Shown: piece by piece, positions 1-64,000 of the stretch | How positions within the stretch are numbered: the stretch's first letter is position 1 | Layout of the letters: every line of letters begins with the position of its first letter | NCBI GenBank assembly: GCA_951406725.2 | Contig: OX597834.1 | Coordinates: forward strand, 21,266,001 to 21,330,000 | Direction: 5' to 3' | From: Octopus vulgaris | Taxonomy: Eukaryota | DNA length: 64,000 nucleotides | Translations under genes and position numbers: made by a program | Notes under the pieces: generated by a model | What the model was told of the DNA's origin: nothing | Database searches by the model: none | Seen by the model: the letters and a program-made list of their open reading frames with translations, nothing else

Positions 1-290
1 GTGCTCAGGTGCACTAAACCCCAAAGAATTCCTCTCAACACATGGCTATGATGTTCCCCCACTACTCCTGTTCATGATCAGAGATGCACTTAAGGCCACT
101 AAGAGACATGCCACTAAGGGGCATGCTCAACTGGTTAGGGTCAAACAACTGACAAGCAAATCTGTGGTATTGAGCAGAATATTTGCTGTAGCCCATCTTT
201 TATACCAGGACAAAACAATGTACATGATAACACTTCCAATCAGTTAAGATCAGAAGCCATGAGAGCCACTGCCTGGTACTGCATATTATG
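1..290 (-). mobile_element. Fragment of dispersed repeat family D (probable non-LTR retroelement 3' region)
   Basis: Positions ~30-190 (caacacatggctatgatg...gtggtattgagcagaatatttgctgt) match ~9460-9605 closely. Orientation is inferred from the (TAA)n tail of the 9135 copy. Confidence 0.55.
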
Positions 291-295
291 AGTAA

Positions 296-328
<33 letters not shown>

Positions 329-864
329 GTATAATGAGCAGTGGGTTGGGTGAAGCATTAAGGGGTTGTAAAAACACCTTGCAGCATTTGTTCTGGCATT
401 TTACATTCTGTGCCAAAGTCTCACTGAAGTCAACATTGCCTTTCATCAACAGAATAAAGTACCAGTCATGTACTGGGGTCGGCCGTATCAACTGACCCCA
501 CCCCCACTACTCACACTTCATTTTCTTGTCTTGTATCTAAAATATAACCAATTATTTTAATTATTGTTTTTTATTTTCTTCATTGGCAAATTGGATGTTA
601 AAAATAATGATGACAGTGATGATGATGATGATGATGAACAACAAGAATATTTTTGAATGAGTGTGTGTGTCCGTCCGTCCGTCTGTGTGTGTGTGTTTGT
701 AAGTGTGTGTAAATTTTTTGTCAAACAAATTGCTGACTTGAAAGAAAAATCTGGAAGACCGTTTGGAAAATCTCAACAAGTTGAGAAGTAGCATTTGAAG
801 AAGGCGTTGAGATTTCACCATTCTGAATTCTTTACATGCTGTTATATTTCTTATCACTATCGCA

Positions 865-1210
865 GCTGCCATCATCATCGTAATCATCACCATCATCACC
901 ATTTTGATCATCATCATCATCATCATTACCATTTTTATTACCATCGTTCTTGCTATCACCTTACTCCTCATTATTAACAGTTTTCTTGCTATCATCATCA
1001 CCATCAACACCATCATCATCATCATCATCACCACCATTATCATCATAACCATCATCACCATCATCATTATAATCATCATCACCATCATCATCATCACCAC
1101 CATCATCATCATAACCACTACCATCATCATCATCATCACCACCATCATCATCATCGCCATCATCACCATCATCATCATCATTATCATCATAGCCATCATC
1201 ATCATTGTTG
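865..1210. repeat. Degenerate (ATC/ACC)n trinucleotide microsatellite
   Basis: Direct reading; source of the poly-I/M/H ORFs. Confidence 0.95.
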
Positions 1211-1214
1211 TCGT

Positions 1215-1425
1215 CAAGGTGGCTACATAAGCAGGATCATTAGCATAGTATACAAAAAGGTTCAGTGGCATTCTTTACATTTTGAGTTCAAATACTGCTT
1301 CAGGTTGACTTTGCCTTTCGTCCTTTCAGAGTCGATAAGATAAATACCAGTTGCATACTGGGGTCAATGTAATCAACTCGTCCCCTCTCCTTGAAATTGC
1401 TGACCTTGAGCCAAAATTTGAAACT
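1215..1425 (+). mobile_element. SINE family B copy (diverged)
   Basis: Contains ...gagttcaaat...gttgactttgcctttcgtcctttcagagtcgataag...taccagttgcatactggggtcaatgtaatc, shared with 22020-22251 and 52908-53138. Confidence 0.8.
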
Positions 1426-1930
1426 GTCATCATCATCATCATCATCATCATCATTCTTTGCACTGTCTCTCTCCCCCACCTCTTCCACCTCCTCCTCCTC
1501 CTCCTCATTATCATCATTCTTTGCACTGTCACTCACTCCCACCTCTTCTTCCTCATCCTCATCCTCATCATCTTCATTCTTTGCACTGTCTCTCTCTCCC
1601 CCACCTCTTCCTCCTCGTCCTCCTCCTCATCATCATCATCATCATTCTTTGCACTGTCTCTCTCCCCCACCTCTTCCTCCTCGTCCTCCTCCTCCTCGTC
1701 ATTATTCTTTGCACTGTCTCTCTCCCCCACCTCTTCCTCCTCCTCCTCCTCATCATTATTCCTTTCACTGTCTCTCTCCCCCACCTCTTCCTCCTCCTCC
1801 TCCTCATCATCATTATTCCTTTCACTGTCTCTCTCCCCCACCTCTTCCTCCTCCTCATCATCATTCTTTGCACTGTCTCTCTCCCCCACCTCTTCCTCCT
1901 CCTCCTCCTCCTCATCATCATCATCATCAT
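1425..1930. repeat. Compound minisatellite, 8 units of ~48-68 bp (tcattctttgcactgtctctctcccccacctcttcc+(TCC)n+(TCA)n)
   Basis: The cactgtc core recurs at 1461, 1524, 1584, 1652, 1712, 1766, 1823 and 1871. Confidence 0.9.
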
Positions 1931-3166
1931 GATCATCATCACCATCATCATCAACATTCTCGCAATAAGTTTATCTTTCAAATTTATCTGTTTTGTTTTT
2001 TTTTTGTTTTTTTTCATTTTTTTTTTATCTAAAAATTCTTTACCGTTTCCTAATGGAGGAGGATTAACTGTAGATAAGTTGAAAGAAATAAGATTAAATT
2101 CTAAACACTAGTAGTAATGATAATAGTAATAGTAGTGGCGGCGGTGGCAGTGATGGTGGTTATGGCGATGATGTGGTGGTGGTGGCGGCGGCGGCGGCGG
2201 GCTTTTTCCACTTCTATATTCAAAGATTAAAAAACTGAAAAAAATATATAAAGCCAGTGTTTTTTTTTCTTGTAATTTTTTTTTTTGTAAATTTCTGTTT
2301 TTAATCACTTTTTAACTAAACAGAAAAATATAAAGAGATGACCAAGAAGAACTTGAAGGGTAACAACAACAACAACATCAACAGCAACAGTAACAATGAC
2401 AACAACAGTGAAAATTGTTGATTAGTTTTAAGCTGACACATGTGAAATAAGTGTTGTGTTCGCTTGCAAAGATTGAACTTGTGGCGGGTGGTGGGGGGAG
2501 CTATAAGGAAATATATTGATATATTAGGAAAGAAAGGACCAGTGAAAGGGATGGATTGATAAATGGGAGGGTGGGTGGGTAGAGAGGAGGGATTGGAGGA
2601 GGAGGAGTAAGAGAGGAAGAAGAAAAATAGAGGAGGAGGAGGAGGAGTAAGAGAGGGAGAAGAAAAAAGAAGAGGAGGAGGAGGAGGAGGAGTAAGAAGA
2701 AAAAAGAAGAGGAGGAGTAAGAGAGGAAGAAGAAAAAAGAAGAGGAGGAGGAGTTAGAGGAGTGAAGATGACATAAAACTAAGAAAAGAAGAAGTAAAAG
2801 ATTAGGAGAAGAGGAAAAGAAGACAACAAAGAAATAGGAAAAAGGAGAAGTAAAAGAAGAGGGATAGGAGGAGGAGGAGGAGGTAGAAGAAGGAGGAGAA
2901 GAAGGAGGACAACAAAAGACAACAACAACAACTGAAAGAAGCCCATTATGTGTGTGTGTGTGTGTGTGTCTTTGTGTCTGTGTGTGTCCCACACCTCTGC
3001 TTCACAACCAGTGTTGGTTGGTTTACGTCCCCTGTAACTTAGCAAAAGGAACTGATAGAATGAGTACCAAACATATAAAAAAAAAAGGAATACTAAGGAT
3101 TGATTCATTTGACTAAAATTCTGCAAGGTGATGCCCCAGTATGGCCAGCATTAAGTGAGTGAAACA

Positions 3167-3538
3167 AGTGGTTGTGTGGTAAGAAGGTTGCTTTCCATCC
3201 GCATGGTTCTAGGTTCAGCGCCACTGCGCTGCACCTTGGCCAAATGCTTTCTACAATAGCCTTGGGAAAACCAAAGCCTTGTGAGTGGATTTGGTAGATG
3301 GAAACTGAAAGAAGCCTGTTGTATATATGTGTGTTTGTGTGTCTACATTTGTGTCCCTCAACATCGCTTGACAATGAATGCTGGTGTGTTTACATGCCCT
3401 GCAACTTAGCGGTTTGGAAAAGGAGACCAATAGAATAAGTACTAGTCTTTCAAGGAATAAGTCCTGTGGATGATTTACTCGACTAAAGGTGGTGCTCCAG
3501 CATGGCTGCAGTCAAATGATTGAAACAAATAAAAGAAT
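3167..3538 (+). mobile_element. SINE family A copy (tRNA-derived head, CORE-like centre)
   Basis: Colinear with the reference copy at 45873-46292. Confidence 0.85.
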
Positions 3539-3550
3539 ATATATATTAAA

Positions 3551-3604
<54 letters not shown>

Positions 3605-3883
3605 TTATTATTATTTGAGGGAATAAAATCCAAACTTACAAGGAAAAATTCAATTTAGAAATACTAATTCTAGATGGTGTAATTTTGAATTGATAAAAGG
3701 TGGTTTTTTTCTAATTTTATATATATTTATTTATATTCACACACATGAATATGAATATATACATATATGTATATATATATATATATATACACAAGCATTT
3801 ATATAAATATATATATATGTATATATATGTGTTCCTTCCTACATATATACACTCATATACACACATATATATATGTGTGTGTG

Positions 3884-3915
<32 letters not shown>

Positions 3916-4278
3916 TATATATATACGTGTGTATATGAGTGTATATATGTAGGAAGGAACAAGGCACACACAATTTGAAATCCAAACTCTTATATACTCA
4001 TTAGGTAACCAAACACCAGCGAGACGGGGGGCTGCTAAAATCAACAGTGTCTCTGCAAGATGTACTTATTTATATATTTTTCATTCTTCATTCAGATCCG
4101 ACCTGGCTTTCTCTCCCACAATGGTCCCTTCTTCCTATTTCCACTTCTTCTCCAAGACTAACGCATTTCACATCTTTAGATGTTCTCCATATTATTCTTT
4201 TGCCCCGGAGCCCCTTCCAGCCCCGCTTTTCGCTTGATATTTAATCTTTTGCAGAAAGTCATGAACCTACATACAGAG

Positions 4279-4361
<83 letters not shown>

Positions 4362-5915
4362 CGTGTGTATATATGTGTATTCGCAAATATATATATAGTC
4401 TCATATATGTACAGATACAAACACACAAATGCATACAGGTTGTATACAGTGGAAACCAGGTTCCGACAAGAGATCTTGCTGATTCACCATCAGCTACGAA
4501 GACCAATTAACAAGTTGACTAGAAAAGTCCCTATGTGGTCGCTCAGTTTGCTAGAAATACTGACTAAATTTATTTAAGATTACACCCTATTATCTTGGGA
4601 AAAAAAAAGAAGCAAGTAAAAAATACACGACAGGTGCAGTGATCTGGTGCACTGATCTGGCAGTGATTCTACAGCTGGATGCCCTTCCTAATGCCAACCA
4701 TTCCGAGAGTGTAGTGGGTGATTTTTACGTGCCACCTGCACAGAATTGTAAAATATTTATATATATATATATATTATTATCATCATCGTTTAATGTCCCC
4801 TTAAAATGATGATTATTATATATATATATCTATGAGTATGTGTCTTTGTGTGTCTCTGTTTGTCTCCCACCATTGCTTGACAACTGGTGTTGGTGTGTTT
4901 ACATCCTCATAACTTAGCAGATCAGCAAAAGAGAAGACCAATAGAATAAGTACTAGGTTTAAAACGATAAGCCCTGGAATCACTTTGTTCAACTAAAACC
5001 CTTCAAGGTGGTGCCCCAGCATGGCCACAGTCAAATGACTGAAATGAGTAAAATTAACAATCACCTGCAACTTGTCCTTTTGTGTCCTTCCTTCTTTTTT
5101 TTCTTCTCAATCCTTTAATGGAAAAATTTCTTCTGAGATTTAATATTAATAATTCCTTGGAATATTCAACCAAAATTAATGAATTTCCTTAATTAATGTT
5201 ACAAATTCTGACAGCCAATACCTCAGCTTCTGACCCCATCCCAGCTGATCCTTAACCACAAGACATTCTGTTTTTAAGGTGTCAAATCTATATAACCTTT
5301 TTCTTGAAAGTATGGACCCTTGCTATAATTCCATTGTTCTGCAGAAAAACGGCAGATCAATAATGAACAATCTATTATCCTTTTATGTACACAAGCTACA
5401 CTATCTAAATACAGAGATTTTTCCGTTATTCAAAAGCAGCCACTTATATAAAGGCTTATATTTCCAAGATGTAATTACGGAATCATATTTATTGTGTAAA
5501 TGGAAATTTCCTGGTATTCCAAAGACTTAATAATTCTTCTGACCTTCCTCATTATTAGTTTCAGCTGTGTTGCCATTCTGTGTTCATTATGTACTCTCAT
5601 CTGGACGTTAATTTCAGAAGCATATGCCACTTTATGAGAGTAAAAGGTTTGGGTCTTTTAGAAAACTTATACTAACAAAACCCGTGATTGAATATAATTC
5701 ACCATTAGGTTAATTCTATATTTTTCAGTAACTATAGCTGTCCATCTGTCTGTCTATCTATGTATCTATCTGCATGTCTCTCTGTCTGTCTTTCCATCCA
5801 TCCATCCATCCATCCATCCATCCAGCCATCCATCCATCCATCCATCTGTCTACTTTATATCTATCTGTCTTTCTGTCTGTCTATCTATTTATCTATCTGT
5901 ATATCTATCTATCTA

Positions 5916-5948
<33 letters not shown>

Positions 5949-5971
5949 TTATCTATCTGTATATCTATCTA

Positions 5972-6012
<41 letters not shown>

Positions 6013-6681
6013 TTATCTATCTGTATATCTGTCTATCTATCTATCTATCTATCTTTCTACTTTCATTTCTATCAGTCTTTTTATTTCTCTTTTTATCTGT
6101 GTCTGTCTGTCTCTTTCTCTCTCTCTCTCTCCCCCTCTCTCTCTCTCGATATATATATATATATATATATACATACAAGTGAGTAGACAAATGGAAAGGC
6201 ACTCAGCACATTTATTGGGCATTATATGTATGGATCAAAACAGTTTGATTCAAACTCCTTGGTACTCTAAATTTCAAGTGTGTCGTTATTCCGAGGAGTT
6301 TGAATCAAACTGCTTTGATCCGTGTGTGTGTGTATTTCCCCCCACTAATGTAGAGACACTCTGCCTTCAGAAAAAGTCTATTTAATCTTTTTTCCTTTAA
6401 AGTTCTTTGAAAACTGAAAGATTTTTATCGAGTTTTCTCTTTCCATCAAAGAAGGGGGGAAAAAAACTGGGCCAAACGGAGACTTTTCTTCAACATCAAA
6501 GGTCACTGACAGCTAGACTAATCTTCTAACGAATCTTACTTGAGATTTAATTAATTGTCTCATGAAAGGTGAGCGAGGGATTAAGGTATCTGGTGAGGTG
6601 TGGAATGAGAGGTGCATCAGAATCAAAGAAGGAAGTTTAATTATAGAGAGAATATAAATCTGTGAATGATTTATCTTCTTT

Positions 6682-7073
6682 TTCTTTTTTACTTGTTTCA
6701 GTCATTAGGCCATGGCCATGCTGGAACACCACCTTGAAGAAGTTTTAGGTGAACAAATCAGCCCTAGTACTTATTTACCTTTCTTTAACTTTGGAGCTTA
6801 TTGTATTATTATTTTTTTGTTTGTTTGCTGAACTGCTAAGTTACAGGGATGTAAACACACCAACACATGTAGGGGAACAAACACATATACAAACACACTC
6901 ACACACACACATATGACAGGCTTCTTTCAGGTTCCGTCTACCAAATCCATACACAAGGCTTTGGTTGGCCCACGGCTACATTAGAAGACACTTGCCTAAG
7001 TTGCTATGTAGTGGGACTGAACCCAGAAACATGTGGTTGTGAAGTAAGCTTCTTATCCCGCAGCCACACCTGC
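6682..7073 (-). mobile_element. SINE family A copy
   Basis: Reverse complement of family A, from the tail (tttacttgtttcagtcatt) to the head (cagccacacctgca). Confidence 0.85.
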
Positions 7074-8883
7074 AACTATTTTCATTAAATGTTTGCTAAA
7101 CAGACCACAACATCCACTGATGCTGGTGTGACATAGAAAGCCCCAGTCTTCTCTGTAAAGTAGATGGCATTATGAAGGGCATTCAGCCGTGAGATCTGGG
7201 GGCCCTAGCATTACTACCTCTAGTCAAACCATCCACCACATGCCAGCATGGAAAATGGACATTACATGATGATGATGAAGATGATGTTAGTTCTACACGC
7301 CCTATTGTTGGGTGATATTGTCCTCGGTAATGCGGCCTTGGATAGCCCACAATTGAGAAGTATAGTTCTGGGTGGCCCATCTGCTAATCCAAACAAAAGG
7401 ATGGGATGGCCACTGCCTGAATACTTTTGATCATAGATCTAGTTCATTCAAAGCCCAAACTGAAGGTTGAAGAACAACAATGACAGCAACATCAATGTAA
7501 GGTCTATCAGCTAATGTCACCTCCCATCCATCTCCTCCCTTTCTTCTCCACAAAAGGTCACCATGACCTGGATCTGACTTTCTGTCAGATGTCAATCTGT
7601 TCTATCTCTGCTTATCTATTATTCTGTGTATTTGACATGATGTTTCAACCCGCTTCAAGTGGGAAACTTGCCTCTGATTTTGGAATCTTGGATCAGTTCA
7701 GAAAGATTCGCAGAGGAATCTTTCTGAAGGAAGTTGGGGAGAGAGAGGAAGGGGAAGAAAGAGAGAGAGAGAGAAAGATGAGAGAGTGAGTGATACACGT
7801 CACACATCACATACACACATACATCATTACGTATGCATACACCATCACTCACACACATATACATGCCAGTACACAGACACACACACACCATTATATATTA
7901 ATCATATATACATACACTATTATTTATATATACATGCCCTATCACAGATGCACATCATTGCACATGCACACACCACGGTATATATACCATCCTATTTGAG
8001 TGCACAATTCTACACACACACATGCATACAGGCATACACACCCTATCTGCTATTATATGATATGATATCACAAGTACAGAAATTCGACAGATCATGATGA
8101 AAAGAACAGAAGAAAGAATCCACATTGCTGCTCACGTGTCATCACCATCGCCGCCGCCAACACCATCAGCTATGACTGTCGTCATCATCACCGTCATCAT
8201 CATCATCATCATCATCATTTTCAGCTTCATTATTACAAACATCATCTCCACCACTGCCATCAACTACAGCAGTCGTCATCATAATCATCGCTACCAGCAG
8301 CACCACCACCAACATCACCACTACCGCTGCTGCCACCATTAACTATGTAACTGTCATCATCATCATCATCATCACCATAAACACCACCAACACCATCACC
8401 ATCGTAACTACCACCACCATCATAACTGCCACCACCATCACCACCATCAACTAGGACCATCGATCACTGTCACCGTCATCATCACCATCACCATCACCGC
8501 CATCACTACCACCTCCTGCATCTTCACTACCATCATTATTACCACCACCACCACCACCACCACCACCAGCATTATCATCGCCATCATCATCATCATCATC
8601 ACAGTATGAGGATCCTTCAAGTAAATCAATGTGTGTGTGTGTGTGTGTATGTGTGTGTGTATTACCATTCATATTAATATTCATGCAGAATCAGAATCCA
8701 AGAAAATTAGGGGGGAAGGAGCAGTGTGTGGTGTTGGTGGTGGTGTTGGGGGTGACATTTACCAAATTTTCTCCGTTGCACACAAAATTACTTTATTGAT
8801 CTGTTTCTTTTATCAGTTTCTATCATTGCTTTCATTTTCTCCTTCTCCAGATTTCTTCTGTCTACTCTTCCTTCTTCAAATTA

Positions 8884-8939
<56 letters not shown>

Positions 8940-9134
8940 GCAGCTGGTGGAATCCTTAGCACTGCTTAGTGCAATTGGTCCATCTTTACATTCTAAGTTC
9001 AAAATCCACCGGAGGCAACTTTGCTTTTCATCCTCTCGAGATCGATAAACTAAGGACCAGTGAAACACTGTAGTCGATGTAATCAACTGGTCCCCTCCCA
9101 CAAAATTTCAGGCCTTGTGCCTATAGTAGAAAGG

Positions 9135-9605
9135 ATTATTATTATTATAATTGAGTGAGAGAGCAGTGCATGCCATCAAAATGACACTAAGGTAAAATAT
9201 ATGAAGCCCAGTATACTCATCATGACTACCCGTCTAATAAGGGTACACCAGGCACATGCTTCACAACCATATGTGTGCGACATGGTGATCTCATATCAAG
9301 ATAAACAGTGCATGACCTTGCAGGTGGGGCCCAGTTAGAATTTTCTTCTAGTCGAGTAACCCATCCCACTCAAAAGGTCTCTGAATAAGGATTGTTTAAG
9401 GATGTTGAATGAACCATCCATTTTTCCAAAGGTGAATTATCCAAACCTCTAACAATTATTTTCAACACATGGCTATGATGCTCCCCCACTACTTCTGCTC
9501 ATGATCAGAGATGCACATATCGTCATTCACTAAGGGACATGCTCAAATGGTTACGGTCAAACAACTGAGAAGCGAATCTGTGGTATTGAGCAGAATATTT
9601 GCTGT
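9135..9605 (-). mobile_element. Dispersed repeat family D with (TAA)n tail on the minus strand
   Basis: Shares ~160 bp with 1-290 and abuts an (ATT)n run at its left end. No recognisable domain on manual translation. Confidence 0.55.
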
Positions 9606-10082
9606 CACCCTGTCAGTCCTGGTGCCACCCTGCCAATGCTGGTCCCAAATAAAGCACACCCAGTACACTTTGTAAAGTTGTTAGCATTAGGAAGAGCATT
9701 CAGCCGTAGAAACCAAGCCAAAAACGGACAATGCCACCTGATGTGGATCACTGGAAAGTCCCTCAATGATGAGGAGCTAAAAACCAGGTGAAACAAATAA
9801 CTTTGTAGGTGAACTAGAACGGTGGACATCACTGTTTCACTGTGATTTCAGCTCATCAGCACCATATACTTGAGTCATCCTCAAAGGGAATTTGAAATAC
9901 TGCAACCAAAAAGCATTTAAAGAAAACATACGTTAAGGATGTGACATCAATAATGTGTGTGTGTGTGTATGTGCGTGTGTGTGTGTGTGTGTTTTCTTAG
10001 AAGGAATTTAGAAGTATGAGAATGTGTTTGAATGTATAATGTGTATGCATGCAAGGTGGTTTTGCATATATAGATATATATA

Positions 10083-10123
<41 letters not shown>

Positions 10124-10475
10124 TATATAGATATATATATATGCATGCAGATATATATATATATATACACGCATACATATATATCATATATTAGAAGATA
10201 TTCACAACAAAATAACAAGAATAATATTAAATATATATTTTTTAAATACAAAACTATTTAAATGCGAAAGTGTCTTTTGAACACCCCCACCTCTATTATA
10301 TATAAATTTCATATGTGTGTGCATGTGCATTATATATGTATGTATGTATGTAAATAACTCACTTTCCTCATCCACCTCTTAAGTCTGAGAAAATGTTTTA
10401 AAATTTCAAAAAAAAAAAAATCTGAGTTCATTTCCTTTCAAAATATATCTGGTCTTTTAATGTTTTATTGAATAT

Positions 10476-10476
10476 G

Positions 10477-10518
<42 letters not shown>

Positions 10519-10601
10519 TGATGATGATGATGATGATAATAATAAAAATAATAATAATGATTATAATATTAATGATGATGATGATAATAATAATAATAAT
10601 G

Positions 10602-10641
<40 letters not shown>

Positions 10642-10687
10642 TAATAATGATTATGATATTAATGATGATGATAATAATAATAATAAT

Positions 10688-10731
<44 letters not shown>

Positions 10732-10800
10732 TTATGATATTAATGATGATGATGATAATAATAATAATGATAATAATAATAATAATAATAATAATAATCA
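10476..10800. repeat. (AAT)n/(GAT)n microsatellite with internally duplicated interruptions
   Basis: Direct reading; atgattat(g/a)atattaatgatgatg recurs three times. Confidence 0.95.
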
Positions 10801-11502
10801 CCTATGCATGTTCATATGTCTGTGATTAAATTTTTTTAACAGATGTAAAAAGAAAACTACACTCTACATATATTATCTTGGCTTTCGACTATATTTTCCT
10901 CAAATATGACATACATTCGACATTCTGGTATTCGTCACTGCTATATATATATATATGTATATTTATATATGCATATGCATGCACATTTTTGCATATAAAT
11001 ATGTATATATATATATATGTTGTTGTTTATAGACTTGTGTTCATCTGTTCTTCTACATAACTGTGCAGCCTTATCTTGCAGTCAAGTTCGTTATTTCGTC
11101 ATGTGAAGTTATAGAGTGTTGAGTTAGCTTCAAACTCCCACAGAAGATATGTGTATTCAACCCTGAGTATTTGTGTTGATAAACCACAAAATAGATACCC
11201 TGTGCTCTCATATACACATGCACACATACACACACACATACATGCACGCATGCATGTGCATGTATATGCATGCAGACATATACTTTTGCTCAATGCTTAA
11301 ACATCCATTTTTCCATCTTGCATGGGTTGGACAAATATAAATATGGATATACATGTGTACACATACACATACACACACACATGCACATACATACATACAG
11401 GCATGTATATATTTGTGTGTATCTGTATACATGTATGTATATATATGTATGTGTGTGTCTGTATATATATGTGTGTGTGTATATATATACATACACACAC
11501 AG

Positions 11503-11548
<46 letters not shown>

Positions 11549-12153
11549 GTATATATGTCAGTGTATATATATATATATATATATATACAAGTGTATGTGT
11601 GTAAATACACACACGTATGTATTTATCTCTTAATGTCTCAGAATCTCAAAATTCATTGAAAATTTAGAAAAATGATAAAATACAACGAAAATAAAACACA
11701 CAATAAACAAGACATTTACCATTTTTTTCCCCTCATAGAAATCTTACCATTTTTGGAAGATAATTTTCTTACAGTTCCAGTCAATTCCATGTCATTTTAC
11801 CTTCCTCCACTTCGTTTGTAAGGAGCTGGGAGCACACTCCTTAGTTCAAACGTACACAATGAGTCATAGAGGAGTAATTGATAACTACGGAATCATTGCA
11901 AATGAAGGAATATTTTACCGAAATAAAGAATTTCGGCAACAGTTTATTATTTGTGAACAAGTGACTTGTTTAGTTTTTATTTGTTGATTTTTCTCACCAT
12001 ATTTATACATGCATGAATGCATGCACATGCCTGCATACTCATGTATGTGCAGATGCACACAAATATACATCTTCATACCCATACACACATACACATATAT
12101 ATCATATATACATACATACCTACACATACCTACTCACCTAAATATTTATATGT

Positions 12154-12199
<46 letters not shown>

Positions 12200-12468
12200 G
12201 CGTGTATAAATATATTCTTGCACATACATGTGTGTATTTATATACATATATATATATATAAACATATACATGTGTATATACATACATATATATATATATG
12301 TATGTATGTATGTATAGATAGATAGATAGATAGATATATAGGTAGATATACATATATGCATATATGCATACACACACATATAATACACATGTATATGTAT
12401 ACATGTGTGTATATACATATACACATATATACATATAATACATGTATTTGTATATACAAGTGTGTGTG

Positions 12469-12511
<43 letters not shown>

Positions 12512-13271
12512 GCATATATACATATATATGTGTGTGTGTGTGTGTGTATACATACATATATGTGTGTGTGTGTGTCTATATACGTATATATGTATGTTTA
12601 TGAGTCGATGTATATATATATATAATTTGACAAAGCGTTATTAAATATTTCTTGAAATGAGAGTACAGAATTAATACAAGAAGGCAACAAAAACAACAAC
12701 ATCAACACCATCACCACCACCAACACCACAACCAACAACAAGAACAACAACAACATATTTGATTCCCAGACACCATGCACCTAAATGCTCTCTAAACAAC
12801 ATCCCAGCAATAAAAGGTTAATTTATACATATATATATACATATATATATATATGTTTTGTATCTTTTTCTCATCTTTTCCTCTCTCGTCTTAGATCTCT
12901 CCTTTCCATACTCTTTAAAGGAAGCAACTTTAAGAAATTAGGAGGCATTCCAATGAAAAGGAAACGCTATTATAACAACCAAGGGCTTTATCTAAATTTA
13001 TTCAAACTAATTTCTCAGACACCACTTTTTTTTTATATATATATATATTTTATTTTTTTTTATATTTATTTTTATGTTTATTCTTTTTATTATTTTCATC
13101 ATTATCATTATTGATCTTGTTCTTGTTATCATCATCATCATTATAATCATCATCATTATCTTCCCCCTCCTTCTGCCCCTCCGCATTACCATCATCATCT
13201 TCATCAGCATTATTATTGTTGTTGTGGTTATTATTATTATTAATTTTCTTCTTCTTCTTCGTCTTCTTCTT

Positions 13272-13303
<32 letters not shown>

Positions 13304-13335
13304 TATGATTATTATCATTATCATTATTATTATTA

Positions 13336-13410
<75 letters not shown>

Positions 13411-13923
13411 GCTGTGGTTTTTCTCTTTTGCAATGTGAATAGCAAAAAGAAAGAAAATGTAGAAAAGAAGTATTCAACTGTGTGTGGGTTTTTTTAAAAA
13501 ATTTTTATGTGAGCTTTTTTTATCAGAAAATCTTGGTTTATTTATTTATTTATTTATTTATTTTTTTGTGAGGTGCATGATGGGGGTGGGGCTGATTATT
13601 TTTATTGGTTGTTTTTTGTTTTAGTTTTTTAGTCATTTACGTATTTTTTAATTTTTTATAGCTCCACTATTTTTGTTCTTTTTTGTCTTTTATCTTTTTC
13701 TTCTCATTTTCCATGGTCTTTTTCATTCACAAAGTTACTTTTATACAAGTTTAAGCCATTAAATAAAGACTCGTGGCTAGACATTATGCATATTATCTCT
13801 GCATATGGGCAATATATGCATATGCATGCATACATGTATATGTGTACATATAGATATATATATATGTGCTCATATATACATATTTATATGCACTTATATA
13901 TATAAATGTACATATATATGTGC

Positions 13924-14023
<100 letters not shown>

Positions 14024-14634
14024 GTTTGTGTATATGTTTACATGGGAGTTAGTCTACACTTAAATGTATATGTATAAATATGTCTATATTTATGCATGCA
14101 TAATACATACACACTCATACATACATGCATACATACATACACACATACATACATGCATAGATACATACACACATACATACATACATGCATGCATACATAC
14201 ATACACACATACATACATACACACATGCATGCACACATACATACACACATACATACATACATACACACACATACACACACACACACACACATACATACAT
14301 ACATACATACATAGAACCCGGAACCATGTGATTTGTAAGTAAGCTACTTACCACACAGCCACTCCTATGCCATATATACACATACACACATGCATGCACA
14401 CACACATGCGTTTAGTGTTCATTTTTTGTTTACTTGTTTCACTCATTAGAGCGTGACCATGCTGGGGCACCACTTTAAATAGTTTCACTCAGAAACTGAA
14501 TCATGTGCTTATTGTTTTTGAAGTCTGGTATTAATTCTATATGTATCTTACCAAACCACTAGGTCATAGAACAGAAACAAACCAACACCGGTTGTCAAGT
14601 AGTAAAAGGGGTACAAACACAGAAACATATTCTC

Positions 14635-14966
14635 TCTCTTTTACCTGTTTCAGTCATTTGACTGGAGCACTGCCTTTAATCGAGCAACTCGACCCCGGGA
14701 CTTATTCTTTCGTAAGCCCAGTACTTATTCTATCGGTCTCTTTTGCCGAACCACTAAGTAACAGGGACATAAACACACCAGCATCGGTTGTCAAGCAATG
14801 CTAGGGGGACAAACACACTCACACAAACACATACACGCATATATATATATTTGGTCGGCCAGAGGCTATAGTAGAAGACACATGCTCAAGGTGCCACGCA
14901 GTGGGACTGAACCCGGAACCATGTGGTTGGTAAACAAGCTACTTACCACACAGCCACTCCTGCGCC
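14635..14966 (-). mobile_element. SINE family A copy with internal deletion
   Basis: Ends ...ccacacagccactcctgcgcc, the reverse complement of head GGCGCAGGAGTGGCTGTGTGG. Confidence 0.85.
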
Positions 14967-14982
14967 TGATAGTATCATATTA

Positions 14983-15140
14983 TTGATCAGAATTCCAATT
15001 TTGTCTTGGTCGCACCATTCTTCCCCATCTTGACCCAAATTTCTTGACCAAATCGTCCTCTCGTTGCCATGGAGGTCTTCCAAGTGGCCTTTCTGATTTT
15101 TTGGATACCACTTGGCAACTGCACCGGTCTACCAGACAAG
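14983..15140 (-). pseudogene. Decayed RTE-clade LINE ORF C-terminus
   Basis: The minus-strand translation ERPLGRPPWQREDDLVKKFGSRWGRMVRPRQNW matches the RTE C-terminal pattern RPxGRPxxRWxDD...GxxWxRxAxxRxxW. Confidence 0.7.
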
Positions 15141-15175
15141 GTTCACAGATATGCACATATGTAAACATACATGCA

Positions 15176-15379
15176 TACGAGGTGAAGGGGTAAAAGAAAA
15201 TACAAGAGGAATCAGTTGATTAAGATTTTATCCAACATATTCCCCCCCCCCAGATTCATATACTTATTGCAATCGTCCTTTGGACTTTCTAAGCCCTGTA
15301 AAATAATTCAGATGGTTGGGTCTCCAACCACACCTTTCAGGATTACCTTGAAGCCAAGAACTTTTAAACACCCCCTAGC
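15176..15379. mobile_element. Degenerate mariner-type MITE, same family as 33929-34131
   Basis: Shared internal sequence (gtaaaagaaaatacaagagg...caacatattcccc...ctaagccct) and TACGAGG-type termini. Confidence 0.65.
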
Positions 15380-15413
15380 ACATACATACATACACACACA
15401 CACACACGCACAA

Positions 15414-15458
<45 letters not shown>

Positions 15459-15539
15459 TATATATACACACATATATACACACATATCAAGTCATAAATG
15501 ACAGAAAAATAGTTTGATGAAATTTTATTTAACAATGAG

Positions 15540-15838
15540 AGAACCATCCGAATGTGGTCGTTGCCAGCACCACCCTGACTGGCCTCCGTGCCGGTGGCAC
15601 GTAAAAAGCACCATCCGATCGTGGCCATTTGCCAGCCTCGTCTGGTACCTGTGCCGGTGGCATGTAAAAAGCACCCACTACACTCACGGAGTGGTTGGCA
15701 TTAAGAAGGGCATCCAGCTGTAGAAACACTGCCAGATCAGACTGGGCCTGGTGCAGCCTTCTGGCTTCCCAGATCCCCAGTCGAACCGTCCAACCCATGC
15801 TAGCATGGAGAGCGGACGTTAAACGATGATGATGATGA
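15540..15838 (+). mobile_element. SINE-like family C copy with (GAT)n tail
   Basis: ...aaaagcacccactacactc...gaagggcatccagctgtagaaac...ggacgttaaacgatgatgatg; the same body occurs at 53160-53373 and 60800-61053. Confidence 0.85.
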
Positions 15839-16125
15839 CATTGCTTGACAAACAATGTTAGTGTGTTTATGTCTCTGTAACATAGTTGTTTAGCAAAAGA
15901 GACTGATAGAATAAGTACTAGGCTTACAAAGAATAAGACCTGGAGTTGGTTTGACTAAAAGCCCTTAAGGGGCTGCAGTCAAACGACTGAAACAAATAAA
16001 AGTGCAAGAAAATTCTAATATCATGACAAATTGTTTTGTAACTTAAAAGCATGTAAACAGTTTATATTATTATATTTAATAATAAGTACATTACTTATAT
16101 TCCTACGTTATATATCTACACACAC

Positions 16126-16442
16126 ATCATCATCATCATCGTTAAAAGTCTGTTTTCCATGCTAGCAATTGTTGGACGGTTCAACGGGGGTCTGGGAAGC
16201 CAGGAGGCTGCACCAGGCTCCAGTCTGATCTGGCAGTGTTTCTACAGCTGGATGCCCTTCCTAACACCAATCACTCCATGAGTGTAGTGGGTGATTTTTA
16301 CGTGCCAGCAGCACAGGGCCAGAGGAGGCTGGCAACGTCCATGATCGGTTGGTGCTTTTTATGTGCCGCTGGCATGGACGCTAGTCAAGGTGGCGCTGGC
16401 ATCGGCCACGTTCGGATGGTGTTTTTTACGTGCCACCAGCAT
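16126..16442 (-). mobile_element. SINE-like family C copy, inverted relative to 15540-15838
   Basis: catcatcatcgtt...ccatgctagc...ctacagctggatgcccttcc... Confidence 0.85.
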
Positions 16443-17662
16443 GGTTATACATGACAAACTTCCACACAGTTTCCATTCACTAAATTCACTTACAATGCAT
16501 TGGTCAGCTCAGGGCTGACCAATGTAAAGAATGCTAACCCAAGGTGTCCTGCAGTGGGACTGAACCTGAAACCACGTGGCTTATAAAACAAGCTTGTTAA
16601 CCACACAGCTACTCCAACACCTATTAACAAAATAATAAATTCTGAATAGAAAGAGAAAGTTTTGATAACGAAGCAAAGATTTCAGACATATCATTTCATC
16701 AGTTTCATGTTTCAAAGAGATTTAATTATAGATCAAACCCCCCCACTTTTTTTTTATTTAAAATATTGATAGAGAAAGATTTAATTATTCTCACCTTACA
16801 AATAATACTTCTGTGTGTGTGTGTCTTTCTCTCTCTCTCTCTCTCTCTCATTCCCATTCTCTCTCTCTCTCATTCCCATTCTCTCTCTCTCTCTTTCTGT
16901 TGCGCTTGTGTCTTGAACTTATCAAATTTACGTCCTTTTTTTATTGGCATCAGTTTCAATGAGTTTATTTACAGAAACAAGAAGGGAAAAAAAGGAGGAA
17001 GGAGATGGGGGTGAGGGAGTGGGGGGTGAAAAACAAGATATGAATAAGTTCTACATTTTACCGTATCTTTCTATAAATCTCCTTTCATTTTCTTCTTTCC
17101 TCTTTTCCTTCTTTTTTTTAACTTCTCTCTTTTAATTCGAATTCTTCTTCCACCTTCTTCTCCTCCTCCTCTTCTTCCTCCTCCTCCTCCTCCTCATTCT
17201 TCTTCTTCTCCTCTTCCTCCTCCTCCTTCTCTTCCTCCTCCTCCTCCTTCTTCTTCTACCTTCCTCTTTGCCTTCTTCTCCTGTCTTACTCTTCCACCTC
17301 TTGCTCTTTTTTCTTCTTTCTCCTTCTGTTCCTCTACTTCTTTTTCGCCCTTTTTTCTCCTCCTCCCTATTATGAAAATACATCAAATCCAACACACACA
17401 CACACACTCAAGCATACATTTTCACTCTCTCTCTCTCTCACATACTCACACACACACACACACACACACAAAGAACATACAATCAGAACAAGAAACATAT
17501 GCAAGTCAGAAGATTTTTAAAAAATGGGAGAGATTACTTAAGAAAAAGGAAGGAAAAAGGAAAAAAACTAATTTATTATAAAATAAGGCATTTCCCATCC
17601 ACCTCATCACCATCACCCAAAATTACATACATATATACATACATATACATACATACATATAC

Positions 17663-17705
<43 letters not shown>

Positions 17706-17872
17706 TGCATGTATGTATGTATATATATGCATGTATGTATGTATGTATATATAATGTACATCAAAGAAGTTTAATGAAATGGTATATAGTAAATAAATTG
17801 GATGATTCATTGATAGAGGTTATATAAAGTCAGAAGAGTTCCTGGAATAAAAATATAGGAACTTATCAGTGA

Positions 17873-17960
17873 TTATTACCTCTGCCTTAGCAAAGGTGGA
17901 GGTATTCTTTTCAGTCGTGTTTGTTTGTTTGTCCATGGACAAGATATCTCAAAAACTACA
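17873..17960 (+). mobile_element. Possible non-autonomous Helentron (HINE/DINE-1-like) end fragment
   Basis: Short palindrome tacctctgcc...ggtggaggta, then a (GTTT)n microsatellite and gatatctcaaaaactac, which is the typical HINE layout. Confidence 0.45.
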
Positions 17961-20310
17961 TACATATACACTTGTACATGCTCACATATATGCACGGTAG
18001 TCTCTTGTAGTCCAAAATTGACACTTGTACAACTGCCTGCTGAACAAGCTGCACAAATGATTTCTTTCTCAGGATCAAGCATATCTGCTCTCAAACCAAT
18101 GTTACCTGATCAGTGCATGGCGTCTTACCTGTCAGCTGTTGAAGGGATCACAAAACATCATGAGGTGAAGTGTTTTGCTGAAGAATACAACTCACCATCT
18201 GGTCCAGGAATAGAAACAGCAATCTCACAACCATAAATGCACCACCCTAACCACTAGGCCATGCATGCACACACACACACGTATGCTCAGATTCCATTTA
18301 CCAAATTCACTTTATAAACTGGTTGATGTTAGGAAGGATGTCCAGCCTAAAATCCATGCCACAACAGACGACTGGAGCCTGGTGCAGTCCTCTGGCTTGT
18401 CAGCTCCTGGCAAACCTTCCAACCCATGCCAGCATGGAAGACAGACGTTAAATGGTGAATATGATGATGACGATGATGATGATGATGACTTATGAGGCAT
18501 TTACCTGCCTGAGGCTACAGTGGGCTATACTAGAAGTCCGAGCAAGGTCATTTATAATTGCCCATCATACAGCAGACTTTAACTCAAGGCCTCGTGGTTT
18601 CAAAGCAAACGATGTTAACCACACAGTATTGCTTGTGTTTATACATGTAATTCATTTATAAAAGATTAGGCCATGAAAGAGTTAAATTATTGTTGAAACA
18701 CTCAACTGCTTTTGTATGTTATAAGATGATAAACGGAAGTAATTAAAGGATTACCATGTTTGAAAACTAAAATTATCTGTCATTTTCTTGTGTGTGCAAT
18801 GCAGCTTTCAAACAAATCGATTTTTTGTGCTCTTAATTAAAAAAAAAAAAACCCAACTCATCGATCATTTAACTGTTTCAAGAGATATGAAGCGTTTTAA
18901 GTTAAAAAATATTTGATGTCAAACTGTTAAAGATAGTTATAGTCGTATGACATGCAACTGTCATTTTAAAACATTCATATATCAATTTTACTGTTATCAT
19001 AATTTAATATTACAACCTTTTGTTAAGTTATATTTCAAATACCAACTTAACAAGGAAAGAGCTATTTTTCTACACTCTTTCAGATTTTTGATTATTTTTA
19101 AAACTTAAATGGAATATAGATAGTGTGTTTCAACATAAAAGGGAGCCACAAGTTAACCCTTTTCGTATGAAAAACCCCATCACTTTCCTGAAACCATTCT
19201 TTGTTCTATAATACAAATTCTCTATTTTAGAGTGATCTAAATTAAAATCTTGAATCGAAATTTCCTATTAATCTATGTTCCAAACACAAGTTCTTGATTG
19301 TTTTCAAAATTGATTGAAGCAAAGGCTGCTTAATTCAACCAAAACATAGCAATGAAACTGTTAAGCCTGACGTTGGGGCAAACAGCAGCAATAATACTTA
19401 TCACAGCTCAATTTCCAATTTAAATTTACCTGTTTAACCCTTTTGATATCATCCACTTGAAACCATTCCTGGTTCTATGATACAAACTTCCTGAAATTTC
19501 ATATTTAATATATCTTGCAGATACCAGTTAAATCATTGTCGTCGTCATCTTCTAGCATTCGTTGTCCATGCTGGCATGGGTTGGAAGGTTTCACCAGGAC
19601 TGGCAAGCTGGAAGGCTGCACCAGCTTCCAGTCTGATTCAGTAAGGTTCCTATGGCTGGATGCCCTTCCTAATGCCAACCACCCCGAGAATGTAATGGGT
19701 TCTTTTATGTGCCACCAGCACGGGTGCCATTTGTGTGACACAGGTATCTACCACGACTGTGACTTTACTTGGCTTGATAAGTCTTCTTCTCAAGCACAAC
19801 ATAATGTCAAAAGCCTCGGTCGTTGCCTCCATGAGGCCCAACACTCAAAAGGTGCTTTTTATGTGCCACTGCCACAGGTGTCATTATGTGACACCAGCAT
19901 CAGCCACAACTACGATTTCATTTGGTTTGATGGGTCTATCTCCACTTAAAAGTGAATGTTCTATTAGAACAAGTTATACTGCAGTTGTTACCATGGACAT
20001 CCATGTGGGGATAAATATCACCTCTCGATATTAATACTGCTTCTGTCACTAATGAATATTTTTAACAAGCTCCCCAAATAAATAATCCTTTCTACTATTG
20101 GCACAAGGCCTGGAATTTGTGGGGAGGAGGATAGTCAATTACATCGACCCCAGTACTTGACTGGTACTTAATTTGCCAACCCCAAAATGATGAAAGGCAA
20201 AGTTGGCCTTGGCAGAAGCTCCCCTGATAAATAATGACAAAATTATTTTACAAAATACCTCCTTTTCTTCAAATTTAATTGAAACAAACTGGATATATTC
20301 CAACAGAAAT

Positions 20311-20533
20311 ATAATCTTTTCTACTCTCAGTACAAGGTCCAAAATTTTTGGTGGGGCTGGGGAGCCAGTCGATTAGATCGATCCCCAGTATTTGACTAGT
20401 ACTAAATCTGTTGACCTCAAGAGGATGAAAGGCAAAGTTAACCTCTGCAGAATTTGAACTCAGAACGTAAAGACAGACAAAATACCGCTAAGCATTTTGC
20501 ACGGCATGCTAATGTTTCTGCCAGCTTGCCACC
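20311..20533 (-). mobile_element. SINE family B inserted into a piggyBac-like MITE, 13-bp TSD
   Basis: TTCCAACAGAAAT at 20298-20310 and 20534-20546. Confidence 0.85.
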
Positions 20534-20728
20534 TTCCAACAGAAATTAATGACAAAAGGGTTAAGTAGGAGTTGTTAAGAGGAGTCTTATCTGCTTTTTT
20601 CAGAATGGCAGACATTTCAACCACACCTTCTGGTTCCTCTGCCTGCCAGCTTATAAGCTTTTTAACTATTTTATATTCCAGCCGGTCTGAGACTATCCCT
20701 TGCTTCTGTGATACAATTTTATTGTTAT

Positions 20729-21105
20729 AGGCACAGGTGTGGTTGTGTTGTAAGAAGCTTGCTTCCCAACCACATGGTTCCAGGTTCAGTCCTACTGCAT
20801 GACATTTGGGCAAATGTCTTCTACTATAGCCTCGGATCAACCAAAGCCATGTGAGTGGATTTGGTAGACAGAAACTGAAACAAGCCCATCTTGTGTGTGT
20901 GTGTGTTTGTTCCACTGTCATTGCTTGACGAATGATGCTAGTCTATTTATGTCCCTATAACTTAGCAGTTTAGCAAAAGAGACTGATAAAAAAATTACTA
21001 AGCTTACAAAGAATAAGTCCTGGAGTCGATTTCTTCAACTAAAATGCTTTAAGGTGCTGCTCCAGTATGGCCACAATCAAATGACTGAAACAAGTAAAAG
21101 TAAAA
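20729..21105 (+). mobile_element. SINE family A copy splitting a piggyBac-like MITE
   Basis: Full head-to-tail match to 45873-46292; MITE sequence resumes at ~21108. Confidence 0.8.
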
Positions 21106-21323
21106 GAAAATGATCTAAATTTAAATCTTTCAACAAAATTCTATGTTAATTTATGTTAATTTATGTTTCAAACACCACATTGATAATGAGAAAGCTATCT
21201 TACTAAATTCTTCATTATTTCCAAAATAAATTGTTAAGAGAATCCTTCTCTGTCTTTTACAGAATGGCAAACATTTGAACTCGATCTCTTGACTTTTTAC
21301 CAGCCAAATTACACATTTCTTAA

Positions 21324-21549
21324 CCTTTTTCATACCAACCAATCTGGGGCTGCCCCTGGTTTTAGGATACAAATTTTCAACTCAAAGTGATCCAAGTTGC
21401 AAAACCTTCTGTCAAAAATTCTGTGTTAGTTTATTCTCCAAACACCAGCTTCTTAATGACAGAATTATTTTCCAATATTTCTTTGTTATTTTTGAAAATT
21501 TATTGAAACCAAGTCAATGAATTTCAACAGAATTTTGACAATAAAAGGA
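21324..21549. mobile_element. piggyBac-like MITE (~226 bp, degenerate)
   Basis: TTAA|CCTTTT...AAAAGGA|TTAA; the internal sequence is the reverse complement of 55884-56103. Related copies at ~19157-19360 and ~30320-30580. Confidence 0.7.
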
Positions 21550-22019
21550 TTAACTCAAACAGCGTTTATTTTCGTGTTTTCATAACGATCAGAAGATTTC
21601 TGTTGAATGTTTTGTTGCTTCTTCATCTTTAATGAAATAAATACAAAAAGCAAATTTGGTTGAGAGACGAAGGGAAGAACATCAACAACACCATCAAAAT
21701 TAATGTGTGGCCATGAAAGAGCTGAATTATTTTTGAAACATTCAACCACTTTGGTTAACACAAGACAATAAAAGGAAATGATTGATTGATTAAATAAGAT
21801 TTCAAAATTAAATTAGCTATGATTTTCAGCAATGCAAGTCAGTGTGTAATTTGGTGTGTTAAGAGAGATTTTAAATATGTCGATGCTTCTCATAATTATG
21901 ACAGTAACCTTACATCATTAAATCGTTCCACATGGTTAAACACAGGTATGGCTATGTGGATAAGAAGTTTGTCTCCCAACCACATGTTATCAAGTTCAGT
22001 CACACAGTATTCTACTATT

Positions 22020-22251
22020 GGCGGCGAGCTGGCAGAAACGTTAGCACGCCAGGCGAAGTGCGTAGCCGTACTTCGTCTGCCGTTACATTCTGAGCTCAAA
22101 TTTCGCCGAGGTTGACTTTGCCTTTCATCCTTTCGGGGGTCGATTAAATAAGTACCAGTTACGCACTGGGGTCGATACAATCGACTTAATCCGTTTGCCT
22201 ATCCTTGTTTGTCCTCTCTGTGTTTAGCCCCTTGTGGGTAGTAAAGAAATA
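22020..22251 (+). mobile_element. Full-length SINE family B (tRNA-like head, Meta-domain-like centre) nested in a family A copy
   Basis: Starts GGCGGCGAGCTGGCAGAAACG. The centre GTTGACTTTGCCTTTCATCCTTTCGGGGGTCGATTAAATAAGTACCAG resembles the MetaSINE domain (from memory). Direct repeat AGTATTCTACTATTG at 22006-22020 and 22252-22266. Confidence 0.85.
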
Positions 22252-24349
22252 AGTATTCTACTATTGCCACAGGCCAACCAAAACCTTGTAAGTCACTTGA
22301 TGTGGAAACTGAAAGAAGCCCAAAGTCTGTGTGTCCTTGCTTTGACATCACATCATAGTCGTGCATGAGTGCCACCGTTACACAAGCTGTGTTCTTCATT
22401 TCCAATGTTCCATTGAAACATGCCTGGCCATGCAGAAATATTGCTTTTGGAAGCAGTTTAGAGTGAATAACCGGAAGAGCATCCAGCCATAGAAAATCTG
22501 CCATGATTTCCATTTGATTCATGCAAGACACAGAAAACTGGATATTCAAAGGACAATAATGGCACTGACAAATTTAGATAACATCTCATCCAACAAAGTT
22601 AACTCTTTAGACACCAAATCTGTCTGAGACTGCTCTGCTTCTATAACAGAAAATTTAATTCTAAATTATTTGCGTTTTTAATTAAAAGTTTTTGTCATTT
22701 TAATTAAGAAACTTTTTGTCACAACAAAAAGTTGAAAAAGTTTGTTATTTTGCAAAATCCTTGCAAATGGTTGATTATTAAAAGTAAACATTAAATGAAA
22801 CATGAAAATTCATTAAATGAAACCTTTGTACAAGATGTTTTGTAGATTTATTTTTATTCATCAGAATAAATATTGGCTTCAAATTTTTGCAAAAGGCCAG
22901 CAATTTCTGGGGAAGTGGTAAGTTGATTACATCAACCCCAGTCTTCAACTGGTACTTATTTTATTGACCCTTTGAGGATGAGAGGCAAATTCAACCCGGG
23001 CAGAATTTGAACTCAGAACATGAAGACAGATAAAATGCTGCTAAGCATTTTACCTAGCATGCTAACAATTCTGCCAGCTTGCTGCCTTATTATAATAAAT
23101 ATTCTTTTCTACTCTAGGCACAAGGCCCAAAATTTTTTGGGAGGGGGCCAGTCAGTTAGATTGACCCCAATACACAGCTTAATTTATCGACCCCAAAAGG
23201 ACGAAAGGAAGGTTGACCTCAGTGTAAAACAGATGAAATACCACCAAGCATTTTCTCTGGCATGCTTATGTTTCTGCCAGCTCGCCGCCTTCTTCATCAG
23301 AATAAATATTAAGAACAAAAATTATTGTGAAATGAAGTTGAACACATCAACAGTGTATTTGCCATTAAGAAACATGTCCATTAAAAGTGTGACATTATTC
23401 CTCACCTGGGCCTCTATCAGTCAGTATTGACCTGTATATCTGCCTATTTATTTGCAGTCCTGGGCAAATTTTTTTTTGAGGAAGCCTGGTAGTTTCCCAT
23501 ACATACGAATTTCCTCTGTTTACTCCAAGGGTGTTTATCCAAGGAAAAGGCCAAACACATGGTCCATGCAGCTTGGCATCTGTGTCATCTCAGATGTTGC
23601 TGAGGGATTACAAAGAACCAGAGCAGGCATGACAAAACACATAACTGGACCTTTTAATAGTTCCATATATCCACTGCCCTGGTTTGGTACTTGTCCATCG
23701 ACTCCAAAAGAATAAACAGCAAAGTTGACTTCAGTAGGATTTGAACCCTTAGTGCTAATCCTCACAACAAACACCATAAGGTATTTTATCCAACACTCTA
23801 ACCACACTGCCTGTTATTAGCCAGCTACCTTAGCTACCTTCTAAAGTGTGTTTTTAATTAAAAATATTATCTGAAAAAGGGTTAAATTAATTGTTTTGAA
23901 ATCATATGATTGCTTGTGTGGCAGAATCACAGAAAAATCTCAAAAGGAATGAGGAAACGGTTAAAGAATCTGCAGAATTGAATTATCTGTGGCTTCCTAT
24001 TATATAATGCAATTTTTAAACAAGCTGATTTTTCTCTCTTAATTAACGAATCAGATTTTCAATGAAGTAATTGTTTTCGACATTATACGAAGGAATCGTC
24101 TAAAAGGAAACGAAACTGCTTCAAGTCACAGACCAGGATTCTTCATTCATCTTGCTACGAAGACAAATGTTCAGAGTAATCTGATTGTGTAAAACAAATC
24201 ATACCAATCAATGAAGCGAAATGACAAATAGAATTTGATTTCCTCATTTGATAAAATATTTCTATTACCATCATTATCTGCATCGCTGTTCTTGCCATTA
24301 CTCTTGTTGTGGTCATCAGTTTCTTCCCCCAGCCATCATTAACATCACT

Positions 24350-25097
24350 ATCATTGTCACTGCTTCATCACCACCTTCGTCACATCATTAACACTTTCAT
24401 TGTCATCATCATCATCATCATTATCATCATCATCATTGTTATCATCACCATCATCATCGCCATTATTGTTGTCATCATCTTCAGTGGCAACATTTTCATC
24501 ATCGTCATCGACATCACCATCATTAACACCATCATCACTATCGTCATCATCATCACTATAGTCATTATCATCACCATTACCATCATTGTCGTAGACTTCA
24601 CCATCATCATAATCTCGTTACCGTCCTTATCCCAATGATCCTTATCGTCATCTGCATCACCGTCACCGCCAGCATCTCTGTTGTCATCGTTATCTCCATT
24701 GCTATCTTTACCATTATTATTGTTATCGTTCTGATCATCTCTCACAATGTCATTGTGACCATCACCATCATTACACTCATCATCATCACCACCATCACCA
24801 TCATCATCATCTCTGTTGACAACATCATTACCTCAGCACTGTTATCCTGTTTGTTGTCCTTATCACCACAACACATCTTATCATCATCACCATCATCATC
24901 ATTGTCATCGTCATCATTATCATCACCATCATCATAATCGTCATCATCATTGTCATAATCATAATCATCATCATAGTCATCATCGTCATTGTCATCATCA
25001 TCATTATCATAGTCAACATCATCATTGTCGTCATCATCATAGTCATCATCGTCGTCATCATCATCATCATCATAGTCATCATCATCATCTTCATCAT
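24350..25097. repeat. Long degenerate (ATC)n low-complexity tract
   Basis: Direct reading. Confidence 0.95.
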
Positions 25098-25721
25098 GAG
25101 TGCTGTTTCTCAATTAAGTTACATACCATCCGCATCACTCTTTCAAGCTCGACCTTGATCCCTCTCACCCCATTCTTTGTATCTCCCCTCCAGCAAGAAA
25201 CCCATTCAGCCTCCTTCCTTCATACTTCTGTCTTTCGTTACCAAGCAATTTTGCGACACTTCTCTTTCCTTACAGTAGTCTCACCCAGTTGAAAAGGGAT
25301 CTTGGTTTCATTAGCTACATGGGGGGGGGGACCTCACTATTGCTGGTGCCACGCAAAAAGCACCCAGTACATGTCGTACAGTGGTTGGTATTAGGAAGGG
25401 CCCCCAGCTATGTAGAACCGATGCCAAGGCAGATATTAGGACATGTTACAGGCCTCCAAATTGTCAGATCATGTCAAGCTGTCCAACCCATGCCAACATA
25501 GAACGGGAACATTGAAAGATGATGATTGAGTATGTGTCTTCAAGCCATGCCAGCATGGAATGCAGATATTGGTTTCAGATTTAGGCCCAAGGCCAGCAAG
25601 TTCAGGGGAGGTGGGTAAGTCAATTACATCAACCCCAGTATTCAAAAGGTACTTATTTATTTCATCAACCCCCCAAAATTCAAACAGGAATTTGGCAGCG
25701 TCACCTCTAACTGAACAGTTA

Positions 25722-25768
25722 TTCTCTGCTGATGAAGAGAAATAACCCAGAAATCGTGATACACAGAT
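25722..25768 (+). ncRNA. Degenerate minimal type-I hammerhead ribozyme motif (Penelope-like)
   Basis: tctctg-CTGATGA-agagaaataaccca-GAAA-tcgtgaTA-cacaga: both core motifs present, short near-palindromic stem III, stem I 5/6 paired, stem II poorly paired. Confidence 0.4.
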
Positions 25769-26454
25769 ATTGTTTTGAGCTGAGTAGGGGGTGCTAGATT
25801 CCCTTATTCGGAAATATAAAGACACAGATTGTGTCGTATAGCCAGTTGGAGACAATGTCTCTTGGGGCTAAATTACAGCAACATTCGTCCTAAACCAGGG
25901 TTGCCATGTTATGTTGGCAAACGCACTTTACTACAAAGTACTGTTGCTGAATATCTCTCGTTGTGTGATTTAAAAATAGTAAATTTCTAAACCCCCAAAA
26001 GAATGAAAAACAAGGTTGACCTCAGCAGAATTTGAATGAAATTCCACTGAGCATTTTTCCCCAGCATGCTAACGATTCTGCCAGCGAGCCACCTTACCTA
26101 AAGGAAATATTAAAGTCTATAAATGTGTGTGTGTTTTAGGATGCATGGCTTAATGATTTGGGTGTTGCATGATTGTTGAGATCAGGGTTTCAATTCCTAG
26201 ACTGGTTGGTGTATTGTGCTCTTGAGCAAAACACTTCATTTTAAATTGCTCTGTGATCACTTTGACACATGATGTGTGGTACACCGTGACCATGTTCAGG
26301 TTACATCGATTTGATGGAGGGAGTGAGCTGATGCGTAGCACAAGCCTTCAATCACCAGAAACAAATCATTTGCGCAGGTCGTTTGGCAAAAGCTGACAGC
26401 TCAGACATAATTTTCAGTGGGAGAGTTCATCATGTGTGTGTGTGTGTGTGTGTG

Positions 26455-26577
26455 TGTTAAATAATATGAGACAACAAAGCCAAAGCTGTATGGAATTTAT
26501 AGGACATTTATAGGACATTTATAAATGTCCTATAATTTCCTCACAGCCATGGCTTTGTTGTCTCATTTTATTTAACA
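26455..26577. repeat. Spacerless imperfect palindrome, ~55-60 bp arms
   Basis: tgttaaataatatgagacaacaaagcc...ataggacattt|ataaatgtcctata...ggctttgttgtctcattttatttaaca. Confidence 0.85.
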
Positions 26578-26723
26578 TATACATGCTCACACAAGACCCA
26601 CATTAGACTCTTCACTCCTACTATTATCAAACTGAGAGTCTAACTATGGTCCTCCCATAGCACTTACATAGCCTTACCTGCCATCATGGGTCTTCTGGAT
26701 ACCAATACTTCTCATATATATAT

Positions 26724-26762
<39 letters not shown>

Positions 26763-26764
<2 letters not shown>

Positions 26765-26977
26765 ACGGGAAAGTTTACGAAAATAAACAAAAGACGAAGG
26801 TAGGTGGAGTACAAACAAACAAATGTATTATTATAGCGCTTAGGAATAGAAATAGAACAAGTCTTTTACGTCTCAAGCCTACGCTCTTCGACAGAAAGAT
26901 ACACAGAAAAAACACAAGGAGAGAGAAAAAATGCATGTAGGAGCTAACGATCTATCATATATATATATGTATATATA

Positions 26978-27010
<33 letters not shown>

Positions 27011-27106
27011 ACGGGAAGCTTTATGAAAATAAACAAAAGACGAAGGCAGGTGGAAAACAAACGAACAATTGTATTAGTATGGCGCCAGGAAATATAAATA
27101 AAACAA
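26763..27106 (-). mobile_element. Two partial tandem copies of a Penelope-like terminal repeat in (TA)n
   Basis: taacgggaa...gaaaataaacaaaagacgaagg(t/c)aggtgga occurs at ~26763 and ~27009. The first copy reads tcgaagagcgtaggcttgagacgt on the minus strand, resembling a decayed hammerhead core. Confidence 0.45.
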
Positions 27107-27279
27107 TATATATATATATATATATATATATCTGTAAAATAATATGTGACAATTATTCAATAGCCAAGATAAAACTCTGAGTTTCGGATGCCGAGGAGGA
27201 AATCCACAACACCATCTCTTCGGTTATCTGGCCATCTTATTGAGGTCTCTTTCTTTCTTTTGTTATCTTACTGTTTTTA

Positions 27280-27318
<39 letters not shown>

Positions 27319-30107
27319 ATATATAAAAGATCCTAATACACACACACATAGCAAGATTCTTTCCAAACCAACAGCCATCATGACTAATTGTTATCATAGA
27401 AGACGTCAATGCCATTGTCCGCATCTTTAGAACTGGGTTTCTTATTAGGTATTAAATGCGTTTGCATGAGGCGGTAGGGAGGGTAATTTTCTTCTGTGAA
27501 TAGTGAAAATACACACACAGATACACACACACACACACTCACACAGGGTAGTGTGCAGATTATCGCATACAACCACATGCCAACTCACACATCAGAACAC
27601 ACACAAACGCAAAAACATTTATATATATGTACACAAACTACACACACGCGCACACACACACACACACACACACACATTATCACACACATCCACAAGTGCC
27701 ACCATACCCACATACACTCACACTAATACACACACAAACAAATACCCATACACGCACACATATACACACACACACTAATACCCACATGCACACACACACA
27801 CACACACAGACTAATACCCATCACACACTAATACCCACACACACACAGACACATACACAGGCACACACACACTAATACCCTCACACACACTAGTATTCAT
27901 ACACACACACAGACTAATACCCACATACACACACACACACACAGACTAATACCCCCACACACTAATACCCACACACACAGACACATACACACACACACAC
28001 TAATACTCTCACACATACACACACACTAGTATTCATACACACACACTAATACCCACACACAGACTAATACCCACATACACACACACACCTGCTGTGCTAA
28101 TCCCTGTAACAGGGAGGACTCCAACTGAAATACTGCAGTCCCATCGATAAGCAGACGGCTCCGTTTTTCCGACAGAGATCTGGAGAACTTTTAAGAGTTT
28201 TATAGGACTGGAATGGCGTGGAGGGAGAGGATTAACACGCTATAGGTAGCAAAGGAAAGGAAGAGGGAGATTGATGGGTATTTTGGCAGTGTGCAGTCAA
28301 GCATGCAGGCTTGCACATATGTGCAAGCACATGCAAACACACAGACAGACACACACACGCACAGATTTTAATAAATATATTGATAGACACATTAACAACT
28401 AGAAGCACAAACACACACACACACACACATACACAAACTTTACCATTAATACACACATAGATGCATACATGCACATATGCACACAATCTCACAGAAACAC
28501 CCATAAACAGTTTCATAGACACAAGCATGCATACAAAGCCGCACATACATACACACACACACACTCATAGGTTCATAGACAAATGCACTAATACTCACAT
28601 ATACACATACATACACCCAGATTCACGCACTTATATGCAATACACATATATTCATGCATGTACATACATAGATACATAGACCCATACACACCCGTAAAGG
28701 AAAATACTCTCTCACACACAAACATAAAGTATACACATACACAAATGCATGCACGCACACATACATACACACTAAAACATACAATACACACATAATAATA
28801 ATAATAATGAAATTATTGCATACAGTGCTCACAAACAGAAAGCACATGCAAACACTTTCACATATGCACACATACACACACACACACACACGCACACATG
28901 AATACACTTGCACACATACATACACACACATACACTTATGATCACAAACATTCAAGTAGACATAGACACACATACACACACACACACTCACACATACATA
29001 TACGCTGTTGTCATATTCCTTCCATATTCCTGCACCAAAGTTACAGCAATGTTAAGAACCATCTTGGAGGTAGCGTTACCAAAAAATAGTGACTCACCTC
29101 TAAAGTTTCCTGAATGCATCTTTATATCGGATTATTGTTGTTGTTGTTGCTGGTGCTGTCTGCTACATTACATCTGTATGCATATATTTACATACATATA
29201 TATATATATATATACATACATGTTGTATTATATTTGATATACTTTTGGTAATCATAAATTCCATATCTGCAATCTACTGAAAATGGTAAATTCTCTGACA
29301 TTTTCAGGTACCGTTTCCTTTATGAATATGATATAACATAATATATATATATATATATACATGTGTGTATTGATGTGTGTGTGTGTGCGTATTAATGTAT
29401 AAGATATTTATACATCATTAAATTAAATAATATATATATATATATGTACACATGGGTGCATACATATATGTACCTGTGCATTTAGATGTGTGCATACACA
29501 CACACACACACACACACATACACAGAGAGAGGGAGGGGAAATGTTTTCAGTATATTTTGATGTTTAACTATACACACAACATATAATGCTGTATTCCTTA
29601 TTTTTTCTCATTTAAATACGTTCCAAATTTATATTAATGCCCCCGCCATTTTCTTTATCGTCTTCTTCCCTTAACTGTTTATTTTCATTATTTTTATAGC
29701 AATTATTAATACTGTTAGAAGCACAAGACATATTTATAAACTCCTACAAACCTAGTCCTGTCGCTGCCATCAGTGAGTTTTTGGGTTATGTGGAGGGCTT
29801 GAAATACTGAGAAACTTGATGAGTAAAGCCTGTAGGTGTAGGCGAGGCTGTGTGGTAGGAAGCTTGCTTCCCAACCACATGATTCCAGGTTCAGTCTCAC
29901 CGCATGGCACCTCAGGCTAGTATCTTCTACAATAGCCTCGGGTTGACCAAAGACTTGTGCTGAATATGCTCCTTTGTCACTCCCATTATAGCTTTGAAAA
30001 AATAATTGTAAGCATTGAACGGCACTCTTCAAAACTTGCACTAAGAATAAGGGCAAGGTTAAAACTACTACCGGCTTTTATAGCAAGTTGATGCAGGTAG
30101 TTTAACC

Positions 30108-30304
30108 CAGTGGTTTTCAACCAGGGTTCCGTGGAACCTTAGGGTTCCGCAAGAAGTTACAAAACTGCTAAAATCGGCGGTAATTTTTAATTCTCCTGTG
30201 CAGATATGTGAGCATAAGACTATTAAATTATTGCACAGGGATTCCTCGAGCCAGTAGAATGTTTCCTTGAGGTTCCGCTCCAGCAAAACGTTTGAAAAGC
30301 ACCG
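30108..30304. mobile_element. hAT (Charlie-type) MITE
   Basis: TIRs CAGTGGTTTTCAA / TTGAAAAGCACCG; perfect 8-bp TSD GTTTAACC at 30100-30107 and 30305-30312. Confidence 0.85.
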
Positions 30305-30599
30305 GTTTAACCCATCCAACTTTTAGTTCATGCAACTGAAAAAACTGCATTATTTATGGGATGACCCAATATTTCAACAGAAATATGCAAACAAAAGGGT
30401 TAATTAAGAATCGTTAAGTGGATCCTTCTCTGTCTTTTACAGAATGGCAAACATTTGAATCCGATTTTCTGGCTCCTTACCTACCAACTTAGAAGCTTCT
30501 TAAACCTTTTGATACTGACTTACCATAGTTCATCCCTGGTTCTAATACACAACCTTCCATCAGAATTTCCTTTTAATTTACTCGCACTCACACACACAC

Positions 30600-30858
30600 A
30601 CATACATTCCCACATGCAAATGTAGTCTCACACCCATTCCCACATGCACACATAATCATACACACGCACATTCCTACATTTACTCGCAGTTACACACACA
30701 TTCCCACATGCACATGTAGTCTCACACCCATTCCCACATGCACGCATAATCATACACACGCACATTCCTACATTTACTCGCAGTTACACACACATTCCCA
30801 CATGCACATGTAGTCTCACACCCATTCCTACATGCACATGTAATCACACATACACACA
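30600..30858. repeat. 94-bp CA-rich minisatellite, ~2.7 copies
   Basis: tgtagtctcacaccc at 30621, 30715 and 30809. Confidence 0.85.
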
Positions 30859-31903
30859 ACGCAAGTTTTGTTTTCTAAAGATAATATGATATTCCTGGAT
30901 TATTTCTGCTACATGATCAGACCTGTGTATATGTGTGTGAGTGTATGTGCATGCATTCATATGTGCATGCATGTGCATACGTGCAATAGTGGTGTGTGTG
31001 TGCTTATTATGATCTTTATGAATCCAGAGTAAACTAAATAAGACTTGAAACTATCTTGAAACTAATAAACCTTGAATATAACATCAAGGCAAGCCATCTA
31101 CTGCATTAGATGCTTATTTATCTGAGCAAATTAAGTAAATATAGATATATGGTCTGTCTGTATGTGTGTGTACTTATATGTCTTTAATGGTTGAACTCAA
31201 AGCAGAAAAGCTATAAACAAGAGCTCATGAATACTGGGTTAAAAAACAAAAGGAAAAGCCTTTGGATCGAAAAAGTCAAAGGCTGGTTGTAGGGCATCAC
31301 CAGTGTGTGTGTGTGTGTGTGTGTGTATGTATTTATGTATATATACTCTTTTACTCTTTTACTTGTTTCAGTCATTTGACACACATTTAGTCATTTGACA
31401 CACATTTAGTCATTTGACACACATTTAGTCGAGCAAATCGACCCCGGGACTTATTCTTTGTAAGCCCAGTACTTATTCTATCAGTCTCTTTTACCGAACC
31501 GCTAAGTGACGGGGACGTAAACACACCAGCATCGGTTGTCAAGCAATGCTAGGGGGACAAACACAGACACACACACACATACACACACATATAGGACCAG
31601 CCCAGGGGATGCTGCCATCTGGGTAAACTGAACTTCAGCATGTACAAGCTGACGGTTGTGGAAATTTCTTTGTCTTTGTCATGTCTTCCTTGGCACCCCC
31701 TAGCACATGGTACCCCAGATGACTACCCGAGTTTCCCAAGGTGCTATTTAATGACACTGAACCCAGAAACATGTGGTTCGGAAGCACACTTCTTACCATG
31801 CAGCCACCTCTGTGACTATGTATATATGCATAGCTGCAGCCTCAAAGCTGACACATATAAAAGAAAGAATATACATACCTATATACAATATATAGCATAC
31901 TCT

Positions 31904-31934
<31 letters not shown>

Positions 31935-32130
31935 GCTAGGGCTCCATTTGTATGTACGTATTTATGTGTGTGTGTATGTATATATAATATATACACACAC
32001 ATATATATATATATATATACATACATACATATATGAATATATATATATACATATATATATGTATGTATATATATATATGTATATATATATGTGTGTGTGT
32101 GTGTGTATATGAATATATATATCTATACAT

Positions 32131-32220
<90 letters not shown>

Positions 32221-32268
32221 TAGACTACTGATTTTCATTGCAGACAGTACTTTATGCATGAAACCCTT

Positions 32269-32309
<41 letters not shown>

Positions 32310-33094
32310 ATGCACACATGTGCATGTGTGAATGTATGCAGGAAGCTTGATAAAGTTGTTTGCTTACTGCATTATGACTATTTAGAAACCATTTATTAGT
32401 ATCAGGTACCAATAATACAATTTTTTTTTTCACGCACACACACCCCACTCCACCACCTCCCACTCCCAACCACCCCCAGCCCTTTCAACACATCCCCCCC
32501 ACCACCACCACCAAACACCACCGTCGTCTCCACTGCCCTCTTCCCCCCATCTCTCTACATAATCAAAACACATGCTTCCTTAATACTTTGTTCATATCGA
32601 TTCGAAATGATGGCGGCGGTGGTGATGGCAGCGACGGTGTGGCGGTTCTCCCCACCCCCGGCCACGTCGTGGTGGTGGTGGTGGTGGTAGTGGTGGTGGT
32701 GGGGTTGTCATGTCAGTCGGTCACGTGGAAAGTTTACTGTGACAGCGCAGTAACGTTGACCTTCTTCTTAAACTATCGATCGGATTGCCTTTTTTTTCGC
32801 AGCCGAAGAACGACAACGTCTTCCTCTCTGCCTTCTTTGCATCTTTCTTTCCTTCTTTCTTTCTTTTTTTCTTTCCTTTCTCTCTTTTATTGCATTTCGC
32901 CGTTTACATTTATCGATTGCCATGAAAGCGTGCATCTTGCTGTGCACTCTTAGAAATAAATAAAATAAAATAAAATAGAATAACATAGAAAATAAAATAA
33001 AAAAAGAACATAAATAAAAGACTGCACATGTTCCCAAACACTTTATGCTTTACTTTATTTACATATTTACTATTATTATTATTATTATTATTAT

Positions 33095-33430
33095 TAAATT
33101 CTACTGTGGTTGACTTTGCCTTTCATCTTTTTGGGGTCGATAATATGTGTACCAGTTGCGTACTGGAGTCAATGAAATTGATTAGACCCCTCTCCATAAT
33201 TACTTCCTTTATGCCAAAATTAGAAATTATTATTATTATTATTATCATTATTATTAAATTCCACTGTGGTTGACTTTGCCTTTCATCTTTTTGGGGGTCG
33301 ATAATATGTGTACCAGTTGCGTACTGGAGTCAATGAAATTGATTAGACCCCTCTCCATAATTACTTCCTTTATGCCAAAATTAGAAATTATTATTATTAT
33401 TATTATGATTATTATTATTATTATTATTGT
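33095..33430 (+). repeat. Tandem duplication (period 160 bp) of a SINE B 3' half plus (ATT)n
   Basis: Near-identical copies (ctgtggttgac at 33104 and 33264) sharing private variants. Confidence 0.9.
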
Positions 33431-33669
33431 TGTTGTTATTCTTAAGGTGGCAAGCTGGCAGAAATGTTAGCATGCCGGGCAAAATGCTTAGTGGTATTTC
33501 GTCTGTCTTTATGTCCTGAGTTCAAATTCCGTCGAGGTCAACTTTACCTTTCCTCCTTTTGGGGTTGATAAAATAAGTACCAGTTGGGCAAGTGTCTTTT
33601 ACTATAGCCTCAGGCTAACCAAAGCTTTGTGAGTGGATTTGGTAGACGGAAACTGAAAGAAGCCCATCG

Positions 33670-33705
<36 letters not shown>

Positions 33706-33881
33706 TATACATATGTATATGTTCATGTGTCTGTATTAGTCCCCATCACCATCGCTTGACAACTGATGTTGGTGTGTTTACGTCCCCTAATAAGTACTAG
33801 GCTTACAAAGAATAAGTCCTGGGGTCAATTTGCTACAGCATGGCCACAGTCAAATGACTGAAACAAATAAAAAGATAAAAG

Positions 33882-33928
<47 letters not shown>

Positions 33929-34131
33929 TTAGGATGTTCTGAAAAGTTCCTGGCTTTGAGTAAAAGAAAATACAAGAGGGTCATTCAACATATTCCCCTC
34001 ACAGATTCACACACTTATCACAGTGGTCCTTCAGTTTCTTCTAAGCCCTATAAAAGAACCCAGGATGTTGGGCCCCCAACTAGGCCTTTCGTGATACCCT
34101 TGAATCCAGGAATTTCTCGGCACTCCCTCGT
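33929..34131. mobile_element. mariner-type MITE
   Basis: Termini aggatgttctgaaaagttcctgg / ccaggaatttctcggcactccctcg-ta are imperfect inverted repeats. Confidence 0.7.
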
Positions 34132-36052
34132 ATGCACACATACCACAACACGCTTTGTTCAGTTTCTGTCAACCAAATCCACTCTCAGGGCTATAATAGA
34201 AGACAGACAGTGGGACTGAACCCAATCTGACATGGTTAGCAAGCAGGCTTCTTAACTACATGACCATAACAACACCAATCTTTATCTGTTTATTTATAAA
34301 TACCAATTGGCTATAACTGATGCATGGTAGATATTCTCCAGCTATTTAATGTCTAAAACAGGTGGCGCCCGTTTGCTAGAAGCCCCTGTAGTTGATATCT
34401 TAAACAGACAGGAACTGAAGGAAGCAGAAGTCCCTTTCCAATTTTCCAGTGTCTCGATTCTACCATGAAAGATCTGAGCTGACGAAAGAAGCTTGTATGT
34501 GGTCTTGCAACTTTCTAGTTATGGCTGTCAAATTTCTTTCAAATACACCCTGTCTTTTCAGAAAAGAAGATACTTTAGATAATGTGGTATGGAGTAGAAT
34601 ATTTCTGGCTAAAGAGGGCATGGTCATAGCTGGATTGCCTTTGATTATAGCCATAGGTTTGCTCGGAGTGATCAGAGCTGACCTTGGGTCAAATATCAAC
34701 AACAGCTACAAATAAAATTGATATGAGTTGTGGAAGAAGACTCTATGTGATCACTCAGATTGCTAGAAATAGTGATTAAGCTTCTTTTTAATCATAGGAT
34801 ACCACCTATGGGATAAAACTTAATGAAAAGACAGCATAGTTTGTCATGTGGAGAAGGAAAGAAATGTTAATGTTTTGGACGTAGGCTCTTTGTCAATGTA
34901 GAGAGGAGAGGTAGTAAAAAGGTAGAAAATTATGTGTTGTTATGAAAGTGTTATGGTTATGATGGGTGAAGGAAATGGGTAGGTGAGTATATGGCTTTAA
35001 AGTAGAGGAGAGAAATGAATTGTGGGTAGAAATGTTATTCAGGTACGAAAGTAAGTGTAAGCAGTTGCAAAGTTAGTGTCTATGTTGGTCAACCTGAGTA
35101 GGCTTTATAGTTTGTATGGAAGTGTAAACGGTTGGTCAAGAGAGGTGTGTGTGAGAGAGAGAGAGAGAGACCTTATGCATGAAAGGAAGGAATGATATGG
35201 AAGAATATCAGTCTGAAGGGAGAGAGTGAGCTTAGAAGAAGAAAAATAGCTGCGTTTGTGAAGAAGTTTGATGAAAGAAGAACTATGAGGCTTGAACAAA
35301 CTACAGAGAGAAAACCTGCCAGTGGTTGTAGAAGTGACTCATGGAGTTGAAATGAGCGTGCAAAAGGTTCACGAGGCCCAGGTTGAGATTAGTGCGACAT
35401 ACAACAAACAAGCGCTCACTGAGTTGACCTTTAAAATGACATCTTGTTTCAACTCTTTCCAAAGTATCGTAAAGATGGTATTTTATGTTCTAGAATTACT
35501 AGAGGCATAAGTGAAACGGTCAGTGATATCTGTAAGAGCGATTTAAGATCAATCACAGATACGATGTTGCAAATAAAATGACAAATGTTACAAGGACACT
35601 GGTAGCAGCTGGACACAGGTCTCTCTCTCTCTCTTTCTTTTCTGCTCGCTTTTCTTTTCTTTTCTTTCATTTTATTTTTTACTTTTTATTTTTTTTTTAC
35701 TAAATTGCAAAAATATATTGATTTTTTTTTTGTTTGATGATTAAATTAAACTGAAATGGTTTGGATGGCTTCTGAAAGAAATTTCAGAATTCAATATATG
35801 TCGTCTTTGCCTTTCATTCTTTCAGGGGTCAATTAAATAAGTACCAGTTACGCACTGTGGGTCAATGTAATTGACTGAATCCCCTAACCCATGCTTCCCT
35901 CGTGGCAAAAATTTGAAATCATCATCATCATCATTATTATTATTATTGTTGTTGTTGTTGTTAGTGGCATTTCTTCTGCTTCTTCCCGTTTTACATTCAA
36001 ATGCCGCCGAGGTCAACTTCCCTTCCATACTTCCAGGGTCAATAAAATAAGT

Positions 36053-36468
36053 ACCTATTTCTTTACTACCCACAAGGGGCTGAACACGGAGGGGACAAAC
36101 CAGGAGAAACAAACTGATTAAGTCGATTACATCGACCCCAGTACGTAACTGGTACTTAATTTATTGACCCCCGAAAGGATGAAAGGCAAAGTCGACCTCG
36201 GCGAAATTTGAACCCAGAACGTAACAGCAGACGAAATACCTATTTCTTTATTACCTACAAGGGGCTAAACACAGAGGGGACAAACCACGACAGACAAACG
36301 GATTAAGTCGATTACATCGACCCCAGTACGTAACTGGTACTTAATTTATCGACCCCAAAAGGATGAAAGGCAAAGTCGACCTCGGCGGAATTTGAACTCA
36401 GAACGTAACGGCAGACGAAATACTGCTAAGCATTTCACCCAGCGTACAAACGCTTCTGCCAGCTCGCC
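36053..36468 (-). mobile_element. SINE family B with tandemly duplicated body (~186 bp), nested in an oppositely oriented older B copy
   Basis: cctatttcttta...gacgaaatac occurs twice, with the head at 36468. Plus-strand B sequence flanks it at 35960-36053 and 36470-36545. Confidence 0.8.
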
Positions 36469-37580
36469 AACAACTGAGGTCGATGTAACTGACTTTCCCC
36501 CTCCCCTCAAAAACTGCTGGTTCTCCGCCAGAATTTGAAAACATTATTACTTTTATTATTATTGTTGTTGTTCTTATTTTTATTTTGGTAAGAGGAAGTG
36601 TTTTATGAATGATTCGTATCTTTATTATGTTTCATAGATAATAAAAAAAAAAATTCCAGCAAGAAATACATAGAGTATTATTTTTATTATTTGTAATACC
36701 AAACTATGTTACTGTTGATTGATTCAGACACATACAACGCACACACACACACACACATATATACACGCAAACACATAGACATGCAAATATACACAAAGGC
36801 TCACACAAATACGTACATGCACACACATATATAGATATACATATATACATACATATTTGCATTTATAGGCATATATACACACACACATATATATATACAT
36901 GTATACACATACACGCATATAAATATACAATACATATATATACATATATACACATGTATAGACACATATATAAAAACACAAAGACACACACACATACATG
37001 CGCAAATACATACACACACACAGACATATACATATATATATATATATATATATGTATACACATACATATATACATACATATTTGCATATATACACATATA
37101 TACATACACAGACATACATGCACATAAATATAAAATACACATATATTTAAATATACATATATATATACACACACAAATACACAGATACATATATATACAC
37201 ATATAGATATATGTTTGCATATATACACATATATACACACATATATGTGCACATATATACACATACATACACACACAAATGCACACGCATACTCACACAC
37301 ATATATATACACATACATATATACATACATATATACATACATATATACATATATACACACATATATACATATATACACATAACATACAGGCACATAAATA
37401 TACAATACACACTCACACACACACACACATATATACATATATATACACATATATAAAAACACACACACACACACACATATATATACACATATATATAAAA
37501 ACACACACACACACACATACGTGATTCTAAGAATGTGCAATTTGATTTTCGCAAATAAACTTCTTTCAATTGCTATTCAA

Positions 37581-37694
37581 TTCTTTCCTTTTTCTCTCTT
37601 TTACAGGTAAGTGCTTCCTTTCTCAGCCAGTCTTTGACAACAACAACAGCACCAAAACCATATTCACTACATTTATGTGTTTCACTATGTAAGT
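37581..37694 (+). promoter_or_regulatory. Candidate recursive splice site (3'ss fused to 5'ss) with downstream RS-exon donor
   Basis: 22 consecutive pyrimidines (37581-37602), then ACAG|GTAAGT (junction 37606/37607). No AG between 37532 and 37604. Second GTAAGT at 37689-37694. Confidence 0.55.
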
Positions 37695-38282
37695 CTAGAA
37701 CATATTTTTATTATTCCTCGGCTGATCGATGGCACATATTAATGCTGCAAAATACCTTTTTCTCAATAGTCAAGTTAGTACAAGACTGAACACTCTCGGC
37801 TAAACAGACAGCTTTCCAAGACAACCCTTTTGCTGCCAAAATGTCTAAGAATATATCTGGTTCTCTGATAAAGTTTTCTAAAAACTTACTCTTTTTCTTT
37901 GTTTTGTTCTCTTTTTTTCTTTTGATAATTGCTTGGTGACCTCACTGGTGCCAGAGAGGCATAAAAAGCACCCTGGCACACTCTGTTCTATGAAGTGGTT
38001 GGCATTAGGAAGGGTGGCCAGCTGTAGAACCAAGCTTGGTGCAGTCCTCTGGCTTGCTGTGGTTCCTGTTAAAACTATACAACCCATACTATCTTGGAGA
38101 GTAGACATTAAGTTATGATGACGATGATGATGATAACAATCATTATGATGATGATGATGATGTTGAAGGTGGTTGATTTCAATGACGATGATGATGATGA
38201 TGATGACGATGAGGACAATGACAATGAAGATGATGATGATGATGATGATGATGATTATGATGATGATGATGACAATGATAAC

Positions 38283-38320
<38 letters not shown>

Positions 38321-38878
38321 CGACATTGATAATGATGATGATGATGAATTTCAGTGTATGGAGAAGGATGCAGTGTTCATAAGTTTTGTAAGCTTGTTGA
38401 GACTGGGTGCAATTGGTGGTGTTTACAAAATAAAGAAGTCCTGGGGTTGATTCATTCAACTAAAAATTCTTCCAGGCAATGCCCCAGTATGGCCACAGTC
38501 AAATGATTAAAACAAATAGCGGATAAAACATACAGTTGTGTAGCCAGAGTGAATGTAGGGTGGGGTGCATAGGAGAATGCTGTCCTTCTTGGGTAATGCT
38601 TTTATGAGAGAAGCCCTTCTGGGTTTGCCATATAAGCATGATATAGGGGACACACACCATTGCTGTGGACATGGCCACCATGGAGTCTAAACAATTAAAT
38701 TACCTGCCCTCTTTCAGAAAAGAAATCAATCTCTGCACACAGCGCATTTTTCAAAGAGTGCCCAGCCATGGCTCTCCTGTTAATTTATTATTACTTTTTA
38801 CCTGGTCACAATACATCTTGGACTATAGTGTCAAGTGTGTTTGATTTTTTCGTTTTTTTTTATATTTGGACAAACAAT

Positions 38879-39156
38879 GGTGCAGGAGTGGCTGTGTGGT
38901 AAGTAGTTTGCTAACCAGCCACATGGTTCTGGGTTCAGTCCCACTACGTGGCATCTTGGGCAAGTGTCCTCTGCTATAGCCCCAGGCCGACCAAAGCCTT
39001 GTGAGTGGATTTGGTAAACGGAAACTGAAAGAAGCCCATCAAAAGAGACCGATAGAATAAGTACTGGGCTTACAAAGAATAAGTCCCGGGGTCGATTTGC
39101 TCGACTAAAGGCGGTGCTCCAGTATGGCCGCAGTCAAATGACTGAAACAAGTAAAA
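38879..39156 (+). mobile_element. SINE family A with central deletion
   Basis: Head and tail intact, but gaagcccatc joins directly to aaaagagaccgatag. Confidence 0.85.
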
Positions 39157-39221
39157 AATGGTTATGCACACTTAAAGTGAGAGTTATGGTTGCTATTTCA
39201 TGTTACTGTGAAGTCCTCATT

Positions 39222-40675
39222 GAGCAAACTCTAGCCCTGTAATCAAAGGCATTCCAGCCATGACTCTCCTGTGTGTTTTGTAGTCACAGTGTACCTTGGA
39301 CTACAATGTCAAATGTGTTCTTTCTTTAAAAAAAGATAGTTGTATGCAAACCCTATCCCTGTAATCAAAGGCACTCCAACTATGACTCTCCTGTGTGTTT
39401 TGTAGTCACAGTGTACCTTGGACTACGGTGTCAAATGTGTTCTTTCTTTAAAAAAAGATAGTTGTATGCAAACCCTAACCCTGTAATCAAAGGCATTCCA
39501 GCCATGACTCTCCTGTGTGTTTTGTAGTCACGGTGTACCTTGGACTACAGTGTCAAATGTGTTCTTTCTTTAAAAAAAGATAGTCGTATGCAAACGCTAA
39601 CCCTGTAATCAAAGGCATTCCAGCCATGACTCTCCTGTGTGTTTTATAGTCACAGTGTACCTTGGACTACAGTGTCAAATGTGTTCTTTCTTTAAAAAAA
39701 GATAGTTGTATGCAAAACCTAACCCTGTAATCAAAGGCACTCCAGCCATGACTCTCCTGTGTGTTTTGTAGTCACTGTGTACCTTGGACTACAGTGTCAA
39801 ATGTGTTCTTTCTTTAAAAAAGATAGTTGTATGTAAACGCTAACCCTGTAATCAAAGGCACTCCAGCCATGACTCTCCTGTGTGTTTTGTAGTCACAGTG
39901 TACCTTGGCCTACAGTATCAAATGTGTTCTTTCTTTAAAAAAGATAGTTGTATGCAAAACCTAACCCTGTAATCAAAGGCACTCCAGCCATGACTCTCCT
40001 GTGTGTTTTGTAGTCACTGTGTACCTTGGACTACAGTGTCAAATGTGTTCTTTCTTTAAAAAAAGATAGTTGTATGTAAACGCTAACCCTGTAATCAAAG
40101 GCATTCCAGCCATGACTCTCCTGTGTGTTTTGTAGTCACAGTGTACCTTGGACTACAGTGTCAAATGTGTTCTTTCTTTAAAAAAAGATAATTGTATGCA
40201 AAATCTAACCCTGTAATCAAAGGCACTCCAGCCATGACTCTCCTGTGTGTTTTGTAGTCACTGTGTACCTTGGACTACAGTGTCAAATGTGTTCTTTCTT
40301 TAAAAAAAGATAGTTGTATGCAAACGCTAACCCTGTAATCAAAGGCACTCCAGCCATGACTCTCCTGTGTGTTTTGTAGTCACAGTGTACCTTGGACTAC
40401 AGTGTCAAATGTGTTCTTTCTTTAAAAAAAAGATAGTTGTATGCAAACGCTAACCCTGTAATCAAAGGCATTCCAGCCATGACTCCCCTGTGTGTTTTGT
40501 AGTCACAGTGTACCTTGGACTACGGTATCAAATGTGTTCTTTCTTTAAAAAAAGATAGTTGTATGCAAACCCTAACCCTGTAATCAAAGGCATTCCAGCC
40601 ATGACTCCCCTGTGTGTTTTGTAGTCACAGTGTACCTTGGACTACTTTATCAAATGTGCTCTTTCTGTGAAAAAA
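39222..40675. repeat. Tandem satellite, 12 copies of a 121-123 bp unit
   Basis: aatcaaaggc at 39241, 39363, 39485, 39607, 39729, 39850, 39971, 40093, 40215, 40337, 40460 and 40582. Confidence 0.97.
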
Positions 40676-41334
40676 AGTAGTAGGGTGTATTTAGAGAGAG
40701 ATTGAGCTGATTTTACATGTCTTTTTTAGTCCAGATCACCATTGAGCAAATTTCTAATCAAAAGCTTTCCAGATATGACCAACCCGTCTTAGTTTTTATG
40801 TTGTTTACTTTTGGCTAAGCCATACATCTTCGAGATCCCATTATCCAACACATCTTTCTTTTTCCTTTGTTTTTTTTTCTTATATGACAACACGGTGTGA
40901 TCTGAGGGTGATTTAGCTGCTATATTTTGCAAATTATGCATACTCCCTCTACCTAATCAAGTGTCACCGTGTGCACTGTTTCAAATCTCCACAAACTGAA
41001 TCTCCAATCTAATTTTAATTCCTTCTGCCACACTCACCCACCCCTCCTACCGGAACTCATTTCATCACTTCTCTTATTATAATCACGGATAACCAGCCAC
41101 TAGTTTCATGACTACGAATGAACTAAACTGCTTTTATCAGACCAAGTCTGGCAGTGTTAAATAAACAGCTTTGGGCAAGAGGAACCGACTGTAGCCATCA
41201 TTGTGTCAAAGCTAATAGTTTATTAGTTCAATAAAGTGTCAAGACTTTCACTCGACAATCCAACATTGTCCAACCATTCAAATACGACCCACCCCCTTCT
41301 TTGGTGCTTTTTCTTCTTCATCTTCAGACTCTTA

Positions 41335-42015
41335 AATCTCCTTCTGTCTCTTCCATCTCTCTTTTTCTCTCTACCTCTCTCTTTCCATCCGTCCACCCTC
41401 TTTACACCCTTGTCCTTCTCCCTCACTCTTTTGCCCTCTCTTTCCTAGCTCTCTTTTTCTCTCTTTCTCTGTCCCTCTCTCTCTCACCCTCTCTACTCTT
41501 CTCTCTCTCCCTCTCTCTCTCCCATCTTTCTCTTTTTGTCTCTACCTTCCTCTCTATCCCTCCCGCTTTACTCTCTATTCCTCTCTCTCCTCTTTTCCCT
41601 CTCCCTCTCTCTTTACTCTTTCATCTCTCTCCCTCCTTCTCTGCTCATTTCTCTCTCTCCCTCTCTTTCTATCTCTCCCTGTCTCTCTCCCCTTCTCTCT
41701 ATCTCCCTCTCTTTTCCTTCTCCTGTTCTCTCCCTCCCTCTCCTACTCTCTCCCTCCCTCTATACTTTTTCGTCTGTCTCCCTCTCTATTCACTTCTCTC
41801 CTTCCTTCTCTGCCCATTTCTCTCTCTCTTCCTCTTTCTCTCTCCTCTCTCTGTCTCCCTCTTTTTTCCCTCTCCTACTCTCTCCCTCTCTTGCTATCTC
41901 TCTCGCTTCCTCTCTCTCCCTGTCTCTTTTTCCTTTTCCTTCTCCCTCCCTACCTCCTACCCATCTCTCTCACTTTCACTCTCTCGCTCACCCTCACCCA
42001 ACCTCTCCCTCTGTC
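41335..42015. repeat. ~680-bp polypyrimidine (CT-rich) tract
   Basis: Direct reading; a similar tract lies at ~56820-57500. Confidence 0.95.
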
Positions 42016-42295
42016 TGTTGCTAATCACTCTTCTTTGCAATCTAACTTAATTGCTTTTTCACATAATGGTCAAAACAGTAAAGCTATTGGATTACCACCC
42101 AACACCCCACTAACTACACCCAACACCCCACCAACTATATTTCCAACTCTTTTTGTTCTTGTTCTTGTTTACCTCTTGGTTAGCCTTGATCTGAGCATCT
42201 TAACTTTTATTATTATCATCACCATCATCATCATCATCATCATCATTCTACTCTTTCTTTTTATAAGGCAGTGGTATCTCGACAGGTGCTGAGAT

Positions 42296-42553
42296 CACTG
42301 GTTCTCAACTGAGGTCCAGATGACCCTTGGAGGTCCATGCAAGGTTTTGCAGTTAAAATTTGTATAATAAATTGTTTATACTTCTACAATACACAAAACA
42401 GTTTAACAATTTTTTTTTGTATATAATTCCTAAGAATATTTGATTATAAAAATATAATAGGGTTTTTATAAAACTTCAAATGGTTATTGAGGTTCATCTA
42501 AATAAAAGAGAAATCACAGGGGTCCATAGACAAAAAATAGTTGAAAAACCTTG
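42296..42553. mobile_element. hAT-type MITE (diverged)
   Basis: TIRs CACTGGTTCTCAACT / AGTTGAAAAACCTTG; 8-bp flanks GCTGAGAT / GCCTAGAT (6/8). Confidence 0.7.
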
Positions 42554-43074
42554 GCCTAGATGATGGGGGTGTGATAGCAATCAGTGAGACCAGGATATCT
42601 GAGCTACATTCATTTGCATTTGTTCTCGAGAACTATGGGGTGTACTCATCTTGTGGCTAGTCAGAATCAGTTGGCAGAGTGGTATTATAATGGTTCATCA
42701 TTGTTTAATGTCCTCCTTCCATGCTGGCATGGGTTGGATGGTTTGATAGGAACTGGACAGGCAGAAGACTGCATCATACTTCTGTGTCTGTTTTGGCTGC
42801 ATGCCCTTCCTAACACCAACTATTCCATAGAGTGGGCTGAGTACTTTTTGCATGGCACCAGCACAGACAAGGTCAGTTTTGACATGGTTTTTACAACAAG
42901 ATGCCCTTCCAAGTGCCAACCACTTTGCAGTATGGACTGAATGGTTTTTATATGGCACCAGCACTGTCAGGGTCCCCAAGTATCTTACAAGACAAGTTAC
43001 TTGGAATGGTAATGTTGAGGATAAAAGGCTGGCTCCTGAATTATGAGCTCTTGCTACTCAGATGATAATGATGA

Positions 43075-43625
43075 TAATTTGGTTGTGCTCAATGTGAATG
43101 GTAGCAAAGGAAGTTCCCTGATTGGAGCAGCTTATATTTCTTCAGGCATCTAGAAGCTTTCTCAGGAATACTCTGCTCTTTAGTACTCATTGGGGACTGG
43201 AATTGCATGTTAGATGCATGGTGGGATTGTTTAGCATTTGCACACAGGAGAAGTCAAACAGAACTACTCAGTATCAAGTGGATTTCCTTCTGTCAGCCTG
43301 AAATTGCAGGCTGTTTTATTGTGCTTAGTGGCTGGCAAAAAAGAGGTTTTGAGTGTGTGGACAAAATTGAAAGGTCTGAAGACAAGAAACACTCCATTTC
43401 TGTGAAGCCTGCTTGGATACGTTTAGACAGAGATACTCTCTTTGGTGGGCAATTTTATTGTGCTTAGAGGCTTGCACAAAAGAGGTTGTGATTGTGTGGA
43501 TATGATTGAAAGAGCTGAAGACAGAAACCTTCCATATCAGCAAAGCCCACTTAGAAAAGTTGGTGAGAGGAGAAACGGAGAGATGATATAGGGCACTTGC
43601 AGGGTTTGATGTTGGGTTTAGTAGG
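43075..43625 (+). pseudogene. Decayed Tx1/L1-type LINE endonuclease (APE) fragment with internal ~137-bp duplication
   Basis: Manual translation gives LVVLNVNGSKG... and YFFRHLEAFSGILCSLVLIGDWNCMLDAWWD, matching the APE GD(F/W)N motif. ttttattgtgcttag...ctgaagaca is repeated at ~43314 and ~43453. Confidence 0.65.
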
Positions 43626-43878
43626 GTTCTTTCATTGGCCCCAGAATCAAATTCTTTTCTCTGAGAACTACATCATATAATTTGTGTGCTGTAGATGTTT
43701 TTCTTTTTTGCTATTTCATTCTTTTTATTCTCATTTTCCTCATCCAGTTGCTGCGTAAACTGCCCTCCTTTTTTGAAACCTGTCTCTGTAATGTCCTCTT
43801 TATCAGTTGTCCTGGTGACAAATAAACTAAATTATCATCATCATCATCATCACCATCATCACTGTCAGTTTCACTCAC

Positions 43879-43911
<33 letters not shown>

Positions 43912-43973
43912 TATCACTGCCGTACTCTCATCATCATCTCAGTACTCTCATCATCATCATCATTATCATCATC

Positions 43974-44005
<32 letters not shown>

Positions 44006-44250
44006 CATCATCATCATTATTATTCCCTTTGTAAGCGTCATTTGAGGTTTCCAAGAAAAATTTCTAGGTCCATCTTCAAAGTCTTTGATCTGTTTTTGAA
44101 GCGCCAGAGTCAAATTATATTTTTATCTGCAAAGGGAAGAACACAAGACACACTGTACAACGACCACCACCAACACCACCACCACTACCATCGCATCCCA
44201 CTCTACTTCTCTTGCCATCATCCTCATCATCATCATCACTATCAACATCG

Positions 44251-44288
<38 letters not shown>

Positions 44289-44773
44289 CACACTGCTCCT
44301 TATCCTGTCTCATCCAACTAGTTCAAATAACTGGATTTGAAGAATGCAGTTGGTGCTTTGGAGCTTTGCGGCTCTGTGGCGGTGCACAGAAAATGTCCAT
44401 GCATGAAATTATGTGCAGCAGCATCCACTGGTGTGAGTGTGTGCATGTGTGCATACATTCAGGCATACATGCTTAAATGCAATCCAGGAGTTTTGCCTAC
44501 AGTATTTATGTGAAATGCACATGCGTTGCATTGCATATGCGAACACATGCATGCGTGTGCACATACATAAGTCAGAACATAGATTCAATCATGTTATGCC
44601 TTGTTCAAAAATACACACAGACACACATAATTGTCTATCTACATATATATCTATCTGTCTATCTATCTATCTATCGATCTATCTATCTATCTATCTGTCT
44701 GTCTGTCTCTCTGTCTATCTACAAGCATACATCCATTCATATTTATTCAGATATGTTTGCTTGTATGTGTGTA

Positions 44774-44809
<36 letters not shown>

Positions 44810-44813
44810 TGTA

Positions 44814-44844
<31 letters not shown>

Positions 44845-45567
44845 CCATACATGCTCACTGGTACATATGTGTGTGTGTGTATGTACATGTATACCCATAT
44901 ATGTGTGTACATATATATATATGTATGTATGTAAATATGTGTACATATATGTGTGTGTGTGTGTATGAATATACATATACATATATGCATACACATACAC
45001 ACACATGTATGTATTCATGCATACATTCATACAAACATAAATATATTCATACATAAGCATATGCTTATGTATACAGATTTCTGCATGAGTAAAAATGACT
45101 GATTCTGTACATATGCAGGCATATGCACGCACGCACACATACACACACACACACACAGCACACGCACTATAAACATTTTGCATGTGCTTTCTGTCATATG
45201 TTTGTTATTAATCATAGATTTCATTCTACTTGGGACTGCAAATCTATGTAATTTCGTAGATGTATGTGTGTTTTTGCCCAAATCTGTTTGTGTTCATAGC
45301 TATTTTAATGTGTATGTGTGCACGTGTGTGTCTATGTGTGTGTGTGTGCGCGCGTCTATGTGTTTGTATGCATTCCTTCAGGTTTGTATTCAAGTGTTTT
45401 TTATTTACATTTATCCATGTGCACATGCGTGCACGTCTATGTGTGTTCATGTGTGTATATACACATTCACACAAACACATATTCATACATGCATACATAT
45501 ATCTCTATCTATCTGTCTTTCACTATATATATATTTATATATGTATGTATGTGTGTGTGTGTATGTG

Positions 45568-45598
<31 letters not shown>

Positions 45599-45638
45599 CA
45601 TCATCATCATCATCGTTTAGCATACGTTTTCCATGCTA

Positions 45639-45872
<234 letters not shown>

Positions 45873-46292
45873 GGCGCAGGAGTGGCTGTGTGGTAAGTAG
45901 CCTGTCTACCAACCACATGGTTCCGGGTTCAGTCCCACTGTGTGGCACCTTGGGCAAGTGTCTTCTACTATAGCCTCGGGCCGACCAATGCCTTGTGAGT
46001 GGATTTGGTAGACGGAAACTGAAAGAAGCCCGTCGTATATATGTATATATATATATATGTATGCGTGTGTGTGTTTGTGTGTCTGTGTTTGTCCCCATAG
46101 CATTGCTTGACAACAGATGCTGGTGTGTTTGTGTCCCCGTCACTTAGCGGTTCGGCAAAAGAGACCGATAGAATAAGTACTGGGCTTACAATAGAATAAG
46201 TTCCGGGGTCGAGTTGCTCGATTAAAGGCGGTGCTCCAGCATGGCCGCAGTCAAATGACTGAAACAAGTAAAAGAGTAAAGAGTAAAGAGAG
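45873..46292 (+). mobile_element. Best-preserved SINE family A copy (tRNA-derived head with A/B boxes, CORE-like segment, internal TA/TG microsatellite)
   Basis: GGCGCAGGAGTGGCTGTGTGG (A-box-like)...GGTTCAGTCCC (B-box-like)...GGCACCTTGGGCAAGTGTCTT (CORE-like)...gactgaaacaagtaaaagagtaaagag tail. CpGs are retained. Confidence 0.9.
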
Positions 46293-46650
46293 TATACATA
46301 TATATATACATACACACATAGACAAATTAATTACTGGCAGATGTAAGTAAGCACATATTTACATTCCACAAAGCTTACATGCATGTAAGCATGCATACAT
46401 GCATGCAAACAGACATGTGAGCACACACAGATTTGCATGTAAGCAAGGAACCAGATGACTTAACTTTGCTCTGTTTTTCATCCTTTCTCTCTCTCTCTCT
46501 CTCTCTCTCTACGCCACCTCTCTTTCTCTCTATCTGTCTGTTTGTCTGTCTATCTTACTTTCTTTCCTTTTCCCCATCTTTTGTAATTTATGTGAAAGAA
46601 ACTGACTACTGGAAGCAATATCAACAACAACAACAATAGTAATGATAATG

Positions 46651-46686
<36 letters not shown>

Positions 46687-46770
46687 GTAATAATAATGAT
46701 AATAATAATAATAATATGTATGGAAAACACTCAGCGAGAAACGGAAGAAAATTTGAAGAAAGAAGGAAAA

Positions 46771-46816
<46 letters not shown>

Positions 46817-46972
46817 CTAGAGAAAAAATACCAATATATCAGTCTTTGATAAACTAGTGTGACACAGAAACCGAATGTAAAGAATGACTGACAGTTTTTT
46901 TTTTTTTTTCTGAAGAATTTCTTTTGAATGGGATATTGTGTTGTTAAACTACTGTTGGTGAAATAGCCCTCA

Positions 46973-47004
<32 letters not shown>

Positions 47005-47280
47005 ATGTGTGGTGGGTTTGCTGGTTTTGTGGTAGGGCCGTTGGTGGTGGTGGTGGGGACATAGGAGATGAAGGGTTTGCTTTTGTGAAGTATTCTGCCT
47101 TGAAACTTGTGGAAATGTATACCAGTTTGGGTCGATTTTCCCCTCCTAGCAAGCATATATGTACATGTGTGTGTAGGTTTGCATGAGTGTGTGTGTGTAT
47201 ACATGCATATATATGTATACATACACACATGTATATGTACAGCTATATCTACATATATATATATATAGATATATAGCTAC

Positions 47281-47320
<40 letters not shown>

Positions 47321-47697
47321 GTATATATATATATATGTATATATATATGCATATACATATATATGTATATATATATATATGTGTGTGTATGAAATCTGAG
47401 ATTGCGTTGCTGTTACTCAGAGTTTCATGTTTCCACACTTCCCTTGTGATGAAAAGTAGTAATGCAATTTACAACAATGGAGTATCTCAAATTTTAATTG
47501 TGTATGTAAGTCTATATATTTATATATATGTGTGTGTGTGTATATATATATACACACACACACGCACTCACATACACAAACATGTGTGTTTATATAACAT
47601 AATTGCCCCATAGTCTTGCTCAACGATGCACTCTTCTCAACTCATGCACACTCACACACACACATACACACATACACATACTGCATACAGAATCTTG

Positions 47698-47758
<61 letters not shown>

Positions 47759-47769
47759 ACACATAAACA

Positions 47770-47919
47770 CAGTCATGGCCAAAAGTTTGGATCCTTTCTT
47801 TAAAAATTAGAATTATTTTTCCCAAGTACAATTCAATTCAAATTTATACAACGTATTTAAGCATTTAATATAAAAATTCTAATTTTCAGACCTATGTTCC
47901 AAACTTTTGGCCATAACTG
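47770..47919. mobile_element. Tc1-type MITE (150 bp)
   Basis: TIRs CAGTCATGGCCAAAAGTTTGGA / TCCAAACTTTTGGCCATAACTG (21/22). Flanks read CA rather than TA. Confidence 0.8.
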
Positions 47920-47931
47920 CATATACATACT

Positions 47932-47981
<50 letters not shown>

Positions 47982-48072
47982 AAAAAGTAGGATAAAATCT
48001 TTACAAGAATTTATCAAGTAGTCAGCGTGGAAACCTCATAAGGGAAAAATTTATTATCATTACTTTAAATAA

Positions 48073-48343
48073 ATTTATTTATATTAAGGGCATTACTACA
48101 CATAAACGCCTCATGCTATTAGGGACTCTTTAAGTCAAAACTACCATAATAAATACACAGTGAACCTAACACGAGGGAATGCAACCTTTGAAGCCAATCC
48201 TTAAAAATAGATTCTCTTTTTAAGGGTTGGCTTCAAAGGTTGCATTCCCTCGCGTTCGGTACTCTGTGTATTTATTATTGTAGTTTTGACTTTAAGAGTC
48301 CCAAATAGCCTAATGGATTTCTGTGTAGTAATGCCCTTAATAA

Positions 48344-48349
<6 letters not shown>
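48073..48349. repeat. Long imperfect inverted repeat (~135-bp arms, ~9-nt loop)
   Basis: cgagggaatgcaacctttgaagccaatccttaaaaa|tagattctc|tttttaagggttggcttcaaaggttgcattccctcg; pairing extends out to attaagggcattactacac / gtgtagtaatgcccttaat. Confidence 0.9.
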
Positions 48350-48400
<51 letters not shown>

Positions 48401-49382
48401 GTGAAGGGAAGAAATGGAGCCGAACGAAGATTCTACAAAATTCCTTTTTATTATTTTCTACACATGTTAAATTTTGAATAATCCGTAACAAGATAATTCA
48501 TTTATCCATTTCTTTAAATATATATATATATATATATACACATACACACATACAATAGTCTGAAACTGTATTTTCATGCCATCTACATTTAGAATATGAT
48601 CTGGACTTCATTCATACATTACCGACAGAAAACGGTATTTTTTCTATCATTCTTTCCCTCTCTCCTCTCTCTCCCCTTCTCTCTCTCTCTCGCTCTCTTT
48701 CTCTTATTCAATGGAATGTTACTTTAACAGTAAAATCTCATTCCAAGAATTGTTCTTTTGAAATCTGTCCAATTTCGAAGACGTCCTCCAATTACCAATT
48801 TAATTACGCCACGAATACCGCAATTAAAAACGAAACAAAGAAAAACAAAAAAAAAAAACAAGCAAAAATAGTATACATATATATATATATATATATATAA
48901 ATAGACGAACCACAAAAAGAAATCAATTAACGAATGACTTAAATGAATGACTAAATAAATAAGTAAATAAATAAATAAATAAATAAATTTCCTAAAACAG
49001 AAACAGGATAATCATCATCATCATCAGCAACAACAACAACAACAACAAAAATTACAACTTCAGCAGCAGCAGCAATAACAACAACAACAACAATAATAAT
49101 AGCAACTTTTGAGAGAGAAGATGTGAAATTATGTAAGAATGTAAAATAGAACCTGGCAGCATGATGGTGGGGAGTTGTTCCACTTATGGTGTAATAATGG
49201 AGGATTCTGGCAACTATCGAATAAAAATTTTGCCATCACTTTTGAGTTTTATTTTCGTTTTTGTTTCTTTTTCTTTTTTATTTAATTTTATTTATTTTCG
49301 TTTATTTTATTTTTTTTGTTTTGTTTTGTTTAGTTTAGTTTCTGACATTGTTGGATCGGAGACTGGGCACCTATGTATGTTC

Positions 49383-49434
<52 letters not shown>

Positions 49435-50054
49435 ATATATGTATGTGTGTTTGTATGTATGTATGCAAGCATGTATGTGTGTGTGTTATTGCATGTATGT
49501 TGGTATGTATATATACAGATGCATGTGTATATGTAGCTATGTGTATATGTATGTATGTGTGTTTGTGTATGTATGTAAGCATGTATGTATGTGTGTGTGT
49601 TTATGCGTGTACATAAGTATGTATGCATGTGTATATGTAGGTATGTGTATATGTATGTTTGTATATACTTGTGTATATGTATGTATCTACGTATGTATGT
49701 AAATGTGTGTGTACATATGTATGTCTCTAAATATGTAAATGCATGTATGTATATGTACATGTGTATATGTAAGTATATATGTATATATATGTATATGTAT
49801 GAGTGTATGCATACATGTGTGAGAGTTCATGTGCATATATATACTAAATACTCAAACATATACATACTCAACCATACACATGCATTTACATATATATACA
49901 TATCATCATCATCATCATCATCGTTTAACGTCTGCTTTCCATGCTAGCATGGGTTGGACAAATATATATATATATACATATATACACACACCCACATATA
50001 TATTAAAAAAAATATGCAATATATATTACATTTAAGGAAGCATGTATGTTTACA

Positions 50055-50110
<56 letters not shown>

Positions 50111-50547
50111 TAAGGTAGATAGATGTAAAAGTTAGCAGGATATATTTTTCTTGGGATGTGTGTGTATGCCTGGATATAGCTAGACAGAGAGACAGACAGG
50201 CAAACAGACAAACAGACAATCAGACCGACAGGCAGGCAGACAATCAGACCGACAGACAGACTGACAGATAGATAGATAGATAGATAAATAGATGGATATA
50301 AAATTAGCAATATATATCTTGAGAGGGGTGGGTATAAATTTACACACACACGCACACACAAATACACACTCACATATATATATGTATACAAAAGCCTCTG
50401 TATTTATGTTTGTGTGTGTGTGAGTGTGTATTTTGCTTGCTTCTCTGTATGTGTTCATGTTTTGCATTTATGAGATAAAGACCAAGATTTTAGTAGAAAC
50501 CAAGAGGAAAACACTTTGCCAGGGCAAAAGAAATATTTTTGTATAAT

Positions 50548-50619
<72 letters not shown>

Positions 50620-51281
50620 CAAACTTATGTTTGTGTGTGTTTGTATACATGTATTTGTGTATATATGTATACATACATGTTCATGCGTATACAGAGACGT
50701 ACATGCATATATATGTGTGTTTGTGTGTATATTTGTATGAATATGTGTATGCATGTATATACATATACATATATCTCTGTGCGTGTATATGTGTGTGTAT
50801 GTATATATATATATATATATATATAGCTTGCCATCTAACTAGAAAGCAATTAACTAAAAGTCTTAAGAATTGAAAATAAACAAATTCCTGCCAAGTACTT
50901 TTCTAAAAGTGTCTTTAAGAGTGTTATTCCAAAATGGATTGGCAGCATGAAGAAACGGTAGGCAAGGTGTGGTTGGGGTGTAAAATAGAAGATGGAAGGA
51001 AGGAGGGTGGGAGGGAAGGTTAAAAAATATATATCATAGGCTCAAAAGACACCAGACTGAAATCTCAATCTGTATTTAACCAGTGAGATTAGTCGGTTCC
51101 AGCTCCAAGACCGCTAATTAAATTCCATTAACTTAAAGGCTGGAGTCGTTAAAAACTACGACTTTTCATTAAGTGAAATTGCATTGGCTTTGACGAGTTC
51201 GTTTTGTGATTGGAATGTCTTGTCTTTCTAGCTGATGAATAAAACGAACCAACGAATGAAGAAAATGGTTAATAGAATTGA

Positions 51282-51315
<34 letters not shown>

Positions 51316-51566
51316 GGTGGTGGTGGTGATAATGAAGAAAAAGAAAGAGGAGGAAGAAGAGGAGGGAGAAGAGGGGAAATGGTGATGCTGGTGCTGTTGA
51401 TGTTGATAATGCTGTTAATGACGATGGTAATGACGATGAGTATGATGATGACGACGGCAGCAATAATGATGACAGCGTTTGTGATGATGATGATGATGAT
51501 GATGATGATTGATGCAGAACACGATGATGATGACAGCAACAACAACAATGATGATGGTCCTGATGG

Positions 51567-51622
<56 letters not shown>

Positions 51623-52337
51623 GTTATGATGATGATGATGATGATGATGATGGTTATGATGATGATGATGATGATGGTTATGATGATGATGATGATGATG
51701 GTGGTTATGATGATGGTGGTGGTGGTGGTGGTGGTGGTGGTTGTGGTGGTTATGATGAGGCAGAGGATAATGGAAAATTATAGGCTTTGGTTTAAGAGGA
51801 ATCATTGATAATTCTTTAGATTTGGCTTAGGTATGTTATTTTTGAAGTTGCACCTTCTTAATTACTCAGGAATTCTTGAAAGGACACTCATAAAAATCGT
51901 TGTGTTTGTTGTTGTTATTCTCGTTTTATTCAGTTTATAGTTGTTGTTGGTTTTTTTTTTTTTCGCCACCGCCCGAACGCCATCCACCCATTTACCCATT
52001 TACACCTCCTTTGCAGATGGTTTGAGCATCCAAAGAAGAACAAAAGGCAGTCTTTGAGAATTAAGGGATTATTGTGTAAAGGAAAATTAAGAATGAAAGT
52101 TTCCTAAATTGATAAAGTTTATAGAGAAGTCTGTGGAATGGTTGCACAGCAAGTAGTGCCAATATGCTAGGATGAAGTGACATTCCTCGTAGTCATTAAC
52201 AACAGATCAGTGTTTCACAGAACAATGTGATCTAATAAGTCTGATTTTTTAAATCTAAGATGCTGGGTTTCAATCCCAGTGCAGGGTGGAATTAATCCCA
52301 GTATTTTTTTTAGTTTAAAACCTGGTATTTATTATTA

Positions 52338-52478
52338 TAAGGTTATCCCAAAAGTTTGTAGAAAGTCTTGGAAAATAATGATCTTTATTTTGAGGAATAA
52401 TTTTTGTTGTTTTTGTTAGTACTTGGCGAGTAAAAATTCAATTTTCGCAAGTGTTTACGAACTTTTGGGACAACCTAA
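52338..52478. mobile_element. Tc1/mariner MITE (141 bp)
   Basis: TA|TAAGGTTATCCCAAAAGTTTGTA ... TACGAACTTTTGGGACAACCTAA|TA. Confidence 0.8.
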
Positions 52479-52907
52479 TATTAGCCACCTTTGTCAAACT
52501 TATCAGTTATAGGGATAATATATACACACCGACACCAGTTGCCAAGCAGTGGAGGGAGACAAACGCAGGCACAAACACACACACACACACACACACATAC
52601 ACACACACACACACACACAGACAAAGTCAGCTGACAATAAGTCAAAACCATTTCATTCCAAGATTTATGTTTAACAACTAAAGGAATTTAATAAAAGTAT
52701 CTAAATATGAAACATCATGAAAATTGTTCAAACTGAAGTCCTTCTTGAGCGACAATTTTTTCCATTCAAGTCAATACAGAATTACAAATAGTATTTATGG
52801 AATTTTGATTTGGCTATCCTACAGATGGGTGTATTCCAGGGCTGGATACACATGTGGACAATATATCCTCTGTCCTCATGTCGTATTATATTATATATAA
52901 TATAAAA

Positions 52908-53138
52908 GGCGGCGAGCTGGCAGAAACGTTAGCCCGCCGGGCGAAATGCGTAGCCGTATTTCATCTGCCGTTACTTTCTGAGTTCAAATTCCGCCGAGGT
53001 CGACTTTACCTTTCATTCTTTCGGGGTTGATAAATTAAGTACCAGTTACGCACTGGGGTTGATGTAATCGACTTAATCCGTTTGTCTGTCCTTGTTTGTC
53101 CCCTCTATGTTTAGCCCCTTGTGGGTAGTAAAAAAATA
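52908..53138 (+). mobile_element. Full-length SINE family B
   Basis: Near-identical in layout to 22020-22251. Confidence 0.88.
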
Positions 53139-53394
53139 TATATATTATATATATGTATGTATTTGCCAGCTTTGCCTGGCACCTGTGTCGATGGCACGTA
53201 AAAAGCACCTACTACACTCTCGGAGTGGTTGGCGTTAGGAAGGGCATCCAGCTGTAGAAACACTGCCAGATCAGACTGGGCCTGGTGCAGCCTTCTGGCT
53301 TCCCAGATCCCCGGTTGAACCGTCCAACCCATGCTAGCATGGAGAACGGATGTTAAACGATGATGATGATGATGTTCATGTATGTATGTATCAT

Positions 53395-53750
53395 GCGCGG
53401 GGACATAGAAATAATCGGACTGAATACCCGATCGTGCAGTTAAACCACTGGGAGTGAAGGACTCCTAGCCTTTGTTAGGGCATCCTTCTAGGAGAAGGAA
53501 ACTCAGGTAACTGGGATAACTCTGACATAAAACCTGCGGCTCAGTGGTTACCGATGATGTTGACTTGTTCTTCTTTTCGGATTATGGCTGCTGTTGCTTA
53601 GTGAGTGGGATTGACTCAGTGCACAGCCTTTCCTCACTTTAAAAAAATCTTCTTACTCAGACATTGCACGATAACAACATTGATTAAGCTTCGTGGAATG
53701 GCCATACTCGATAACGAGGGGGCAGCCACCACGTATGTATGTATGTATGT
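53395..53750 (+). mobile_element. Probable RTE-related non-autonomous retroelement inserted in (TATG)n
   Basis: Contains gggcatccttctaggagaaggaaactc...aaacc (resembles RTE 5' UTR motif, from memory), retains CpGs, and has (TATG)n on both sides. Confidence 0.4.
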
Positions 53751-54205
53751 ACACACAGGCTCATGTATATGGTTGTTTAGCTATTCCAATGGTCTCCAAG
53801 GTGTCAGTTCCTTTGTCCCTGCCTTTCTCTACTCCTTACATATCCCCTTCCTCATACATACACAAACGTATATACACACACTCAACCCCATCAATTATAT
53901 TCACTTATCCTGTTATTGATGGCTAATTCCATCACACTGGCTGCACCGTTTTCACCATCCTGCACACAGAACCTTGAATATCATCAACACTTAAGAGAGA
54001 AAGGGAAGGAAAGAATGATTGTGGTGATGGTGGTGGTGGAGGTGACATTAGAATAGGGGACAGTTTTATTTTTTAATCTAAAAATGCAAGATTCACCTTT
54101 GAGGACCTTAACTCACTCCCGCCTTCTCCATACTCTCTTCTTATCACTTACCACCCAGCTATCCCTCATTTACTCATACACACACTCACACTCACTCATA
54201 AATGC

Positions 54206-54277
<72 letters not shown>

Positions 54278-54643
54278 GTGTGTGTGTGGGGGGGTGTATG
54301 TTTAATTTAGAGGAAGAGGCAGAGAAAGAAAGGTTTGAGATATGATGGAGGTGTGATGACAATGGGTGAAAGGGGAAAGCAGGATAATAATATCTTGTAG
54401 ACATCTATAAAATCGAAGTTCACCTTTCACCTTTTATGCAGCTGATGGCTGGAAGAGGAGTAGGAGGGGGAGGGGAGGTCTTAATTTATCACTCCCTACT
54501 ACCATCTCTCTATTTCTCACTCCCCGCCCCCATGTCTCTGTCGTATCATCTCTCTTATTTTTTCTATCTTTAATGCAGCCACTGGTACACACACACACAC
54601 ACACACACATGTATATCACTTTTAATCTGTGCATACATCTGTA

Positions 54644-54706
<63 letters not shown>

Positions 54707-54926
54707 GTATATATATAATACATATATATATGTACATATATATATATGTATGTATGTGTATATAAAGAGTGTGATAGAGGCATGATGGATGTGGTGAGGT
54801 TAGTTACTGTGGAGGGGGACAGGCCTATAAAATCGAACTACACTTAGGCAGAAGGGAAGGAAAGGATATTAACCCACTTCTTTCTTCTCATGCTCTTTCT
54901 CCTGTTTCTGATACACATTTATCTAT

Positions 54927-54981
<55 letters not shown>

Positions 54982-55530
54982 AACATATACGTAGAAAATG
55001 AAAGAGACAGATAGACCCAATGTAAGAACCATATCTGGTGAAAATCAATAAAAATCCAAGTTCATCTTTTGGGAGATCTTAATTTTTCTCATTCTCACGC
55101 TTTCCCACACACACACACATAGGCATGCATATTCACATATATACAGAGAGAGAAAGAGATTGGTGTGTGTGTGCATGCATTGTCATGTGTGTTTTTGTTC
55201 ATCTATATTTGTGTCTGTATATCCATATATATATGTCGATTTGTATGCATATAAATATCTTTCTGTATGTGTGTAAGTACATATATGTACGTATCCTCAT
55301 GTACGTGCAGGCAGAAGCACACATACAAAAATACACAGACCGAAACACCAATGCTCCACCGGTTACAACAACATGGGCTCCAGTTGATCCAATCAATGGG
55401 ACAGCCTGCTCGTGAAATTAACATGCAAGTGGCTGAGTACTCCACAGACACGTATACCCTTAATGTAGTTCTCAGAGACATTCAGTGTGACACAGAACGT
55501 GACAAGGCTTACCCCTTTGAATTACAGGTA

Positions 55531-56348
55531 CAGTAGTCCCTTGCCATATCACAGCTCTCCTATTGTGGTTCACCTATCGCTGTTCACCTATTGCTGTTCA
55601 CCTCTCGCGGTTCACCTATAATGGTTTATTATTTAAGCTTAGGTCGATTCCTCCAAAGTGTTGTTTTGAATTTATAATACAATAAATACAATTGCAGCGT
55701 GGAAGGTGTTTATAAGCCATTTAAAAACACACAAAATCAATTAGATTCCCTTCAACATTTAAATTTGTTTTGTCAAAATATTTTCTTCGCTTTGAAACCG
55801 CAACCTGTTCACTGACAAAATTCCATGCTGCATCAGTGAACAGGTCTCGGTCTGAAAGCAATGAAAATATTTTGACAAATTAACCCTTTTGTTACTGTAT
55901 TTATTTTGAGGTGCTCTGTGTTTCTTTCAATTACTTTAAATATAACAAAGAATTTAGTAAAATAACTTAGTTATCATTAAGCTACTGTTAGGAACATAAA
56001 TTGTGGCTAAGGTTTGGTGGAAGATTTTAATTCAAAACTTATGAAAACAAAACATTTGTACTCAGATCCAGAGCCGGTTTCAGCCGGGTTGGTAACGAAA
56101 GGGTTAAATTCAGATGTTGAAGTGAATCTGATGGTTTTTGTGTGTTTTTAAATGCCTTATTCCACGCTGCAATTGTTTTTGTTTCAGCACATGATCTCAG
56201 ATCAGGTCACTTGCTATGCAAGTACATCTCTGTAATAAAATAAATATATACAAATTATAAAAATAATTAAAAAAAATATACAGCACAGTACCATTTGTAT
56301 TTCGCGGATTTTTGGAATATAACACTCGCAATAGTCGAGGGATTACTG
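55531..56348. mobile_element. pogo/Tigger-like MITE
   Basis: TA|CAGTAGTCCCTTG ... CGAGGGATTACTG|TG (11/13 TIR match; right TSD copy mutated). Confidence 0.75.
55884..56103. mobile_element. piggyBac-like MITE (220 bp)
   Basis: TTAA|CCCTTTTGTTAC ... GTAACGAAAGGG|TTAA; TTAA at 55880-55883 and 56104-56107. Confidence 0.88.
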
Positions 56349-56576
56349 TGCTACTCAGTTTTGCCAGCTGAGTGGACTGGAGCAATGTGAAATAAAGTAT
56401 CTTGCTCAAGGACACAACGCGTCACCAGGAATTGAACACAGAATCTTAGGATCATGAGCTGAATACCCTAACCTCTTGCATCTTATTTTCTCAAGCAGGC
56501 TTTTCCATTGATCAGATCAACTGGAACCCTCATCATCATAACTGTGTGGCTGCCAGTTATGCCCACACACATACAC

Positions 56577-56607
<31 letters not shown>

Positions 56608-56822
56608 TGCACACAGTGTCATTGACATCTATATATATGTATATATACACACACACATACATTTCACTACCACCATCATCATCATCATCATCACCACTAC
56701 CAACATATCATCATCATCATCATCTTCATCATCATCACTGCCATTAATCCAACTTCACACACAATATTCCTCTTTGACACTCACCAAACTGTCTTCTGGA
56801 TGTAATTCTTTGTTTTAAAGGC

Positions 56823-56861
<39 letters not shown>

Positions 56862-58692
56862 TCCCCACTCCCATGGTTCTTCCCCCACCTCCCGCCATTT
56901 CATCCCCCACCTCACCCCTATTTCCTTATCTTGTTGGACCTCTTGTCATACTGCCCCTCCTTCACTTCCTCTCCCCCACCGCATCCTTGTCTCTCTTCCT
57001 CCCTAAAGGGACCTCCTCTCACCTCCATCCACCTCCACCCCCTTTCTCTGGCTCCACCAGTTTCATTTCAAGTCTTTAATATCTCTTTCCCCTCCTCCTC
57101 CACTCCTTCTCTCTTTCCTACTCCACCTCTCACCTCTCTCTTCCCTCCTTTTTCTCTCTCTCTCCAATCTCTCTTTCTCTTCTTCTATCACTCTTTTTTC
57201 ATTCCTTTATCTCTCTCTCTTTCTCTTCTCTCCCTCTTTCTCTCTCAATTGCTCTCTCTCTCTCTCCCCGTCCCATCTCTCTTACCCTTCCACTCTCTCT
57301 TTTTCTCTTCTCCCTCCCTCTCTCCACGTCTCCGTCTTTCTCTCTCTATCTTCTCTGTCTTCCTGTCTCTCTGTCTCTTTCTCTCTCCCTCTCTCTCTTC
57401 TCTATCATTCTCTTCTATCCTATCTCTTCCTTCTCTATCTCTCTTATTTCATTTCTTTTTCTGTCTCCCTTGTAATCTCTTCCTCCTTCCCTCCCTCTCA
57501 CTCATAACAAACTTCTACCTCCCCCACCCCGTTTTCCAGGCTCTACCCCCCACCCACCCACCAAAACACTACCACCATCACCCTGACCCCATCCAGGACC
57601 TGCTAATGCCTATATGATCCTCTATATTTGTCTCCAGTTCTTTCAGACCCTAGACTCACTGGCTGACTCCAAGACCACCAACGCCCCCCCAACTCCCTCT
57701 AGACCAACCAGCCAAACTCTTTTATGTGCATTTTAACGCCCCACCCCCCAACTCCTACTCCTTCCCTCCCATAATCCTTTCTACTCTAGGGCACAAGGCC
57801 TGAAATTTTGGGGGTGGTGCTGGCTGATTCAGTCACAGACACCACTAACACCACCACTGCCGCCACCATCACAACCACCACCACTGTCTCAATGATCACC
57901 ACTGCCACCACCACTACTACCATCACCATCATCACTACCACCATATACATCATCACTTCCATCATCCTCATTGTCAACACCATCATCATCACCACCTTCA
58001 TCATGAACATCAACATCATCATCACCACCACCACCACCACCATCATCATCATCACCATCATCACCATCACTACCATCATCATCACCACCATCATCATCAT
58101 CATCACCACCACCATCATCATCATCATCATCATCATCATCACCATTGCCATCATCACCACCACACTGAAGGCACAAACACATTCCCAAGTCTGTCCCCAA
58201 TTCCTGTCTCTCCTCTCATATCTTTTATTCTAAATCATTCAATGCTTGTTTTTAGTTTATTTAATTATTTAATCATTTCTTTTCTTTCCTTCATAATTAT
58301 TAACATCGTTTTCAATCTCTATCTCAATATTTAAACATCTTGTTCCTCATCTCCTCATCCGCTCATGCTTATACATTTTGAAACCACATCTCTCATCTTT
58401 TCTCTCCACCTCCTCCTCTCTCTCTCTCTCTCTCTCTCCCCCTCTTTCACTCTCTCGCTATTATTAAATACATGCTTATTTGAGAGTGTGTATACATCAC
58501 GTTTGCATATTGGTTTTGGTAAACAGTAGAAACAGAACACAAAGCATCAGGATATATATATAATATATATCATCATCATCATTATCGTTTAACGTCCGTT
58601 TTCCATGCTGGCATGGGTTGGACGGATCTTCTTGGAAGATCTTTTTATATTCCACAGTAGGCGACCAGGGTTGTGGTGTGTGTAAATAAGAG

Positions 58693-58869
58693 CACAAGAG
58701 TTACAGAATGCAGTTGGAAAGATCCGGGCTACATATGTTTCATAGCGAACGGAACCTCAGAAGTGGTAAAATCCAAAACAAAAATGTGGATTTTACCACT
58801 TCTGTGGTTCTGCTTATTATGAAACATATCTATCTCTAATCTTTCCTACTTCACTCCATAACTCTTGTG
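58693..58869. repeat. Imperfect inverted repeat (~80-bp arms) with a 24-bp near-perfect inner stem
   Basis: GAACCTCAGAAGTGGTAAAATCCA-aaacaaaaatg-TGGATTTTACCACTTCTGTGGTTC; outer arms cacaagagtta / taactcttgtg. Confidence 0.85.
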
Positions 58870-58885
58870 TATACATATATACATA

Positions 58886-59003
<118 letters not shown>

Positions 59004-59012
59004 TATATACAC

Positions 59013-59079
<67 letters not shown>

Positions 59080-59166
59080 CATAAATATATACATATATAT
59101 ACATATATACATATATATATATGTATATATATATACACATATATATATATGTATATATATATACAC

Positions 59167-59216
<50 letters not shown>

Positions 59217-60021
59217 TCTGTCTCTTTATTTATCCATTTACCATCTATTTATTTACCCTCAGCCTCTCACAATCAATCAATTTATCAGTCTGTCAGTCTA
59301 TTTGTCTTTCTTTTGTGATTCCCTTTCTTACCATCCAAGTCTATCCTATTCTCCAGGTACCGCCAGTGTACACAAAACTTAAATAAAACCACCTCTTTCT
59401 TTAAAATTTCAAAGACAATCAACCCATTCCTTAACACTGACACCTAGCCCCATCCTCACTGCATCCCACTTGCCCAAATTCCATTCATTCATATATTCAT
59501 TCAGCCATCCATCATTCATTCATTTATTTATTTACTCAATTCTTGCATTTGTTTATTGGTTCCTTCTTATTTCCATACTCTTTAGTTTTCAAACCAGTCT
59601 CTTTGTTTACCAGGGTCCATTATTCTGAAACAAGAATCACAATAAGATATGAAGAAGAAAAAGAAAAGCATATGCTAAGTTTATGCAATCACAAACCATA
59701 AATATTACCACCACCACCACCACTAATACCACTACCACCATCATCATCATCATCAGAATTATTACTACTTGTATTATTGAGGAGGTGAGATGGCAGAGTT
59801 GTTAGCACACGTGGCAAAATTCTTGGTAGCATTTTGCCCTTCTTTACGCCGAGGTTCACTTGGCCTTTCATCCTTTCTGGGTCGATAAAAGGAGTACCAG
59901 TTGATAAATAAGTACCAGGACTCAAGAGTCATATAAGGGCCTTACATTGCATTATCAATGACTCACTTGAATGATCCTTTATAGCAATGGCTTTGTGCAT
60001 ATACGAGAATGCAGCTCATGT

Positions 60022-60060
<39 letters not shown>

Positions 60061-60063
60061 TAG

Positions 60064-60380
60064 GAGCACTCCGTTGGTTAAAACAAGGGTCCCAGCTGAT
60101 ACGATCAATGGAACAGCCTGCTCATGAAATTACCGTGCAAGTGGCTGAGCACTCCACAGACAAATGTGCCCTTAATGTAGTTCTCAGGGAGATTCAAGAT
60201 GACACAGAGTGTGACAAGGCTGGCCCCTTGAATTACAGGTACAACTCATTTTTGGCAGCTGAGTGGACTGGAGTAACAGGAAATAAAGTGTCTTGCCCAA
60301 GGACACAACACATCACCGGGAATTGAACTCACAACCTTACGATCATGAGCCAAATGCTCCAACCACTAAGCCACATGCCT
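60064..60380 (-). mobile_element. Full-length SINE family E (tRNA-derived head)
   Basis: The minus strand starts AGGCATGTGGCTTAGTGGTT...GAGTTCAATTCCCGG...TGTGTCCTTGGGCAAGACAC (CORE-like). Confidence 0.85.
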
Positions 60381-60384
60381 TCAT

Positions 60385-60762
60385 GCACAATGGCCCAGTG
60401 GTTAGGGCAGTGGACTAGTGGTTATAGGATCGCGGTTTCGATTCCCAGACCGGGCGTTGTGAGTGTTTATTGAGTGAAAATGCCTAAAGCTTCACAAGGC
60501 TCCGATAGGGGTGGGGTAATGAACCCTGCTGTACTCTTTCACCAAAACTTTTTCTCACTGTTTCTTCCTGTTTTTGTTGTACCTGCATTTCAAAGGGGTC
60601 AGCCTTGTCGCACTCTTTGTCATGCTAAATCTCCCCTGAGAACTACATTAATGGTGCACATGTTTGTGGAGTGCTCAACGACTTACACGTTAATTTCATG
60701 ATCAGGCTGTTCCATTGATCGGATCCACTGGAACCCTCGTCATTGTAACCGACAGAGTGCAA
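60385..60762 (+). mobile_element. SINE with a different tRNA-like head/centre but the same 3' half as family E
   Basis: tggcccagtggttaggg...ggtttcgattccc head; 60579-60760 is the reverse complement of 60064-60243. Confidence 0.8.
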
Positions 60763-60799
60763 CGTACATATATGTATGTACGTATATAGATATTTATCT

Positions 60800-61053
60800 T
60801 CTGTGCCGGTGGCATGTAAAAAGCACCAACCGATCATGGCCGCTGCCAAACTCCCCTGGCACCTGTGCCGGTAACACGTAAAAAGCACCCACTACACTCA
60901 CAGAGTGGTTGGCGTTAGGAAGGGCATCCAGATGTAGAAACACTACCAGATCAGACTGGAGCCTGGTGCAGCCTCCTGGCTTTCCAGATCCCAGTCGAAC
61001 CGTCCAACCCGTGCTAGCACGGAAAACGGACGTTAAATGATGATGATGATGAT
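60800..61053 (+). mobile_element. SINE-like family C copy
   Basis: Same body and ggacgttaaa(GAT)n tail as 15540-15838. Confidence 0.85.
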
Positions 61054-61062
61054 GTGTGTATA

Positions 61063-61135
<73 letters not shown>

Positions 61136-62264
61136 ATATATTTATGTGTGTGTGTGTGTAACTTAGCAGTTCAGCTGAAGGAGAGCAATAGAATAAGTGC
61201 CAGGCTTAAAATTAAGTATTGGGGTTGATTCATTCAACTAAAAAAATCCAAGGCAGTGCCCCAGCATGGTCGCACTCTAATGACTGAAACAGATTAAGAA
61301 AAAAAGGACTAGAAATGTACCACCATGCCACCACCTACCACCTCAAAGGCAAAATATGGTTCTCTACTTTGTCTCATAGTAAAAACTATATGACTTCCCA
61401 ATGTTTGGTTAAAATTGGTGCTCCAGTTATTCAGTGGACAGAAATCATTCATATCTAAAAGAGATATTGTAATGTTTTAAATATTAGCAAGAACATCCTT
61501 GCCTTTATCATTATTATTATTATTTTTTTTTTTTTTACTATTTGGTTTTTTTTTTTTGGTTATCATCTCTAGAAATGTTCTAAAACACATTTGCTGTTTA
61601 ATTGCATTTTTTATTATTATTATTATCCTCATCATCATCATCATTGTTATCGTCATCATCATCATCATCATCGTCGTCATTATTTACTGTCATTATCGTT
61701 ATATATTTATTTAACTTTGTCAGCGTGTCTGACAAATCAGAATGACGGAATATGAATCAACTGAAATAAAGAAATTGCAAAGAATAAATGTTTTATGATG
61801 ATTATTATTATTGTTGTTATTATTATTATTATTATTATCCTCATCATCATCATTTATTTCTAATAAAATTGCGTGAAATACTTTTTAGTTTTTTTAAGAA
61901 GAAAAAAAAAAAAAACAAGGATGATAGAAGAGATAAAAATAAAAATTGAAAACATCATTTGACAGACAAATGTGTGAAAATAAAATAATCCGCAGAAACT
62001 ATTTCCATTGCGAAAAAATAACAAAAACAAAAATTTCAATATTTAAAAAAAAATTCTTTTAAAAACTAAAAAAAATTAAAGATGAAAAGTAAATAATAAG
62101 ATGTACATTTAAATTTTAAAAAAAAAAGGTAAGATTGAAGATAAGATTGAGAGATTTTTTGAAAATGATTACATAGATTTTTAAAGATTATACGAAAAAC
62201 CTCGATCCTTTAGGATTCAAAACCAAATTAATTTAACATATACATATATATGTGTGTGTATATA

Positions 62265-62338
<74 letters not shown>

Positions 62339-62711
62339 ATATGCATATACATATAATGAATATGAATGTATTATATATTATCTATTTTGTTAGTTTTATG
62401 TGATATAACATAAAAGGGATCTTGCCGATATCCCTACAAACCCACATGCACCCACCAAACCTTGCCTCACCACCACCACCACTCCCAAATAATATTTATC
62501 TGATTCTTGTAATAAATGTGAAGAATGGTCCCCAAAGGTTAAGGAGATTGGTAGAGAGATTATTTTTATATTCTTGGTGACATCCCTAACCAGGGAATTA
62601 AAAAGGAATATGAAATATGATAGGAGGTTGTTTTTTTGGGTTTGGAGAATGTGTATAGGAATGGAGATGTGAGGGATTGAATGAGTAAGGTAGGGTGTAT
62701 ATGTATATGTA

Positions 62712-62743
<32 letters not shown>

Positions 62744-63142
62744 TTGTGTATCTGGATAGATGTATATGTATATATTTATATGTGTGCGTTTCTCTGTGTG
62801 TGTGTGTGCATGCATGTACATATGTGTGTGTGAATCTATATAGGTACATATATGTATATATATATATCTGTGTGTGTGTATGAATGTGTATGCATATTTG
62901 TATGTGTGTGGATTTAAGTATGTATGTCTATATATATATGTATGTGTGTGTATGCATGTATGTATGTATGTATGTATGTAGAACATAGATAACTGTTATT
63001 TATTCCAATAAAGTGTTCGCTGATGGCCTGTTGTGCTTGAGTTATCTAAATGTTCTTGGAATGCTTATTGCAGGGATCCAAACAACCATAATGGTGAAAC
63101 ATGTGTAGGAACTATAAGATAAAGTTGAGTCTATCCTTATTT

Positions 63143-63174
<32 letters not shown>

Positions 63175-64000
63175 GATAGATAGACATTGACTGGCTATGA
63201 AGGTCCAGTAGAACAAAATAGCAATGAGAGGGGTCCCTAGGCAAAACAAAAAAGCCCAGGGACCACTGCTCTGCATTGTTGCTCAATCTGTCAGAAATAG
63301 CAGCTAAATTACCCTTAAATCTCACCCAACAGGGGAAGGTTCATTCAGCAATGTATTCCTACATACCTTGTATTTAAAATGCGAGATGATCACAGCAGCT
63401 AAAATGCTCTTTGATAATGATTTTTGCTTAATGAGGGTTCACCTGGAAAGTAGATTGGGGGGAGGGAGAGGGTGGTTTAACAACAGTAATAGCAATGAAT
63501 AGTAAACCTAGCCACCCAGCCACCCAACCAGATGTGTGGCCATGATTATTATAACAGAATTTTTTTTCTAACAATCATTGAAAACACATGACTTGGTGCT
63601 TAATTGATGGAATCATACCCATTGCTTTCATAATAGGAAACCATCACCCGACAACCATCACGACAACCACCAGCACCAACATCATCGTCACCACCACCAT
63701 CACAACCTTGTGAGAAAATTTGGTGCTTAGAGACATATTTAGAAGGCCATTGTATGTATGTTAGCATGGAATGTGTGTATGTCTGTTTATATATCCTGTC
63801 TATGATTTGGCACTTTGCTAAAAACAGAAACCAATAGAACTTGGTCATTTGCTCTCTTTCTCTCTCCCTCTCTCTCTCTCTCTCCATATATATGAAAGAC
63901 CACAAATTGTAAATTCTAAACCTGATTGGTGTTCTTCTTTTGTACCTACGTCACACCTGGAGCCAACCCTGAGTCATATCCATGGTTATTTGAGATTTGG

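What the first reader, a model, noticed from the sequence alone, without database searches (positions are those of the whole stretch)
37532..37694. Consensus recursive-splicing (ratchet) site with an 82-nt RS-exon in otherwise repetitive DNA
Seen: a short unique island right after a long (CA/TA)n tract. It has a ~73-nt AG-free zone, 22 straight pyrimidines, ACAG directly followed by a perfect GTAAGT, and a second perfect GTAAGT 82 nt downstream (37689). Established: this AG|GT juxtaposition plus a downstream cryptic donor is the recursive splice site/RS-exon architecture of very long Drosophila and vertebrate neuronal introns. Inference: the window lies inside a giant + strand intron that is removed stepwise, and inclusion of the 82-nt exon would shift frame. 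I am not aware of recursive splicing being characterised in cephalopods.
Basis: partly seen in the sequence, partly recalled or inferred. Interest (0 to 1): 0.72.

Follow-up and report, generated by a model that had tools for sequence, protein, structure and literature searches.

The report
Octopus neuron-navigator recursive splice site
This back-to-back "intron end / intron start" signal is one of three spaced along a predicted 390,000-base intron of an octopus nerve-guidance gene (neuron navigator), and it likely lets the cell cut that intron out in steps as fruit flies do, a process I found in no paper on molluscs and that still needs RNA proof.

Summary
The motif is exactly as described and single-copy. 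It lies on the sense strand of an octopus neuron navigator (NAV2/sickie-like) gene. A homology-defined 390,394-nt intron runs from a conserved alternative first coding exon to the first CH-domain exon. Two more co-oriented CAG|GTAAG sites with short downstream donors share that intron, giving segments of 93, 69, 82 and 147 kb. Genome-wide, Y15NCAG|GTAAGT occurs 55 times against about 8-16 in controls. These sites are enriched for branch-point motifs, TT at -6/-5 and a second donor 20-120 nt downstream, and this held in 20 held-out sites. The junction is unchanged in a related organism about 10% diverged in the flanks. Including the 82-nt piece would put a stop in the CH exon. Verdict: a likely fly-type ratchet point with a cryptic exon, a new member of a known kind. 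The defining RNA tests (junction reads, saw-tooth coverage, lariats) could not be run. Earlier unchecked notes of this scan reported similar sites on other octopus DNA.

The parts
1..64000 (+). Interior of the inferred 390,394-nt phase-0 intron of a neuron navigator gene (G000:C21:21141603-21531996); the window is C21:21266001-21330000
   Evidence: the intron is inferred from homology to other mollusc NAV proteins, not from octopus RNA
36732..37520 (.). (CA/TA)n microsatellite tract directly upstream
37532..37604 (+). 73-nt AG-free zone
37576..37581 (+). Candidate branch-point element TTCAAT (A at -28/-27); weak match to consensus, inferred
   Evidence: no difference listed here in organism G; fly branch points lie at -36 to -21 (10.1101/006163)
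37581..37602 (+). 22-nt polypyrimidine tract with TT at -6/-5
   Evidence: the three differences in organism G are pyrimidine-to-pyrimidine
37603..37606 (+). Acceptor ACAG (junction 37606|37607)
   Evidence: organism G differs only at the free -4 position
37607..37612 (+). Ratchet donor GTAAGT; would be regenerated as CAG|GTAAGT (9 of 9 consensus) after joining to the upstream first exon
37607..37688 (+). 82-nt candidate cryptic RS-exon, A/C-rich and frame-shifting
   Evidence: 1 listed substitution plus a 6-nt repeat insertion in organism G
37689..37694 (+). RS-exon donor TAT|GTAAGT (7 of 9 consensus), weaker than the ratchet donor
   Evidence: GTAAGT intact in organism F

Best explanation
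The site is likely a recursive splice site (ratchet point) that helps remove a predicted 390-kb intron of the octopus neuron navigator gene in steps. Shown in sequence: a strong acceptor fused to a consensus donor, a weaker donor 82 nt downstream, sense orientation in the NAV locus, two similar co-oriented sites 69 kb before and 82 kb after, and a genome-wide excess of such sites. Inferred, by analogy to Drosophila: the 82-nt piece is recognised as an exon and the upstream exon is spliced to 37607. That recreates CAG|GTAAGT, which outcompetes TAT|GTAAGT, so the 82 nt leave with the next segment and nothing appears in the mRNA. Use of the second donor would give a frameshift and a stop 57 nt into the first CH exon, and probably decay of the transcript.
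For: Host gene: the giant exon at C21:22026178 is 100% identical to a protein named neuron navigator 2-like of Octopus sinensis, and CH-domain exons map in order on + from 21531997. A 21-codon exon at 21141540 matches the N-terminus of gastropod NAV P0017 (71%, E 5e-7), chiton P0026 (43%, E 0.002) and unnamed P0065 (52%, E 2e-5). In all three proteins that N-terminus is followed directly by the CH start, and the octopus exon ends in CAG|GTAAGT in phase 0. Locus: in 1.854 Mb scanned, a simple pattern (at least 14 of 19 pyrimidines, CAG, GTAAG) has 9 hits on + and 1 on -; the top 8 of 4557 YAGGT sites by my ad hoc score are all +, and ours ranks second. Genome: 55 hits against 1 for the reversed pattern, 16 for a purine-tract control (p 4e-6) and 8.2 expected from four GTRRAT controls. 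A second donor lies at +20..+120 in 11 of 30 sites against 26 of 720 background windows, and in 5 of 20 held-out sites against 10 of 480. CTAAY lies at -45..-20 in 10 of 50 sites against 192 of 4750 windows, and AG is depleted there. TT at -6/-5 is found in 47 of 55 against 18 of 41 controls; the fly figure is 196 of 197. The 50 sites share no downstream sequence family. Conservation: organism G has 1 listed substitution in 37604-37694 against 11 in 110 nt downstream (p 0.013) and 6 in 75 nt upstream (p 0.047); organism F has 1 in 58 against 17 in 200 (p 0.08).
Against: The intron rests on homology. The octopus database models seen begin downstream of the site (P0054 at about C21:21455755; P0001 and the other full-length cluster members seen at 22017539), and no cephalopod protein joining the 21-codon exon to the CH exon turned up. 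No + site scores 9.5 or more in 498 kb of downstream introns, which include ones of about 117 and 172 kb, so long introns here do not all need such sites. The site at 21234631 (score 9.9) barely beats the best antisense site in the intron (9.7), and a fourth + site with a poor donor (21530102) scores 11.7. About 8-16 of the 55 genome-wide hits are expected without function. The branch point is a weak match. The cryptic exon looks better conserved than fly RS-exons are said to be (PMC8605326). The organism G evidence is one contig of depth 3.3 with one of its 8 differences unlisted, and several flank differences are shared by F and G, so the two are not independent.
Confidence: 0.8

Rival explanations
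1. It is an expressed or regulated 82-nt cassette (poison or 5' UTR) exon that happens to begin with GTAAGT. It would be included in some NAV transcripts to trigger decay, or serve as a non-coding exon of a far-upstream promoter.
For: The exon body is more conserved than its flanks in organisms G and F, and the one indel is 6 nt. It has an A/C-rich body and two of three frames are open. Mammalian RS-exons are mostly expressed (PMC8605326 introduction).
Against: GTAAGT is over-represented several-fold right after strong acceptors compared with near-identical hexamers, which ordinary exons do not explain. The regenerated donor (9 of 9) beats the exon's own donor (7 of 9). The ACA repeat explains a 6-nt indel. 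This reading and the best one can both hold in part.
Confidence: 0.1
2. It is only an ordinary donor (CAG|GTAAGT) ending an unannotated exon whose 3' end is pyrimidine-rich, or ending a separate non-coding transcript.
For: CAG|GTAAGT is a perfect donor, and purine-tract controls give 16 such sites genome-wide.
Against: The upstream sequence behaves as an acceptor: AG-free zone, TT at -6/-5, tract changes only between pyrimidines and a free -4 position. Branch motifs and AG depletion hold across the class. The upstream 75 nt are as diverged as intron while the downstream 82 nt are conserved.
Confidence: 0.04
3. It is a chance motif, or a decoy with no splicing role, in intergenic DNA upstream of the annotated NAV models.
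For: Controls predict about 8-16 such motifs per genome. The database models seen start downstream of the site. Window-only statistics are weak.
Against: A conserved NAV first coding exon with an in-phase perfect donor lies 162 kb upstream. The locus has 9 hits on + and 1 on -. The site and exon are conserved above the flanks. All 10 chain sites have TT-N-CAG.
Confidence: 0.06

Closest known systems
Drosophila intronic ratchet points with cryptic RS-exons (Ubx, kuz, Bx, luna; Duff et al. 10.1101/006163, whole text seen; Joseph et al. PMC8605326, abstract and introduction seen; Pai et al. PMC6110457, passages seen)
   Same: (Y)nNCAG|GTAAGT consensus, TT at -6/-5, a short out-of-frame cryptic exon with a weaker downstream donor, several co-oriented sites in one long first intron of a neural gene, and a conserved junction.
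   Different: Scale: fly recursive introns are 11-133 kb with segments of 2.6-63.6 kb and 1-6 sites; here the intron is 390 kb with segments of 69-147 kb, and a chain of 10 co-oriented sites spans 1.18 Mb. The exon body seems conserved here but is poorly conserved in flies. No RNA validation here.
Vertebrate recursive splice sites / RS-exons (Sibley 2015; not held; known through PMC8605326 and PMC5126111 part 1, otherwise recalled)
   Same: Very long introns of neuronal genes, competition between the regenerated donor and the RS-exon donor, and frameshifting on inclusion.
   Different: Only nine fully suppressed sites were noted in mammals, and vertebrate long introns show little sense-strand motif enrichment (ratio 1.5 or less; PMC2773006 Table 2). 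This genome shows an excess of about 40-47 sites under one strict pattern.
Computational RP-site enrichment in insect and sea urchin long introns (Shepard et al. PMC2773006, passages seen)
   Same: Motif excess on the sense strand of long introns in invertebrates outside Drosophila, without RNA validation in that study.
   Different: No mollusc was among its five invertebrates; it did not examine downstream cryptic-exon donors in the passages I saw.

Membership tests
Fly-type intronic ratchet point | Juxtaposed strong acceptor and donor (Y)nNCAG|GTAAGT | tested here: met
   second-best score of 4557 YAGGT sites in 1.854 Mb
Fly-type intronic ratchet point | TT at -6/-5 | tested here: met
   This site, all 10 chain sites, and 47 of 55 genome-wide against 18 of 41 controls
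Fly-type intronic ratchet point | Lies on the sense strand inside a long intron | tested here: met
   390,394-nt intron inferred by homology; not confirmed by octopus transcripts
Fly-type intronic ratchet point | Short cryptic exon closed by a weaker downstream donor | tested here: met
   82 nt, 7 of 9 against 9 of 9 consensus; class enrichment 16 of 50 against 36 of 1200 windows
Fly-type intronic ratchet point | Junction more conserved than flanking intron | tested here: met
   Organism G, one contig of depth 3.3, p 0.013 and 0.047; organism F covers only the exon's 3' part, p 0.08
Fly-type intronic ratchet point | Branch point at -36 to -21 | tested here: inconclusive
   Only TTCAAT at this site; CTAAY enriched across the class, 10 of 50
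Fly-type intronic ratchet point | Cryptic exon body poorly conserved | tested here: inconclusive
   The body looks more conserved than the flanks at about 10% divergence; too little data to compare with flies
Fly-type intronic ratchet point | Upstream-exon-to-site junction reads, saw-tooth coverage, segment lariats | not testable with these tools
   Only assembled contigs were available
Fly-type intronic ratchet point | Cryptic exon absent from mature mRNA and included when the ratchet donor is mutated | not testable with these tools
   Needs poly(A) RNA and mutagenesis
Neuron navigator (NAV/sickie/UNC-53) host gene | N-terminal CH domain and sequence homology to NAV proteins | tested here: met
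   the C-terminal AAA part lies beyond the fetched region and was seen only as Pfam labels on P0001

The most novel reading that the evidence does not exclude
Octopus uses fly-type recursive splicing at megabase scale. One neuron navigator transcription unit would start more than 1.3 Mb upstream of its CH exons and be processed through at least ten ratchet points 69-278 kb apart, one pair born by duplication. Its conserved cryptic exons would act as poison switches that depend on which first exon is used.
Probability: 0.25. Interest if true: 0.72.

Novelty: new member of a known kind. Interest (0 to 1): 0.52.

Why it matters
In the papers I saw, recursive splicing has RNA support in flies and vertebrates, and a lungfish preprint found that giant genomes do not depend on it widely. 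A mollusc with fly-like sites and cryptic exons, but segments longer than any fly segment, would point to an old bilaterian mechanism that vertebrates mostly reduced. It would also show how large-brained cephalopods express very long neuronal genes. The work gives exact, cheap targets: three junctions in one intron and 55 strict sites genome-wide. It also indicates that the octopus database models seen split and truncate the NAV gene.

Tried and rejected
RNA: no RNA holder was listed; X11, X12 and X14 are only guessed to be RNA. Their contigs lie unspliced at depth 2-5 over 37521-37648 (X14), 37628-37807 (X11) and 37695-37953 (X12). No joint or loose end at 37607 or 37688 was among the rows shown (942 and 30 loose-end rows not shown). 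Extra depth over the ACA repeat came from unrelated short matches. None of this counts for or against. The organism F contig does not reach the junction. Transposon origin of the motif class was rejected: no shared family beyond the motif among the first 30 loci plus the window (four flank hits away from or overlapping the motif between single pairs) and none downstream among 50. ORF and exon heuristics with recalled residue and splice-site frequencies found no coding exon in the window. No first exon upstream of the far chain was found in C21:20.176-21.14 Mb. No cephalopod protein joining the 21-codon exon to the CH exon was found. Clustering: 6 pairs lie within 500 kb against 0.53 expected, 5 on the same strand; with GTAAGN, 10 of 12 pairs within 1 Mb are same-strand (p 0.019). 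The 41 control sites also gave 2 same-strand pairs against 0.3-0.6 expected, so I give this little weight. A Pfam scan did not run. Sibley 2015, Joseph 2018 and Burnette 2005 were not held. Literature searches: recursive splicing with octopus 0, mollusc 0, sickie 0, cephalopod 1, in references only, phyla 8, listings only. Searches listed no paper with the recursive term. I did not read the fly ratchet-point supplement tables, so whether fly sickie has such sites is open.

Full report
Observation. The island has one match in the 2.8-Gb genome, and the window is G000:C21:21266001-21330000. Within the window alone the motif is only mildly surprising.

Is the motif class real? Y15NCAG|GTAAGT occurs 55 times in the genome, 27 on + and 28 on -, against 1 for the reversed pattern. 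The reversed pattern is a weak control because it removes the acceptor, so I ran three fairer ones. The same acceptor followed by GTAAAT, GTGAAT, GTAGAT or GTGGAT gives 41 in all, which predicts 8.2 after scaling by local hexamer frequency. Acceptor plus 27 non-donor hexamers gives 323, about 12 each. A purine tract before CAGGTAAGT gives 16. So about 40-47 of the 55 are in excess, and GTAAG followed by A, C or G adds 31 more sites. I examined flanks of 50 of the other 54 sites: the first 30 listed, then the next 20 outside this locus as a held-out set. A donor lies 20-120 nt downstream in 11 of 30 against 26 of 720 background windows, and in 5 of 20 against 10 of 480. CTAAY lies at -45..-20 in 6 of 30 and 4 of 20 against about 4%, and AG is depleted there. 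With unique-sequence background only, the donor result holds (11 of 30 against 14 of 375). TT at -6/-5, nearly invariant in fly ratchet points (196 of 197), is found in 47 of 55 against 18 of 41 controls; the control tally and three of the 55 were read by eye from the tables. The sites share no repeat family.

Host gene. I fetched 1.854 Mb including the window. A large + strand exon at C21:22026178 encodes a stretch 100% identical to a protein named neuron navigator 2-like of Octopus sinensis. Mollusc NAV proteins place CH-domain exons on + at 21531997, 21581222, 21698786 and 21752560, and a further exon at 21925591. These proteins have several different N-termini joined to the same CH start. 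One of them is found in a gastropod (P0017), a chiton (P0026) and an unnamed contig (P0065), and it matches a 21-codon exon at 21141540 (71% identity, E 5e-7). That exon ends in CAG|GTAAGT in phase 0, and the CH exon starts in phase 0 after a normal acceptor; joined, they read through without a stop. This defines a 390,394-nt intron containing the whole window on its sense strand. The intron is inferred: the octopus database models I saw start downstream of the site and split the gene, and no cephalopod protein with this junction was found.

Layout in the intron. Three CAG|GTAAG sites lie on + at 21234631, 21303607 (this finding) and 21385420, each with a second donor 65, 82 and 64 nt downstream. 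They cut the intron into 93, 69, 82 and 147 kb. An exon at 21458011-171, used by database model P0054, halves the last piece into 73 and 74 kb. All three cryptic exons are out of frame: two contain stops, and ours gives a stop 57 nt into the CH exon. Seven more + sites lie upstream at 20201819, 20286283, 20432091, 20525552, 20652318, 20807193 and 20956399, six of them with a donor 54-76 nt on. I found no first exon for them, so they belong either to a much longer NAV unit or to another + transcript. Over the whole region a simple pattern gives 9 hits on + and 1 on -, and 12 of the top 13 scores are + (the score is my own). Against this, the first of the three sites barely exceeds the best antisense score, and downstream introns of about 117 and 172 kb have no comparable site.

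Conservation. A contig of organism G spans 37529-37694. Its listed differences are two upstream, three pyrimidine swaps in the tract, the free -4 base and one in the exon, plus a 6-nt repeat insertion; CAG|GTAAGT is unchanged. One further difference is unlisted and the depth is 3.3. Downstream flank differs at 11 of 110 positions. Organism F keeps the second GTAAGT and differs at 1 of 58 positions in the exon's 3' part and donor, against 17 of 200 downstream. The pattern fits selection on an acceptor, both donors and, less expectedly, the exon body.

Mechanism. By the Drosophila model (PMC8605326), the cryptic exon is defined and the upstream exon is spliced to 37607; the recreated donor then competes with the exon's own donor. 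Here the recreated donor would be CAG|GTAAGT (9 of 9 consensus) against TAT|GTAAGT (7 of 9), so skipping is predicted. The motifs, strand, spacing, enrichment and conservation are shown. Transcription through the site, splicing into it and donor choice are inferred; the available contigs could not test them. The main rival is a regulated poison exon, which can coexist with the ratchet role.

Comparison and novelty. The site meets the sequence-level defining features of fly ratchet points that I could test; the branch point and exon-body criteria were inconclusive, and the RNA-level features were untestable. It differs in scale: fly segments are at most 63.6 kb. Motif enrichment was already reported computationally for insects and sea urchin but not molluscs (PMC2773006), and a lungfish preprint found no general reliance on fixed sites. 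Searches for recursive splicing with octopus, mollusc, cephalopod and sickie found no study; most subscription papers are outside that library. Unchecked notes of this scan describe similar candidate sites elsewhere in this genome and in another octopus genome. They are not independent support, and none names NAV. Verdict: a likely genuine ratchet point, new member of a known kind, best explanation 0.8, interest 0.52.

Noticed in passing
L195:5819 and L204:283 (C21:20201819, 20286283): Two ratchet-like modules 84 kb apart are paralogous: 77% identical over about 220 nt, with both junctions and both downstream CAG|GTATGT donors kept while the exon middle diverged. No third copy was found in the genome.
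   Followed up: partly
L038:8631-8701 (C21:21234631): The cryptic exon's own donor is preceded by CCTAAT and a pyrimidine tract, so it looks like a second, tandem acceptor|donor 65 nt after the first.
   Followed up: no
L074:8011-8171 (C21:21458011): A 161-nt exon with strong splice sites and a late ATG in frame with the CH exon; used in database model P0054. Probably another alternative first or 5' exon; it would stop the frame if placed after the 21-codon exon.
   Followed up: partly
C21:21531997-22028522 (L082, L087, L098, L104, L141, L150, L151): The octopus database NAV models seen are split into a short CH-only piece and a CH-less remainder, but the genome holds the CH exons in order upstream of the rest, implying a gene of at least 0.89 Mb.
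   Followed up: partly
L082:102 (C21:21530102): A strong acceptor followed by GTATTT, 1.9 kb before the first CH exon; role unknown.
   Followed up: no
L192:3487-3860 (about C21:20715500): A coding-like, charged-residue-rich stretch split across two frames on +, with no obvious splice sites; possibly a pseudogene fragment.
   Followed up: no
window 39224-40681: Tandem array of about 12 copies of a 122-nt unit at 95% identity.
   Followed up: no
window 33067-33417: A 161-nt tandem duplication at 97% identity.
   Followed up: no
L187:4126-5364 (-), L055, L139, L205: Open frames resembling non-LTR retrotransposon endonuclease or reverse transcriptase pieces (recalled resemblance, not tested).
   Followed up: no
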